A DNA stretch of 64,000 bases, from contig BK006949.2 in assembly GCA_000146045.2 (NCBI GenBank), positions 832,001-896,000 on the forward strand, given 5' to 3'. The notes under the pieces are model-generated. The model was not told the DNA's origin. It did no database searches and saw only the letters and a program-made list of their open reading frames with translations. Source of the DNA: TPA_inf: Saccharomyces (lineage: Eukaryota). A program made the position numbers and the translations under genes. This document shows positions 1-64,000 of this stretch, piece by piece. Positions within the stretch are counted from its first letter, which is position 1, and every line of letters starts with the position of its first letter.

Positions 1-60
1 CATCACGTCCATACCAGGTGCGTAAGCTTAATCACTCTTTGCTCCCCTGGTCTGCCCTTC

Positions 61-1458
61 CTATTCCGGATTTATCGGCTCGTTCCCCGCGCCCACTGGG
101 GTAAACCGGCTTGATGGCCCGACCTCGGCGGCTAGCCACCGCACCCAGACCACGGTCTTCTCCAGAATGCCCACGACGTAGTAGCGTGGTTCCGTCACCA
201 CTATTGGGCTGACACAACACCTGTGCTCAATGCTCAGCAATATATCCTCTATACTACTACTGTCCGCGGGTGCTTTCAGAAGTGTTTGCCATCGGTCGAT
301 AAGCTCTTTGTCCTGACGCAGCGATTCGACTGCCCCCGTAAAGTCTCGTTCGTGATCCCGTAGGCAATCGCAGAAAATCTCTTTCCGCTGTTCCAAGTCG
401 AACGTCTTATAATAAAACAGCAGTTGGGAAACGAATTTGTCTTGGTCGCGCTTCGACGGTATATACTCCTTGATTTTGTAGGCCTTGTATAACGCTTTTT
501 GTTGTTTCCTTATATCTTGTGGGATGGTGTCGGGTGCGATTGTTCCCGCATTAGCAACAATTTGTGCCAGATAATGGTATTTTGTTGGTTCTAGTACTTC
601 GCTATCGTCTTCGCTATTATCTTCGCTATCGCTTTCTTCAGCGGTGGCATTGCCACTGCGCTCGCCGCACCATTCTTCGAAAAGACTTTCACGAACTGTG
701 TCATCTCTGATCTTGTAAAAATCAGGATCGTTTTCGATTTTCTTGCTTTGCAGCGACCACGTGGAAAACTTGTCTAGTTTATACCTATCGAATAATTCGA
801 AGAAGATATTACGCTCGTCAATGTCATCTGTATCAATACGATTCAGATCATCGATAATGCTGATATCTTGATTTACAATTTGTTCTTCATTCTCTTCGTC
901 TTCCTCTTCGTCTTCCTCTTCGTCTTCCTCCCCCGAAGATGAACCATACCCGCTGACTAGCCCAGTGTGGCTTTCCTGTAAAGGGGATTTTACGTCACCC
1001 GCCTCTTCGCTGATCTCATCTTTTCTCTCAACTTCGTCTTGATTTCTTTTAAATAGATGAATCTCTTCGTTGCAAGATTCGAGGATTTTATCAATGTCCT
1101 CCTCCCGCATAGTGTAACCTCTGGCAACGCCAATCAGAAGAACCAGTTTTTCCTTATCTAACGACTCGATTAATGAGCGACACCTGCTGTCGTCCTCTTG
1201 ACTGATGTCATTTTTGAACTCCTTAGAGTCATCATTAAAGTAAAGTTTTGTACCATCGTTGTATATTATTAAGTGCCAACCATTAACCAGTTCTAATGAA
1301 AATGTTGGCTTCCTCTCTGTCTGTGATTCTTTCGCATTGCTTTCTAGGTTAGAGCCTTTCTTCAAATTAGGTTTTTCCCATCGAGACTGCTTCGTGTTCT
1401 TATTATAGTAATACTTTTTGCCTGCAGGTGTCTTAAATTCCTGCCATTCTCCACGCAT
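61..1458 (-). CDS. URN1: Pre-mRNA splicing factor with a WW domain (WQEFKTPAGKKYYYNKNTKQSRWEKP) and FF-like repeats, 465 aa, with an acidic E/D repeat tract
   Basis: Full-length 465 aa ORF with WW-domain signature. The length and the neighbouring genes match YPR152C as I recall it. Confidence 0.8.
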   Translation of the reverse strand: MRGEWQEFKTPAGKKYYYNKNTKQSRWEKPNLKKGSNLESNAKESQTERKPTFSLELVNGWHLIIYNDGTKLYFNDDSKEFKNDISQEDDSRCRSLIESLDKEKLVLLIGVARGYTMREEDIDKILESCNEEIHLFKRNQDEVERKDEISEEAGDVKSPLQESHTGLVSGYGSSSGEEDEEEDEEEDEENEEQIVNQDISIIDDLNRIDTDDIDERNIFFELFDRYKLDKFSTWSLQSKKIENDPDFYKIRDDTVRESLFEEWCGERSGNATAEESDSEDNSEDDSEVLEPTKYHYLAQIVANAGTIAPDTIPQDIRKQQKALYKAYKIKEYIPSKRDQDKFVSQLLFYYKTFDLEQRKEIFCDCLRDHERDFTGAVESLRQDKELIDRWQTLLKAPADSSSIEDILLSIEHRCCVSPIVVTEPRYYVVGILEKTVVWVRWLAAEVGPSSRFTPVGAGNEPINPE

Positions 1459-1688
1459 GGCGATTCTGTGTTACTGAACTGTCTTTCTCTTTATAATACA
1501 TATCAGAATCTCTTTCGGACACTATTTCCTCTTTCTTCAATTATATTGTTTTCTCTTTCATTGCCGAAGAAAAAAAGAAACATACTGAAAGTTGATAAAT
1601 ATGCAATAATAAAACCTTTTCCTACTCTTGACGCTTCTGTATAAGATAAAAACTGCCAACAAGATCAGTTCCAACTTCCTGCCGTATT

Positions 1689-2245
1689 ATGAGGTATGTT
1701 ATTCATTACCAAGACTATATCCGCCACGGCTGGATGCAGGCATCGCTCCCTGTGGCTTAAGAAAATAATAGGCACAAAACTAACAATAAAAACATCCACT
1801 ACTCTGTCGCATGTTCCCTGTGCTCAGATCATTCGTAACAAATAACGATATACCTGTTGGATATGTAACGCCAAAATTCCCCTCATTATACTGGCCCATC
1901 AACAACTCGAAGTATAATACTGCATTCTTATACTATATATCTGACATTTGGAAATTTTCGCTGTACTGGACTTTGATCTTTAATGGTGCATTTTACGTTA
2001 CTGCTGGTGTGTATGCTAGCTTGACCCATAGAAAGAAGGCTGGAAGTGTATGGATATTCGTCATGTACGTCTTATACGGAGGCGTTCAAGGCTTGACGAC
2101 TGGTACAGTTATGGGGTTTTTAATAGGTGCGATCTATAGATCTGGTTTATTTTCTATGTCTACATGGGTCCCACTTTGTTGCGCAGTAGTCCAAATCCTT
2201 TTCGATGTGGTGCTAAGTTATTCCATGGTTGGTTCCGTTATGTGA
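1689..2245 (+). CDS. YPR153W: Small membrane protein, spliced as join(1689..1693,1828..2245). The first exon is only ATGAG, and the intron is GTATGT at 1694 ... AACTAAC at 1778-1784 ... CAG at 1825-1827. Product is 140 aa.
   Basis: The track ORF 1811-2245 starts at an internal Met. Upstream, ATGAG|GTATGT is followed by a branchpoint-like AACTAAC and a CAG acceptor that joins in frame (M-R-S-F-V-T-N-N...). The 140 aa product matches the recalled length of YPR153W. Confidence 0.65.
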
Positions 2246-2564
2246 AAGCTTCTGTCAAGAAAAAACAAGAAGGGGTTTACTGATTTGATGATAAAAGTTA
2301 GCAGCAACTTTTGAATGAGAATGTGCCATCCTTCACGTAAAGAGCCTAATACTCTTTCTTCAAAGCGCTAGATTGTTCTAAACGTTTCTTTAACTATTGT
2401 TTTCGTTCGTGCAGCGTGATTAACCGAGCCTCCTTCGAGGCGGGGATGGATATTGTAAGCTGCATATATAGTCGAACCTCAAATCGGTTGAGACAATAGG
2501 CAAAGTGCCCACATTGGCGCAAACACAAGAACATTAGGAAAGAAGGCAATCTGATATTTCAAAA

Positions 2565-3212
2565 ATGTCTGCTTCATTGATTAATCGTTCCTTAACAAAC
2601 ATTAGGACAGAACTGGATTTTCTAAAAGGGTCAAATGTCATTTCAAATGACGTTTACGATCAAATAAATAAGAGCTTGCCGGCAAAATGGGATCCTGCCA
2701 ATGCACCCCGCAACGCCAGTCCAGCTTCCTTGGAATATGTCGAAGCTCTTTATCAATTTGATCCTCAACAAGATGGTGATTTGGGCTTAAAACCAGGTGA
2801 CAAGGTCCAACTTTTAGAAAAATTATCTCCAGAGTGGTACAAGGGTAGCTGTAATGGCCGTACCGGTATTTTCCCAGCAAACTATGTCAAGCCAGCTTTC
2901 TCTGGGTCTAACGGTCCATCCAATCTTCCACCACCTCCACAGTATAAAGCTCAAGAATTACAACAAATCCCCACGCAAAATAGTGCCGCATCATCTTATC
3001 AACAGCAGCCATTTCCTCCACCTTCCACAAATTATTATCAGCAGCCTCAACAACAGCCGCAACAAGCTCCTCCTCCCCAACAACAACAACAACAACAACA
3101 ACATCAGAGCTCACATAGCCACTTGAAGAGCTTTGGTAGCAAATTGGGTAATGCCGCCATTTTTGGGGCAGGCGCTAGTATTGGGTCAGATATTGTTAAT
3201 AATATCTTTTAA
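2565..3212 (+). CDS. PIN3: SH3-domain protein (ALYQFDPQQDGDLGLKPGDKV...GIFPANYVKP) with a Q/N/P-rich prion-like C-terminus, 215 aa
   Basis: SH3 motif followed by a Q/P-rich low-complexity tail, including a (CAA)n run near 3080-3105. The 215 aa length matches PIN3/LSB2. Confidence 0.8.
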   Translation: MSASLINRSLTNIRTELDFLKGSNVISNDVYDQINKSLPAKWDPANAPRNASPASLEYVEALYQFDPQQDGDLGLKPGDKVQLLEKLSPEWYKGSCNGRTGIFPANYVKPAFSGSNGPSNLPPPPQYKAQELQQIPTQNSAASSYQQQPFPPPSTNYYQQPQQQPQQAPPPQQQQQQQQHQSSHSHLKSFGSKLGNAAIFGAGASIGSDIVNNIF

Positions 3213-3562
3213 GTCGTTTTTCTCTTTATATACTTCATTCATTTGTTCTCCATTATGGCCAAACCTTTCATAAATTGAACGAAGTTCTACCTTTGGTGTT
3301 GTTATCCCTAGAATTTTTTTCTAATGAGTATGAATTTAAGTAACCTTTTTTTTTCTTTTTTTTTAAACAGATATATCGTATATGGAGGATAATAGTACAT
3401 CACTTATGATATGAGCGAGAAAATCTGTCTTTTTAGTAAAAAAGTATAAAAAGTAAAAAGGCGTCGATTTTGCGTTGATTTCTTTATATTTACGTCTGTA
3501 CAAAAAATACATTAAGAATATATTCAATATCTTCCCTTTCTTCTTCCCCAGCAGGCTATACG

Positions 3563-5413
3563 CTAATGGATTAAAAACCTGCCATATACGTGGTATATCC
3601 TGTTGACGACATTTATATGAGCTCCGGAGTCAAGATTGGTATCCACCAGTTCCTCAACGTCCCTAAACCATTCTTTCTTTCTTGAACGCGGGATCAAAAA
3701 ACTTCCCAATTTGTATAAGTTAGAAACCTCAATCACTAGTAGACCCTGGTTTAAGTGTTCCTCATCGGCGTCCGCACCTTGTTTAGAATAATTCAAAACT
3801 CTTTCCACATTATTCAAACTTATACTTATTTGCTCCCTATACCGTTTTTCATTAGACCAGACATTGCCTAGTTTGACAAATCTTTTTAACGCCACTATAG
3901 AAGAATATAGTATCACTAAAGCCGGAGATAATGCTACAACTCCAAACACCAACTGTTGCGATTTCAGCATTTTATCAATGCCATTCAATGCCATAGATCC
4001 ATCGACTTTTGTTTTTTGCAGTTGAATCAATAAAGACCTGACTAATCCACCCGTAGCTATATTCTTTATCGGATGATGTAGTTGTGTTTCATATATTTCC
4101 ATAAATTCGGTCAAATCACCATGTTCGACTTTAGTACTCAATAGAATAGGGTCTATGGGGCTGTTAGACGTCGAATCACTATTATCCACAACAAAACTAA
4201 CAATCATTCTGGTAAGAGAATCCATGTCAGAGTTTAATGTCTCCTGTGATGTCACTGAAATGGCGCTTCCCTCGTCATGCTTAACAGTAGACCAAACCTG
4301 TTTCAGGGGTGCCCATAACCAGTTCAAGATCAGCCCTTTCGCAAAGTCAACGACATTGGTCTTAATGAAATCTTGAATAAAATACCGGGAATTCCACAAC
4401 GACATAACAGAAGATGGTCCATATAAAAGACACAACAAAATTGAAGGCCAGTATCTAGTCAATATACTTGGTTTAGTGAACCTTCTTAAAGGATGATCTT
4501 TATGAAATTTCGCTGAGCATCGGATCACATCTAGTAAATTCGAATCAGACATGGCTAATCCAAAGAAGTCCTGTAAAGATTTTAGACGTCTTTCGTAGTT
4601 CGGTAAATGTACTTCGGTGAACATACCATTTTCTTCTGGTTGTTGATCGAATTCAGTGATCAACTGCCCCAGTTTAATAGTATAATACTTTGATGATTGA
4701 GTGACCATATCAAGTCTTTCGTGCACTATACCGCGAGGTATATCAGAAACCAATGAAGCTATTTCAATTGGTTTCTTCGGTAGCCCGACAAACCTGAAGT
4801 TCCGAATCACCATAAATTTGTTTATTCTTGGGCGTATTTTTTCTAGTAAATCAACTGACAAGGCCTTTAGGGACCATTTTTGATGCGACAGTTTTTTCTT
4901 ATTTACATCCTTCAAAACAGTTTGAGATAAAAGACGTATTGTCGATACTGAATTTTGTAAACAGTAAAGAAAAGACTTTAGGATTGAATCACTTACTGTT
5001 TTGTAGTACTGTTCAGCTTCATACACGGCAGGTAAACCTTGGACGCATTCGTTGGTCACAGAATAGTAGCACAATAATATAATGTACTCAAATATGGCTT
5101 GGCTAACAAGATATTGCAAATCTCCGTCTTCAAAGGATGAGGGATCAGCAATGTCCTTGCAAATATTGTATAGCAAATCAAAAGGCACCGAACAATAAGA
5201 GTCAATATTGTCAGTTTTGATTGAAATGCAGATTTTTTCAACAATTGACCTGATCAATTGTAATTGATCTTGTAACCTACTTAGTTCTTCATTTTCCTCA
5301 CGTACGTCTTGAATCAATTGTTGCTGTGAATCAAATGCAACCTCTCGTAGTGATTCCTCTAATGAATGACTTATCTCTTCAAAAGATTTCAAAATACGCC
5401 TATTGATGATCAT
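3563..5413 (-). CDS. NCA2: Nuclear control of ATPase protein 2, 616 aa
   Basis: Uninterrupted 616 aa ORF. The length and the position between PIN3 and TPO3 match YPR155C. Confidence 0.75.
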   Translation of the reverse strand: MIINRRILKSFEEISHSLEESLREVAFDSQQQLIQDVREENEELSRLQDQLQLIRSIVEKICISIKTDNIDSYCSVPFDLLYNICKDIADPSSFEDGDLQYLVSQAIFEYIILLCYYSVTNECVQGLPAVYEAEQYYKTVSDSILKSFLYCLQNSVSTIRLLSQTVLKDVNKKKLSHQKWSLKALSVDLLEKIRPRINKFMVIRNFRFVGLPKKPIEIASLVSDIPRGIVHERLDMVTQSSKYYTIKLGQLITEFDQQPEENGMFTEVHLPNYERRLKSLQDFFGLAMSDSNLLDVIRCSAKFHKDHPLRRFTKPSILTRYWPSILLCLLYGPSSVMSLWNSRYFIQDFIKTNVVDFAKGLILNWLWAPLKQVWSTVKHDEGSAISVTSQETLNSDMDSLTRMIVSFVVDNSDSTSNSPIDPILLSTKVEHGDLTEFMEIYETQLHHPIKNIATGGLVRSLLIQLQKTKVDGSMALNGIDKMLKSQQLVFGVVALSPALVILYSSIVALKRFVKLGNVWSNEKRYREQISISLNNVERVLNYSKQGADADEEHLNQGLLVIEVSNLYKLGSFLIPRSRKKEWFRDVEELVDTNLDSGAHINVVNRIYHVYGRFLIH

Positions 5414-5908
5414 TTAAGAATATTAATTAAGGAACCTGCAATTTTGCAATAGGACTATTTTGTTGACTTTGTTGTTATTACTAAGTTTTAAAGTGGAAAA
5501 GAATTCCGACCCTTTGTTTAGTGAGTGGGGGTCAATCAAATTCGTATTCCTCGGTCAAATGAGGAGGAATGTAAAAACCGAAAATAAAGTCATCGCATAG
5601 GTACAAGAAGAATGAACTTGAGAAGTTCAAATTTCTAATTCAATTTTTTTTTTTTTCTATACATATAAATTAATAAAGTTACTCACGGTTTGAAGGTCAA
5701 TCAATATATTTGTTTAGGATAGCAATAGATAAAAGAACAATAGAGAAAGAATGTAAAATACGTAAAAATATATGTACATTACTGTCGGATAATGGTTTGA
5801 ATGCATGTTTGATATGTTTGCTTATGTTTGCTTATGTTTGCTTATGTTTTTATCATTACTACTACTATAATTTTTCATTATTATGCTCGATTCGTAAAAT
5901 CGTTACTC

Positions 5909-7777
5909 TTATTCAATACTATCTATGGAATAATCCTTCTTGGATAACTTATGTCTCAAACCTTTGCCCCAGTAAGAAAATGCAAAAGGTAAAGCAATCA
6001 TAGCAGTGGAGATGAAAGCCAACAACCAAGAACCCCAGTGCAGATTCAATTTGTGGTACATTTGAATGGTAAACAAGGGGAAGGCAGCACCACCGGCGGA
6101 TCTTAAGAAAACCTTTGTAGCCAGAGCACTGGATGCGTATTGGACGTAGCAATCAATAATGTAATTATTCAATGAATAATAAATCAACACCATACCGAAA
6201 CCAAAAGCTAAACCAGCTGAAGCTGGACCAACCCAAATAATATGTTTATAAGCGGTAGCACCCAGGATCCATAAAGCAATTGCAGCAAATGGAGCACCGA
6301 TCTTAGCACCTAGCAAACGATCTTCAGGAGTAGGTTTACGCTGTTTGACAATTTGTAAATACTTGTTTTCACAGTAGAAAGTTGTGGCTAACGCCCAAAG
6401 AGCACCGATAACAATAGGAATAAACATCAAACCCACAAGGTTGTCTTTGTAGCCATATAGTTCACCGAAAATGACAGGGAAGGCAAAGAAGAACGCATAT
6501 AGTAGAGAGTAAATCAAACACACGTAGAAACAAGTAGCAACTAGAACAGGTTCAGTGACAGAGAAGTACAAAGGTCTCAACAGACAAGCCCTCATCATTT
6601 CACCCATACTGACACCTTGCGCTTCCTGCTCAGTCATAATCTTGGGATTACCAGTTTCCTTTCTTAATCTAGCAGCCTTTCTCTTCAAGATAACTGGAGC
6701 GTACGTTTCTGGGATGGCAGAAGATATGATCCACATAACACCTGCAAAGGCCATATTGACCCAGAAAATCAGGTCCATACGTCCGGTAGAAACGGAAATA
6801 AAACCGTTAACTAGTGGACCAACAACGGGACCAACGTAAGGAGCAAAAGCGAAGAAAGCAATAGCCTTACCTCTTGTTTCACTTGGGAACATATCGGCAA
6901 TAGACCCACCAACTAAACACAAACCAGATGATGACCAAACACCACATAAAAATCTACAAGCTAAAAGACTACCTAGATTTGGAGCTAAGGCGCAAGGGAT
7001 ATTGAAGATGACATAAAGACCCATAGAAACAAAGTAAGCAACTCTTCTACCGTAAAGATCACTAACAGGAGACCAAATCAAAGGACCCAGCGAGAACCCA
7101 ATAACCATTAAAGAAACCGATAAAATAGCGGCTTCCATACCTACATGGTATTTCTTTTCAACGGTTCCCAACCCACCACTGATACAAGCAGACCCGTAGG
7201 CGACACAAATAACTAAGATTGACAGTAGGACAGTGTAACTCCAACGGATCCATGCAGGCCAGTTATGGGGGTTTTCTGGATCGCCAGTCACAAAGGTAAC
7301 GAATTCAATTTCCGGATCTAGATCTGGAGCTTCGTCATTCGCACCACTAGAGTCGCCTTCTTTACCCTTTTCGTTATTATCACTTTCTAAAGCATCTTCA
7401 TTAGAAGAAGGCGAAGAAGCGCCATCGATCTGTCTAGTTCTCGTACGGGAAATCGCAGTAGAAGTTCTACCTATGGAATGTAGAGTGGCGACAGGAACTA
7501 AACCTGTAGGGGTTTCTAAAGTATATTCTTCAGGAAAAATCTTATTCTTGCTAGATTGAGGAGCATTAACATCAGGAACGGGGGCTTTGGAGCTCACACC
7601 CATGTCCTGCAATGACTTCACGGTTTCCGTCCGGGTCAACTTCAGTTGATTAGGAGCCATGTTGGATTTAGATCCACTCTCTGAAGGGATATATTGTTGC
7701 GGCTGCTGACTTTCTACATCAGACAACGAAGATGTTTCGTCTGAATTAAACGAATTTATGGATTCCTGTCTGTTCAT
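5909..7777 (-). CDS. TPO3: MFS polyamine/drug:H+ antiporter (DHA1 family), 622 aa, 12 predicted transmembrane segments after a long hydrophilic N-terminus
   Basis: Long hydrophobic-helix-rich ORF with MFS-like motifs (e.g. GPLIWSPVSDLYGRR). The 622 aa length matches TPO3. Confidence 0.8.
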   Translation of the reverse strand: MNRQESINSFNSDETSSLSDVESQQPQQYIPSESGSKSNMAPNQLKLTRTETVKSLQDMGVSSKAPVPDVNAPQSSKNKIFPEEYTLETPTGLVPVATLHSIGRTSTAISRTRTRQIDGASSPSSNEDALESDNNEKGKEGDSSGANDEAPDLDPEIEFVTFVTGDPENPHNWPAWIRWSYTVLLSILVICVAYGSACISGGLGTVEKKYHVGMEAAILSVSLMVIGFSLGPLIWSPVSDLYGRRVAYFVSMGLYVIFNIPCALAPNLGSLLACRFLCGVWSSSGLCLVGGSIADMFPSETRGKAIAFFAFAPYVGPVVGPLVNGFISVSTGRMDLIFWVNMAFAGVMWIISSAIPETYAPVILKRKAARLRKETGNPKIMTEQEAQGVSMGEMMRACLLRPLYFSVTEPVLVATCFYVCLIYSLLYAFFFAFPVIFGELYGYKDNLVGLMFIPIVIGALWALATTFYCENKYLQIVKQRKPTPEDRLLGAKIGAPFAAIALWILGATAYKHIIWVGPASAGLAFGFGMVLIYYSLNNYIIDCYVQYASSALATKVFLRSAGGAAFPLFTIQMYHKLNLHWGSWLLAFISTAMIALPFAFSYWGKGLRHKLSKKDYSIDSIE

Positions 7778-9265
7778 TTCTGTTTATCTTTGGCTAGAGG
7801 AGTACTAATGCAAAATTAAAATAATGAAGTAAGAAGGGAGAAAGTAATTAGTTATATTAGAAAACTAGACCACGAAATTTGTAGTATAATTATGGGTATG
7901 ACAATTAAAGAATTAGGGTGAACGCTACCGGTGAGGACAAAAAAGGCTGAACGAAGAAGAAAAATAAAAAGAAGATTAGATCAACGCACCTAGACGAAAA
8001 AGAGCAAATACTGCTTATTGTATTCACTTTGGAGAACAGGTTGTAACAGGACAGCTGACAATTGCTAAGTTAAGTAGATTACAAAGACAAATGTTCTTAG
8101 GCGAAAAGAATATATAAACTAAAAGAAAAAGTGGAAAAAGGGTACGTGTAAAAAGAGACTAGGATGGTTGAGCAGCGAATGATTGCAAGATATATAAAAG
8201 AAACGAGCCAGTTTTACAGCGTTTAACGCAGATCCAGAATATGAACAAAATGCATTAGGAAATAAATGAAAAAAATGGCTCTATGGATCAGGGATCATCA
8301 TGGCTGCCGGAAACTACGCCGTTCTGTTTTGTTTTTGTTTTTCCTTTTTCCCGTTTGGGTGAAATCAGTGAGCTGTTCCGATCCGTTGGGCGAAGACATT
8401 GCCGCAGTGACGAAGCCCGGCTAGTCCGATTGGGCTCCAGTAAACCCCTCGCCAAGCACAGAGAAGCTAGTCAGAGGCCCGCTAGACTGTACTTACTGGT
8501 CTTTAGCACACGACGACCGTACTTTGCACGTGGCTGCAGACACATTTTGTATGGAGGGAATGCTTGATTATATAAAGAGCTCTGTTTTTATGTTACCCGT
8601 CCAACGTTCTCACCCGGCTCCGCGCTATTTTTTTTTTTTTTTTTTTTTTTTTTCAGACCCACACAAAATCCGCGTAGCCGAGATTGCTTATGTATGTTAT
8701 CATATTGCCTGTTTGAGATATGCAGGATCAGCATAGCATGTCTCTAACCAAATTGTGGGTCAGTCAATTATGTTGCTCTTTTGGGTATACGCTTTCACCG
8801 GATTCTCGAGAAATCGTATAATGCATGCCCCAAAGCAGTGGCCGTTCTCGGAAAAATAAAAATAGTTTATATCTCAATTTAGTTATATGGCTATGACGGA
8901 AACGACAAAATCAAATTGAAACTTAGAAAAAATAAAAAACAGCGCATTATTAAGGTTTCATGACTCCGTATTCGCTGTCCTACGTGTAAATAGGAAGAAG
9001 AAAAAAGTGAAAAAGGAAGAACCCTTCTTTTGAAGGAAAGCATAACTCGTTACTCATACGACGGATGCGAGATATACTCTCTACGTAGTTGTACTAGCCG
9101 AATGAAAAAAGAGAAAGTTCCGAATATGTAAAATTGAAATTTCTCTTCTTTATAATAGAACTAACAATTGAACTTTCCTTTTCTTTTGAAGCTACCGTCA
9201 ATGACAAAGAAGGCAGCTTTGATAAAGTACTCAATAGGTAAAGCAAACTTCAATTCAGTTAGCGA

Positions 9266-10669
9266 ATGCATTGCGTACTAGCGCGAATATTGTTATGGTT
9301 CTTAATAGTAGATCTAAGCGTCATACGGGCGCTTGTCCTTCCACCATTGAAAGATTATGATCCGTTAGAGCCTTTGATGAAAAGAGACATGGCCATGGGT
9401 CAACGGAACAGATTCAAAGTCGACGGCCAATTGCCGCCCATACTAAATTCCACAGATGTGACAGATGATCAGAGAAGTCTGCATACGCCTGGAGAGATTC
9501 CATCTTATGTCATCAATCATTGTCCCTTAGTGCACTTGTATAGCGAAGAGAAATATTGGCCATCGGACATTGCTGAGTACGTTCAAAACTTCCAAATTAA
9601 AGATAAAAACGGCAATTCTATATCCACTCATGAAAATTTGACACTGCATGACTTGAAGGCGGAATACCACGTAGATTTATTTGGCAACAAAACGGAAACG
9701 CATATCCCCAGTAGCGAGGTATTTTTAACCAGTTTGGACGATTTCGACAAGGACCCTAAATGGTTGCTCGGTCATCTACCCGAATACGGAACAGGCTACA
9801 ACTCTAAGGCGCCTGCTATTCTGATCGTAGTCGACAAGGGGAACGGGTGGGTTGATGCGTTCTGGTTTTTCTTCTACCCATTCAATCATGGCCCTTTTAT
9901 TATGGGCCATGGACCCTGGGGCAATCACGTCGGTGACTGGGAACACTCTTTGGTTCGGTTTTATAAAGGTATTCCAAAATATCTTTGGATGAGTGCGCAT
10001 TCCAGTGGAACAGGCTACAGATACGAAGCTGTTGAGAAATTTAAGAAACTACGGAAAAGAAAACAGCAAGATAGTGACGATGGTGGGGATACTATACTGG
10101 AAAGACCGTTGATTTTTAGTGCTAGAGGCACGCATGCTAATTATGCATCCGCTGGGCAGCATGCTCATGACATTCCTTTTTTTTTCATGCCTTTGAGTGA
10201 TTTTACCGATCGTGGTCCCCTGTGGGATCCATCTTTGAACTTTTACTCCTATACTTTTGATGGTAAAACTGTGACACCCTCCTCAGAGAGAGAAGAATCT
10301 CTCGGTTTGGATTGGTTGCATTTTCAAGGTGGATGGGGTGATCAACAACTACCAGCTAGAGATCCAAGACAGAAATGGTGCGTAGCTCAATGGAAGTATA
10401 TCGGAGGTCCTCGTGGCCCCCTGTTTAAGAAATTGGATAGATTGAATCTATGCGGCGGTGTGAAAAAGTGGAATTTCTGGAATGGTGGCTGCCCCGCAAG
10501 AAGATTGATAAAAAAAGCAGAAGGCTTGGACTCTGAGAGCACTGATCTTATGGGTGATAATTGTGGTGTCCTACTCTATAGAATCAGACCAAAATGGCTG
10601 AGAGGAATTCTAAGATTTCTAATGTGGAGAGGTATACTCTGTTCTCTTATGGAATTTTTCACCAATTGA
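9266..10669 (+). CDS. TDA6: Vps62-family protein with an N-terminal signal/anchor, 467 aa
   Basis: 467 aa ORF with a hydrophobic N-terminus. Length and position match YPR157W. Confidence 0.7.
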   Translation: MHCVLARILLWFLIVDLSVIRALVLPPLKDYDPLEPLMKRDMAMGQRNRFKVDGQLPPILNSTDVTDDQRSLHTPGEIPSYVINHCPLVHLYSEEKYWPSDIAEYVQNFQIKDKNGNSISTHENLTLHDLKAEYHVDLFGNKTETHIPSSEVFLTSLDDFDKDPKWLLGHLPEYGTGYNSKAPAILIVVDKGNGWVDAFWFFFYPFNHGPFIMGHGPWGNHVGDWEHSLVRFYKGIPKYLWMSAHSSGTGYRYEAVEKFKKLRKRKQQDSDDGGDTILERPLIFSARGTHANYASAGQHAHDIPFFFMPLSDFTDRGPLWDPSLNFYSYTFDGKTVTPSSEREESLGLDWLHFQGGWGDQQLPARDPRQKWCVAQWKYIGGPRGPLFKKLDRLNLCGGVKKWNFWNGGCPARRLIKKAEGLDSESTDLMGDNCGVLLYRIRPKWLRGILRFLMWRGILCSLMEFFTN

Positions 10670-11261
10670 AGAACTTTATGACAACAGAATGTTCTGATTG
10701 TAATATAATGACAAATTTTAATCTTTAGTAATATCTAATATAATAGTTAATGATAAATAGTTAATTCTAATGTTTAATGATCTGCAAATACTTTTTATGT
10801 TTTTCAACATAGTTTTTAATGTGTTTCTACACTTGATCGCAACTAAATCTAAATAAACACACAAGCACAAAATATGATAAAAAAGCAATTTGGCTAGAAG
10901 CACAGGAACCAAATATGACGTTCAATTCAAATAGACCCTTATTTCTGGTCTTGTTCATCAGTCCCTGATGTCTTGCTCTTTCCTTCTGCAATTGATAGCG
11001 CCACACTTCTCAAAAGCAGTGGAAAAAAAAATCATTTCCCAGAAGAACGCGAGAGAACTCCATAGAAAAAAGGGAACTTTCCTACTCAAAAGAGAAAGGG
11101 AAAAATAATTGCGATATATCTTATAGCCTTTTTTTTTTTCCAACTTTCTATTTTTGTAAAAATGAAAATTTCCTTCATAAGCTACAATAAGACTACTCCA
11201 TCCCTTGTTTCCTCAACGCACCGAACTCGATAGGACTGGTCGTAAAACAGAAAACTGACTA

Positions 11262-12020
11262 ATGGCTGCCGCATGCATTTGTCAACCTAATCTTCTTGAG
11301 ATTAATGTATCTGATGGACCACTGGATATGATCCGCAAGAAAAGAAAAATACAACAGCCGCAACTACGTCCACCCCTTCGAGAGAATAAATGCCAACCAC
11401 ACTTTTCTGTACGAAAGGTAAACCAGTCTTACATAATTTCTCTCCATAAAGAAATCACATGCCAACTCATTGCAGAAATTGTCAAACAAAAGTTATCGAG
11501 GATTTGGGAAAAAGTATACATACCATCTTATGAACTGATATCAGACAAAGACGGTAATCAAATTTATGTGGAACAGAGTGTCGACGAAAATAGGCTAACT
11601 TCTGAGATTATGGAGAAACTGGACCCCAACAATATTGATATAGAGGCGATCGAAATATTATTCGACGACTATCACCTAGAATTATCACGCTTGACAAACG
11701 GTATTATTATATCTAGTGCCAATGATCACTTTTACAGGGAATTCTCCTTCAATAACATAATTGATGACAACTTTAAAATTTGTGGAACAAGCATGTCTGC
11801 AGACAGTTTTGATAAGATTTATGGCGTTATGTGGATTGAAGTACCTTTCAATGGCAATGGCTTACAGAATGATAGCGCCGTTAATAGGGTTTCAACATCT
11901 CACAATCAGATAGAAGAATTGAATGACATAGAGCAGGAGATAAGAGCTTTTAATATTAGTCGAAGTAATCAAGAAAGTATCATCAAAAAGGAAGTATCTA
12001 GAAGATTGAATGGGCGGTAA
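11262..12020 (+). CDS. CUR1: Sorting factor/chaperone-cofactor-like protein, 252 aa
   Basis: 252 aa ORF immediately upstream of the Ty1 pair. Length and context match YPR158W. Confidence 0.7.
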   Translation: MAAACICQPNLLEINVSDGPLDMIRKKRKIQQPQLRPPLRENKCQPHFSVRKVNQSYIISLHKEITCQLIAEIVKQKLSRIWEKVYIPSYELISDKDGNQIYVEQSVDENRLTSEIMEKLDPNNIDIEAIEILFDDYHLELSRLTNGIIISSANDHFYREFSFNNIIDDNFKICGTSMSADSFDKIYGVMWIEVPFNGNGLQNDSAVNRVSTSHNQIEELNDIEQEIRAFNISRSNQESIIKKEVSRRLNGR

Positions 12021-12359
12021 GAAATACGGGCTACGGAATTTACCGTGTGTCTTCAAATTGAGTGTCACCCTGTAAGGCTTTCTACTCTATCACAAAATAT
12101 TACATATTCTAATTCTACAATTATAGATATCAAACTTGATAAATTTAGTAGCAAATATGAAGTATTATTATGCATTTCAAAAAATTCCATTGTCCCTTCT
12201 CTTGGGCGCTTGAATTCTAAAAAAAATTAGCGCATCGCTAATAGCGCGTTTGAACCCGTCTTAAGAATGTTCATACCAGTATCAACAAGGGGTATGTTCC
12301 TCAGCATTATCTGAAGGTACTCCTCTAAATTTTTAAGTAAGAAAAGGCGTATAGTCATA

Positions 12360-12411
12360 TAATTGTTGGGAATCCACCACTGATAAAGGTTATAATATCA
12401 GGTAAAGAAAT
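12360..12411 (-). repeat. Older, diverged delta (Ty1/Ty2 LTR) remnant, U5-proximal part in reverse orientation, split by the Ty1 copy 1 insertion
   Basis: The reverse complement reads ...tacctgatattataacctttatcagtggtggattcccaacaatt, which is homologous to the 3' part of a delta LTR. It continues, across Ty1 copy 1, in the 18341-18494 fragment. Confidence 0.55.
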
Positions 12412-12749
12412 TGTTGGAATAAAAATCCACTATCGTCTATCAACTAATAGTTATATTATCAATATATTATCATATACGGTGTTAAGATGATGACATAAGT
12501 TATGAGAAGCTGTCATCGATGTTAGAGGAAGCTGAAACGCAAGGATTGATAATGTAATAGGATCAATGAATATAAACATATAAAACGGAATGAGGAATAA
12601 TCGTAATATTAGTATGTAGAAATATAGATTCCATTTTGAGGATTCCTATATCCTCGAGGAGAACTTCTAGTATATTCTGTATACCTAATATTATAGCCTT
12701 TATCAACAATGGAATCCCAACAATTATCTAATTACCCACATATATCTCA
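12412..12749 (+). repeat. Ty1 copy 1, 5' LTR (delta)
   Basis: Begins TGTTGGAATAAAAATCC and ends ...CCCACATATATCTCA. It is identical in length to the 3' LTR at 18003-18340. Confidence 0.9.
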
Positions 12750-14031
12750 TGGTAGCGCCTGTGCTTCGGTTACTTCTAAGGAAGTCCACACAAATCAAGA
12801 TCCGTTAGACGTTTCAGCTTCCAAAATTCAAGAATATGATAAGGCTTCCACTAAGGCTAACTCTCAACAGACAACAACACCTGCTTCATCAGCTGTTCCA
12901 GAGAACCCCCATCATGCCTCTCCTCAACCTGCTTCAGTACCACCTCCACAGAATGGGCCGTACCCACAGCAGTGCATGATGACCCAAAACCAAGCCAATC
13001 CATCTGGTTGGTCATTTTACGGACACCCATCTATGATTCCGTATACACCTTATCAAATGTCGCCTATGTACTTTCCACCTGGGCCACAATCACAGTTTCC
13101 GCAGTATCCATCATCAGTTGGAACGCCTCTGAGCACTCCATCACCTGAGTCAGGTAATACATTTACTGATTCATCCTCAGCGGACTCTGATATGACATCC
13201 ACTAAAAAATATGTCAGACCACCACCAATGTTAACCTCACCTAATGACTTTCCAAATTGGGTTAAAACATACATCAAATTTTTACAAAACTCGAATCTCG
13301 GTGGTATTATTCCGACAGTAAACGGAAAACCCGTACGTCCGATCACTGATGATGAACTCACCTTCTTGTATAACACTTTTCAAATATTTGCTCCCTCTCA
13401 ATTCCTACCTACCTGGGTCAAAGACATCCTATCCGTTGATTATACGGATATCATGAAAATTCTTTCCAAAAGTATTGAAAAAATGCAATCTGATACCCAA
13501 GAGGCAAACGACATTGTGACCCTGGCAAATTTGCAATATAATGGCAGTACACCTGCAGATGCATTTGAAACAAAAGTCACAAACATTATCGACAGACTGA
13601 ACAATAATGGCATTCATATCAATAACAAGGTCGCATGTCAATTAATTATGAGAGGTCTATCTGGCGAATATAAATTTTTACGCTACACACGTCATCGACA
13701 TCTAAATATGACAGTCGCTGAACTGTTCTTAGATATCCATGCTATTTATGAAGAACAACAGGGATCGAGAAACAGCAAACCTAATTACAGGAGAAATCCG
13801 AGTGATGAGAAGAATGATTCTCGCAGCTATACGAATACAACCAAACCCAAAGTTATAGCTCGGAATCCTCAAAAAACAAATAATTCGAAATCGAAAACAG
13901 CCAGGGCTCACAATGTATCCACATCTAATAACTCTCCCAGCACGGACAACGATTCCATCAGTAAATCAACTACTGAACCGATTCAATTGAACAATAAGCA
14001 CGACCTTCATCTTAGGCCAGAAACTTACTGA
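12709..14031 (+). CDS. TYA: Ty1 TYA (Gag capsid protein), 440 aa; initiation lies inside the 5' LTR
   Basis: MESQQLSNY...LHLRPETY matches the canonical Ty1 Gag. It ends just past the CTTAGGC frameshift heptamer. Confidence 0.95.
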
Positions 14032-17000
14032 ATCTACAGTAAATCATACTAATCATTCTGATGATGAACTCCCTGGACACCTCCTTCTCGATTCAGGAGC
14101 ATCACGAACCCTTATAAGATCTGCTCATCACATACACTCAGCATCATCTAATCCTGACATAAACGTAGTTGATGCTCAAAAAAGAAATATACCAATTAAC
14201 GCTATTGGTGACCTACAATTTCACTTCCAGGACAACACCAAAACATCAATAAAGGTATTGCACACTCCTAACATAGCCTATGACTTACTCAGTTTGAATG
14301 AATTGGCTGCAGTAGATATCACAGCATGCTTTACCAAAAACGTCTTAGAACGGTCTGACGGCACTGTACTTGCACCTATCGTAAAATATGGAGACTTTTA
14401 CTGGGTATCTAAAAAGTACTTGCTTCCATCAAATATCTCCGTACCCACCATCAATAATGTCCATACAAGTGAAAGTACACGCAAATATCCTTATCCTTTC
14501 ATTCATCGAATGCTTGCGCATGCCAATGCACAGACAATTCGATACTCACTTAAAAATAACACCATCACGTATTTTAACGAATCAGATGTCGACTGGTCTA
14601 GTGCTATTGACTATCAATGTCCTGATTGTTTAATCGGCAAAAGCACCAAACACAGACATATCAAAGGTTCACGACTAAAATACCAAAATTCATACGAACC
14701 CTTTCAATACCTACATACTGACATATTTGGTCCAGTTCACAACCTACCAAAAAGTGCACCATCCTATTTCATCTCATTTACTGATGAGACAACAAAATTC
14801 CGTTGGGTTTATCCATTACACGACCGTCGCGAGGACTCTATCCTCGATGTTTTTACTACGATACTAGCTTTTATTAAAAACCAGTTTCAGGCCAGTGTCT
14901 TGGTTATACAAATGGACCGTGGTTCTGAGTATACTAACAGAACTCTCCATAAATTCCTTGAAAAAAAAAATGGTATAACTCCATGCTATACAACCACAGC
15001 GGATTCCCGAGCACATGGAGTCGCTGAACGGCTAAACCGTACCTTATTAGATGACTGCCGTACTCAACTGCAATGTAGTGGTTTACCGAACCATTTATGG
15101 TTCTCTGCAATCGAATTTTCTACTATTGTGAGAAATTCACTAGCTTCACCTAAAAGCAAAAAATCTGCAAGACAACATGCTGGCTTGGCAGGACTTGATA
15201 TCAGTACTTTGTTACCTTTCGGTCAACCTGTTATCGTCAATGATCACAACCCTAACTCCAAAATACATCCTCGTGGCATCCCAGGCTACGCTCTACATCC
15301 GTCTCGAAACTCTTATGGATATATCATCTATCTTCCATCCTTAAAGAAGACAGTAGATACAACTAACTATGTTATTCTTCAGGGCAAGGAATCCAGATTA
15401 GATCAATTCAATTACGACGCACTCACTTTCGATGAAGACTTAAACCGTTTAACTGCTTCATATCATTCGTTCATTGCGTCAAATGAGATCCAAGAATCCA
15501 ATGATCTTAACATAGAATCTGACCATGACTTCCAATCCGACATTGAACTACATCCTGAGCAACCGAGAAATGTCCTTTCAAAAGCTGTGAGTCCAACCGA
15601 TTCCACACCTCCGTCAACTCATACTGAAGATTCGAAACGTGTTTCTAAAACCAATATTCGCGCACCCAGAGAAGTTGACCCCAACATATCTGAATCTAAT
15701 ATTCTTCCATCAAAGAAGAGATCTAGCACCCCCCAAATTTCCAATATCGAGAGTACCGGTTCGGGTGGTATGCATAAATTAAATGTTCCTTTACTTGCTC
15801 CCATGTCCCAATCTAACACACATGAGTCGTCGCACGCCAGTAAATCTAAAGATTTCAGACACTCAGACTCGTACAGTGAAAATGAGACTAATCATACAAA
15901 CGTACCAATATCCAGTACGGGTGGTACCAACAACAAAACTGTTCCGCAGATAAGTGACCAAGAGACTGAGAAAAGGATTATACACCGTTCACCTTCAATC
16001 GATGCTTCTCCACCGGAAAATAATTCATCGCACAATATTGTTCCTATCAAAACGCCAACTACTGTTTCTGAACAGAATACCGAGGAATCTATCATCGCTG
16101 ATCTCCCACTCCCTGATCTACCTCCAGAATCTCCTACCGAATTCCCTGACCCATTTAAAGAACTCCCACCGATAAATTCTCATCAAACTAATTCCAGTTT
16201 GGGTGGTATTGGTGACTCTAATGCCTATACTACTATCAACAGTAAGAAAAGATCATTAGAAGATAATGAAACTGAAATTAAGGTATCACGAGACACATGG
16301 AATACTAAGAATATGCGTAGTTTAGAACCTCCGAGATCGAAGAAACGAATTCACCTGATTGCAGCTGTAAAAGCAGTAAAATCAATCAAACCAATACGGA
16401 CAACCTTAAGATACGATGAGGCAATCACCTATAATAAAGATATTAAAGAAAAGGAAAAATATATCGAAGCATACCACAAAGAAGTCAACCAACTATTGAA
16501 AATGAATACTTGGGACACTGACAAATATTATGACAGAAAAGAAATAGACCCTAAAAGAGTAATAAATTCAATGTTTATCTTCAACAGGAAACGTGACGGT
16601 ACTCATAAAGCTAGATTTGTTGCAAGAGGTGATATTCAGCATCCTGACACTTACGACTCAGGCATGCAATCCAATACCGTACATCACTATGCATTAATGA
16701 CATCCCTGTCACTTGCATTAGACAATAACTACTATATTACACAATTAGACATATCTTCGGCATATTTGTATGCAGACATCAAAGAAGAATTATACATAAG
16801 ACCTCCACCACATTTAGGAATGAATGATAAGTTGATACGTTTGAAGAAATCACTTTATGGATTGAAACAAAGTGGAGCGAACTGGTACGAAACTATCAAA
16901 TCATACCTGATAAAACAGTGTGGTATGGAAGAAGTTCGTGGATGGTCATGCGTATTTAAGAATAGTCAAGTAACAATTTGCTTATTCGTTGATGATATGA

Positions 17001-17980
17001 TATTGTTCAGCAAAGACTTAAATGCAAATAAGAAAATCATAACAACACTCAAGAAACAATACGATACAAAGATAATAAATCTGGGTGAAAGTGATAACGA
17101 AATTCAGTACGACATACTTGGCTTAGAAATCAAATATCAAAGAGGTAAATACATGAAATTAGGTATGGAAAACTCATTAACTGAGAAAATACCCAAATTA
17201 AACGTACCTTTGAATCCAAAAGGAAGAAAACTTAGCGCTCCAGGTCAACCAGGTCTTTATATAGACCAGGATGAACTAGAAATAGATGAAGATGAATACA
17301 AAGAGAAGGTACATGAAATGCAAAAGTTGATTGGTCTAGCTTCATATGTTGGATATAAATTTAGATTTGACTTACTATACTACATCAACACACTTGCTCA
17401 ACATATACTATTCCCCTCTAGGCAAGTTTTAGACATGACATATGAGTTAATACAATTCATGTGGGACACTAGAGATAAACAACTGATATGGCACAAAAAC
17501 AAACCTACCGAGCCAGATAATAAACTAGTCGCAATAAGTGATGCTTCATATGGTAACCAACCATATTACAAGTCACAAATTGGCAACATATATTTACTTA
17601 ATGGAAAGGTAATTGGAGGAAAGTCCACCAAGGCTTCATTAACATGTACTTCAACTACGGAAGCAGAAATACACGCGATAAGTGAATCTGTCCCATTATT
17701 AAATAACCTCAGTCACCTTGTGCAAGAACTTAACAAGAAACCAATTACTAAAGGATTACTAACCGACAGTAAATCTACAATCAGTATAATTATATCCAAT
17801 AATGAAGAGAAATTTAGAAACAGATTTTTTGGTACTAAAGCAATGAGACTAAGAGATGAAGTATCAGGAAATCATCTGCACGTATGCTATATCGAAACCA
17901 AAAAGAATATTGCAGACGTAATGACCAAACCTCTTCCGATAAAAACATTCAAACTATTAACAAACAAATGGATTCATTAG
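12709..17980 (+). CDS. TYB: Ty1 TYA-TYB Gag-Pol fusion (protease, integrase, reverse transcriptase/RNase H) made by +1 ribosomal frameshifting at CTT-AGG-C (14011-14017): join(12709..14013,14015..17980)
   Basis: The heptamer CTTAGGC is at 14011-14017. The downstream 1240 aa open frame is +1 relative to TYA. Integrase signatures are [15 protein letters not shown] and DRGSEYTN; the reverse transcriptase signatures include the YVDD-like [11 protein letters not shown]. Confidence 0.9.
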
Positions 17981-18002
17981 ATCTATTACATTATGGGTGG
18001 TA

Positions 18003-18340
18003 TGTTGGAATAAAAATCCACTATCGTCTATCAACTAATAGTTATATTATCAATATATTATCATATACGGTGTTAAGATGATGACATAAGTTATGAGAAG
18101 CTGTCATCGATGTTAGAGGAAGCTGAAACGCAAGGATTGATAATGTAATAGGATCAATGAATATAAACATATAAAACGGAATGAGGAATAATCGTAATAT
18201 TAGTATGTAGAAATATAGATTCCATTTTGAGGATTCCTATATCCTCGAGGAGAACTTCTAGTATATTCTGTATACCTAATATTATAGCCTTTATCAACAA
18301 TGGAATCCCAACAATTATCTAATTACCCACATATATCTCA
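18003..18340 (+). repeat. Ty1 copy 1, 3' LTR (delta)
   Basis: TGTTGGAATA...ATATATCTCA, preceded by the PPT GGGTGGTA. Confidence 0.9.
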
Positions 18341-18494
18341 GAAATTTTACTAGAAGTTCATTATCCTATTACTTATCAATCCTTGCATTTCAGCTTTCAT
18401 TAAATGTGCTCACTGTTTCTCAATCTTTATGCCATATTTTTGCACCGTATACGATAACATGCAAATAGTACGAATACTAATCGATATGTGATGG
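18341..18494 (-). repeat. Older diverged delta remnant (U3-proximal part, reverse orientation) carrying an internal deletion; it continues the 12360-12411 fragment
   Basis: The reverse complement reads tgttggaataagaatcaaccatc...gaaagctgaaatgcaaggattgataagtaataggataatgaacttctagta. That is recognisably delta, but about 15-20 percent diverged from the Ty1 LTRs here. Confidence 0.6.
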
Positions 18495-18613
18495 TTGATT
18501 CTTATTCCAACAATTATCTTGAACTTCAATCAACTCTCGCAGTTGTCACGTGCAATTTGATACATGTCGCGTTGATATACAAGTACTAAATACGGTACAC
18601 AATGGATTATTTC

Positions 18614-18628
18614 TGTTGTATCTCAAAA
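18614..18628 (+). repeat. First 15 nt of a Ty3 sigma solo LTR (TGTTGTATCTCAAAA), separated from the rest of sigma by the Ty1 copy 2 insertion
   Basis: Matches the sigma 5' terminus exactly. The remaining 326 nt of sigma resume at 24560, after the duplicated CAAAA. Confidence 0.7.
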
Positions 18629-18988
18629 TGAGAAATGGGTGAATGTTGAGATAATTGTTGGGATTCCATTGTTGATAAAGGCTATAATATTAGGTATACA
18701 GAATATACTAGAAGTTCTCCTCGAGGATATAGGAATCCTCAAAATGGAATCTATATTTCTACATACTAATATTACGATTATTCCTCATTCCGTTTTATAT
18801 GTTTATATTCATTGATCCTATTACATTATCAATCCTTGCGTTTCAGCTTCCTCTAACATCGATGACAGCTTCTCATAACTTATGTCATCATCTTAACACC
18901 GTATATGATAATATATTGATAATATAACTATTAGTTGATAGACGATAGTGGATTTTTATTCCAACATACCACCCATAATGTAATAGAT

Positions 18989-21900
18989 CTAATGAATCCA
19001 TTTGTTTGTTAATAGTTTGAATGTTTTTATCGGAAGAGGTTTGGTCATTACGTCTGCAATATTCTTTTTGGTTTCGATATAGCATACGTGCAGATGATTT
19101 CCTGATACTTCATCTCTTAGTCTCATTGCTTTAGTACCAAAAAATCTGTTTCTAAATTTCTCTTCATTATTGGATATAATTATACTGATTGTAGATTTAC
19201 TGTCGGTTAGTAATCCTTTAGTAATTGGTTTCTTGTTAAGTTCTTGCACAAGGTGACTGAGGTTATTTAATAATGGGACAGATTCACTTATCGCGTGTAT
19301 TTCTGCTTCCGTAGTTGAAGTACATGTTAATGAAGCCTTGGTGGACTTTCCTCCAATTACCTTTCCATTAAGTAAATATATGTTGCCAATTTGTGACTTG
19401 TAATATGGTTGGTTACCATACGAAGCATCACTTATTGCGACTAGTTTATTATCTGGCTCGGTAGGTTTGTTTTTGTGCCATATCAGTTGTTTATCTCTAG
19501 TGTCCCACATGAATTGTATCAACTCATATGTCATGTCTAAAACTTGCCTAGAGGGGAATAGTATATGTTGAGCAAGTGTGTTGATGTAGTATAGTAAGTC
19601 AAATCTAAATTTATATCCAACATATGAAGCTAGACCAATCAACTTTTGCATTTCATGTACCTTCTCTTTGTATTCATCTTCATCTATTTCTAGTTCATCC
19701 TGGTCTATATAAAGACCTGGTTGACCTGGAGCGCTAAGTTTTCTTCCTTTTGGATTCAAAGGTACGTTTAATTTGGGTATTTTCTCAGTTAATGAGTTTT
19801 CCATACCTAATTTCATGTATTTACCTCTTTGATATTTGATTTCTAAGCCAAGTATGTCGTACTGAATTTCGTTATCACTTTCACCCAGATTTATTATCTT
19901 TGTATCGTATTGTTTCTTGAGTGTTGTTATGATTTTCTTATTTGCATTTAAGTCTTTGCTGAACAATATCATATCATCAACGAATAAGCAAATTGTTACT
20001 TGACTATTCTTAAATACGCATGACCATCCACGAACTTCTTCCATACCACACTGTTTTATCAGGTATGATTTGATAGTTTCGTACCAGTTCGCTCCACTTT
20101 GTTTCAATCCATAATGTGATTTCTTCAAACGTATCAACTTATCATTCATTCCTAAATGTGGTGGAGGTCTTATGTATAATTCTTCTTTGATGTCTGCATA
20201 CAAATATGCCGAAGATATGTCTAATTGTGTAATATAGTAGTTATTGTCTAATGCAAGTGACAGGGATGTCATCAACGCATAATGATGTACAGTGTTGGAT
20301 TGCATACCTGTATCGTACGTATCAGGATGCTGAATGTCACCTCTTGCAACAAATCTAGCTTTATGAGTTCCGTCACGTTTCTTGTTGAAGATAAACATTG
20401 AATTTATTACTCTTTTGGGGTCTATTTCTTTTCTGTCATAATATCTGTCAGTGTCCCAAGTTTTCATCTTCAACAGTTGGTTGACTTCTTTGTGGTATGC
20501 TTCGATATATTTTTCTTTTTCTTTAATATCTTTATTATAGGTGATTGCCTCATCGTATCGTAAGGTTGTTCGTATTGGTTTGATTGATTTTACTGCTTTT
20601 ACAGCTGCAATCAGGTGAATTCGTTTCTTCGATCTCGGAGGTTCTAAACTACGCATATTCTTAGTATTCCATGTGTCTCGTGATACCTTAATTTCAGTTT
20701 CATTATCTTCTAATGATCTTTTCTTACTGTTGATAGTAGTATAGGCATTAGAGTCACCAATACCACCCAAACTGGAATTAGTTTGACGAGAATTGATCGG
20801 TGGAAGTTCTTTAAAGGAGTCTGATAATTCGGTAGGAGGTTCTGGAGGCGGATCGGGAAGTGGGAGATCAGCGATAATAGATTCCTCGGTATTCTGTTCA
20901 GAAACAGTAGTTGGCGTTTTGATAGGAACAATATTGTGCGATGAATTATTTTCCGGTGGAGAAGCATCGATTGAAGGTGAACGGTGTATAATCCTTTTCT
21001 CAGTCTCCTGGTCGCTTATCTGCGGAACAGTTTTGTTGTTGGTACCACCCGTACTGGATATTGGTACGTTTGTATGATTAGTCTCATTGTTACTGTACGA
21101 GTCTGAGTGTCTGAAATCTTTAGATTTACTGGCGTGCGACGACTCATGTGTGTTAGATTGGGACATGGGAGCAAGTAAAGGAACATTTAATTTATGCATA
21201 CCACCCGAACCGGTACTCTCGATATTGGAAATTTGGGGGGTGCTAGATCTCTTCTTTGATGGAAGAATATTAGATTCAGATATGTTGGGGTCAACTTCTC
21301 TGGGTGCACGAAGATTGATTTCAGATATAGGTTTTGAATCTTCAGTATGAGTTGACGGAGGTGTGGAATCGGTTGGACTCACAGCTTTTGAAAGGACATT
21401 TCTCGGTTGCTCAGGATGTAGTTCAATGTCAGATTGGAAGTCATGGTCAGATTCTATGTTAAGATCATTGGATTCTTGGATCTCATTTGACGCAATGAAC
21501 GAATGATATGAAGCAGTTAAACGGTTTAAGTCTTCATCGAAAGTGAGTGCGTCGTAATTGAATTGATCTAATCTGGATTCCTTGCCCTGAAGAATAACAT
21601 AGTTAGTTGTATCTACTGTCTTCTTTAAGGATGGAAGATAGATGATATATCCATAAGAGTTTCGAGACGGATGTAGAGCGTAACCTGGGATGCCACGAGG
21701 ATGTATTTTGGAGTTAGGGTTGTGATCATTGACGATAACAGGTTGACCGAAAGGTAACAAAGTACTGATATCAAGTCCTGCCAAGCCAGCATGTTGGCTT
21801 GCAGATTTTTTGCTTTTAGGTGAAGCTAGTGAATTTCTCACAATAGTAGAAAATTCGATTGCAGAGAACCATAAATGGTTCGGTAAACCACTACATTGCA

Positions 21901-24257
21901 GTTGAGTACGGCAGTCATCTAATAAGGTACGGTTGAGCCGTTCAGCGACTCCATGTGCTCGGGAATCCGCTGTGGTTGTATAGCATGGAGTTATACCATT
22001 TTTTTCAAGGAATTTATGGAGAGTTCTGTTAGTATACTCAGAACCACGGTCCATTTGTATAACCAAGACACTGGCCTGAAATTGGTTTTTAATGAAAGCT
22101 AGTATCGTGGTAAATACATCGAGGATAGAGTCCTCGCGACGGTCGTGCAATGGATAAACCCAACGGAATTTTGTTGTCTCATCAGTAAATGAGATGAAAT
22201 AGGATGGTGCACTTTTTGGTAGGTTGTGAACTGGACCAAATATGTCAGTATGTAGGTATTGAAAGGGTTCGTATGAATTTTGGTATTTTAGTCGTGAACC
22301 TTTGATATGTCTGTGTTTGGTGCTTTTGCCGATTAAACAATCAGGACATTGATAGTCAATAGCACTAGACCAGTCGACATCTGATTCGTTAAAATACGTG
22401 ATGGTGTTATTTTTAAGTGAGTATCGAATTGTCTGTGCATTGGCATGCGCAAGCATTCGATGAATGAAAGGATAAGGATATTTGCGTGTACTTTCACTTG
22501 TATGGACATTATTGATGGTGGGTACGGAGATATTTGATGGAAGCAAGTACCTTTTAGATACCCAGTAAAAGTCTCCATATTGTACGATAGGTGCAAGTAC
22601 AGTGCCGTCAGATCGTTCTAAGACGTTTTTGGTAAAGCATGCTGTGATATCTACTGCAGCCAATTCATTCAAACTGAGTAAGTCATAGGCTATGTTAGGA
22701 GTGTGCAATACCTTTATTGATGTTTTGGTGTTGTCCTGGAAGTGAAATTGTAGGTCACCAATAGCGTTAATTGGTATATTTCTTTTTTGAGCATCAACTA
22801 CGTTTATGTCAGGATTAGATGATGCTGAGTGTATGTGATGAGCAGATCTTATAAGGGTTCGTGATGCTCCTGAATCGAGAAGGAGGTGTCCAGGGAGTTC
22901 ATCATCAGAATGATTAGTGTGATTTACCGTAGATTCAGTAAGTTCCTGGCCTAAGGTGAAGGTCGTGCTTATTGTTCAATTGAATCGGTTCAGTAGTTGA
23001 TTTACTGATGGAATCGTTGTCCGTGCTGGGAGAGTTATTAGATGTGGATACATTGTGAGCCCTGGCTGTTTTCGATTTCGAATTATTTGTTTTTTGAGGA
23101 TTCCGAGCTATAACTTTGGGTTTGGTTGTATTCGTATAGCTGCGAGAATCATTCTTCTCATCACTCAGATTTCTCCTGTAATTAGGTTTGCTGTTTCTCG
23201 ATCCCTGTTGTTCTTCATAAATAGCATGGATATCTAAGAACAGTTCAGCGACTGTCATATTTAGATGTCGATGACGTGTGTAGCGTAAAAATTTATATTC
23301 GCCAGATAGACCTCTCATAATTAATTGGCATGCGACCTTGTTATTGATATGAATGCCATTATTGTTCAGTCTGTCGATAATGTTTGTGACTTTTGTTTCA
23401 AATGCATCTGCAGGTGTACTGCCATTATATTGCAAATTTGCCAGGGTCACAATGTCGTTTGCCTCTTGGGTATCAGATTGCATTTTTTCAATACTTTTGG
23501 AAAGAATTTTCATGATATCCGTATAATCAACGGATAGGATGTCTTTGACCCAGGTAGGTAGGAATTGAGAGGGAGCAAATATTTGAAAAGTGTTATACAA
23601 GAAGGTGAGTTCATCATCAGTGATCTGACGTACGGGTTTTCCGTTTACTGTCGGAATAATACCACCGAGATTCGAGTTTTGTAAAAATTTGATGTATGTT
23701 TTAACCCAATTTGGAAAGTCATTAGGTGAGGTTAACATTGGTGGTGGTCTGACATATTTTTTAGTGGATGTCATATCAGAGTCTGCTGAGGATGAATCAG
23801 TAAATGTATTACCTGACTCAGGTGATGGAGTGCTCAGAGGCGTTCCAACTGATGATGGATACTGCGGAAACTGTGATTGTGGCCCAGGTGGAAAGTACAT
23901 AGGCGACATTTGATAAGGTGTATACGGAATCATAGATGGGTGTCCGTAAAATGACCAACCAGATGGATTGGCTTGGTTTTGGGTCATCATGCACTGCTGT
24001 GGGTACGGCCCATTCTGTGGAGGTGGTACTGAAGCAGGTTGAGGAGAGGCATGATGGGGGTTCTCTGGAACAGCTGATGAAGCAGGTGTTGTTGTCTGTT
24101 GAGAGTTAGCCTTAGTAGAAGCCTTCTCACATTCTTCTGTTTTGGAAGCTGAAACGTCTAACGGATCTTGATTTGTGTGGACTTCCTTAGAAGTAACCGA
24201 AGCACAGGCGCTACCATGAGAAATGGGTGAATAATTAGATAATTGTTGGGATTCCAT
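18989..24257 (-). CDS. TYB: Ty1 Gag-Pol fusion, copy 2, via +1 frameshift at CTTAGGC: complement(join(18989..22951,22953..24257))
   Basis: Intact 1239 aa Pol frame carrying the same integrase, RT and RNase H motifs as copy 1. Confidence 0.9.
22935..24257 (-). CDS. TYA: Ty1 TYA (Gag), 440 aa, copy 2
   Basis: [14 protein letters not shown]...LHLRPGTY. The frameshift heptamer is at 22949-22955 (minus strand). Confidence 0.95.
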
Positions 24258-24554
24258 TGTTGATAAAGGCTATAATATTAGGTATACAGAATATACTAGA
24301 AGTTCTCCTCGAGGATATAGGAATCCTCAAAATGGAATCTATATTTCTACATACTAATATTACGATTATTCCTCATTCCGTTTTATATGTTTATATTCAT
24401 TGATCCTATTACATTATCAATCCTTGCGTTTCAGCTTCCTCTAACATCGATGACAGCTTCTCATAACTTATGTCATCATCTTAACACCGTATATGATAAT
24501 ATATTGATAATATAACTATTAGTTGATAGACGATAGTGGATTTTTATTCCAACA

Positions 24555-24885
24555 CAAAATGAGATATGTCAGTATGACAATACGTCATCCTGAACGTTCA
24601 TAAAACACATATGAAACAACCTTATAACAAAACGAACAACATGAGACAAAACCCGTCCTTCCCTAGCTGAACTACCCAAAAGTATAAATGCCTGAACAAT
24701 TAGTTTAGATCCGAGATTCCGCGCTTCCACCACTTAGTATGATTCATATTTTATATAATATATAAGATAAGTAACATTCCGTGAATTAATCTGATAAACT
24801 GTTTTGACAACTGGTTACTTCCCTAAGACTGTTTATATTAGGATTGTCAAGACACTCCGGTATTACTCGAGCCCGTAATACAACA
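24555..24885 (+). repeat. Ty3 sigma solo LTR (main part), ending 16 bp upstream of tA(AGC)
   Basis: ...CAAAATGAGATATGTCAGTATGACAATACGTC ... CTCGAGCCCGTAATACAACA is the sigma consensus. Its position 16-17 bp upstream of a tRNA gene is the hallmark of Ty3 integration. Confidence 0.85.
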
Positions 24886-24901
24886 ATTTACAACAAGATT
24901 C

Positions 24902-24974
24902 GGGCGTGTGGCGTAGTCGGTAGCGCGCTCCCTTAGCATGGGAGAGGTCTCCGGTTCGATTCCGGACTCGTCCA
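24902..24974 (+). tRNA. tA(AGC): tRNA-Ala (anticodon AGC)
   Basis: GGGCGTGTGGCGTAGTCGGTAGCGCGCTCCCTTAGCATGGGAGAGGTCTCCGGTTCGATTCCGGACTCGTCCA has the A-box/B-box, an AGC anticodon loop, and a downstream T-rich terminator. Confidence 0.9.
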
Positions 24975-25582
24975 TTTTAATTTTTGATTATGGAATACAA
25001 AATGTATATTTCGTATAAAATTATCTTTATTGTTTTTGTGGCTTAGTGATTTTCATTCCCCTCTTTTCTTTTTCCTCTCAGCCTGCAAGTGTGACGCGAT
25101 CTGAAAGGCGTTTTACCCGCAAAACGCCAAAGAATCATCCTGAAGCGGTAAATTCTAGACTTCAGATCACATACGCTCTATTTGGACAGTTTTTTTTTTT
25201 TTTTCATATTCCTGATCAGATGAAAGTTAACGCTATTTTTGGTGAAAACACAGAATAAAACAGCTTCTGATAAAATTTAACTAGGAACGTCGAAAACAAC
25301 AACCGTTAAAATATTTTTAGCTTACAGAAGCACTTAAGAATCACTAACGTTTTCTTCTTTTTTTATTTTCAGTCCAAAGCTTTCGTATTGCTGCAAGTGC
25401 TCGAGAAAGCTGCATATTGTTATTGTATTCGTCCTCTCGTACTAGTGTTCATTACTTTATCGTCTATAAATATATTGTTGTTAGAATTTTTCTACTAAGG
25501 CAAGTTAGTAGTTGCACAACATTTCTCTCGTTAAATCATCTAAAGTTTACAGAATAGGTATACCACTCACTCCTTTACTCTA

Positions 25583-27745
25583 ATGCCTTTGAGAAATCTA
25601 ACTGAAACGCACAACTTTAGTAGCACAAACCTGGACACAGATGGTACAGGCGACGATCATGATGGTGCTCCTCTTTCCTCATCTCCTTCTTTTGGACAAC
25701 AAAATGACAATAGCACCAACGATAATGCTGGTCTCACAAACCCTTTTATGGGGAGTGACGAAGAATCTAATGCGCGGGATGGAGAATCTCTGTCTTCTTC
25801 TGTTCATTATCAGCCACAGGGGAGTGACTCTTCACTACTTCATGACAATTCTCGTCTAGATCTAAGTCAAAATAAAGGTGTATCTGATTACAAAGGTTAC
25901 TATTCCAGGAACAATAGTAGAGCTGTGAGTACGGCTAATGATAACTCATTTCTTCAGCCACCACATAGAGCTATAGCCTCTTCTCCTTCTTTGAATTCTA
26001 ATTTATCGAAGAATGATATTCTCTCACCGCCAGAATTTGATAGATATCCCTTAGTGGGTTCCAGAGTCACTTCTATGACTCAACTGAACCATCATGGTCG
26101 CTCGCCAACATCATCTCCAGGAAACGAGTCGTCCGCCTCATTCTCTTCTAATCCGTTTTTGGGCGAGCAAGATTTTTCTCCATTTGGTGGGTATCCTGCT
26201 TCATCGTTCCCACTTATGATAGATGAAAAGGAAGAAGATGATTATTTACACAATCCTGACCCCGAAGAAGAGGCAAGACTGGATAGAAGGAGGTTCATAG
26301 ATGACTTCAAGTACATGGATAAAAGGTCTGCTAGTGGGCTAGCTGGTGTATTGCTCTTGTTTCTGGCAGCCATCTTTATTTTTATTGTTTTGCCAGCGTT
26401 GACCTTTACCGGTGCTATTGATCACGAAAGCAACACTGAAGAAGTTACATATTTAACTCAATACCAATATCCTCAACTATCCGCCATTAGAACATCTCTG
26501 GTTGACCCAGACACACCTGATACAGCGAAGACAAGAGAAGCTATGGATGGCTCTAAGTGGGAATTAGTATTTTCTGATGAGTTTAATGCAGAAGGCAGAA
26601 CATTTTATGATGGGGATGATCCATACTGGACAGCCCCTGATGTTCACTATGATGCTACTAAGGATTTAGAATGGTACAGTCCAGACGCTTCCACAACTGT
26701 GAACGGAACCTTGCAGCTGAGAATGGATGCCTTTAAGAACCATGGCTTATATTACAGATCAGGTATGTTGCAGAGTTGGAATAAGGTTTGTTTCACGCAG
26801 GGTGCTCTAGAAATCTCTGCAAATCTACCAAATTATGGCCGTGTTTCAGGTTTGTGGCCCGGTCTTTGGACTATGGGTAATTTAGGGAGGCCCGGTTATT
26901 TGGCTAGTACCCAAGGTGTCTGGCCTTATTCTTATGAATCGTGTGATGCTGGTATTACACCCAACCAAAGTTCCCCGGATGGTATTTCTTACTTGCCGGG
27001 ACAAAAGTTAAGTATTTGTACTTGTGATGGTGAAGATCATCCGAATCAAGGTGTTGGTAGAGGAGCTCCAGAAATTGATGTTTTGGAAGGTGAAACTGAT
27101 ACTAAGATTGGTGTAGGTATAGCCTCTCAATCCTTGCAAATTGCACCTTTTGATATCTGGTACATGCCTGACTATGATTTTATCGAGGTTTACAATTTCA
27201 CAACAACGACCATGAACACTTATGCTGGCGGTCCATTTCAACAAGCCGTATCTGCTGTCTCAACTTTGAACGTAACTTGGTATGAATTCGGTGAGTACGG
27301 TGGCTACTTTCAAAAATATGCCATTGAGTATCTGAACGATGACGACAATGGTTATATCCGTTGGTTTGTTGGTGATACTCCAACTTATACTATTCATGCT
27401 AAAGCCTTACATCCTGATGGTAATATTGGTTGGAGAAGAATCAGTAAAGAACCAATGTCGATTATTCTAAATCTGGGTATTTCCAACAATTGGGCTTATA
27501 TTGATTGGCAGTATATTTTCTTCCCAGTGGTTATGTCGATTGACTATGTTAGAATATACCAACCAAGTAATGCTATATCCGTGACATGCGATCCAAGTGA
27601 CTATCCAACATATGATTATATTCAATCGCACTTAAATGCATTCCAGAATGCAAACTTAACTACTTGGGAAGATGCTGGTTACACGTTCCCTAAGAATATC
27701 CTAACTGGTAAATGTACTAGCTCGAAGTTCAAGTTATCCTCTTAA
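25583..27745 (+). CDS. KRE6: Type II membrane glycoprotein needed for beta-1,6-glucan synthesis (GH16-like lumenal domain), 720 aa
   Basis: Ser-rich cytoplasmic N-terminus, a single transmembrane segment (LLLFLAAIFIFIVLPALTF), and a GH16-like domain. The 720 aa length matches KRE6. Confidence 0.85.
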   Translation: MPLRNLTETHNFSSTNLDTDGTGDDHDGAPLSSSPSFGQQNDNSTNDNAGLTNPFMGSDEESNARDGESLSSSVHYQPQGSDSSLLHDNSRLDLSQNKGVSDYKGYYSRNNSRAVSTANDNSFLQPPHRAIASSPSLNSNLSKNDILSPPEFDRYPLVGSRVTSMTQLNHHGRSPTSSPGNESSASFSSNPFLGEQDFSPFGGYPASSFPLMIDEKEEDDYLHNPDPEEEARLDRRRFIDDFKYMDKRSASGLAGVLLLFLAAIFIFIVLPALTFTGAIDHESNTEEVTYLTQYQYPQLSAIRTSLVDPDTPDTAKTREAMDGSKWELVFSDEFNAEGRTFYDGDDPYWTAPDVHYDATKDLEWYSPDASTTVNGTLQLRMDAFKNHGLYYRSGMLQSWNKVCFTQGALEISANLPNYGRVSGLWPGLWTMGNLGRPGYLASTQGVWPYSYESCDAGITPNQSSPDGISYLPGQKLSICTCDGEDHPNQGVGRGAPEIDVLEGETDTKIGVGIASQSLQIAPFDIWYMPDYDFIEVYNFTTTTMNTYAGGPFQQAVSAVSTLNVTWYEFGEYGGYFQKYAIEYLNDDDNGYIRWFVGDTPTYTIHAKALHPDGNIGWRRISKEPMSIILNLGISNNWAYIDWQYIFFPVVMSIDYVRIYQPSNAISVTCDPSDYPTYDYIQSHLNAFQNANLTTWEDAGYTFPKNILTGKCTSSKFKLSS

Positions 27746-28378
27746 GCGGGTATTTTGATGGTAAATCTACAAGCCCTCGGCTTTAATTATTACCATGGTC
27801 ATAAAAAGTTACTTACAATGCATACATTTTTCTTTTAGGAAGAAATAAAATATAAAAGACTTATCGTTCAAATCGGGTCATAAAGGGAACTAAAGGTATA
27901 CTAAGGTAAGACGGGGTTCTCATCTGCACGTAATTTTTTATTATTTTTAGTGAGGGAGAACTTTACCTCTAAGATTGTTTATATAGGTATACACATTTTT
28001 GTAAAACTGATTATTCGTTTTTTTTTTTGAAACAAGTTATTAGTACAAAAATCAAGCTCTCACTACTTACCAGTAGTTATTTTAGTAGAATATTATTAAC
28101 TCTACCGAATAAGTACGATATGAGAAATTGCTGATTTACTTGTGTGTGTTCCTATTATTATCCAGGAGCGCCTCTAATCTATGCTTATAATTTTACGTTG
28201 AAAAAAAAGGAGTCTGTATAATTATTTCAAATTCATCCTTTTCTCACGGATATTGTGTACCCTATGAGGTAAATAATTGCGCTTTATTTTCTCCCTGTGT
28301 TTGCTCGCTCATCTTAAGACGAAAAAAGTAATGGAACACCTACCATCAATAGAAGTACCACACTCATGTAAATAACAA

Positions 28379-28449
28379 GCGCAAGTGGTTTAGTGGTAAA
28401 ATCCAACGTTGCCATCGTTGGGCCCCCGGTTCGATTCCGGGCTTGCGCA
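28379..28449 (+). tRNA. tG(GCC): tRNA-Gly (anticodon GCC)
   Basis: GCGCAAGTGGTTTAGTGGTAAAATCCAACGTTGCCATCGTTGGGCCCCCGGTTCGATTCCGGGCTTGCGCA, followed by a TTTTATTTTTT terminator. Confidence 0.9.
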
Positions 28450-28754
28450 GATTTTATTTTTTGCTCCCTTCTAAAGCTCTGGATGATTCACCAACTTATC
28501 CAAGGCAAGGTCCAACTACCGTTTCCTTCGATGAAAAAGACAATAGGTAGCTCTGTCAAACCCCGTGGAAACGCAAACTCATCGGGAGTGTCCTACTGCT
28601 TTCCACTAGTTATCCGACTAGCAAGGCAACTAGTCAAGATGAAACCGTCTCACGAACATTTGTATACGATCTCTTCTCCTGATAGACAATGAAATATACC
28701 CCGGTGCTTGTTTCCCACTAAGGAAAAAAGGCCGCTGCCCCACAGCGGGAAGGC

Positions 28755-28800
28755 CCTTCAAGGGGTAGCGGCATCGCCTAGTAGCACTGTGGGGGGAAGA
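28755..28800. promoter_or_regulatory. GC-rich block in the GPH1 promoter containing a stress-response element AGGGG (28761-28765); a TATAAAAG box lies near 29051
   Basis: The AGGGG/CCCCT STRE consensus (the Msn2/Msn4 site) sits about 540 bp upstream of the GPH1 ATG, and GPH1 is a known STRE-regulated gene. Seen in sequence only. Confidence 0.35.
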
Positions 28801-29305
28801 ATACAACGCTCAACGGAAGAGGAAGCTCTGCGAGATGCAGCCAGCACCTTCTATGTTTCAAGGATAACATTTTGAATTAACAAGGAACGCCTTCCCCAAT
28901 TACCGTTATTGTATTTTTACTTTTTAGAGACTCTCGAGGAAATAAGTAAGGGGTGGATAATTTTCGCTAAAAAAGTTTCAGGGGAGGTTAATAACTACCA
29001 TGTGCATGCTACAAAGATAAGGAAGGAACACCGACGAATATATTATATGTATAAAAGGAGCATGAAGTTTGTATAGCAGTAAAGCAAGATTCTTTGTGCC
29101 TTCCCGTTTCTTGTTGTACCTTTTGTTTTGATTACGTACGAAGTATTATAAGTTTTTTCTGCTTGCTATTGTAATATAAAGTAAGCACAGATTGAGAAGG
29201 TAACGATTACTAAAAATATCCAAAAGAAAAACAATTGGATCTTTTTTGACTTCTCTACATTACAATTTCAGTAAAGCAGCTTTCAACTTAATTTAATTTT
29301 GAACA

Positions 29306-32014
29306 ATGCCGCCAGCTAGTACTAGTACTACCAATGATATGATAACCGAAGAACCTACTTCTCCACACCAAATCCCAAGGCTTACAAGGAGACTTACGGG
29401 GTTTCTTCCCCAAGAAATCAAGTCAATTGACACGATGATTCCTTTAAAGTCAAGAGCGTTATGGAATAAGCATCAAGTCAAAAAATTTAACAAGGCAGAA
29501 GATTTTCAAGATAGATTCATTGACCATGTGGAAACTACATTAGCACGTTCCCTATATAATTGTGATGACATGGCTGCTTATGAAGCTGCTTCGATGAGTA
29601 TTCGTGACAATTTGGTCATTGACTGGAACAAAACTCAGCAGAAATTCACCACAAGAGACCCAAAGAGAGTTTACTATTTGTCTTTGGAGTTTTTGATGGG
29701 TAGGGCTTTGGATAATGCCCTGATTAATATGAAGATTGAAGATCCGGAAGACCCTGCTGCCTCAAAGGGAAAACCAAGAGAAATGATTAAAGGGGCTTTG
29801 GATGATTTAGGTTTCAAGTTAGAGGATGTCTTGGACCAAGAACCGGACGCAGGTTTAGGTAATGGTGGTCTAGGTCGTCTTGCAGCTTGCTTCGTCGACT
29901 CAATGGCAACGGAAGGCATCCCTGCCTGGGGTTATGGTCTACGTTATGAGTATGGTATCTTTGCTCAAAAGATTATTGACGGTTACCAGGTGGAAACTCC
30001 AGATTACTGGTTAAATTCTGGTAATCCATGGGAAATTGAACGTAACGAAGTGCAAATTCCTGTCACCTTTTATGGTTATGTTGATAGACCAGAAGGCGGT
30101 AAAACTACACTGAGTGCGTCACAATGGATCGGTGGGGAAAGAGTTCTTGCTGTCGCGTATGATTTCCCAGTTCCGGGTTTCAAGACTTCCAATGTAAATA
30201 ACTTAAGACTATGGCAAGCAAGGCCAACAACAGAATTTGATTTTGCAAAATTCAATAATGGTGACTATAAAAACTCTGTGGCTCAGCAACAACGCGCAGA
30301 GTCTATAACCGCTGTGTTGTATCCAAACGATAACTTTGCTCAAGGTAAGGAGTTGAGGTTGAAACAGCAGTACTTCTGGTGTGCTGCATCCTTACACGAC
30401 ATCTTAAGAAGATTCAAAAAATCCAAGAGGCCATGGACTGAATTTCCTGACCAAGTGGCTATTCAGTTGAATGATACTCATCCAACTTTAGCCATCGTTG
30501 AATTACAGAGAGTTTTGGTCGATCTAGAAAAACTAGATTGGCACGAGGCTTGGGACATCGTGACCAAGACTTTTGCTTATACTAACCACACTGTTATGCA
30601 AGAGGCCCTGGAAAAATGGCCCGTCGGCCTCTTTGGCCATTTGCTACCCAGACATTTGGAAATTATATATGATATCAACTGGTTCTTCTTGCAAGATGTG
30701 GCCAAAAAATTCCCCAAGGATGTTGATCTTTTGTCTCGTATATCCATCATCGAAGAAAACTCTCCAGAAAGACAGATCAGAATGGCCTTTTTGGCTATTG
30801 TTGGTTCACACAAGGTTAATGGTGTTGCTGAATTGCACTCTGAATTAATCAAAACGACCATATTTAAAGATTTTGTCAAGTTCTATGGTCCATCAAAGTT
30901 TGTCAATGTCACTAACGGTATCACACCAAGGAGATGGTTGAAGCAAGCTAACCCTTCATTGGCTAAACTGATCAGTGAAACCCTTAACGATCCAACAGAG
31001 GAGTATTTGTTGGACATGGCCAAACTGACCCAGTTGGGAAAATATGTTGAAGATAAGGAGTTTTTGAAAAAATGGAACCAAGTCAAGCTTAATAATAAGA
31101 TCAGATTAGTAGATTTAATCAAAAAGGAAAATGATGGAGTAGACATCATTAACAGAGAGTATTTGGACGACACCTTGTTTGATATGCAAGTTAAACGTAT
31201 TCATGAATATAAGCGTCAACAGCTAAACGTCTTTGGTATTATATACCGTTACCTGGCAATGAAGAATATGCTGAAGAACGGTGCTTCGATCGAAGAAGTT
31301 GCCAAGAAATATCCACGCAAGGTTTCAATCTTTGGTGGTAAGAGTGCTCCTGGTTACTACATGGCTAAGCTGATCATAAAATTGATCAACTGTGTTGCTG
31401 ACATTGTTAATAACGACGAGTCAATTGAGCATTTGTTGAAGGTTGTCTTTGTTGCTGATTATAATGTTTCTAAGGCTGAAATCATTATTCCAGCAAGTGA
31501 CTTGAGTGAGCATATTTCTACTGCTGGTACTGAAGCGTCTGGTACTTCTAATATGAAGTTTGTTATGAACGGTGGTTTGATTATTGGTACTGTTGATGGT
31601 GCCAATGTGGAAATCACAAGGGAAATTGGTGAAGATAATGTCTTCTTGTTTGGTAACCTAAGTGAAAATGTCGAAGAATTGAGATACAACCATCAATACC
31701 ATCCACAAGATTTACCATCTAGTTTGGATTCTGTTTTATCCTACATTGAAAGTGGACAATTTTCTCCAGAAAATCCAAATGAATTCAAACCTTTAGTCGA
31801 CAGTATTAAGTACCACGGCGATTATTACCTGGTCAGTGATGACTTTGAATCCTATCTGGCCACCCATGAATTAGTGGACCAGGAGTTCCACAATCAAAGG
31901 TCAGAATGGTTAAAAAAGAGTGTCCTGAGCGTTGCAAACGTCGGCTTCTTTAGCAGTGATCGTTGTATCGAGGAATACTCCGATACCATTTGGAACGTTG
32001 AACCAGTGACTTAG
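29306..32014 (+). CDS. GPH1: Glycogen phosphorylase, 902 aa, with the PLP-lysine region EASGTSNMKF
   Basis: Strong family signatures (GLGNGGLGRLAAC, EASGTSNMKFVMNGG) and an exact 902 aa length. Confidence 0.95.
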   Translation: MPPASTSTTNDMITEEPTSPHQIPRLTRRLTGFLPQEIKSIDTMIPLKSRALWNKHQVKKFNKAEDFQDRFIDHVETTLARSLYNCDDMAAYEAASMSIRDNLVIDWNKTQQKFTTRDPKRVYYLSLEFLMGRALDNALINMKIEDPEDPAASKGKPREMIKGALDDLGFKLEDVLDQEPDAGLGNGGLGRLAACFVDSMATEGIPAWGYGLRYEYGIFAQKIIDGYQVETPDYWLNSGNPWEIERNEVQIPVTFYGYVDRPEGGKTTLSASQWIGGERVLAVAYDFPVPGFKTSNVNNLRLWQARPTTEFDFAKFNNGDYKNSVAQQQRAESITAVLYPNDNFAQGKELRLKQQYFWCAASLHDILRRFKKSKRPWTEFPDQVAIQLNDTHPTLAIVELQRVLVDLEKLDWHEAWDIVTKTFAYTNHTVMQEALEKWPVGLFGHLLPRHLEIIYDINWFFLQDVAKKFPKDVDLLSRISIIEENSPERQIRMAFLAIVGSHKVNGVAELHSELIKTTIFKDFVKFYGPSKFVNVTNGITPRRWLKQANPSLAKLISETLNDPTEEYLLDMAKLTQLGKYVEDKEFLKKWNQVKLNNKIRLVDLIKKENDGVDIINREYLDDTLFDMQVKRIHEYKRQQLNVFGIIYRYLAMKNMLKNGASIEEVAKKYPRKVSIFGGKSAPGYYMAKLIIKLINCVADIVNNDESIEHLLKVVFVADYNVSKAEIIIPASDLSEHISTAGTEASGTSNMKFVMNGGLIIGTVDGANVEITREIGEDNVFLFGNLSENVEELRYNHQYHPQDLPSSLDSVLSYIESGQFSPENPNEFKPLVDSIKYHGDYYLVSDDFESYLATHELVDQEFHNQRSEWLKKSVLSVANVGFFSSDRCIEEYSDTIWNVEPVT

Positions 32015-32448
32015 CTGGGAGTTTTTTTTATCTCTTTGGCACCCTTCTCCCCATTTCTAGTAAGCGCTTTTTTCTCTTTACTTCTTCTCTTATATAAAAC
32101 GCCTTTAAAATAATCGTTATCGGTTTTTTGGCACTCTTTTAAATGGTATATATGATGTTACAGGAAAACTTAGTTGTTTTCATATTGAAAATCCGCGCAG
32201 GATAACGCTTGTGTAAAACCGAGTGTCCTGAAGGTGGGTAAGGCGGTCCTTATTATCACTTACTCGAACGTTGACATTGGTACAGTCCCTATCAGGTAGG
32301 ATGTACTGACGTTTTGACAATAGTTTCGATTTTATGGATTGTTTGAAAAGAGCGAGACAGTGACAAAACGTGATAGATTACATAGTAGTCAGTATACAAC
32401 TTTCCGTAATTAGCCACGAGGCCAGAAAGGAAGAGAGAATAGTATAAC

Positions 32449-34422
32449 CTAATATAGATCTGCAATATCACTATTTTGGAACTCCTTAGACTCATCTGGT
32501 TTCGCTCTTTCATCCTTAAAGCTTCCATTTTTTTTCTCTATTGGTTTACTCGTAAGCTGATGCTGCCCCTGTGAGGGCGAGATTGGGAATTGTGGATGAG
32601 AAGGTCTCGAGCCTTGATGATGATCACCAGCCATATTGCGAGAACCGTTTGAAGGATTATAATTTTTATTGATTGGCGCATTGGATTCTTGGCGACTATA
32701 TTTCTGTGGTTGCCTATTGAAGTTGGTTTCCGGCTTGTTCACGTACCTAGGGTTATGATATCTAGAGTCATTTGGCGAGTTTTTGTACCGGGACTCATTT
32801 GAATTACCCTGGTATCTTGACTGAGGCCCCAATGGCAAAGGTACTTTATTATATTTAGAGCTGACATTTGTCTCAGGATGAAATCGATTTACGGGATTCC
32901 TGCTGTTGTTGGGTGCAGTGCTGTTGCCGCTGAAGCGATTATTTCTGGAACTATTGTTGGGTCCGTATCTATTAACTCCTGCAGGGGCTGCTGGCGGTGG
33001 AATCGCAGTTTTAGCATATCCGCTGTTCACATGATACGGTCTAGGATTTTGATGTAGTTCTCTTATTTTCGAAGGAGGCGGCTTAGCCAATACGTTCTTT
33101 GATGGAGGCAAAAAACTTGCGTCATCTTTCTTGGGGCCTCTTGGGATCGCCCCAAGATTTTTCACGACAGGTGATTCACCCTTTTCAACTATATGACCTC
33201 TTGGCGCAGTAGGTACTCTTTGGGACAATGATTGGTGCATTTCTTCCTTGTACCTCTTAATATCAGCTTCATGACTTTCTTCCGTCGGTAATGTTATCTT
33301 CTCTGATGGTAAAGGGTCCTCTTTAAACCAAGGATGGTGTTTAGCAGACATAGCGGTCAACCTCTTGTAAGGATCTAACGCTAACAACTGTCCTAAAAAA
33401 TCTAGACCTGTTTCACTTAGATATTTACCAAATCTTTCCCTCAACGTTGGCTTGTAATTAGTTGTTGTTAGTTCAGCACCTGGCAAATATCTAGCCACGG
33501 CCCAATCTTCTTCTGTCGGTGTACCAAGTAGTTTGAAAATAACATGTCCCTGATCAATATCCGTTTTTCCCTGTAAAATAGGTTTTTTCTCAAAAAATTC
33601 TGCGAAAACGCATCCGACACCCCATATATCAACAGCTGTTGTATACTGTTTATCACCAAGCACCAACTCAGGTGCTCTATACCATCTCGTTACGACTACT
33701 GATGTATATTTGGCGCCGGAACCTGCACCACCAGGATACTTTAAGTTTGGAGGACAGCCATAATATAATCTTGCTAAACCAAAATCAGCAAGCTTTAAAA
33801 CACCGTTGTGGTCAATCAAAATATTTGCTGTCTTTATATCCCTATGCATGAATTTTGCACAATGAATATAATTTAGGCCTTCTAATATTTGTAGCATCAT
33901 ATTCTTTATATCGCACATCTCTAAGTTGATTCTCGGATTATGCAAAACGCCCGACAGATCTGCTACCATATACGGCAGGATCATGTAGAATGACTTATGT
34001 AGGTTGCTGGATGCCGCATTTGTAATATCCGGTGAATGGTCATACACCATTTCGATTAGTTTAATAATATTTTTGTGGTTTAAACGCTTTAAAATAGTAA
34101 TTTCTCGTTGTGCAGTTATAGGAAACAGATCTTTTTCAACGCTAACTATAATTTTTTTCATTGCCACTTGTCTTTGAGTCTCTAAATGAATTCCCTTATA
34201 AACCTCACCAAATGTTCCTTGTCCTAATTTTTCATCCTCACGATAATGATTCTGGAAAACTGTACACCCGTAAACTTTCTCACTACTTCTTTTTCTTAGT
34301 TTGATGTATGTTAAGTTAGTCTTCGCATCTCGCTGGATGGCTGGTGTACTCTTCACTTTGCCGATTTTGTATTTATTAAATTCGGTTTTTGGAAGAACCG
34401 CGGGGGAACCATTATCACTCAT
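32449..34422 (-). CDS. SGV1: Cyclin-dependent protein kinase (Bur1), 657 aa
   Basis: Kinase subdomains ([29 protein letters not shown]) plus a long Pro/Asn-rich C-terminus. The 657 aa length matches SGV1/BUR1. Confidence 0.9.
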
Positions 34423-34714
34423 ATTATTTTACTGTTATTCTGCTTGACCACGAATGTACTGCTAATACTATACAATTTCTTTTGCTGGTGTTTGGTAATA
34501 TTTCTTTTCACCATTGTTAATTTCTCTCTCTACATTGCCTATGCTCTATTAAATGCATATGTGAATTTTTCAAATTCACAGAGGTTTGGTGTATGGGTGT
34601 ATTTCCGTTCGACGCGATGACCACATAATCTTGAACTTACTTATTAGGAAAGCTGAACAGTGGAATATCAGAGTTGCTACCGCCAATAAAATGTCTGTAT
34701 ATTGTTCCCAAGAT

Positions 34715-36304
34715 TCACAGTTGTGTCCAGGAGTAGTACATATTAGATTTGGGGATAATTCTTCTTAATTCCTGAAGAATGATCTGCATCTGGTAACTTC
34801 TCAAGTCAAACGGGATCATGGTGCCCTGAAATTGATAATTGCTAGCGTAAAATGCTGCGGTCGCATTATCTCTCAAACCAACGGCTGATTTCTCGGTAAA
34901 AAAATCCAGTTGCACTAAATTTTCCCAAACGTTCTTGACGTCCTTTTTCAACCATAGTTTGATAGTATTGTCGATAGAAAAAGTACTTTGACCTGTTCCC
35001 ACATTTGTAGTAGGAGCCACGGTGGGAATTCTGGAGTTGATAGCTTTAATCATCTTTTCATACTCTGCATAAGCTAAATTAAAATTAAAAGATCCGTCTT
35101 TCGCCCTTAAGGCAACCCTAGCGGCTGAGATCAAAATGGCTAACTCTAAATCGGATAAAGATTGGAGCCTTCCTGTTAAATTATTAGATAGTTGGTTCTT
35201 ATTGTATATGTCAAGAAAAGAACACGATTTTATGGCAGTGCAGAGTGAACCAAAATTTTTGGATGTCGCTACTAATGGAATTATGCTATTTTTCAATGTA
35301 GGTAATGACCTAAAGGTTTCGAAATTCATCCTAATATGTCTATTCAAATTCGATCGAGGGTCGGATAGTTCTTTTTCCAACGTTTCATTCCATTGTGAAA
35401 CCCAGGGGGAGATTTCAGAGCGAACTGTAAGTAAATTTCTGACGGCGTCAACCATATCGTCTAGATTCTGTATTTGCGGCATATAAATCACTCTTTGAGA
35501 AAATCTACTCTTTACCCTCTTTTCTAAATATTCCAAGATATTTAATTTCGTTGTGCAGCCAAAAATGCAAACAGGTACCCGAGAATGTTCTACCATGTCA
35601 AAAAGATTGTATAATAAAGTTTGCCTCACAGGCCCAGCAAATGTATCAATTTCATCGAATATAAAAACAACTGTTATCTTTGTTATACTCTCTCTGTCAA
35701 CCTCACCACTATCTTCATTTCTTGTCTTCGTGGTCGAATCTAAGAGTAAAAGAATTTTCTCAAACACTTCTGTCAAAGAACCACTGCTAATAGTCTCTAA
35801 TGAAGTATCGTCAATTTTTTCTTCACTGCCATGAATTTTCTGCAACTGCTGTTCCAATTGAGTTGCTATACCGTTAATAGCTGTTTGTTCGGAGTGAATA
35901 AACCCATTCAACCTGATAGTTATAAACTGCTCTTTATAAGATTGTTGCAACAAAGACAGTTCATAGTCTAATAAGTATGTTTTGTAACTTTGTCTGGGCC
36001 CCACGAGAATTACTGAATGACTCTCTTTCTGAATAATGGATTGTTTAATGATTCTATCGATCTCTTGTTGACAATCTTGTAAATATGTGAAGATTATCTT
36101 TTCGTCCGTAGGAAGTGTGCCATAAAGTTGCTGCAGTAACCTTCTTTGAAGGGAACCAAAACCAGGGTCGCTGTCTTTACACTTTTCATTATCTATAGTA
36201 CGCTTTTTTAGAATCGCTGCAGTCTCCTCTACCTCTTCGTTTGAGTGCCTCTTTATTGGGAGAAGATTGACTTGCGGTGATAGACGAGCTTCGCTTATAG
36301 TCAT
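34715..36304 (-). CDS. ORC4: Origin recognition complex subunit 4 (AAA+ fold), 529 aa
   Basis: Walker A-like motif GPRQSYKT; length 529 aa. Confidence 0.85.
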   Translation of the reverse strand: MTISEARLSPQVNLLPIKRHSNEEVEETAAILKKRTIDNEKCKDSDPGFGSLQRRLLQQLYGTLPTDEKIIFTYLQDCQQEIDRIIKQSIIQKESHSVILVGPRQSYKTYLLDYELSLLQQSYKEQFITIRLNGFIHSEQTAINGIATQLEQQLQKIHGSEEKIDDTSLETISSGSLTEVFEKILLLLDSTTKTRNEDSGEVDRESITKITVVFIFDEIDTFAGPVRQTLLYNLFDMVEHSRVPVCIFGCTTKLNILEYLEKRVKSRFSQRVIYMPQIQNLDDMVDAVRNLLTVRSEISPWVSQWNETLEKELSDPRSNLNRHIRMNFETFRSLPTLKNSIIPLVATSKNFGSLCTAIKSCSFLDIYNKNQLSNNLTGRLQSLSDLELAILISAARVALRAKDGSFNFNLAYAEYEKMIKAINSRIPTVAPTTNVGTGQSTFSIDNTIKLWLKKDVKNVWENLVQLDFFTEKSAVGLRDNATAAFYASNYQFQGTMIPFDLRSYQMQIILQELRRIIPKSNMYYSWTQL

Positions 36305-36644
36305 GCTTCTTCTTTTGAATATTACCGATATTAGTAGTTTATATTTGATATTTCTATCAGTATTATTTAGATTTTTTTTTTTTTTTTAATTGTTAATGCT
36401 TTTTCTTAGAACTTTCCAAAAACGAAAGGAAAATGGGACATTCAAAAACTTACCTCACATAGAAAAATGATAAATCCAAAAATACACTTGAACACATGTA
36501 TGAAACTTAATACAAAATATATGGTTATTTTTTTTTTAATTATATAATAGAGTTAGAATACCTGGTAGAAAGGAGAGTAGAAAAACAAGAAAGAAAAAAA
36601 GCAAACAGTAAATACAAATGTACATTTTATCATCATACAACACT

Positions 36645-37955
36645 CTATTTCTTACCAACAACTTCCCAATTGTCACCATCTTCAACAGTCAATTGAGCAG
36701 TTTTATCCTGTAGCTTTTCAACTGCCGCATCAACTTTGTTTTCTTTTGCGTCTCCATTTTGCTTTTCAGCCTCTTCATCTTCATCATCATCTTCAGTACG
36801 TAAAACATCATAAACAGACTTCTGGATTTTTGGTTGCTCATCAGTAGTCTTTTTGTTAGTTAGAGACCTATCCTTGTAGGTATTTTTGGTTTGTTGAGGC
36901 TTACCAAACTGAGCACCTCTGGCAGCACCCCAATCCAAAGCTGGTTCTTCCTTTTCTCTTTCTCTTCTTGGTGGTCTTGAGGAGCTTTGGAAGTTGGAAC
37001 CTCTGGCTGCACTCCAGTCAATATCTGGCTCTTCTCTTTCTCTTCTTGGTGGCCTCGAGGAGCTTTGAAAGTTAGAGCCTCTAGCTGCACTCCAGTCAAT
37101 ATCTGGCTCTTCTCTTTCTCTTCTTGGTGGTCTGGAAGAGCCTTGGAAATTGGAGCCTCTTGCAGCGCTCCAGTCGATATCAACTTCTTCTCTTTCTCTT
37201 CTTGGTGGTCTGGAAGAGCCTTGGAAATTGGAACCTCTTGCAGCAGTCCAGTCAATATCAACTTCTTCTCTTTCTCTTCTTGGACCTCTGAAGTTAGAAC
37301 CTCTAGCGGCACCCCAATCAAGATCTGGTGCATCTTCTCTTCCATCACCTTGGAAATTGGAGCCTCTAGCACTACTCCAATCAACATCTGCACCTCCCCC
37401 TCTTCTTGGAGCCGCAACAGAAACGTAAACAGTTCTCTCATTCAATTTAGTACCGTTGAACTTCAGAACGGCGACCAAATCTGCTCTTTCTTTCAAAGTA
37501 ACGAAAGCATTACCCTTTAATCTTGTTGGGTCTCTTAGATTCTTTGGCAAAACAACTTCTTCAACCGCTTCAGGCTTAACTAAACCATCTTCAACCCAGG
37601 CTTGAACACCCTCTGGGGTAATATCCCATGGAATGTTGTTTATGACAGCCCTATATGGTGGAGCATCTGGAACAGGGTATTCCTCTCTTCTATCGGAAGA
37701 ACCGCCCCCCAAAGCAGGGTCTAATCTAGATCTACCTCCAAAACTGCCACCAAAGCCGCCTGAACGCGTGTTATTGCTGTTGTTTTTAGCATGAGCCAAT
37801 TCGGACAATGGAATAGTGTTTGCATTAGCGGTTTCAATAGGAATTGTGATCTTATTCAAATCGACATCTTCTTCAGCCCAAGATGAACCAAAGGTGTCAT
37901 CATTTAAAAATGACGTAAGGTCCATCTTCTTTACGGTTTTCTTTGGTGGAGCCAT
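36645..37955 (-). CDS. TIF3: Translation initiation factor eIF4B, with an RRM and about 7 tandem 26-aa repeats, 436 aa
   Basis: RRM (TVYVSVAAP...FVTLKE) followed by DIDWSAARGSNFQ(G/S)SSRPPRREREE repeats. Length 436 aa. Confidence 0.9.
   Translation of the reverse strand: MAPPKKTVKKMDLTSFLNDDTFGSSWAEEDVDLNKITIPIETANANTIPLSELAHAKNNSNNTRSGGFGGSFGGRSRLDPALGGGSSDRREEYPVPDAPPYRAVINNIPWDITPEGVQAWVEDGLVKPEAVEEVVLPKNLRDPTRLKGNAFVTLKERADLVAVLKFNGTKLNERTVYVSVAAPRRGGGADVDWSSARGSNFQGDGREDAPDLDWGAARGSNFRGPRREREEVDIDWTAARGSNFQGSSRPPRREREEVDIDWSAARGSNFQGSSRPPRREREEPDIDWSAARGSNFQSSSRPPRREREEPDIDWSAARGSNFQSSSRPPRREREKEEPALDWGAARGAQFGKPQQTKNTYKDRSLTNKKTTDEQPKIQKSVYDVLRTEDDDEDEEAEKQNGDAKENKVDAAVEKLQDKTAQLTVEDGDNWEVVGKK
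36908..37390 (-). repeat. Near-perfect tandem ~78 bp DNA repeats encoding the TIF3 (D[IV]DW.AARGSNFQ...RREREE) repeat array
   Basis: The repeated protein units are encoded by highly similar nucleotide units. The spurious overlapping ORFs on both strands of the six-frame track arise from this periodicity. Confidence 0.8.
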
Positions 37956-38702
37956 GATGTGTCCTTTTTATTATGGTATTATTTTCCTAAAGACAGATGA
38001 AAGCTAATATAAACTCGAGTTTTATGATAATCCCGCTTATTGGTCTACTGATCTTCTCTAACTCTGTAGTTATATCTATCTCTTCTGCTTCTATTTCTGC
38101 TTTTCTTTAGCGATGCTGATTTCCGCAAAAAAATTTTCATTCCGTGGTGCGTGATCTGATGAGAAATAAAGCCAAAAAGAAAAAAAGACAAGAAGACAAA
38201 AAGGTTGGGCGGCTAAGTAGCGCCAGGATATAAAAAGCAACATAGATTTCAGTACCCTATTATCCTGCCAAAATTTACTTTAAGAAGTCTCTATGAATAT
38301 ACAGGCTAAATTTGGAAACATGAGAAAGGAAAGATGAAGATACAAAGATTGCAAGCAGTCAAGAAGATTTAGGAAAAAAGGAAAAAGCAAAAAATATCGA
38401 TTTTTATGACTTACAAACTAAATTGATATGTTCGAAATAATTTTGAGAAGCTGAGCTCAATCTGGTACTAATCACTTCAAGTTAGATGTGCAAAGAAAGA
38501 GAATAGCATAAATTCAAAACCAAAGGAAGTGCGAGGCATTACCCGCATATTATCGGGAAACAGAAGCCATGTTAGAGTGATTTCCAACAAATGGCCCTTT
38601 GCCAGAGATGGGCTCTGCAAAAGAATTGGAAGAAGAGAAGAAATCGCTTCACATTCCGTTTCGTTTCTGGGTCTAATTAAAGTAGTACGGTGTCAATTAG
38701 GT

Positions 38703-41700
38703 ATGCTAGGTTTGCGAACTCATGGTTTAGACAGGTATGAACATTATATTCGTCGCCCGTCGGATTTTGGCAAACTTGAGCTGCAAGATTGGTTGAATCA
38801 TAAGTCATTCCGAGTTTCCCCCAATTTATTAATTGATTCAAGCACCACACGTGAGTGGAATGAACCTGAGCTTTTTTATCAAAATACCGAGGATGAAACT
38901 TGGGTGAGACCTTGTGTAGGGCCAAAGCTAGAACCATCAATGATGATGCTCAGATATCACGATTCGAATATTGGTCAAATGCCTCAATTTTGTTATCCAA
39001 TCTCAAGTCCGATAAATTTTAAACCAGTATTAAAATACATTTTGCAAGAACGTTCTGAACTGTCAGACGGCTTCCCTCAAAAGTATAACACACTAATAGG
39101 TAGTCTTTTTGACATTGATAAAAACCCAGAAACCTTAGATGATTCAGATATAGAAGCATTGGATGACATAGAAATGAGCAGTGACAGCGGTAATGTTAAA
39201 GAACCAAAAATTGAATTGCAGGCGCTGGAAGAAATCCAACAAAAGCATTTCAGTTTAATAGTATCCAACAATGGAATCTTTCAAACAGGTAGCACTTCAA
39301 TAACATACATACAGTCTGGCATATCTGGCAGCATAGCTATAAAACCCAACAACGTTGCAATTTTAATATTACTCACTCAACCAAGTGGTCACTTATTGTC
39401 TATTTTACCGCTTGATGACGGTAAAGAGACATATTTGCTACAATATTGGAACCTGGGACAAAAAGGTCAGTGGAACATAATCAAGCACCAAAACGAGAAG
39501 CAGTTTGTTCTTATACATAAGGAACTAGGCATTTGCAAATTTTTTGAATTCCATTTACCATTTACTTTTCAATTAGTAAACAATTTAACATTGACCGATT
39601 CCGTGATTATGAACGGATCCTTTTTCCCAACAAATTACACTGATTTAGATCCCTATTTCATTATATTTATAACAGCCATAAGATATGAAAGGATAGTCTA
39701 CTTTGTCATAGAATGGAACAACAACGAAATAAAGAAAAAAGAGGTATATCAATTGACAGTATTTGATGGTGAGAAGACTAATATGACAATACCCATTGGA
39801 CTAAATGCATGTTTAGTCGAAACACCCCTAAAGTTCTCTTTAGTTTCTGCAAATCAAATTATGTCAGGAGAGACTGAATTCCACTCATTCCAATTGAAGG
39901 CTCTCAAGGGAATCAAGTCATTTTTTCCAGCTCCTTTATTGTTATTAAAATTACAAGAACTACACCCACATACATTTAAAAAATTCCAATATTGTACCAT
40001 AATATCCTCCTCGACAGGAAATATTTGTTTTTGCGTCACCGAACGATCGACAATAGTAAATGGTAATTTAAAATTTTACGAGCTAACTAGGTTCAAAGGA
40101 TTGAAATCCATTTCACCACTACCTTCAAATCCGATAAATTTAGACTCCAGATCCTCAAGTTATGTACTGGTGGTCATAAGTTTTAGTAGAACATTAGAGC
40201 TAACATTATCTCTAGAAGATTTGAGATGTTTAGATAAAAAAGACGTTATTAAGCCTTTGAAAAATATCACCTTCAAGCACACAATTGATAGTTCCACAGA
40301 GGAGAACTCTCAAATTTTAGCATTTACGTCTTCTAAATTTTATAACACACACACAGGCTCTAACATCAATGACACGAGAAATTCTCAAGTTTGGCTTACC
40401 TCACCAAATGCAATAACTCAACCTTGCATTGATTATAAACTCAGGAAAACTCATCAACTTATCCACTTAAAGCAATTTCAAATTTTTAGACATCTTAGGA
40501 TATGGAAATGTAAGAACCTTGATATTGCTCTGTTACAGAGACTTGGAATAAACCAGTCAAATACCGAAAGTTCGTTAATTTTTGCGACCGACGCTGTTTC
40601 TAACAACAGAATATTTTTATTAGATTTAACTATGACAACGACAATCGATAATGATGATCCCGTTCAAGGACTGATAAATATAGAAGATTTACTATGTGAT
40701 ACTGAAAACGAAACTATCCTTCTAAATTTTACGAAAAATAACTTGATTCAAGTAACTAGGGATACGATATACATCGATCCCATTGGTGGGGACAAAGAGT
40801 TGCGTAAGATTTCTCCAGGTTGGGAATTCGAAAACGTTACATACAATGATGGTATTTTAATAGTTTGGAATGCTGGGCTTGGCTGTGTCTCTTATATTGA
40901 AAATATAGACGCTGTTGATGAGTCTGGCGCCTTAGTTTCAAACTTAAGCAGCAGCAAAGGCATGAGCAAGTTCTTCAAGCAGTTAGGAACTGTCACGAGT
41001 GTCAATTTTCAAATCAAAGAGTCTACAGATGATCCAACCAAGTATGACATTTGGATCCTTTTACCAGACTGTGTCATTCGTACACCCTTTTCTGACTGGA
41101 TTAGTGATTCACTTGATTTTTCTGATGTGTATATTTTGAGTGTTCAGCAGGCGTTAATAAACGGCCCTTATTTTTGCTCTCTCGATTATGAATCATATTT
41201 TGAGGTGCACACTTTACAGAACAACTGCTTCAAAAAAGGATCCAGATGTACAAGCAGAGTTAATTTTCAAGGGAAAGATATTAAATTTAGAAGCTTTGGT
41301 GTGAATCAATGTTTGGCATTTAGTGCATTTGAAATTTTTGTCATCAATTTAACGCCAATTCACGACAGTAGAGAATTGGATTTTTACAAGCTAAAATTAC
41401 CGCACCTAGGTAATAACAATTCAATTCTTGAAGTCTGTCCGGACATAGAAAACAACCAATTATTCATACTCTACTCTGATGGCTTAAGAATCCTCGAACT
41501 ATCATACCTAACATCAAATAATGGAAATTTCTTATTAAAATCTACAAGAAGCAAAAATAAGAAATTTTTATATCTAGACAAAATAAATCGAATGCTGGTA
41601 TTGAATCAGGACTTGAGGGAATGGGAGTGTATTAGACTATCAGATGGTAAGGCAGTTGGTTTAGATTCTCAACTTCTTAAGGATGATTCTGAAGAAATCC

Positions 41701-42926
41701 TAGAAATAAAGGAATTACCAATAGCAACAGAGGACAATCCTTTAGAAAAGAAAACTGTATTATTGATCTCTTTTACTAGCTCATTAAAACTAGTTTTATT
41801 AACTGCTGCAAAAAACAAAATTTCCAATCAAATAATAGATTCGTATAAACTTGACAATTCAAGACTCCTCAATCATTTGGTCATTACTCCCAGAGGTGAA
41901 ATATTCTTTCTGGATTATAAAGTTATGGGCACCGATAACGAAATGTCCTTTAACAAGTTGAAAGTCACAAAACATTGCATTGACCAGGAGGAGAGAAATA
42001 ATACGACTTTGCGGCTCACTTTGGAAACCCGGTTTACATTTAAGAGTTGGAGTACAGTTAAGACGTTTACTGTAGTAGGCGATAATATCATTGCTACCAC
42101 AAATATGGGCGAAAAGCTCTACTTGATTAAGGATTTCTCTTCATCATCTGACGAATCGAGAAGGGTGTATCCCTTGGAAATGTATCCTGATTCAAAAGTT
42201 CAAAAGATAATACCATTAAATGAATGCTGCTTTGTTGTTGCCGCTTACTGTGGAAATAGGAACGATTTAGATTCAAGATTAATTTTTTACTCTTTACCCA
42301 CCATCAAAGTTGGGCTTAATAACGAAACAGGCAGCCTACCAGATGAATATGGGAATGGGAGAGTCGACGACATATTCGAGGTTGACTTTCCTGAAGGATT
42401 TCAATTTGGCACTATGGCTTTGTATGATGTTTTACATGGTGAGAGGCACGTAAATCGTTACAGCGAAGGCATACGGTCGGAGAATGACGAAGCAGAGGTT
42501 GCCCTAAGGCAGCGTAGAAATTTACTACTCTTTTGGCGAAACCACTCTTCTACACCAAAACCTTCACTACGCCGAGCCGCCACTATAGTATATGAGGATC
42601 ATGTATCATCCCGTTATTTTGAGGATATAAGTTCTATATTAGGAAGCACTGCAATGAGAACTAAAAGACTATCTCCCTATAATGCGGTAGCATTGGACAA
42701 GCCTATTCAAGATATTAGTTACGATCCCGCAGTACAAACTTTATATGTGCTAATGGCAGATCAAACAATTCACAAATTCGGCAAGGACAGGTTGCCTTGC
42801 CAGGACGAATACGAACCAAGATGGAATTCTGGCTATTTGGTTTCAAGAAGGTCAATAGTTAAATCTGACCTCATCTGTGAGGTTGGGTTATGGAACCTTA
42901 GCGATAACTGCAAGAACACAGTATAA
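38703..42926 (+). CDS. MMS1: Cul8/Rtt101 E3-ligase adaptor involved in replication-stress tolerance, 1407 aa
   Basis: The 1465 aa open frame contains Met59 at 38703, which gives the 1407 aa length I recall for MMS1. The open frame upstream of that Met runs 58 codons further. Confidence 0.75.
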   Translation: MLGLRTHGLDRYEHYIRRPSDFGKLELQDWLNHKSFRVSPNLLIDSSTTREWNEPELFYQNTEDETWVRPCVGPKLEPSMMMLRYHDSNIGQMPQFCYPISSPINFKPVLKYILQERSELSDGFPQKYNTLIGSLFDIDKNPETLDDSDIEALDDIEMSSDSGNVKEPKIELQALEEIQQKHFSLIVSNNGIFQTGSTSITYIQSGISGSIAIKPNNVAILILLTQPSGHLLSILPLDDGKETYLLQYWNLGQKGQWNIIKHQNEKQFVLIHKELGICKFFEFHLPFTFQLVNNLTLTDSVIMNGSFFPTNYTDLDPYFIIFITAIRYERIVYFVIEWNNNEIKKKEVYQLTVFDGEKTNMTIPIGLNACLVETPLKFSLVSANQIMSGETEFHSFQLKALKGIKSFFPAPLLLLKLQELHPHTFKKFQYCTIISSSTGNICFCVTERSTIVNGNLKFYELTRFKGLKSISPLPSNPINLDSRSSSYVLVVISFSRTLELTLSLEDLRCLDKKDVIKPLKNITFKHTIDSSTEENSQILAFTSSKFYNTHTGSNINDTRNSQVWLTSPNAITQPCIDYKLRKTHQLIHLKQFQIFRHLRIWKCKNLDIALLQRLGINQSNTESSLIFATDAVSNNRIFLLDLTMTTTIDNDDPVQGLINIEDLLCDTENETILLNFTKNNLIQVTRDTIYIDPIGGDKELRKISPGWEFENVTYNDGILIVWNAGLGCVSYIENIDAVDESGALVSNLSSSKGMSKFFKQLGTVTSVNFQIKESTDDPTKYDIWILLPDCVIRTPFSDWISDSLDFSDVYILSVQQALINGPYFCSLDYESYFEVHTLQNNCFKKGSRCTSRVNFQGKDIKFRSFGVNQCLAFSAFEIFVINLTPIHDSRELDFYKLKLPHLGNNNSILEVCPDIENNQLFILYSDGLRILELSYLTSNNGNFLLKSTRSKNKKFLYLDKINRMLVLNQDLREWECIRLSDGKAVGLDSQLLKDDSEEILEIKELPIATEDNPLEKKTVLLISFTSSLKLVLLTAAKNKISNQIIDSYKLDNSRLLNHLVITPRGEIFFLDYKVMGTDNEMSFNKLKVTKHCIDQEERNNTTLRLTLETRFTFKSWSTVKTFTVVGDNIIATTNMGEKLYLIKDFSSSSDESRRVYPLEMYPDSKVQKIIPLNECCFVVAAYCGNRNDLDSRLIFYSLPTIKVGLNNETGSLPDEYGNGRVDDIFEVDFPEGFQFGTMALYDVLHGERHVNRYSEGIRSENDEAEVALRQRRNLLLFWRNHSSTPKPSLRRAATIVYEDHVSSRYFEDISSILGSTAMRTKRLSPYNAVALDKPIQDISYDPAVQTLYVLMADQTIHKFGKDRLPCQDEYEPRWNSGYLVSRRSIVKSDLICEVGLWNLSDNCKNTV

Positions 42927-43367
42927 TTCCCTCATTTCCAATAACATTGTCGCTGATAAAATCGTGATTCTCGATCAATGTGCTACGCGTCGTGCAGCGT
43001 GACAAGGGGCTAAAAAAAGATACAAGAATTCTTGTTGTTTCCAATTTGCTTCGCCTCAGAAAAAAAAATAAACAGATTATACAATTTTTGTTTGATTTGT
43101 ATTGGGTACTACATGTTTTAGTAGTTGATACAAATACTTCTTTATCCTAATCGTATATATTTATTTTACCAGCAGGAATTCGTCTTTAATATCGTTTCGA
43201 CCATCGATCATTCCTCTGAGTATTGCAAAAACATTTTTGGAACAACCCAAACTTAAAGTTACAAAACTCAAAAAAGGAACAAAATTAATAAAACAAAAGA
43301 ATCGCTGTTAGAGGTTTATTGTTGCACTAATAGAAAATCATAGAACTTTAAAAATTATACTAGAAAG

Positions 43368-43997
43368 ATGTCACAACAAGTTGGTAACAGTATCAGAAGA
43401 AAGCTGGTAATCGTTGGTGATGGTGCCTGTGGTAAGACATGTTTATTAATCGTCTTTTCCAAGGGCCAATTTCCAGAAGTCTACGTACCAACTGTCTTTG
43501 AAAACTATGTAGCAGATGTTGAAGTTGATGGGCGTCGTGTAGAGCTAGCGCTATGGGATACCGCTGGTCAAGAAGATTATGATAGACTAAGACCATTGTC
43601 ATACCCAGACTCCAATGTCGTATTAATTTGTTTCTCTATCGATCTTCCAGATTCTTTAGAGAATGTACAAGAAAAATGGATTGCCGAAGTATTACATTTC
43701 TGTCAAGGTGTGCCAATTATTCTTGTTGGTTGTAAAGTGGATTTGAGAAACGACCCACAAACCATTGAACAATTAAGACAAGAAGGTCAACAACCCGTTA
43801 CATCACAGGAGGGACAATCTGTAGCAGACCAGATTGGCGCAACCGGATACTACGAATGTTCGGCCAAGACTGGTTATGGTGTCAGAGAAGTGTTTGAGGC
43901 CGCCACTAGAGCTTCATTGATGGGTAAATCTAAAACGAATGGTAAAGCTAAGAAGAACACTACTGAAAAGAAGAAGAAGAAGTGTGTCTTGTTATAG
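43368..43997 (+). CDS. RHO1: Rho-family GTPase, 209 aa, C-terminal CAAX box CVLL
   Basis: P-loop [14 protein letters not shown] and a polybasic-CAAX tail. It is the classic RHO1 sequence. Confidence 0.95.
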
Positions 43998-44281
43998 GAG
44001 TGTCTCGATCTCTCAGTCGTTAACTTAGTGGCAGATACTGCCCTTTTTCAATCCCATTCCTTTTCTCATTGTATGTACGTATGCCTTTTTTTGTTATTTT
44101 AGCTCTAACTATAGCTACTTGTTTTTCTCCCAGTATGTGTATAATCTTATTCTTCTCTACATATAAGTGTATTGCTCAGTAAGTATTATCATCTATTAAA
44201 GAAGAATAAAAATTATCATGTATTTATTTACAAGTGCGTATCCTATATATATATATATATATACTTTCGCGATAAAATTTT

Positions 44282-44632
<351 letters not shown>

Positions 44633-44846
44633 TTAATGTATATATTTGTCAGTTTACCTTTTCTTTCGTTTTTCCTTTCAATCCTCTTTATCGCAGTTTG
44701 GTTCTTAGTTTGAATATTCCTCTGTTTTCGCTCTTTTCTCGTACAGCGCGAATTCTCCGCCAGCTTTAGAAAGTTGTAATCATTGGTGTTATTAAGGAAT
44801 AAATAATTAGTCACATACATATGGTTATATATCGTACTCTATCTAT

Positions 44847-45632
44847 CTAGGCATCTTGCTTTAAAAATTGCGCGAATCGGCTGGCTTCATGAATTCCACA
44901 CTCGGTCTTGGCCTTGCCCTTCCATCTTCCTGCTCTCTCATCTTCACCTTCCTTGACGGGTTGTGTGGAATGGTAATCACCAATGGATCTATATCCAAGG
45001 TCCAAAAGTTCGTTGTATGGTACATTGTTTGCATCTATATACTGTTTAACCTGCTCGAACGTCCAATTGATCAATGGATTTATTTTTAAGATTCCATTAA
45101 GTTCGTCTATTTCAATAATCGACAGTTGGGAGCGGGCAGAACCTTGTGATTTTCTTCTACCAGTAAACACAGCACTTATATGTAGCTCTTTGTAGGCACG
45201 ATGTGCAGGTTCCACTTTGGCCAGATAATCGTACTTGTCATCATCTTTCTCCCATAAGAAATCCCCGTATTTCGAGGCAAAATCTGCCTCCGATTCACAT
45301 CCATCCGGCTTATATACGTGAATGGTTTGATTTTTAGGCTGGTAGTATTTTTTCTCAATCTCGTTTTTTAGTGTTAAAGTTTGTGGGAAATGGTGCAAAG
45401 TGTCTATAAATAATAGTTCTGGCATGTAGTATTTTTCAGATAGCTTTGACAACATATCGATAGTAACCAAGCCAGTCAAACCAAATGCAGTGGTTTGGAA
45501 AAGGTGAGGAAACGTTACGATAGACCATGCAATAATCTCCTGTGGCGTTTCCAGCTTGATTAGTTGTTCATTCCAATGATCCAACTGTTCTTGTGTGACA
45601 ATTATATCATTATTCAAATGATAGGTCTTCAT
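44847..45632 (-). CDS. MET16: 3'-phosphoadenylylsulfate (PAPS) reductase, 261 aa, with a C-terminal ECGIH motif
   Basis: PAPS-reductase fold with the catalytic ECGIHE near the C-terminus; 261 aa. Confidence 0.9.
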   Translation of the reverse strand: MKTYHLNNDIIVTQEQLDHWNEQLIKLETPQEIIAWSIVTFPHLFQTTAFGLTGLVTIDMLSKLSEKYYMPELLFIDTLHHFPQTLTLKNEIEKKYYQPKNQTIHVYKPDGCESEADFASKYGDFLWEKDDDKYDYLAKVEPAHRAYKELHISAVFTGRRKSQGSARSQLSIIEIDELNGILKINPLINWTFEQVKQYIDANNVPYNELLDLGYRSIGDYHSTQPVKEGEDERAGRWKGKAKTECGIHEASRFAQFLKQDA

Positions 45633-46075
45633 TTTATGAGTTGCTATGGGTTGATACCTTTGCTGGCCTTAGTTTTGATCTTAAAGCATTGAAAAGGTTA
45701 CAAACAGTACAGTATACTTTTTTTATATCAATATAATACTATCTCTATGAGCTTTTACTTTGTCGAGATTTGCTGAGTCATGTTGTGGCTTTTCTTTTAC
45801 TAGCCACGTGAAATGATGATAAAAATAAAAAGAATAACGACGGAATAAAGAACAGTATGATAAACCGTAAAGATATTTAGAATCAATAGGTGATGTCCAC
45901 CCGGTAACAAGATGCCATTCATGTTAAACTAGGACAAATTTCCTTCTTGTCCCCCCACCATTCTCTTTTATCCAATTCTTTTGTCAGCGCGCATTAAAGA
46001 ACAAGAACTTCGTACTTTTAACTACTAACTCCTGTTTGAGAAAGAGGCAAATATATAGAAAAATAAACCGATAAG

Positions 46076-46549
46076 ATGAATGGAAACAGCACTAACAATG
46101 AACAATTGCAGCAAGAACTGGCCACTACTCAAGACCAAGTGGCTTCGATTATTGAGTCCTTCGTTGAATTAGGTGTCTCGATATATGATTTTCCTGGTAC
46201 TCCAGAAGCCACCAAGGGAATGATCACCAACTTGCAAAGAAATGTGGATCGCTTGTACAAGCTGAACGTGAGAAGCAACGATCCTCAATCCAGCTTGTCT
46301 AAGGTGGACATTCCCTTGGAAGTTGTTCAATACATTGAGGACGGTAGAAATCCAGATATTTACACAAGAGAGTTCGTGGAAGCCATAAGAAGATCCAACC
46401 AATATCAAAGAGGCAAGATGCATGGATTGAAGCAATTAAGAGATTCACTTGCTGACAAGATTGTGGATGAATTTCCAGAGTTGAAAGAACCTGTTGAAGA
46501 TATTATAAAGAGAACATCTCCCATTGACAATGTCTCCAATACTCACTAA
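46076..46549 (+). CDS. NUT2: Mediator subunit Med10, 157 aa
   Basis: 157 aa ORF. Length and neighbours match NUT2. Confidence 0.8.
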
Positions 46550-46689
46550 TAGTAATTTTTCTGATTTTTTTTCTCGCTAGAAAAAAAAAATTTCATGGTT
46601 AGAAAAATTTTAACATAGAAATCATGGCATCATCGCCACAATTGGAAGAGGAAGCAGCTGGGAAATTAGAAACAATCCACGCATCAGCT

Positions 46690-48168
46690 ATGGCAAAGAG
46701 CAAAAAAAAAACAGATGTTGTCGATTCAACAAACCTGCCCATTCTAGAATTACTATCATTAAAAGCTCCCATTTTCCAGTCTCTTTTACATCCTGAACTG
46801 CCCATTATAATAACTGGCTTTGGTACAGGACATATTGTGTGCCATCGTTATGACCCCGCTAAGTTGCAATCGCACCTAGATCGTAGACGTAGAATTGACA
46901 CTGCAACTACAGGCAAGGATGCAAAGAAAGGTGTATGCCCTTGGATTAGATTAGATATAGACCTAGAAACTGGAGATTTGAAATTTGTTGATATTGAAGA
47001 ACAACAGCAACAAAAGCAAACAGGAAAAGATGAAGACTTGGGCGTAAAAACACTTTGGAAGACTAAAAGACATAAAGGTAGTGTCCGTGCCATGTGCTTT
47101 GATTCTAAAGGTGACAATATTTTTTCTGTTGGATCGGATAATGTTTTAAAAAAGGCCAATACTATGACCGGCAAAGTCGTCAAAAAGGTAAACTTAAGCT
47201 CACTGTTTAATTCTGAAGAGAAAAAAAATGATAAATTTACGAAATTATGCGCCTCTCAAACTCACCCATTCATTTTAATAGGCGATGAATCCGGTAATAT
47301 ACACGTAATAAACTCGGAAAACTTGGCATTATCAAATTCCATTCGTTCGATACATTTTGGCGACTCTATCAACGATATTTTCCACTTTGATAAAAGATCT
47401 GCATATAAATTCATTTCTTTGGGCCAGACAACGTTAGCTTATTTTGACGTTCGCGACAAAGATGCCAAACCGAACGTAGCTGGAAACGAGGATGGTAAAA
47501 TTTTGATCAGCGATGATCAGGAGGACGAAGTTCTTTGTGGTTGTTTCGTCGATCCCGAAGTAGCAGATACCCTTTTGTGTGGGATGGGCGAGGGTATTGT
47601 TACCGTCTGGAAACCGAATAAGAATGATTTGGAAGATCAAATGAGCCGTATTAAAATTAGCAAAGATGAAAGTATCGATTGCATTGTTCCTACTTTACAA
47701 GATGATAACTGTGTATGGTGTGGTTGTTCCAATGGTAACATTTATAAAGTAAATGCCAAATTGGGAAAAGTCGTCGAGATAAGAAACCACAGTGAATTGG
47801 ATGAAGTCAGTTTTGTTGATCTAGATTTTGAATACCGTGTTGTTTCTGGTGGTTTGGAAAACATCAAGATATGGGAATTATCGAGTGATGATGTAGAGGA
47901 AAATGCATCGGTAGAGTCCGATAGCGACGAACCCCTCTCCCACTCTGATGAGGATCTAAGTGATGACACTAGTTCTGATGATGAAACGACGCTTGTCGGG
48001 CTCTCAAAGGAAGAGCTATTAGACGAATTAGATAAGGACCTCAAGGAAGATCATCAAGAGGAAAAAGAATCCAACTCAAAATCTGTCAAAAAAAGAAAAA
48101 TAATGAAGGAGAACAACAAAAAAAAGGACCTGTATGAGCATGGGATCAAGAAGTTTGATGATTTATAG
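46690..48168 (+). CDS. JIP5: WD40-repeat nucleolar protein, 492 aa, with an acidic/Ser-rich C-terminus
   Basis: The track ORF opens at 46624 (514 aa). Met23 at 46690 gives the 492 aa length I recall for JIP5. Which start is used cannot be decided from sequence alone. Confidence 0.65.
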   Translation: MAKSKKKTDVVDSTNLPILELLSLKAPIFQSLLHPELPIIITGFGTGHIVCHRYDPAKLQSHLDRRRRIDTATTGKDAKKGVCPWIRLDIDLETGDLKFVDIEEQQQQKQTGKDEDLGVKTLWKTKRHKGSVRAMCFDSKGDNIFSVGSDNVLKKANTMTGKVVKKVNLSSLFNSEEKKNDKFTKLCASQTHPFILIGDESGNIHVINSENLALSNSIRSIHFGDSINDIFHFDKRSAYKFISLGQTTLAYFDVRDKDAKPNVAGNEDGKILISDDQEDEVLCGCFVDPEVADTLLCGMGEGIVTVWKPNKNDLEDQMSRIKISKDESIDCIVPTLQDDNCVWCGCSNGNIYKVNAKLGKVVEIRNHSELDEVSFVDLDFEYRVVSGGLENIKIWELSSDDVEENASVESDSDEPLSHSDEDLSDDTSSDDETTLVGLSKEELLDELDKDLKEDHQEEKESNSKSVKKRKIMKENNKKKDLYEHGIKKFDDL

Positions 48169-48295
48169 ATTATTTCTTTTTTACTAAGAAAAACATATAT
48201 CATTTATATTCAGAAATAAATAGGATTATTAACCTAGTGCTCCCAAAAAAAATAAGTTGAACTGTCTCTTTCGAGAAAAAGAAAGAGAAAAGAAA

Positions 48296-48369
48296 TGGTC
48301 TCTAGCGGGATCGAACCGCTGATCCCCGCGTTATTAGCACGGTGCCTTAACCAACTGGGCCAAGAGACC
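48296..48369 (-). tRNA. tI(AAU): tRNA-Ile (anticodon AAU)
   Basis: The reverse complement GGTCTCTTGGCCCAGTTGGTTAAGGCACCGTGCTAATAACGCGGGGATCAGCGGTTCGATCCCGCTAGAGACCA carries an AAT anticodon loop. The terminator lies on the low-coordinate side. Confidence 0.9.
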
Positions 48370-48386
48370 ATTATATTGTTAAAGAT

Positions 48387-48726
48387 GTTGTATCTCAAAA
48401 TGGGATACGTCAGTATGACAATACTTCATCCTAAACGTTCATAAAACACATATGAAACAACTTTATAACAAAACGAACAACATGAGGTAAAACCCGGCCT
48501 CCCCTAGCTGAACAACTCAAACGTATAAATGCCTGAACAATTAGTTTAGATCCGAGTTTCCGCGCTTCCACCATTTAGTATGATTCATATTTTATATAAT
48601 ATATAGGATAAGTAACATCCCGTGAATCAAGCTGATAAACAGTTTTGACAACTGGTTACTTCCCTAAGACTGTTTATATTAGGATTGTCAAGACACTCCG
48701 GTATTACTCGAGCCCGTAATACAACA
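48387..48726 (+). repeat. Ty3 sigma solo LTR, 17 bp from the 5' end of tI(AAU)
   Basis: TGTTGTATCTCAAAATGGGATACGTCAGTATGAC...CGAGCCCGTAATACAACA runs about 340 bp and is roughly 93 percent identical (by eye) to the sigma at 24555-24885. Confidence 0.85.
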
Positions 48727-51238
48727 GTGAGCTATTAAAAGAGCTTAAGTATTACAGAGTAATATCAATCATCAATCTTGGATCTAAAGTAATCGTCGAG
48801 ACATTTATACACTTAAGTGATTCCTCTTTACAAGCGGAGCTTACTCTATATATTCATTCTTGTCAGTTTCATAACAGTTGTTTCATACGATTTCCACATG
48901 TGTCTCATATATATTTTATGTTTAGGTTAATAACTTTGGTAATGCTAAATTATCTTAATTTGACGTACACAAATTCTTCCTACTGTTATATATGTTCGAA
49001 TTATCTTTTAAATTGTTGCTAAAAAAGTTAGAGTTATCACCAAATCAGTTGAGCAGATCACCATTATTCTTATGTAAATACTTGTTAAAAGAAGTAGCTT
49101 TCGCAAATACACCAATGCATTCGTTGATAATTTACGCAGTAACCTCTTACAGAACGCCTACATACAACTTAAACTCGTAATGTTCAGGCTTATAATGTCA
49201 GTATGCATTGTTACGCTTAGTATAGTTATTAAACTACGGACCAAATTATACTTTAAGCAGTAGTTAAAGAAAGAGATTAAATAAAGAATGATTTACAATC
49301 TAGTCGCAAAAACAAGTACAGTGCTGACGTCCCATCTTTTAATGCCTACTCTTTTGATGTTCACTTACATGTTACAATGAAGCCAAATCACAAACATTCA
49401 AATATATTCCATGGCCTCTTAGTTTGGCAACCCAAGACTCGGCATACCATATTGGTAACGCTGTATTGGAGAGATATATTCTAAAATATTGATAATTAAT
49501 GGCAAAAAGGCAGTATTAATGAAGGTTGAATATGGATCTTAATATAATCGTATAAGAGGGGCATAAAATATACGCCGATTGGTTCAACATTAATTATGAT
49601 CAATATAACAATGCGTCTGGTAATTACCATAACACTTAATGTAGCAACTCGTATAACAAACGTATCATGCTCAATTAATATAACCTTATCTCTGCTTCAG
49701 CACTGTCTGAGCTACTCTTTTAACGTTTCCTTTTGCAATAGGTACCTTCACACTAAAACATATACAATGGGTGCATTTAAATTGTTACCATAGCAACTCA
49801 TATTACGATTCATTACCACTCATTTCAACACAACAACCTCTTGCTATCAAACTTACTTTTGCTTTTATTGCAGATATCTCGTTATTTCTGCAAAAACAGC
49901 ATTCATTGGTAATGACAAGGTCAATTTTGGCTTTTATACATTTCACATGTACAGGATAGTGGAACACATTCCAAGGAGGTGAAGAACGTCCCCTTTGATA
50001 CTTCCATACAAGGACGATTAAAAATACATAAGAGAACAGATCTGCAAAAATGCGTTTTACTTCCTTTACAATCTCAATGCCGATAAATAAGCGCAATGAA
50101 GATTACTCAGCAACTGTATGTTGGCTCATGCGAAATATGAATGTTTCATTCGAGATTACTTATCTTGTTTAACGCTTGAACAGCGTACTGTAACTTCTTG
50201 CTACAGAATGATGGACCCCATTATAATACTACCGCCTTGCGAATGCGCAATTTATTATGATCATGAACCCTGAGAAATCAAATGAATATTTAAAGTGTAT
50301 GCAAAATGGACAAGAACATTATGGTAACATTGTCTACGACAGAATTTATTTTCTGACTTTAATAGTGACGGTTATACGAAATTAATGATTCTTCGAGAGG
50401 CAACTCACTTTACTGCAAATGGACCTGCAGAGTTTGCATCTAGAGGACAATATGCTGCACAAAAACGACCAATATTTACCTTCAACGAAAACAACCTTAA
50501 GAAACCCCTTCAACAACAACGCAGCTATCGTATCGTAGTGGTCTCCATAATGCGTGCACCTCCTTTAGCACTTATCGAGTAATAACATACGCTAGATAAG
50601 TAAAGTGTCCAGGATATTATAATTATATGATATTTCGGGAATGGTTTCTATATCTAGTTTTTTAACTTAGCCTAGACATTCGCCTCGTATTATAAAATAC
50701 ATGAAAGTGACTTGACTGCTTCATGAGAGTTATACTAAGAGCATTCATAACTAGAAGACACATTTTAGTTTTTATTACTGAGTAAGGGTTTAGTTTGTAC
50801 ATACAAGGCAACATGAAATTCAAGGTGCTGATGTTCAGTAAAGCCGCCTAGCTTTACGTGCCGAAATATTGATAATATGTCTCAGCCACTTCCTGGCTTA
50901 ACTATTTAAATGATATTTCTGCATCCATCGGTATGGCGCACAATAAACGGTATCTGAGAATATCGAAAAGAACACCACAATACTACTGAGTGCAAACACA
51001 GAAGAGCGTAGGTGATTCAACTAATTGAGTTAGAAACTGCATCAACGCTGCATAATAAAGATGCTGCTGTTCAGGATCATTTTTTTTAAAGACTGAAAAA
51101 AATTGCTTATCGCTTTGCACGCGACTCTTTTTTCTATTATTTGAAAAATAGCTTAAGGGAAAAGAAAAGAATAGGTAGCTTTCAAAGCAAGAACCTCTAC
51201 GATAAAGGACAAAGCTAGAAGCAAACACCGCAAAAAAA

Positions 51239-51595
51239 ATGAGACCCGTTGTATCCACTGGTAAGGCATGGTGTTGTACCGTCCTATCGGCATTTGGTGT
51301 AGTAATTCTTTCCGTCATTGCTCATCTCTTCAACACAAACCATGAATCCTTTGTAGGATCAATAAACGATCCTGAAGATGGACCTGCGTATGTTATATTT
51401 TCTTATTTATTTCGCCGTTACCCATTTACCATCTCTTATATCTCTCCTCCTTACTAACAATTATATTTTAACCCTATTGTTTATAGTGTTGCACATACTG
51501 TTTATTTGGCTGCCTTGGTATACCTCGTGTTTTTCGTATTCTGTGGGTTCCAAGTTTACCTAGCCAGAAGAAAACCTTCGATCGAGTTGCGTTAG
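51239..51595 (+). CDS. YPR170W-B: Small two-TM membrane protein, spliced as join(51239..51387,51487..51595), 85 aa; intron GTATGT (51388) ... TACTAAC (51452-51458) ... TAG|
   Basis: The track shows two abutting ORFs in different frames (51239-51457 and 51378-51563). Consensus 5' splice-site, branchpoint and AG acceptor signals join them into an 85 aa product: MRPVVSTGKAW...DGPA|VAHTVYLAALVYLVFFVFCGFQVYLARRKPSIELR. Confidence 0.6.
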
Positions 51596-51827
51596 TCTTG
51601 AAGCCAATAGGATAATACCAAATGCATTAATATCGTCCAACTGTTCTATATACTTATCGTAACCTCGTTCCATGTGACATTCTTTTTTATTACACTTTTC
51701 GACAATAGCGAATTGAGTGAAATATTATGAAAGAATATATAGTATAAATATATACATTTATATATGAATTCTAATCAATAAAAGTCACAGTAACCAGCTT
51801 TTCCTAGCTTTTCGAAGTTTCGGAAGT

Positions 51828-53558
51828 ATGACAAAATATGAGCGTGACCCTGAATTGGTGAACTTTCTATCGAAAGTGGAGGATTTGAACTCTAAGAGAT
51901 ACAGTAATATTCCTAGTTCAAAACCAGCGGGGGAAGCGCTTTCACCAGTTAGAAGTCACAACTCTGGGGAATACAGAAGGGCTGATATGATGACAGGGAA
52001 AAATGTGGAAGGTTGCGACAATTTGGCCTACCGATCTGCGTACAATTATGAAATGACGTTTTCTCCAAAGAAGACTCATTACTCATTAAGTGAGCTGAAT
52101 CTCGAACGAATAACGCCAAGGCCGGATTTGGAGGGAAGTGCCTCTCAAAAAGAAAAAAAATTTTTAATTTCTGAAGAAGATTATTTATTATTGCAGAAAT
52201 TGAAAGCCTCTCAAACATATAATGATTCCAATGCTGACAAAAATTTGCCTTCCTTTGAAAAAGGTCCTCGTATGCCCAGTCGGGGTCGACCCAGACCGAG
52301 AGAGAAGGAAATAATCACCATCCAATATGATTTTGAATTACCAGGAAGAGCCGATATACCCTCCTCCTCCTCTTCTTCATCACCACCGCCTTTGCCCACA
52401 AGGCGTGATCATATCAAAATCACAGATGGGAATGAAGAGAAACCGCTTCTTCCAACAAGGCCTAACAAAGCAGAAGTTACAGAAAGTCCGTCATCAAGGT
52501 CAATAAAACCGGATGCTGTGGTACCTGAGCGCGTTAAGCCTGCTCCACCTGTCTCACGCTCTACAAAACCGGCGAGCTTTTTAAGTTCTTTGGAAGATAA
52601 CAAATTGACAAAGGCGAAGAGTTATAATTCGGAAATGGAAACTCCCAAAACAACTGTAAAAAGTTCTCATATCGATTACTTGGATTCCATACAACTAAAA
52701 CCAACCACCTTATCTCCTACAATGAAAAATAAACCTAAACCAACCCCTCCTTCTCCACCTGCGAAAAGAATTCCAAGATCTGAAAGTTTTATCAAGTCTA
52801 TGCTAAACTCGAATCTCACGACAACTTCCAAGCCTTCTTTGCCTGAAAAACCTCAAAAGCTACGGAATGCAAATTTGGCCGCCCATAAGACCAAACCAAG
52901 CATACCGCCAAAGAAAGTGGAGTTGAATATAGTATTACCTGAGCTACGTCCCGTAGAAACTTCTCCAACAAAGCAGAACTTCGAAAACTCAATCGATTTG
53001 CCCAAGTTACGATCCAGCAACCGTAACATTAAAAAAGAAGAGGAGGACAGTATTCCAGAAGCAATAAAAGGTATACAAAATCTGAAGAAAACCAAACAGC
53101 AGAAGCCTGCAATCCCTCAGAAAAAATCATTTCTAACAAATAATTCGAAAAATACTACACTCAAAAATGGTGATGATATTAACAAGTTAAATGACGAAAT
53201 TGAAGCTCTATCATTGCGGAATAACCTGAAGAAACGGCCACCAACGGCGCCACAACGTAAAATTTCTTTGCCAGAGGCATTGCGAAAAGTCGAATTGATG
53301 AAAAAATCTAAAACCGAGCCTGTTTTAGAGTCCTCAAACGAACTGAGCATAAACGCAAAATTAGACGCAATAATTGCCTCTAGAAACTTAAGAGCATCTA
53401 ATACTCTACCAGAACTTAGCGGTGTTAACACTAATATTGCAACTTCTGACAAGTATACTACTTCTAGAGATGAAACAGTGAAGGAAACTAAACCATTAGT
53501 TCACCCGAATAAAAATAGGACTCGTGGTCCCAGAAGAAAACTTCCAACACGCGTGTAA
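51828..53558 (+). CDS. BSP1: Pro/Ser/Lys-rich cortical actin-patch adaptor that binds inositol 5-phosphatases, 576 aa
   Basis: Low-complexity P/S/K-rich 576 aa ORF. Length and position match BSP1. Confidence 0.75.
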   Translation: MTKYERDPELVNFLSKVEDLNSKRYSNIPSSKPAGEALSPVRSHNSGEYRRADMMTGKNVEGCDNLAYRSAYNYEMTFSPKKTHYSLSELNLERITPRPDLEGSASQKEKKFLISEEDYLLLQKLKASQTYNDSNADKNLPSFEKGPRMPSRGRPRPREKEIITIQYDFELPGRADIPSSSSSSSPPPLPTRRDHIKITDGNEEKPLLPTRPNKAEVTESPSSRSIKPDAVVPERVKPAPPVSRSTKPASFLSSLEDNKLTKAKSYNSEMETPKTTVKSSHIDYLDSIQLKPTTLSPTMKNKPKPTPPSPPAKRIPRSESFIKSMLNSNLTTTSKPSLPEKPQKLRNANLAAHKTKPSIPPKKVELNIVLPELRPVETSPTKQNFENSIDLPKLRSSNRNIKKEEEDSIPEAIKGIQNLKKTKQQKPAIPQKKSFLTNNSKNTTLKNGDDINKLNDEIEALSLRNNLKKRPPTAPQRKISLPEALRKVELMKKSKTEPVLESSNELSINAKLDAIIASRNLRASNTLPELSGVNTNIATSDKYTTSRDETVKETKPLVHPNKNRTRGPRRKLPTRV

Positions 53559-53795
53559 CTACAGAGTAGACCTCCGTATTTTACACATGTATGTACGTAC
53601 ATATGATGTAACAATAATATGATAATTTAATGGGATACATGTATTATCGTCACTTCCCACGTTTGCGCTTTGACATTTGCTCCCCTTATGAACCTGAAGG
53701 AATATAAATCATCGATCTTTTTGCTACACTTTTCCTCCCTTATTAGAAAATAGCAGTAAAATTACAGGCTATTCAAACCCTGAAACATCTCAATT

Positions 53796-54398
53796 ATGGC
53801 TTGGACTAGTACATTACCAGCGCATCTACTGAACCTGATCAAAAACTCCAAATATGTTCACGTGGCCACCTGTTCTAAAGACTGCATCCCTTCAGTGGCA
53901 TTGATGAACTATATCTATGTGCCAGGTGAAAAACTGTTCGGTCAAACAGATAATAAGAATGACTACATTATATTTGTTTCTCCTCAGGACACACAAAAGT
54001 TTTACAACATCAAGGAGAACCCTAAGGTCGCCCTGTTGTTTCACGATTGGATCATCGCGAATAATTTGTCAGTGGGCAAGGAAAGCATCTCTGGGACTCC
54101 GACGCCGACTTCTATTCCTCATGAAGAGCAACGTCAAAGCGAGCTTTTAAATTTGTTACAGGAGTTAAATCAAGCCGAATTGAACCAAATGAGCGCATCT
54201 ATTGGTGGCGAAACCGAAATTGTCAATCCTGAAAGTGAAGAATCCAAGTACTATAAAGATTTAATACTAAAGGCTAATCCTGATGCGAAAGCTTTTATAT
54301 TTGAAAAGAACACCGCCGTTGTTAAAGTTAGAATTGATAATGCTAGGGTATCCAATAATGAGAACAGAACAATGTTTCTAAGTAAAGGGAAGAGTTAA
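53796..54398 (+). CDS. YPR172W: Pyridoxamine-5'-phosphate-oxidase-like (FMN-binding split-barrel) protein, 200 aa
   Basis: 200 aa ORF; the N-terminal half resembles the PNPOx-like fold. Confidence 0.7.
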   Translation: MAWTSTLPAHLLNLIKNSKYVHVATCSKDCIPSVALMNYIYVPGEKLFGQTDNKNDYIIFVSPQDTQKFYNIKENPKVALLFHDWIIANNLSVGKESISGTPTPTSIPHEEQRQSELLNLLQELNQAELNQMSASIGGETEIVNPESEESKYYKDLILKANPDAKAFIFEKNTAVVKVRIDNARVSNNENRTMFLSKGKS

Positions 54399-54523
54399 CT
54401 GTCCTCTGCTTTTCTTTATCTATTTTGCATACGATTCTGTATTTAATTATTCTGTTTTTTTTTTTTTTTTATTTTTTATTTTCATGTACACAAGAAATCT
54501 ACATTAGCACGTTAATCAATTGA

Positions 54524-55837
54524 CTAGTTACCTTCTTGACCAAAATCTCTAGTGAACTGTTCTTGCTTCAGCAAGTCATCCTCATTCACGGTAGGTCTCG
54601 TCGATTTGATAGCCTTTAAGAAATCCTTTATGGTGAGATCTGGTTCTTTTAATTCATCAGCTTCAATATCCGTCCAACTCATCTCGATGGCGCCATCATC
54701 ACCTGGAGAGCATGGTGTTAGTTTTCTTGTTTCGTCGTCCTCCGTAGAGACATCTTTGAAATGTGTCGCGCTTTGAATTTTTCTTATCGGTTGCATTAGC
54801 GCATCTTTCACCACTACAGCAATATCACTCCCGGAATAACCTTCAGTCATTGCACCTAAAGTTCTATAATCTTCCTTGGTCAATACGCATGGAGTGTCGC
54901 CGACGTTAATCTCGAACATGGTGGTTCTTGCCGCCAAATCTGGTAATGGTATATATATTCTTCTTTCAAATCTTCTCCTGATGGCACTGTCCAGTTGCCA
55001 TGGGATATTTGTTGCGCCAAGGACCAAAACACCTTGGGAGTCATTCCCAACACCATTCATTTGTACCAATAATTCTGTTTTAATTCTTCTACTTGCTTCG
55101 CTCTCTCCTTCTCCTCTGGTACCTGTTAGCGCATCCACTTCATCTATAAAAATAATAGAAGGTTTATTTTCTCTTGCCATCGCAAATAACTGTTTGACAA
55201 GTTTTTCAGATTCACCCATCCACTTAGAAACCAAATCACTGGAACTAACACTGAAAAAGGTAGAATTGGCCTCGGTGGCCACTGCTTTTGCCAAATATGA
55301 TTTACCTGTACCTGGTGGTCCGTACAATAAGATTCCCGAAGTGGGCTTACGGTTACCTTTGAACAAATGTGGGAACTTGACAGGTAAAATAACGGCTTCT
55401 TTAAGGGCCTCTTTGGCTCCTTCCAGTCCAGCCACGTCTTCCCACTTAACATTGGGCTTCTCAGACAAAATAGCACTCGATAAGGCACCTCTTAGCTTTT
55501 TGTTGTCTTCTCCACCATTATCCTCACCCTCTTCCTGAGAGATTTTCTTATTACCACCGTTGGAACCACTACCAGCGCTAGGAGATTTCTTTGCCGCGTT
55601 TGCCTCTTCACTTTCCAAGTGCTTTTTCAACTGCTCTGCACGGTTTAGATACTCTGTAAACTTCGCTCTTATCAAATCCTTCGACTTAGGGTTTTTCTCG
55701 TATTTCAAAGCCAACATCAAATAATCTAATCCGTTATAGTATGCTGTATACGCCTCCTCATACTGCGTGGCTGTGTCCAGGTCAATGGCCTTTTGAACCA
55801 GTTCTATTCCCTTAGTTAAAAAATCTCCCGTGCTCAT
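54524..55837 (-). CDS. VPS4: AAA-ATPase of the ESCRT-III disassembly machinery (MIT domain plus AAA domain), 437 aa
   Basis: The open frame is 457 aa. Met21 (MSTGDFL...) gives the 437 aa VPS4 length. Walker A GPPGTGKS and Walker [11 protein letters not shown] are present. Confidence 0.9.
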
Positions 55838-56042
55838 TTGTACCCCATCTACTATAGGCACTCTATGCTGCTTTATTTTTGTCTTCCATGTCCTCAACCC
55901 ACGATTAAATCGTTCGATATCATGAAGTTCTTATTTTTTTTTTTTTTTCACCCAGCGGGGGTACCCGTAAAGCAATACAATAAATATCATCAAGCAAGAA
56001 TAAATAGATGTACAGAAAGAACAACCATGACGTGTTGTGTTT

Positions 56043-56708
56043 CTATTCAGCGTGCGGAACCGAATCCTCAGTCGGAGATTCTCTGAGAATGTTCGTTTGA
56101 GGAAGCTTAGGATACTTGGCGTAGAAGTTGGGGCCCTTTGGGGGCTGTAGGGAAGAAACTGGTCGTTGGCGCGACTGGAGTGGCGACATGTGAATCGGAC
56201 TTGAAGTCACTAACGGGTTTACTGCTCTTACTGGCGAAGGTGGTAAATTTTCTGTCGGTTTGAGGTTGTCTCGCTCAATATTTTTCATGTCTCGACGAGA
56301 CTCCAGGTATCTTTGATCGATGTTTGCGTCGTCCAACACCGACTGCAACAGATGACACTTTTCCTTGACAAATTGTAGTTCCTTTTGTGTAGAGTGCAGC
56401 TGCTGCCGCAATTGCGCAAACTTTGCTTGCCATTGTAGAGGCACACAATCCTGAGAATTTTTAGACAATGGGACAACGCTTTCTTCTTCCTCATCTGCGG
56501 GAGACCCCCATACAAACGCTTGGATCTTGGCAAGAGTCTTAGCAATATTGAATCCAAACGCGTGTTGTTGAGCCCTCTTTTTGGAGATATTCTTGTAGTT
56601 TTTAGAACGTGTCCTTTGTGAAGCGTGTCTAACATGATTTCTTTCGCGAGGCACAACCACCAATTTGCGCTCTTTTCGTATCCCCAATGTCTTTTCCTGA
56701 ATTCCCAT
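56043..56708 (-). CDS. YPR174C: Basic nuclear-periphery protein (NBP1 paralog), 221 aa
   Basis: 227 aa open frame; the internal Met7 gives the recalled 221 aa length. The start assignment is uncertain. Confidence 0.6.
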   Translation of the reverse strand: MGIQEKTLGIRKERKLVVVPRERNHVRHASQRTRSKNYKNISKKRAQQHAFGFNIAKTLAKIQAFVWGSPADEEEESVVPLSKNSQDCVPLQWQAKFAQLRQQLHSTQKELQFVKEKCHLLQSVLDDANIDQRYLESRRDMKNIERDNLKPTENLPPSPVRAVNPLVTSSPIHMSPLQSRQRPVSSLQPPKGPNFYAKYPKLPQTNILRESPTEDSVPHAE

Positions 56709-56973
56709 TGTGATCTTCAATGCCAACCCAACCTTCTTTTTACTTTGTTGGGTCTAAATTATGTTACTTTGTCCATTTCATCTCTTTTCAAGATGGAATC
56801 TAAAAGAAGAAAAACGACAAAAGGAACAAAAGTGATGTGACGCGTTATTTTTCGCGTGACATAATAGAAAAATATTTCAACTGGGCATCTTTAACACATG
56901 TTACAATAAAGTTGAGATGACTTGTTTATGCCTTTAAAGTTTGTAAGTGGAACTAGAAGCGTCTATGTGTGAA

Positions 56974-59043
56974 ATGTTTGGCTCTGGGAATGTTCTGCCT
57001 GTTAAAATTCAGCCTCCGCTGCTTAGGCCACTGGCGTATAGAGTTTTATCAAGAAAATATGGTTTATCAATTAAATCTGATGGACTGTCTGCTCTTGCAG
57101 AATTCGTTGGCACTAATATAGGTGCTAACTGGAGACAAGGGCCTGCTACAATAAAATTTCTCGAGCAATTTGCTGCAGTATGGAAACAACAAGAAAGAGG
57201 CCTTTTCATCGACCAGAGCGGGGTTAAAGAAGTTATACAGGAGATGAAAGAACGTGAGAAAGTCGAATGGAGTCATGAACACCCTATTCAACATGAGGAG
57301 AATATCTTGGGACGGACAGATGACGATGAGAACAACAGTGACGATGAAATGCCGATCGCTGCTGATTCATCCTTACAAAATGTTTCATTATCTTCACCCA
57401 TGCGACAGCCCACCGAAAGAGATGAATATAAACAGCCTTTCAAGCCAGAAAGCTCCAAGGCGTTGGACTGGAGGGACTACTTCAAAGTTATCAATGCTTC
57501 TCAGCAACAAAGATTCTCATACAATCCGCACAAAATGCAATTTATTTTCGTCCCCAATAAAAAGCAGAATGGGCTAGGAGGCATTGCGGGTTTTCTACCA
57601 GATATAGAGGACAAAGTTCAAATGTTCTTGACAAGATATTACCTCACGAACGACAGAGTCATGAGAAATGAAAACTTCCAAAACAGTGACATGTTTAATC
57701 CATTATCATCTATGGTGTCTTTACAAAATGAACTGTCCAATACTAACCGACAGCAGCAATCCAGCAGTATGAGTATCACCCCAATAAAAAACCTACTAGG
57801 TAGGGATGCTCAAAACTTTCTACTATTGGGGCTCTTAAATAAGAACTTTAAGGGCAATTGGTCACTGGAAGATCCGTCTGGATCTGTCGAAATTGACATT
57901 TCCCAAACTATCCCTACACAAGGCCATTACTACGTGCCAGGTTGCATGGTTCTTGTGGAAGGAATATACTATTCTGTAGGAAATAAATTCCATGTTACCT
58001 CCATGACTTTACCCCCTGGTGAGAGAAGAGAAATTACATTAGAAACGATAGGTAATCTCGATCTCTTAGGAATACATGGCATTTCTAATAACAATTTCAT
58101 TGCTCGTTTGGATAAAGATTTGAAGATTAGATTACACCTTTTGGAGAAAGAATTAACAGATCATAAATTTGTAATTCTCGGCGCAAATTTGTTCCTAGAT
58201 GATTTGAAAATTATGACTGCACTCAGCAAAATTTTGCAAAAATTAAATGATGACCCACCGACCCTATTAATTTGGCAAGGTTCTTTCACTTCAGTTCCCG
58301 TTTTCGCATCAATGAGTAGCCGGAATATAAGTAGTTCCACTCAATTTAAGAATAATTTCGATGCCTTGGCGACGCTTCTGTCAAGATTTGACAATTTGAC
58401 CGAAAATACCACAATGATATTTATTCCAGGTCCTAACGATTTATGGGGGTCGATGGTGTCATTGGGGGCAAGTGGGACATTACCGCAAGATCCAATTCCT
58501 AGTGCGTTTACCAAAAAAATCAACAAGGTCTGTAAAAACGTTGTATGGAGCTCAAATCCAACTAGAATAGCATACTTATCCCAAGAAATAGTCATTTTCA
58601 GGGACGATTTATCCGGAAGATTCAAAAGACACCGTTTGGAATTCCCATTCAACGAGAGCGAAGATGTTTATACTGAAAACGATAACATGATGTCTAAAGA
58701 CACCGATATTGTACCAATCGATGAATTAGTTAAAGAACCAGACCAGTTACCACAAAAGGTTCAAGAAACAAGAAAACTCGTTAAAACAATACTAGACCAG
58801 GGTCATTTATCGCCATTTCTTGATTCCTTGCGCCCAATTTCATGGGATTTGGACCACACTTTGACACTTTGCCCAATACCATCGACAATGGTTCTTTGCG
58901 ACACTACTTCTGCACAATTTGATTTGACATACAACGGTTGTAAAGTAATTAACCCTGGAAGTTTCATTCATAATAGACGTGCTAGGTATATGGAGTACGT
59001 TCCATCCTCAAAGAAAACTATACAAGAAGAGATATATATCTAA
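56974..59043 (+). CDS. DPB2: DNA polymerase epsilon subunit B, 689 aa
   Basis: 698 aa open frame; Met10 (MFGSGNVLPVKIQ...) gives the 689 aa length. C-terminal phosphoesterase-like PolE2 fold. Confidence 0.85.
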   Translation: MFGSGNVLPVKIQPPLLRPLAYRVLSRKYGLSIKSDGLSALAEFVGTNIGANWRQGPATIKFLEQFAAVWKQQERGLFIDQSGVKEVIQEMKEREKVEWSHEHPIQHEENILGRTDDDENNSDDEMPIAADSSLQNVSLSSPMRQPTERDEYKQPFKPESSKALDWRDYFKVINASQQQRFSYNPHKMQFIFVPNKKQNGLGGIAGFLPDIEDKVQMFLTRYYLTNDRVMRNENFQNSDMFNPLSSMVSLQNELSNTNRQQQSSSMSITPIKNLLGRDAQNFLLLGLLNKNFKGNWSLEDPSGSVEIDISQTIPTQGHYYVPGCMVLVEGIYYSVGNKFHVTSMTLPPGERREITLETIGNLDLLGIHGISNNNFIARLDKDLKIRLHLLEKELTDHKFVILGANLFLDDLKIMTALSKILQKLNDDPPTLLIWQGSFTSVPVFASMSSRNISSSTQFKNNFDALATLLSRFDNLTENTTMIFIPGPNDLWGSMVSLGASGTLPQDPIPSAFTKKINKVCKNVVWSSNPTRIAYLSQEIVIFRDDLSGRFKRHRLEFPFNESEDVYTENDNMMSKDTDIVPIDELVKEPDQLPQKVQETRKLVKTILDQGHLSPFLDSLRPISWDLDHTLTLCPIPSTMVLCDTTSAQFDLTYNGCKVINPGSFIHNRRARYMEYVPSSKKTIQEEIYI

Positions 59044-59100
59044 ATAATGCATCAAAATAAGAACACTTAAACAAGCACGGTAGTGTTGGTACTCTGCCAT

Positions 59101-60078
59101 CTATTTGTATGGATACTTTTTGAATTTTGATGTAACGGATTTCGGCATACAATATATGGGATCTATGGGGACTAAATTGTCGTATCCCATTAAACTTAAA
59201 CCAGCAACACCAAAAACTGTATGGAAGACATCCACTTCATTTTCAGGCCTGTCGCTTATTCCACCCTTCTTCTCATCTTGACATTTGAGTATAAACTCAG
59301 TTAGCTTCTCATAATTTATCCAATCTAGTCTACCAATAATAGCTAATGAAGATAAAACCCACCAACTATAGCAAACATCGGGCAGTTTACTTGGCCTACC
59401 GTTTAGTCCACCTTCTGGTAATTGTCGTTCGCAAAGCCACCACCCAATTTCTTCTAGTTGGTCGTCACTAAGCATATCCAATTTGTTAGCAATTGCCAAA
59501 GCGCCAAGACAGGTAAAAGCTTGAGCTGCATGGGATTCAGCATTAGGACATAATCCAAAGCCACCATCAAAATTATAACACTTGAGTACAAAGTCTACAG
59601 CAGGGTCAACAACTTCAGACGTTAATTCACCCAAAATTGATAGTGCACTCAAGGCTGTATAAACAAACCTTGTATCTACCTCCCCAAACCTGTCACCCTG
59701 GAACGAACCATCTTCCAATTGATTCCCACGGATGAAGGAAATCAAGCGAACCTTACGATCTTTTCCAAGAACATCCAAAGCATCATAAGTGGCCAAGATC
59801 TGTACGGCGGACAATGTAGTTAATAAATGTGCATCATGTCTTGGAAATGGTGCGAAAGCGCCGTATTTGTCGTCCCAACAGCTCAGAACAAATGATATAA
59901 CCTCTTCTTTCACAAATGTCTCTGGAGAATCAAGCACACACAAGGCAGTAAGTCCCCAATATATCCCATTCAAACGAAGATGCTCGGTAAGCCAGTATTC
60001 AAAATTATGCTTCTTTGTATCCAATGATTCAATATAACGTATATGCTTTTCCTTAAGTAGCGTAAGAGATCCTGACAT
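59101..60078 (-). CDS. BET2: Rab geranylgeranyltransferase beta subunit (prenyltransferase alpha-alpha toroid repeats), 325 aa
   Basis: Repeated GGF/GG..G prenyltransferase motifs. Met3 of the open frame gives 325 aa. Confidence 0.85.
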   Translation of the reverse strand: MSGSLTLLKEKHIRYIESLDTKKHNFEYWLTEHLRLNGIYWGLTALCVLDSPETFVKEEVISFVLSCWDDKYGAFAPFPRHDAHLLTTLSAVQILATYDALDVLGKDRKVRLISFIRGNQLEDGSFQGDRFGEVDTRFVYTALSALSILGELTSEVVDPAVDFVLKCYNFDGGFGLCPNAESHAAQAFTCLGALAIANKLDMLSDDQLEEIGWWLCERQLPEGGLNGRPSKLPDVCYSWWVLSSLAIIGRLDWINYEKLTEFILKCQDEKKGGISDRPENEVDVFHTVFGVAGLSLMGYDNLVPIDPIYCMPKSVTSKFKKYPYK

Positions 60079-60331
60079 GTTCACAATTTTCTAGTGGAGA
60101 AAACAGAATCATTAGTAACAGTAGTGGTATCTGAAATATATATATACACAGTTTCTTAAATTGTTGTCTTTACTACTGGTATTACTATCGCTATTACAAG
60201 CGAAGTCATTAAGTACGGAAATGTTTAAACGTAGAGAGCTAGTAAAGGAAAGGCTGTTACATGATCACTAATCGTAACTTTGCAACGAGCCTGAGGGAAA
60301 TGACTAGTACTATTACCTTGTTGAACGGAAT

Positions 60332-61729
60332 ATGAGTAAATATATTGCACTTGAAAATCTTCCGGTAGATTTGCAACATAAAGGAGCTACACAAAATGAA
60401 AGCACCGCTGATATACTGAAACAGTTGCCACATGAACGATTACAAGCTGTCCTGGAGAAGATACCAGAAGAAGATCTTGAGGTGAGACGATTGCTTTCAA
60501 TTTTAAAGAAGCCGGAAGTAGTGGAGAATGAAGATGTACAACAAAGAAGAATACGGTTGGCTGAAATTTTAATGGTTGATGAAATTGATCTTGAGAACAT
60601 TAATAACATGGAAAACATAAATGGGGAAGAAGTAGACGAAGAGGACGATGAGGACTTCTTCACTCCAGCAACATCTGAGCTCATTTTTGCGAGAAGATTT
60701 TTGATAAATTATTCACTTGAAAGATCTCGAAAGAGGCTACAGAAAGAGATGGAAAGACATCAAAAGTTCAATACAAGACAGGAATTACTCAGTCGGCGTA
60801 CAGAATTACAGCGTATGGCTAATTTAGAGCTTGCTGGCTCTCAATTAGTATCTACGAAGCCTATTTCCGCAGTTTCTTTATCTACCGATGACATGGTTGT
60901 CGCAACGGGAAGCTGGGCAGGTGATCTTCAGGTATTAAATTCTCAAACACTGCAGCCATTGACACAAAAACTCGACTCTCATGTAGGGAAAATCGGAGCT
61001 ATAGATTGGCATCCTGATTCAAACAATCAAATGATTTCATGCGCAGAAGACGGGCTCATCAAAAACTTTCAATACTCAAACGAAGAGGGCGGCCTTCGAT
61101 TATTGGGAGATCTTGTGGGACATGAAAGACGTATTTCTGATGTGAAATACCACCCTAGTGGCAAATTTATAGGTAGTGCCTCTCATGATATGACTTGGAG
61201 ACTTTGGGATGCGTCAACACATCAAGAACTGCTGCTACAAGAAGGCCATGATAAGGGAGTGTTTAGTCTGTCTTTTCAATGCGATGGATCTCTTGTTTGT
61301 AGCGGTGGCATGGACTCGCTTTCAATGCTATGGGATATAAGATCCGGAAGTAAGGTGATGACACTCGCAGGACACTCAAAGCCTATTTACACCGTAGCTT
61401 GGTCACCAAACGGGTATCAAGTAGCCACTGGTGGTGGTGATGGAATCATTAATGTTTGGGACATCAGAAAACGGGATGAAGGCCAACTAAATCAAATATT
61501 GGCGCATCGTAACATCGTTACGCAGGTAAGGTTTTCAAAGGAAGACGGCGGAAAGAAACTTGTCTCTTGTGGCTATGATAATTTGATCAATGTGTATAGT
61601 AGTGATACGTGGTTAAAAATGGGAAGTTTAGCAGGCCACACTGATAAAATTATTAGCTTGGATATTTCGAATAATTCTCATTTTTTAGTGAGCGGCGGAT
61701 GGGATAGGTCTATCAAGCTCTGGAATTGA
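60332..61729 (+). CDS. PRP4: U4/U6 snRNP WD40-repeat splicing factor, 465 aa
   Basis: Seven WD40 repeats in the C-terminal two thirds; the 465 aa length matches PRP4. Confidence 0.85.
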   Translation: MSKYIALENLPVDLQHKGATQNESTADILKQLPHERLQAVLEKIPEEDLEVRRLLSILKKPEVVENEDVQQRRIRLAEILMVDEIDLENINNMENINGEEVDEEDDEDFFTPATSELIFARRFLINYSLERSRKRLQKEMERHQKFNTRQELLSRRTELQRMANLELAGSQLVSTKPISAVSLSTDDMVVATGSWAGDLQVLNSQTLQPLTQKLDSHVGKIGAIDWHPDSNNQMISCAEDGLIKNFQYSNEEGGLRLLGDLVGHERRISDVKYHPSGKFIGSASHDMTWRLWDASTHQELLLQEGHDKGVFSLSFQCDGSLVCSGGMDSLSMLWDIRSGSKVMTLAGHSKPIYTVAWSPNGYQVATGGGDGIINVWDIRKRDEGQLNQILAHRNIVTQVRFSKEDGGKKLVSCGYDNLINVYSSDTWLKMGSLAGHTDKIISLDISNNSHFLVSGGWDRSIKLWN

Positions 61730-61796
61730 TTGTGTAAAGAAATGTATTTAGTATTTTTGAAACTAACGTTTTATTAACACTGCATTATTTATTTAA

Positions 61797-63764
61797 TTAT
61801 ACATTTCCTGGTTTTTTTGCCCTGGATTTTTTTTTTGTGTTACCATTTTGAGTACGAACTCGTGGAATTGTTAAGTTTTCCAAGTTGTCCATCGTCTTCG
61901 ATAACTGTCCCACTAACTCCTCGTTTAGATCATTCTCAAGCTTTAATTCCTTTTTCAAAAAGCCAATTTTCTCATTCAATTCTTTTGTAGAGATTTCAGA
62001 CTTTTCGAATTTCAATTTCAACTCACTTTCTAATCCATTTTGTTTCTCATTAAGTTTGTGTGTCTCCTCCTCATTTTCCCTTATAGCATCAACGGCTCTT
62101 TTGATTTCTTGTTCCATATATTTCTTCTCAGTATCCCTTGATACACTTACCCTTTCTTCTTTCTCGATCTCGTCTTGTACATTGTCTGTTTTAACGAAAG
62201 CGTCTTTTAACTTTGATAATGTTTCACCTTGGGCCATCAAACTTCCCTTTAAAGTTTCAATGTCTTTTTCCAGTGTTTCGATTTGGGAAAACTTCAAATT
62301 GTTTTCAACTTCTAGTTCATGCGACCTATTTAAGTTTTCATTATTGGTTCGCAATACGGTTTCATATTCTTTTATAATTTTCTCATCTTCATTTGAGAAA
62401 AATTTCAGATGATCATTTTGCAAATCATCAAGGCAAGAATAATCATCCAGCTCCTGTTTCTGAACGCAAATATCCATATACACTTCTCCCATTGATTGAA
62501 TCAGTTTGTGTGTTATGATTCCACTTGATAAGTGGTAATTTACATTCGAGGAGTTGTCAGCTGTAGTAATACCTGTTAGTTGTGTCATGTCTTGTTTTAA
62601 AGGATTTGTATAATAATCGTTCTTTAATCTTTTGGTAGAGTAAAAACTTGGAGTAATATTATCCTCAATTCCGGCAACAGTTGAAGATGCTGCCTTATTA
62701 GCACCATGGCGTCCTCTTTTTTTGGAACAGTTGGAAAAAGCATCCTCTAGTTGATCATCTGACTTTTTGAAATGTACTTCCGTTAACAAAGACCTTTCTA
62801 CATCCATGGAAGTATATTGTTTTAAAGGGTAAATATCTGGTAATGGCCACGGTACTGTTGGGTTTTCCAACCATTCTACTAAATAATGCAGCTTTTGTGA
62901 ATAAATGGGCCTCAAATCAGGTGGAAGTGTGCCCAGTCGATCTCTTAAAATTACCATAGCTGCGGTAACGTTCTCCAAGTATTCTCTACTGTTCTTGTCA
63001 AATTTTTTACCAAAGAATAACCTACAATGATCAATTGAATTAATGGCCACTAGCCTAACAATTGGAGCATATCTTTCTAAACCCTTCCTCTCCCTCTTAT
63101 ATTGCAACAAATATTGAATATCTTTTTGACTTGTATCCACTGTAGTATCTAAGCAGATCAGCATGTCGAATCGAGCCTTGGATTTTATCGGATATTTTGT
63201 GAAATTAATTCCTTCAGAAGAAAACAAATGAACTGTACACGAGAAGTCATTTGCCTTTTGTTTTGACTTGATAGAATGACCGTCATATCTTTTGATATGC
63301 ACCTTATTTCCCAATAGTAAGGCTTCCAGTAAGTCCATTGTTCTCCCAGGTCTACAAACAATGGCCGTTTCAGTTTCATATTCTTGAACAAGATTTATGA
63401 GATCTCTCAAAACGCTGAACTTTCCACTATTTTCCGCTAAATGTGCAGGAACATCACGAGTTATTAACGATTTAGGCATATAATGATCTATTAGTAGGTA
63501 TGGATGGGTTGCTACCAGTGAACCATTTAAACACATGGTCTTCATAGATTCGAGAATGACGTCCTCTTTGTAGTGTGACGTTTCGAAGTATCTCAAGATA
63601 TCTGAGTAGTGTAATGATACTATTTGATCCGTGAGTTCTTTTTGATAAAGCGACATTGTAGTTGGCAGCCAATAATCACCGGAAGTATTTCCTGAGATTC
63701 CCAGAGTAGTAGCATCAACAATTGTAGGTATTGGTTTCGTGTCTAAAATGCGTAGTAAATCCAT
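61797..63764 (-). CDS. HDA3: HDA1 histone deacetylase complex subunit (Arb2/coiled-coil), 655 aa
   Basis: 659 aa open frame; Met5 (MDLLRILDTKPIP...) gives 655 aa. Long C-terminal coiled coil. Confidence 0.85.
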   Translation of the reverse strand: MDLLRILDTKPIPTIVDATTLGISGNTSGDYWLPTTMSLYQKELTDQIVSLHYSDILRYFETSHYKEDVILESMKTMCLNGSLVATHPYLLIDHYMPKSLITRDVPAHLAENSGKFSVLRDLINLVQEYETETAIVCRPGRTMDLLEALLLGNKVHIKRYDGHSIKSKQKANDFSCTVHLFSSEGINFTKYPIKSKARFDMLICLDTTVDTSQKDIQYLLQYKRERKGLERYAPIVRLVAINSIDHCRLFFGKKFDKNSREYLENVTAAMVILRDRLGTLPPDLRPIYSQKLHYLVEWLENPTVPWPLPDIYPLKQYTSMDVERSLLTEVHFKKSDDQLEDAFSNCSKKRGRHGANKAASSTVAGIEDNITPSFYSTKRLKNDYYTNPLKQDMTQLTGITTADNSSNVNYHLSSGIITHKLIQSMGEVYMDICVQKQELDDYSCLDDLQNDHLKFFSNEDEKIIKEYETVLRTNNENLNRSHELEVENNLKFSQIETLEKDIETLKGSLMAQGETLSKLKDAFVKTDNVQDEIEKEERVSVSRDTEKKYMEQEIKRAVDAIRENEEETHKLNEKQNGLESELKLKFEKSEISTKELNEKIGFLKKELKLENDLNEELVGQLSKTMDNLENLTIPRVRTQNGNTKKKSRAKKPGNV

Positions 63765-63960
63765 ACTAAAGGGCAATTAGTTTGTGCTTCTAACTTTCCT
63801 TTTTATCATTTTTATAGTCTAAAGTATTTCTTCTCTCTATTGTCTTTAATTGAAACTTTGGAAAACCGCGGTGTTATGGATACTAGAACACTAATGTTAT
63901 TTTTTGCAGTTATCAATTAAAGTAAAAGAAGAACAAACTGAGTGGATTAAATCAGTAACT

Positions 63961-64000
63961 ATGGATATGAAAGTAGAAAAATTAAGTGAAGATGAAATTG
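63961..64000 (+). CDS. AOS1: Start of the SUMO-activating enzyme E1 subunit (MDMKVEKLSEDEI...); 5' fragment only, as the window ends
   Basis: ATGGATATGAAAGTAGAAAAATTAAGTGAAGATGAAATTG matches the recalled N-terminus of AOS1. It sits downstream of HDA3, as expected for YPR180W. Confidence 0.55.
   Translation, partial: MDMKVEKLSEDEI

Follow-up and report, generated by a model that had tools for sequence, protein, structure and literature searches.

Layered Ty insertions upstream of a tRNA-Ala(AGC) gene in Saccharomyces cerevisiae

Elements upstream of the tRNA gene

The window, the whole 64,000-nucleotide stretch analysed here (contig BK006949.2, positions 832,001 to 896,000 of the forward strand), is S. 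cerevisiae DNA of S288C type from chromosome XVI and contains a plus-strand tRNA-Ala (AGC) gene at 24902–24974, located by ARAGORN and which we take to be tA(AGC)P of SGD. Upstream of this Pol III gene, which attracts insertions, lie an old solo delta, a solo sigma and two Ty1 copies. All are annotated in S288C (as YPRCdelta22, YPRWsigma3, YPRWTy1-3 and YPRCTy1-4), and the finding is in that sense already known.

The sigma YPRWsigma3 lies on the plus strand in two parts: a stub of nucleotides 1–15 to the left of Ty1 copy 2 (18614–18628) and nucleotides 16–341 (24560–24885), the latter delimited by alignment to an independent sigma at 48386–48726. Joined as the initial annotation had proposed, the parts form a 341-bp sigma that matches the independent copy without a gap at 322 of 341 positions (5.6% divergence) and perfectly over the Ty1 junction. 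Its end at 24885 is 16 bp upstream of the tRNA start, confirming the canonical Ty3 position. The sigma-empty alleles described below identify its target-site duplication as ATTTC on the left (18609–18613) and, on the right, a copy that is now ATTTA (24886–24890; ATTAA in two strains). All sigma-bearing alleles seen read ATTTC–sigma–ATT(T/A)A, and the right copy matches the left at 4/5 positions in every allele seen.

Alignment places the old delta on the minus strand, a detail missing from the initial annotation. Its U5-side piece occupies 12338–12411, with the Ty1 LTR alignment extending to ~12338 and taking in the left GAAAT of copy 1, and its U3-side piece occupies 18346–18512, ending in TTATTCCAACA. 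BLAST covers 12351/12359–12404 of the first piece and matches 18357–18512 to LTR positions 159–1, with E-values for the two pieces of 7e-20 and ~1e-9. When the flanks of copy 1 are rejoined with a single GAAAT, the delta runs colinear with the Ty1 LTR through the junction, at 182/241 identical positions, bearing out the alignment initially suggested, and shows a ~97-nt internal deletion and ~75% identity. It had been described, correctly, as diverged and internally deleted; the limits given for it (12360 and 18494) and its distance of about 120 bp from the sigma are to be revised to ~12338, 18512 and 101 bp. No target-site duplication of the delta itself is recognisable (TTAAG versus ATTAT). 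The spacer between delta and sigma (18513–18608) carries no repeat annotation, has no RepeatMasker fragment in File S3 of Carr et al. 2012, and is kept among S. cerevisiae strains.

Ty1 copy 1, YPRWTy1-3 (12412–18340, plus strand, 5929 bp), is bounded by LTRs of 338 bp each (12412–12749 and 18003–18340) that are 100% identical, and contains both the PBS (TGGTAGCGCC) and the PPT (GGGTGGTA). Its TYA (12709–14031) and TYB frame (14258–17980) specify a Gag of 440 aa and, via CTTAGGC, a Gag-Pol of 1756 aa. The element sits inside the old delta between copies of GAAAT at 12407–12411 and 18341–18345, as first read from the sequence; empty alleles have a single copy of this motif.

Ty1 copy 2, YPRCTy1-4 (18629–24554, 5926 bp), lies on the minus strand, with its 3′ LTR at 18629–18966, its 5′ LTR at 24217–24554, TYA at 22935–24257 and the TYB frame at 18989–22708 (Gag, 440 aa; Gag-Pol, 1755 aa). 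Its target-site duplication, CAAAA, consists of the last five nucleotides of the sigma stub (18624–18628) and a repeat of sigma nucleotides 11–15 at 24555–24559, which confirms the insertion after sigma nucleotide 15. Gag and Gag-Pol are intact in both copies, each with Pfam matches to TYA, rve and RVT_2, and both, judged from their sequence, look functional.

Empty alleles and the independence of the two Ty1 insertions

In other S. cerevisiae assemblies, copy 1 is missing from at least 27 loci and copy 2 from 17. The 40-mers predicted for the empty sites match exactly in many of them (L002, L003, L006, L008, L009 and L016, among others), giving an uninterrupted delta with one GAAAT and an uninterrupted sigma with one CAAAA, the alleles by which the initial annotation had proposed to judge its reading. 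A 1697-bp reconstruction without the Ty1 copies matches L002 over its full length, at 99.5%. Both copies are present in L007, an S288C assembly. L001, a laboratory strain named as IMX2600 in PMC13363411, carries copy 1 (5928/5929 identical) and has an empty copy 2 site. Three further loci (L027, L028 and L029) are sigma-empty, with a clean site, a single ATTTC and the delta still present; their sequence reads GGATTATTTC, then CAACAAGATTC, then the tRNA. The delta is in every allele seen, and the assemblies examined yielded no S. cerevisiae allele with an empty delta site. The alleles form a series: sigma-empty, sigma only, sigma with copy 1, and sigma with both copies. Other strains have a Ty2 or a solo delta within the same sigma, and the hotspot shows repeated, independent hits in S. 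mikatae as well as in other strains.

We consider it highly probable (about 0.9) that four separate integrase-mediated insertions, of the delta, the sigma, copy 1 and copy 2, built the locus upstream of tRNA-Ala(AGC). For the two Ty1 copies, the competing explanation is recombination, with cDNA or ectopic conversion of an LTR already in place, or an inversion or duplication involving the two inverted copies, as possible routes. The arrangement invites such a reading, as the copies are inverted, only 288 bp apart and identical to each other over LTR positions 1–318, and Ty–Ty recombination is seen at this same site in L011, whose Ty2 lacks a duplication and is joined on its right to foreign sequence. 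However, each copy has its own perfect 5-bp duplication; a 5/5 flank match is expected by chance at ~1.3e-3 from composition (1.4e-3 empirically in this window), and both together at ~1.7e-6. Had the pair undergone inversion an odd number of times, its flanks would have been exchanged and neither duplication would have survived. The copies differ, patchily, at 92 positions, the empty alleles hold no young LTR at either site but an uninterrupted old delta or sigma, and copy 1 occurs without copy 2 in IMX2600. Recombination is thus essentially already refuted as the origin of either copy, and the independent integrase-type insertions initially proposed stand.

The LTRs of copy 2 differ from each other just at LTR positions 319, 321 and 322 (window 18648, 18646 and 18645 in the 3′ LTR versus 24236, 24234 and 24233 in the 5′ LTR). 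On the minus strand, the 5′ LTR has AATTA instead of CAACA in this patch (24233–24236), the matching positions of the 3′ LTR (18645–18648) being unchanged; Gag read from the 3′ LTR contains QHS, and the 5′ LTR reading differs. Among S288C active Ty1 LTRs the chimeric U5 occurs once, in chrXVI_u35-_TY1_5, which is this same 5′ LTR, and the parental U5 types occur 8 and 9 times. The three clustered differences are best read as one event, which combined the two U5 types common in S288C within the 5′ LTR. It was most likely a short post-integration conversion tract from a ‘NYPHIS’-type LTR, for example that of the neighbouring copy 1, its direction and timing being putative. The later gene conversion first suggested for the 3-nt difference, which is itself confirmed, is plausible and would fit a chimera confined to the 5′ LTR of copy 2.

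It is possible, though rather unlikely, that the mismatch instead arose before or during integration, through template switching between co-packaged RNAs and intermolecular strand transfer, or that the 3′ LTR was the one converted. Both parental types are abundant, and other S288C Ty1 elements have mosaic U5 ends (for example chrXV_u31), so recombination in this 20-nt stretch is common. Against this, a single minus-strand strong-stop DNA is the source of both new U5 copies in standard Ty1 replication, which leads one to expect identical LTRs in a fresh insertion, as copy 1 has, and the absence of the chimera from every other S288C active LTR disfavours a chimeric progenitor lineage.

Order of the insertions

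The most likely order is delta, sigma, copy 1, copy 2. In the first step, a Ty1-type element would have inserted in minus orientation ~112 bp upstream of the tRNA gene and collapsed to the solo delta, which in S. cerevisiae would then have lost its ~97 internal nucleotides and decayed. A Ty3 would next have inserted where Pol III transcription starts, generating the ATTTC duplication, and collapsed to the solo sigma, an allele that is still polymorphic within the species. Copy 1 entered the old delta in laboratory-strain ancestry and, in the S288C lineage only, a different Ty1, copy 2, entered between sigma nucleotides 15 and 16 in the opposite orientation. Empty-site alleles directly show the copy 1 and copy 2 insertions, and sigma-empty alleles the target site of the sigma. 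That the delta came before the sigma, and copy 1 before copy 2, is argued by parsimony from the existing alleles, and the two solo LTRs probably formed by LTR–LTR recombination, going by established Ty biology. The precedence of copy 1, as also given in the initial annotation, is not readable from the sequence alone: it depends on one intermediate allele, that of IMX2600, a strain presumably related to S288C.

The initial annotation had placed the sigma first and the delta second, and this we reverse. Neither LTR lies inside the other, so nothing in the window directly contradicts a sigma-first order, and comparative data, rather than the sequence, are needed to decide. These make it very improbable that the sigma came first. 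The delta is ~25% diverged and internally deleted and has no recognisable duplication, whereas the sigma is little diverged and keeps most of its own; alleles with delta and no sigma exist, and the converse was not found among the assemblies examined; and in the scoring of Carr et al. 2012 the delta is fixed but the sigma polymorphic. In S. paradoxus, moreover, two loci (L012 and L015) have a full-length minus-strand delta whose U5 end, measured relative to a conserved flank anchor, is 0–2 nt from the S. cerevisiae position, and at both the sigma is absent.

This comparison indicates that the delta insertion most likely predates the S. cerevisiae–S. paradoxus split. Separate insertions at the same hotspot position in each species are an unlikely but credible alternative, under which the delta would nevertheless precede the sigma in S. 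cerevisiae. Such an origin would suit a hotspot that is struck so often, and each delta resembles the modern Ty1 LTR (72–73%) more closely than it does the other delta (67.5% identical). The delta–tRNA spacers (112 nt in S. cerevisiae, 134 nt in S. paradoxus), including 18513–18608 of the window, also give no alignment between the species (z = 1.4), although the outer flanks align well. This implies at least one further event there and leaves orthology supported less than fully, but the extra event is needed in either scenario. Favouring a shared insertion are the common orientation and closely coincident U5 ends, and 21 differences from the modern LTR that are common to both; the variable sites split 21 shared, 30 and 38, which fits roughly equal decay on two lineages. 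The raw divergence of ~32% likewise matches the neutral expectation, as neutral DNA of the two species, judged by synonymous divergence, is ~32% diverged.

Relation to earlier annotations and known Ty hotspots

The elements can be compared with those of Carr, Bensasson and Bergman 2012 (PLoS One, Files S2/S3), who analysed the same DNA (window coordinate + 832000 − 4 gives the sacCer2 coordinate for every fragment). There, delta22 is fixed (29/29), sigma3 polymorphic (14/22) and YPRCTy1-4 S288c-only (1/22); YPRWTy1-3 is flagged ‘1-nested’, and REannotate joins the two delta22 fragments (844355–844400, window 12359–12404, and 850353–850508) across it. Our results differ from theirs as follows. 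Carr et al. 2012 start delta22 at window 12359, where our alignment supports ~12338; of sigma3 they give just the right part, 331 bp, leaving out the 15-nt stub; they give YPRCTy1-4 no nested flag; and they report YPRWTy1-3 in 14/15 strains, whereas in our survey it is confined to S288C-type and IMX2600 assemblies.

The locus is an ordinary, standard tRNA-gene hotspot of LTR retrotransposons that target Pol III genes. Ty3 integrates at the Pol III transcription start site, and Ty1 and Ty2 in a window upstream of tRNA genes, which for Ty1 Devine and Boeke are said to have put at ~750 bp in 1996. The sigma, ending 16 bp from the mature tRNA 5′ end, behaves like Ty3, and the Ty1 insertions, 342 and 625 bp upstream in the pre-insertion alleles, fall inside that reported window, so that nothing here departs from the known behaviour of Pol III-directed Ty1, Ty2 and Ty3 integration. 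The recovered allele series serves as a neat illustration and does not represent anything new in kind. The left-arm and right-arm Ty hotspots of chromosome III, reportedly described by Warmington and colleagues in 1986 and Ji and colleagues in 1993, and in a genome survey by Kim and colleagues in 1998, are different loci with the same layering of solo LTRs and full-length elements, nested LTRs, readable 5-bp duplications and strain polymorphism.

Nested Ty elements upstream of tRNA-Ala

Upstream of the tRNA-Ala(AGC) gene at 24902–24974 lies an inverted pair of full-length Ty1 elements. Copy 1 (YPRWTy1-3) occupies 12412–18340 on the + strand (5929 bp, with both 338-bp LTRs identical), and copy 2 (YPRCTy1-4) occupies 18629–24554 on the − strand (5926 bp, with LTR mismatches only at LTR positions 319, 321 and 322). 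The pair is flanked by a 252-aa ORF (11262–12020) on one side and by a 720-aa ORF of the SKN1/KRE6 family (25583–27745) on the other; we take the window to be S288C chromosome XVI 832001–896000, and the Ty locus to sit between CUR1 and KRE6. The chromosome XVI placement is supported by the sacCer2 coordinates of Carr, Bensasson and Bergman (2012, PLoS One, supplementary Files S2/S3/S6; hereafter Carr et al.), which equal window position + 832000 − 4 for every repeat fragment.

Both copies carry the hallmarks of Ty1 (Pseudoviridae, copia-type): direct LTRs of 338 bp reading TGTTGG...TCTCA (direct Ty1 LTRs being ~334–338 bp, TG...CA), a target-site duplication, and TYA and TYB. Each has TGGTAGCGCC after the 5′ LTR and ...GGGTGGTA before the 3′ LTR, which are the primer-binding site for initiator tRNA-Met and the polypurine tract, respectively. 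Gag is intact in both (440 aa), and a +1 frameshift at a single in-frame CTTAGGC gives a Gag–Pol fusion of 1756 aa in copy 1 and 1755 aa in copy 2; Pfam matches on both were TYA (775 bits), rve (integrase) and RVT_2. The two copies differ at 92 positions, distributed patchily as in mosaic Ty1 elements, and therefore came from different source elements.

The 3′ LTRs of the two copies face each other (18003–18966) as a 338-bp inverted repeat, ~98% identical with 288 bp between, and the full copies form an inverted repeat of ~5.9 kb. Such an arrangement is prone to hairpin and fold-back rearrangements. Both copies are named in papers about gross chromosomal rearrangements.

Copy 1 had been proposed to lie inside an old delta with a GAAAT duplication, and the positions are exact (12407–12411 and 18341–18345); the chance that all 5 nt agree at fixed element ends is ~1.3e-3 per element. 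Joined with one GAAAT, the copy 1 flanks match a Ty1 LTR colinearly through the junction (182/241 identical, both termini aligned), which bears out their delta origin. The bounds proposed for this delta, 12360–18494, did not hold: it is a minus-strand element running from ~12338 to 18512. An internal deletion of ~97 nt lies within a few bases of the junction, on one side, and BLAST E-values for the two pieces were 7e-20 and ~1e-9. With similarity at both ends and colinearity once the nested element is removed, this solo LTR (YPRCdelta22) is classed as a Ty1/Ty2 delta; Carr et al. assign it to TY1. A 5-bp duplication of its own was not found at its flanks (TTAAG at 12333–12337, ATTAT at 18513–18517), which does not count against an LTR origin because this is expected with 25% divergence and an uncertain U5 boundary. 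An apparent extra + strand delta U5 fragment at 18504–18538 (inverted-repeat match I10, 74% over 35 nt) was rejected because the match is short and weak, and no fragment is listed there by Carr et al.

Copy 2 interrupts a Ty3 sigma (YPRWsigma3) after its first 15 nt, as the initial annotation had it, and the CAAAA duplication is at exactly 18624–18628 and 24555–24559. Positions 18614–18628 joined to 24560–24885 give a 341-bp sigma that aligns without gaps to the independent sigma at 48386–48726 (322/341, perfect over the junction). YPRWsigma3 has the length (~340 bp), the ends (TGTTGTATC...ACAACA) and the full-length similarity to other sigmas that define this LTR. Its last base is 24885 and the tRNA begins at 24902, so that the reported 16-bp spacing, at the Ty3 position, is correct.

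Empty alleles and the order of insertion

Exact matches to the protein encoded upstream, CUR1, and to allelic variants of it were used to retrieve the same locus from other assemblies. In many of these loci, the 40-mers predicted for the empty sites (one GAAAT or one CAAAA) matched exactly, and the reconstructed doubly empty intergenic region (1697 bp) aligned end to end with one of them (L002) at 99.5%. Copy 1 is absent from at least 27 loci and copy 2 from at least 17, judged by exact 40-mers and colinear alignments among loci that are not all independent strains. Comparison with strains lacking the Ty1 copies had been named as the check, and it revealed a contiguous delta and a contiguous sigma, each with its single GAAAT or CAAAA. 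Two loci that looked like length-variant alleles (L005 and L010) were rejected as such; runs of N cross their sigma, and they are uninformative for sigma and copy 2.

Recombination offers another route to such a pair, either by conversion of an existing LTR with cDNA or by inversion between the inverted copies. We rejected it because neither route would yield a perfect duplication at each copy together with clean empty alleles; a young LTR was seen at neither Ty1 position in any empty allele examined. Together with the 92 differences, these observations support the initial view of independent insertions.

An S288C assembly (L007) has both Ty1 copies. Strain IMX2600 (L001), presumably a CEN.PK-derived laboratory strain, has copy 1, with one base different in a poly-A run, together with an intact sigma and an empty copy 2 site; copy 1 therefore came first and copy 2 second. 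This order agrees with the S288c-only score that Carr et al. give YPRCTy1-4, which among the assemblies we examined is likewise carried by S288C assemblies only. Row chrXVI_i15+_TY1 of their File S2 scores YPRWTy1-3 as present in 14/15 SGRP strains. Among the complete assemblies examined, we found YPRWTy1-3 only in S288C-type and IMX2600 DNA, and low-coverage, reference-guided assemblies probably produced the 14/15 score artefactually.

As sigma and delta are not nested in one another, the window alone cannot order them. The initial annotation had placed sigma first and delta second; comparative data reverse this. Three S. cerevisiae loci (L027, L028 and L029) are precisely empty of sigma, reading ...GGATTATTTC, then CAACAAGATTC, then the tRNA, and still contain the old delta. 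Carr et al. score delta22 as fixed (29/29) and sigma3 as polymorphic (14/22), and S. paradoxus has a delta and no sigma. Sigma-empty alleles have one ATTTC, which identifies ATTTC as the Ty3 target; sigma-bearing alleles read ATTTC...ATTTA, the right copy being ATTAA in two of them, so that the duplication matches at 4/5 with one substitution common to all occupied alleles. A clean sigma-empty site was also sought in S. paradoxus, where the spacer is unalignable and such a site was not demonstrable; the S. cerevisiae sigma-empty alleles were therefore used instead. The most likely chronology is delta, sigma, Ty1-3, Ty1-4.

In S. paradoxus (L015, from GCA_002079055.1, and the nearly identical L012), the same intergenic region holds a minus-strand delta of full length and lacks sigma. 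Relative to a conserved flank anchor, the U5 end of this delta is 0–2 nt from the S. cerevisiae position. We compared the two deltas in a three-way LTR alignment, as aligning the intergenic region globally with MAFFT gave a misleading result near the internal deletion. Of the delta sites, 21 are shared-derived, 30 S. paradoxus-specific and 38 S. cerevisiae-specific, which is the expectation for one ancestral insertion decaying along two lineages. We hold with moderate confidence that the delta is older than the S. cerevisiae/S. paradoxus split and, likewise with moderate confidence, that the ~97-nt deletion happened in the S. cerevisiae lineage. If true, a delta kept at one site since before that split would be of modest novelty. 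The spacer between delta and tRNA (18513–18613) is identical (100%) across S. cerevisiae strains but unalignable between the species (against L015 11419–11552, z = 1.4), although both sides align; an additional event is needed under any scenario. An orthologue of the old delta was not found at the S. mikatae locus, which has its own, different LTR content.

The U5 mismatch of copy 2

LTR positions 1–318 are identical in all four LTRs of the two Ty1 copies. Copy 1 LTRs end in ...AATTACCCACATATATCTCA, and the copy 2 3′ LTR has the canonical end ...CAACATTCACCCATTTCTCA. The copy 2 5′ LTR ends in ...AATTATTCACCCATTTCTCA, which is copy 1-like through position 323 and canonical from 324; the 3-nt U5 difference between the copy 2 LTRs noted initially is thus confirmed.

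In standard Ty1 replication, a new insertion derives its two U5 copies from one strong-stop DNA. For this reason the simplest reading of the patch, from the sequences compared, would be one later, short conversion tract into the copy 2 5′ LTR. Among the active S288C Ty1 LTRs aligned by Carr et al., only one is the chimera, chrXVI_u35-_TY1_5 (the copy 2 5′ LTR itself), and the parental U5 types occur 8 and 9 times; possible donors are copy 1 and at least nine LTRs of that type. The mismatch may instead stem from an event at the reverse-transcription stage, or from conversion of the copy 2 3′ LTR. A different mosaic U5 end exists in another S288C Ty1 (File S6 record chrXV_u31+_TY1_5, AATTACCCACAAATTTCTCA), and recombination thus seems to recur within the final 20 nt of the Ty1 LTR. 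A single later conversion of the 5′ LTR would remain the simplest account of copy 2. A look-up with the exact copy 2 Gag for other places with the ‘NYS’ U5 returned no record, probably as only the longest product per gene is indexed.

Further hits at the tRNA-Ala locus

Other assemblies carry other insertions at this locus. L004 (GCA_949121775.1) has a full-length minus-strand Ty2 at 11616–17584 (5969 bp, its two 332-bp LTRs identical) that duplicated GTATG at nt 193–197 of the same sigma, and both S288C Ty1 sites are empty. In L021 and L022 (GCA_029989255.1 and GCA_000977925.3), a 318-bp minus-strand solo delta, ~84% identical to the Ty1 LTR, lies at locus positions 4620–4937 inside the same sigma, duplicating GATTC at sigma nt 197–201; this adds another independent insertion, one already reduced to a solo LTR. 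In L011 (ENA ERZ27273419 contig_740), a Ty2 at ~11167–17125 is joined to the sigma at ~nt 92 (~nt 88–92). The other end of this Ty2 abuts unrelated DNA (tRNA-Cys, cyclin genes) with no matching duplication, CUR1 has frame-breaking differences, and the locus is either a Ty-mediated translocation at the hotspot or an assembly chimera. The S. mikatae locus (L013, GCA_947241705.1) has its own independent sigma at 11588–11934, in the opposite orientation and ~16 bp from the orthologous tRNA-Ala, together with a short delta U5 fragment and ~440 bp beginning TGTTGATAATTAG, possibly another LTR.

Among ~30 loci, the 341-bp sigma has taken at least four independent Ty1/Ty2-type hits (nt 11–15, 193–197, 197–201 and ~88–92), and the remainder of the ~650-bp upstream region one. 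A tentative and rather doubtful suggestion is that the polymorphic sigma became the part of the hotspot where insertions preferentially land; the pattern may be a small-sample effect. If it were true, a Ty3 LTR at a Pol III start would reposition the nucleosomes upstream of it and thereby redirect subsequent integration of Ty1/Ty2.

A second layered hotspot extends over 48295–48726 and on to ~49830, where YPRWsigma4 (48386–48726, +) lies 15 bp from tRNA-Ile(AAU) (48295–48370, −). A weak sigma-like match follows at 48774–48810, and just past it come a Ty3p fragment and a Ty4 LTR, both listed by Carr et al.

The elements of the locus (YPRCdelta22, YPRWTy1-3, YPRCTy1-4 and YPRWsigma3) were all already annotated, with systematic names for decades, and the REannotate output of Carr et al. 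already records YPRWTy1-3 nested in YPRCdelta22. The initial finding is real, right in its essentials and ordinary. To it we add confirmation from complete assemblies, a corrected chronology and allele series, the Ty3 target, better delta boundaries, independent strikes at the tRNA-Ala in other strains and two sister species, and a probable trans-species delta. An unlisted 15-nt sigma stub to the left of YPRCTy1-4 is also new, and means that YPRCTy1-4, too, is nested. The locus offers a compact example of dating retrotransposon layers by target-site duplications and empty alleles, with little beyond teaching value.

Before insertion, the copy 1 and copy 2 sites lay 625 bp and 342 bp upstream of the tRNA, respectively. 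Ty3 inserts where Pol III transcription starts, whereas Ty1/Ty2 insertions fall in a window on the upstream side of Pol III genes (PMC5911963), and this locus conforms to that known Pol III-directed behaviour.

Follow-up and report, generated by a model that had tools for sequence, protein, structure and literature searches.

The inverted Ty1 pair YPRWTy1-3/YPRCTy1-4 on yeast chromosome XVI: probable origin from two independent insertions and possible latent fragility

Inverted Ty pairs form a class of recombination and fragile sites that has been described since 2005, and two Ty1 elements that face each other on chromosome XVI's right arm raise the question of how such a pair came about and whether it should be counted among these sites. 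We addressed this in a window of 64,000 nucleotides (the whole stretch analysed; BK006949.2, positions 832,001 to 896,000), in which a first-pass annotation had reported two full-length, tail-to-tail Ty1 elements and had interpreted them as break-prone. All positions below are those of the window.

When 832,000 is added, the outer limits of the two elements become chrXVI 844412-850340 (Watson) and 850629-856554 (Crick), and 4/4 element boundaries match those in SGD. The coordinates and strands of YPRWTy1-3 and YPRCTy1-4 on S288C chrXVI are listed in the S1 Data of PMC9879454, and a delta between them, YPRCdelta22, is named in PMC3102749. Since the boundaries equal those of YPRWTy1-3 and YPRCTy1-4, the pair was already annotated, and the extents read from the sequence (12412-18340 on the plus strand, 18629-24554 on the minus strand) were exact to the base. 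The flanking genes, encoding a KRE6-family protein of 720 aa and a phosphorylase of 902 aa, fit this chromosome, the right telomere of which lies ~91.5 kb from the pair. The pair is the catalogued YPRWTy1-3/YPRCTy1-4 of S288C, a known feature. Assemblies are notoriously prone to error at Ty1 elements, and the arrangement might thus be artefactual, with dispersed copies collapsed or wrongly joined. We consider this extremely improbable: an independent chromosome-scale assembly (L007) was 100% identical over the 20.8 kb compared (all of copy 1 and the spacer, and 3.4 kb at the inner end of copy 2), both elements are listed in a Nanopore re-sequencing of S288c (PMC9879454), and array-CGH borders fall at the pair (PMC3102749, PMC2712687). 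Because both the independent assembly and the Nanopore sequence carry the pair, an artefact was rejected. The features of the two elements are as follows.

12359-12404, minus: old delta fragment of 46 bp just outside copy 1 (Ty1 LTR nt 271-316, 85% identity; LTR blastn against the window)
12407-12411 and 18341-18345: left and right target-site duplication of copy 1, GAAAT, intact 5 bp
12412-18340, plus: Ty1 copy 1, YPRWTy1-3, 5929 bp (repeat finder, alignment, SGD coordinates, Pfam)
12412-12749 and 18003-18340, plus: LTRs of copy 1, 338 bp each, identical
12709-14031, plus: TYA (Gag) of copy 1, 440 aa (ORF list, Pfam)
12750-12759, plus: PBS of copy 1, TGGTAGCGCC, located as a motif
14011-14017, plus: +1 frameshift heptamer CTTAGGC of copy 1, TYB frame running to the stop at 17978-17980
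14961-14970, plus: run of ten A (A10) within the integrase-coding part of copy 1, against A7 in copy 2; the sole indel between the arms
17995-18002, plus: PPT of copy 1, GGGTGGTA, located as a motif
18624-18628 and the first 5 nt from 24555: left and right target-site duplication of copy 2, CAAAA, intact 5 bp
18629-24554, minus: Ty1 copy 2, YPRCTy1-4, 5926 bp (repeat finder, alignment, SGD coordinates)
18629-18966 (3') and 24217-24554 (5'), minus: LTRs of copy 2, with 3 clustered differences
18967-18974, minus: PPT of copy 2, GGGTGGTA, located as a motif
22935-24257, minus: TYA of copy 2, 440 aa (ORF list)
22949-22955, minus: frameshift site CTTAGGC of copy 2, TYB stop at 18989-18991
24207-24216, minus: PBS of copy 2, TGGTAGCGCC, located as a motif

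The geometry of the pair was then compared with that first described. A repeat finder returned inverted arms at 12412-14967/21999-24554 and 14964-18340/18629-22005, the inner ends of which are 288 nt apart, bearing out the claimed spacer of 288 bp. The elements meet tail-to-tail, with the 3' LTRs of copy 1 (18003-18340) and copy 2 (18629-18966) facing each other. Global alignment of copy 1 with the reverse complement of copy 2 gave 5837 matches in 5929 columns, with 89 mismatches and a single 3-nt gap; the arm identity, left for exact measurement by the first-pass annotation, is therefore 98.45% over 5.9 kb. A repeat of this length and identity cannot have arisen by chance. The whole inverted structure is a quasi-palindrome of 12.1 kb, in agreement with the roughly 12 kb estimated before.

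Both elements show the full-length hallmarks of Ty1/copia (Pseudoviridae), namely LTRs, a 5-bp target-site duplication, PBS and PPT, a +1 frameshift, and the expected domain order. Full-length Ty1 LTRs are about 334-338 bp long, directly oriented and bounded by TG...CA; those observed here are 338 bp, in direct orientation, with ends TGTTGG...TCTCA. The PBS of Ty1 is complementary to initiator tRNA-Met. CTTAGGC occurs in frame once per copy, and reconstruction across the +1 frameshift gave stop-free Gag-Pol proteins of 1756 aa (copy 1) and 1755 aa (copy 2). Pfam placed the domains in the order TYA (775 bits), Pol_BBD, rve, SH3_retrovirus, RVT_2, and the catalytic motifs DSGAS, HHCC, D,D,E, FVDD and RNase H are present in both copies. 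The proteins are near-identical, as had been stated, with 440/440 aa for Gag and 1240/1239 aa for TYB in the ORF list and 30 aa differences in Gag-Pol, and the one extra codon noticed in the TYB of copy 1 matches the single 3-nt indel between the arms. At this indel, the A10 run of copy 1 encodes an additional Lys; it falls within the integrase D,D(35)E motif, after the second D and before the E, and makes the D-to-E spacing 36 rather than the usual 35. With the ORFs, frameshift site, PBS and PPT all located in intact form, as the first reading had it, the integrity of the sequences suggests that both copies would be competent for transposition.

The surroundings of the pair bear on its origin, and the features of the spacer and of the DNA beyond copy 2 are these.

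18341-18628: spacer of 288 bp between the facing 3' LTRs
18357-18512, minus: degenerate solo delta inside the spacer, probably YPRCdelta22 (73.6% identity)
18614-18628, plus: first 15 nt of a sigma element at the end of the spacer, split off by copy 2
24555-24885, plus: remainder of that sigma (Ty3 LTR nt 11-341), so that copy 2 sits within sigma
24902-24974, plus: tRNA-Ala(AGC), a Pol III gene downstream of the sigma and the Ty1 sites

Ty1 integration is normally directed by the integrase to DNA upstream of Pol III genes, within a window of about 750 bp in the case of tRNA genes, and Ty3/sigma inserts at the Pol III transcription start. Both Ty1 sites are inside the ~750 bp window upstream of tRNA-Ala(AGC): copy 2 lies 347 bp from the gene, and copy 1 would have been 630 bp away before copy 2 arrived. 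The locus is in this respect a textbook example of a Ty cluster upstream of a tRNA gene, with the same nested and adjacent Ty1, delta and sigma sequences within ~650 bp and repeated hits at this region in other strains, and we see no difference from that class. A further sigma, at 48386-48726, is 94% identical to the one split by copy 2.

Comparison of 19 assemblies provided the order of events that we propose. Both copies were found in 1 assembly and copy 1 alone in 2 (L001 and L016), where the site of copy 2 is clean and the sigma intact; the rest have neither copy, and 13 assemblies are empty at both Ty1 sites. In other strains, this sigma is the site of a different element, which is Ty2-like, or of the solo LTR of that element. 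W303-1A is likewise listed with the copy 1 allele and without YPRCTy1-4 (PMC9879454). Two independent Ty1 integrations in opposite orientations upstream of tRNA-Ala(AGC) would give the inverted pair. Copy 1, common to W303-type strains, would have inserted first, and copy 2, seen only in the S288C-type allele, would have landed later, 15 nt into the pre-existing sigma. Independent insertion is supported by the distinct target-site duplications (GAAAT and CAAAA), the 1.55% difference between the arms, and the intermediate allele with copy 1 only.

The palindromic layout would also be expected if the pair stemmed from a single event, that is, a foldback or breakage-fusion-bridge inverted duplication of one Ty1, and inverted Ty fusions have been seen experimentally, with YMLWTy1-2 as an example (PMC3102749). 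We nevertheless give such an origin almost no credence. The two copies are flanked by separate, perfect target-site duplications of 5 bp, the flanking DNA is not duplicated, the arms differ at 89 positions plus one indel, and the unique 288-bp spacer is colinear with, and in the same orientation as, alleles without either Ty1. It was on the separate duplications and on the intermediate allele, with its clean sigma at the copy 2 site, that this origin was rejected. An inversion between the arms was rejected as well, given the intact duplications and the colinearity of the spacer with empty alleles. As a separate observation, the LTRs of copy 1 show 0 differences and those of copy 2 show 3, which at face value dates copy 2 as the older element and conflicts with the distribution of alleles. 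Because all three differences lie within 4 nt, they may represent one conversion patch.

We next turned to the recombination record of the pair. Duplication borders have been placed at it (PMC2712687, PMC3102749), a YPRCTy1-4 junction has been reported (PMC7467729), and the pair was used in mec1 sml1, msh2 and rtt109 mutants and in dicentric resolution (PMC3102749, PMC2712687). A Rad52-dependent 40-kb deletion between two chrXVI Ty1 elements has also been described (bioRxiv 10.64898/2026.09.25.754379), in a study the methods of which target YPRCTy1-2 and YPRCTy1-4. The elements act as non-allelic recombination junctions, including for the 40-kb deletion with YPRCTy1-2 by SSA. The documented behaviour of the pair is that of ordinary dispersed Ty1 homology, with GCR, BIR, translocation borders and SSA. 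Among 112 Ty912-mediated rearrangements in an S288C-derived wild type, XVI-R duplications numbered 0, against 17 at FS1 and 11 at FS2, the hotspots of that assay. XVI-R duplications were raised in msh2, rtt109, asf1 and rlf2 mutants, as would fit if homology or chromatin, and not breakage, were limiting. The wild-type data argue against strong spontaneous fragility of the pair. We therefore favor, with a probability of about 0.85, the joint reading that the locus is YPRWTy1-3/YPRCdelta22/YPRCTy1-4, that it was built by two independent integrations, and that it acts as ordinary dispersed Ty1 homology, with hairpin fragility as a structural prediction.

That prediction starts from the strong folding of the centre of the pair. 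The central 1 kb, taken as single-stranded DNA, folds to -408.8 kcal/mol versus -82.6 for shuffled sequences (z = -44). The facing LTRs mismatch at 8 of their final 20 nt, which would enlarge the hairpin loop to ~328 nt. A long single-stranded lagging-strand template could fold at this point into a hairpin with a loop of ~328 nt and a stem that starts with 772 perfect bp, and such a hairpin might make the locus fragile when replication is under stress, as a conditional site like FS2.

FS2 is reportedly an inverted Ty1 pair described as a fragile site by Lemoine et al. in 2005. According to PMC3778018, this chromosome III pair consists of two Ty1 elements ~280 bp apart and becomes hot when Pol alpha is low, whereas a spacer of 1.8 kb renders it more stable. 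The two loci are much alike: each has two ~6 kb full-length inverted elements with facing LTRs and a spacer of ~280-290 bp, and both occur in S288C-related laboratory strains and are absent from YJM789. They differ in that the Crick element comes first at FS2, so that its elements diverge whereas those on chrXVI converge tail-to-tail; in that breakage at FS2 depends on polymerase and spacer and FS2 is a hotspot in wild-type GCR assays, with none of this recorded for the chrXVI pair; and in that FS2 is absent from the SGD reference annotation, in which the chrXVI pair is annotated. Structurally, the chrXVI pair is of the FS2 type, with full-length inverted Ty1 elements, a 288 bp spacer and 98.45% arm identity over 5.9 kb, and by this analogy FS2-like fragility is plausible.

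A stronger proposal is that, with lagging-strand synthesis slowed, the pair behaves as a true fragile site of the FS2 type. The arms would form a hairpin, and its cleavage would lead to translocations, to loss of the terminal 91.5 kb, or to inverted dimers, both dicentric and acentric. The near-match to FS2 (Ty1/Ty1 arms, a spacer of 288 vs ~280 bp, 98.45% identity) speaks for this, as do the strong folding of the facing 338-bp LTRs, the finding (PMC3778018) that a delta-only inverted pair at such spacing was half as active as FS2, and the position of the pair as the sole SGD-annotated Ty1/Ty1 inverted adjacent pair in the S288c list (PMC9879454). On the other hand, the 0/112 count at XVI-R, the terminal LTR mismatches with the enlarged loop, and the failure of inverted pairs on chromosome IV to respond to low Pol alpha weigh against it, and we lean towards doubting it. 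No break mapping or low-polymerase data for the chrXVI pair were found in the literature searched. The genome-wide low-polymerase maps were made in W303-1A x YJM789 diploids, and neither parent carries the Ty1 pair (PMC9879454); a latent fragile site would have escaped these maps because the diploids are without YPRCTy1-4. We tentatively suggest that the pair may be a latent, replication-stress-dependent equivalent of FS2, private to the S288C lineage, and hold this possible, at somewhat less than even odds.

The chromosome IV pairs are HS3 and HS4 (YDRWTy2-2/YDRCTy1-2 and YDRWTy2-3/YDRCTy1-3; PMC3616911), which are spontaneous hotspots in G1 but do not respond to low Pol alpha, and recombination at which needs both elements and a short spacer (PMC3616911). 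They share with the chrXVI pair the Watson-then-Crick, tail-to-tail order of adjacent full-length Ty elements and a strain-specific occurrence. They differ from it in being Ty2/Ty1 heterologous with spacers of ~25-100 bp, whereas the chrXVI pair is Ty1/Ty1 with 288 bp and no recorded hotspot activity. Inverted Alu repeats and quasi-palindromes studied in yeast by Lobachev and colleagues (cited in PMC3778018 and PMC3855049) reportedly show fragility through hairpins or cruciforms that is set by arm identity and spacer length, as for long inverted repeats in general. In those cases the inserts were artificial, their arms measuring ~0.3 kb and their spacers 0-100 bp, in contrast to the natural arms of 5.9 kb and effective loop of ~328 nt on chrXVI.

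FS2, HS3 and HS4 together uphold the general claim of the first-pass annotation that inverted Ty pairs can be fragile when closely spaced. The same annotation had held that its reading would fall if the pair were missing from most strains and no more break-prone than single Ty1 insertions. The former is the case, since most strains are without the pair (both copies in 1/19 assemblies), and the latter is suggested by the record described above. As a whole, the earlier interpretation is partly supported.

The value of the pair as a discovery is small, as it is annotated in the most studied yeast genome. In practical terms, W303 and wild isolates are without the 12 kb quasi-palindrome that S288C and BY strains have on XVI-R. 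Among natural loci, the chrXVI pair also comes closest to a structural control for FS2, with the same arms and the same spacer in a different orientation and replication context. If it is indeed a latent equivalent of FS2, the comparison of the two could account for the response of some inverted Ty pairs, and not of others, to low Pol alpha.

When 832,000 is added to the window coordinates of copy 1 (12412-18340, plus strand, 5929 bp) and copy 2 (18629-24554, minus strand, 5926 bp), these two Ty1 elements coincide exactly with SGD YPRWTy1-3 (chrXVI 844412-850340, Watson) and YPRCTy1-4 (chrXVI 850629-856554, Crick), as listed in the supplementary Ty table of PMC9879454. The flanking genes, for a KRE6-family protein and a glycogen phosphorylase-type protein, are consistent with this locus, and a 252-aa upstream protein occurs in many S. 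cerevisiae assemblies. The pair is an already known and annotated feature, and its locus has been named "YPRWTy1-3, YPRCdelta22, YPRCTy1-4", ~91 kb from TEL16R (PMC3102749).

The repeat finder returned the arms as two segments, with a gap of 288 nt between the inner arm ends and an LTR length of 338 nt in both copies.

Segments of the inverted repeat
12412-14967/21999-24554, inverted: segment 1
14964-18340/18629-22005, inverted: segment 2, collinear with segment 1

Global alignment of 12412-18340 with the reverse complement of 18629-24554 gave an arm identity of 98.45% (5837/5929 columns), with 89 mismatches and one 3-nt gap as the sole indel. The coordinates, orientation and spacer length in the first-pass annotation were thereby found to be right, and the arm identity that it had proposed to measure now has a value. 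The 89 mismatches were clustered: 8 lay in the final 20 nt where the LTRs face each other, and 49 formed tight clusters within window 15412-16911 (1.5 kb), from the integrase C-terminal region into the first part of RT. Inside the mismatched LTR tips there were perfect stretches of 772 bp and then 594 bp; apart from the LTR tip, just 2 mismatches fell in the inner 1.47 kb of the arms. Such a mosaic suggests either a recombinant origin of the two source elements from different Ty1 lineages or past conversion of the arms. In a folding computation the central 1 kb, as single-stranded DNA, reached -408.8 kcal/mol versus -82.6 for shuffles, which is the expected LTR-LTR hairpin.

Intact ORFs, frameshift site, PBS and PPT, as described in the first-pass annotation, were confirmed in the sequence of both copies. 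The Gag frames are 440 aa long and the TYB frames 1240 aa (copy 1) and 1239 aa (copy 2), in agreement with the one additional codon previously counted by eye. In each copy the PBS TGGTAGCGCC abuts the 5' LTR on its downstream side, the PPT GGGTGGTA abuts the 3' LTR on its upstream side, and there is one in-frame CTTAGGC heptamer; with a +1 shift at this site Gag-Pol is uninterrupted, at 1756 aa in copy 1 and 1755 aa in copy 2, with 30 positions differing between them. Pfam domains follow the copia-type order (TYA, Pol_BBD, rve, SH3_retrovirus, RVT_2), and protease, integrase, RT and RNase H motifs were found in both copies. The sole indel is a homopolymer, A10 in copy 1 (14961-14970) versus A7 in copy 2 (21999-22005), and the longer run encodes one extra lysine within the integrase D,D(35)E motif; it falls after the second D and before the E, so that the spacing in copy 1 is 36, D,D(36)E. 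The A10 run recurs in two independent assemblies; a homologous locus from another assembly (L001) has A9 at this position, which would mean a frameshift unless it is a homopolymer error of long reads.

Features surrounding the pair in the window
12359-12404, minus: delta relic, 46 bp, 7 bp outside copy 1
18357-18512, minus: degenerate solo delta in the spacer, 73.6% identity
18614-18628: sigma start, final 15 nt of the spacer
24555-24885: rest of sigma (Ty3 LTR), nt 11-341, ending 16 bp upstream of tRNA-Ala(AGC)
24902: start of tRNA-Ala(AGC)
28379-28449: third tRNA, Gly(GCC)
36901-37407: tandem repeat, ~7 copies of a 78-nt unit, 62-93% identity, within a minus-strand ORF (36645-37955, 436 aa)
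48295-48370: tRNA-Ile(AAT)
48386-48726: second sigma, 94% identical to the first, 15 bp from tRNA-Ile(AAT)

Since sigma starts in the spacer and resumes at 24555, copy 2 inserted into sigma, at a point 347 bp upstream of tRNA-Ala(AGC); the insertion point of copy 1 was ~630 bp upstream of this tRNA before copy 2 arrived. Ty1 normally integrates in a zone upstream of Pol III genes, and both sites fall there. The delta relic is a trace of older Ty activity at tRNA-Ala. The 78-nt units are a protein-level internal repeat unrelated to the Ty pair. Both copies are flanked by perfect 5-bp target-site duplications, GAAAT at copy 1 and CAAAA at copy 2.

To follow the locus across strains, 20 loci from 19 assemblies were retrieved via two flanking proteins and aligned to the window. 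The first-pass annotation had held that absence of the pair from most strains, combined with breakage no more frequent than at single Ty1 insertions, would speak against its reading; the absence is what we observed, with the S288C arrangement in 1/19 assemblies (L007, 100% identical across the 20.8 kb fetched). Two assemblies (L001, L016) had copy 1 and, at the site of copy 2, a sigma with no insertion in it, copy 2 without copy 1 was seen in 0/19, and in 13/19 both Ty1 sites were precisely empty, with the spacer in the window's orientation. Sigma is itself polymorphic, being precisely absent from three of the 19 (L011, L013, L018). In 3/19 the same sigma is occupied by another element, Ty2-like at 84-88% identity, or by a solo LTR of it, and the tRNA-Ala upstream region has therefore been hit repeatedly.

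Ty2-like element or solo LTR (locus coordinates)
L004/L012, 3197-9155
L015, 2879-9163
L014, 8838-9159

This element, full-length or as a solo LTR, sits in minus orientation at one sigma site near window position 24741. Its LTR is 84% identical and its 3' half 87-88%; in L015 there seems to be one additional LTR copy.

The separate target-site duplications, the 1.55% arm divergence and the intermediate allele show that the pair arose by two independent transpositions, copy 1 first. The same three observations rule out that the pair came from a foldback or BFB event, from inversion between its arms, or from misassembly. No differences separate the two LTRs of copy 1, whereas those of copy 2 (18629-18966 vs 24217-24554) have three differences within 4 nt (LTR positions 319, 321 and 322), a divergence that conflicts with the allele distribution, by which copy 1 is the older insertion. 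The three changes have the look of one conversion patch and not of age, and LTR-divergence dating would therefore mislead here. Left-flank identity to the window was above 99% in other strains; the left flank of L003 (GCA_029990685.1) is a divergent haplotype, possibly from introgression, with 87.4% identity at 139-6717 (window 1263-7924) and 95.4% at 6710-11151 (window 7946-12412).

Recombination at the pair is on record. In S288C-derived strains "the inverted YPRWTy1-3 and YPRCTy1-4 elements" bound duplicated or triplicated XVI-R segments that arise during dicentric chromosome resolution (PMC2712687). A mec1 sml1 isolate carried a 91-kb duplication bordered by the pair, and YPRWTy1-3 was among the elements targeted at least 3 times, all genotypes together (PMC3102749), while YPRCTy1-4 supplied a junction in a foldback-inversion GCR (PMC7467729). 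A 2026 preprint, whose methods target YPRCTy1-2 and YPRCTy1-4, describes a deletion of 40 kb that joins two Ty1 elements of chromosome XVI (10.64898/2026.09.25.754379); this deletion was Rad52-dependent and Rad51- and Pol32-independent, which points to SSA. All these events use the elements as homology, and none shows breaks starting at the palindrome.

The first-pass annotation had further proposed that the pair is fragile, an interpretation that is partly supported. As a class, inverted Ty pairs do include such sites: FS2, a chromosome III fragile site with two 6-kb Ty1 elements ~280 bp apart, suffers breaks when Pol alpha is low, is more stable with a spacer of 1.8 kb and keeps half of its activity even in a delta-only version (PMC3778018), and the chromosome IV inverted Ty2/Ty1 pairs HS3/HS4 require both elements and a short spacer (PMC3616911). 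By the S288c Ty list (PMC9879454), SGD annotates no other adjacent Ty1/Ty1 pair in inverted orientation, and none comes closer to FS2 in structure. Three points nevertheless weaken the inference for the pair itself. The chromosome IV inverted pairs were not low-Pol-alpha hotspots, which their authors called puzzling, and behaviour can therefore not be read from structure alone. The W303-1A x YJM789 diploids used for the genome-wide low-polymerase maps lack the pair: W303-1A has YPRWTy1-3 alone and YJM789 neither element (PMC9879454 Ty lists), in agreement with the distribution across assemblies described above. In the S288C-derived Ty912 assay, six hotspots, FS1 and FS2 among them, took most of the 112 wild-type rearrangements, and 0/112 were XVI-R duplications; XVI-R events arose in msh2, rtt109, asf1 and rlf2 mutants. 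Our literature search found no DSB, LOH or low-polymerase results on the pair. Weighing these data, we consider it possible, with a probability of about 0.35, that the pair is a measurable, stress-dependent fragile site.

Altogether, two targeted integrations produced a quasi-palindrome whose Ty1 elements are substrates for ectopic recombination. The effective hairpin loop would be ~328 nt, and its arms would be exposed together only with abnormally long lagging-strand single-stranded DNA; for this reason any fragility would be conditional, like that of FS2, and not of the spontaneous G1 type seen at HS4.
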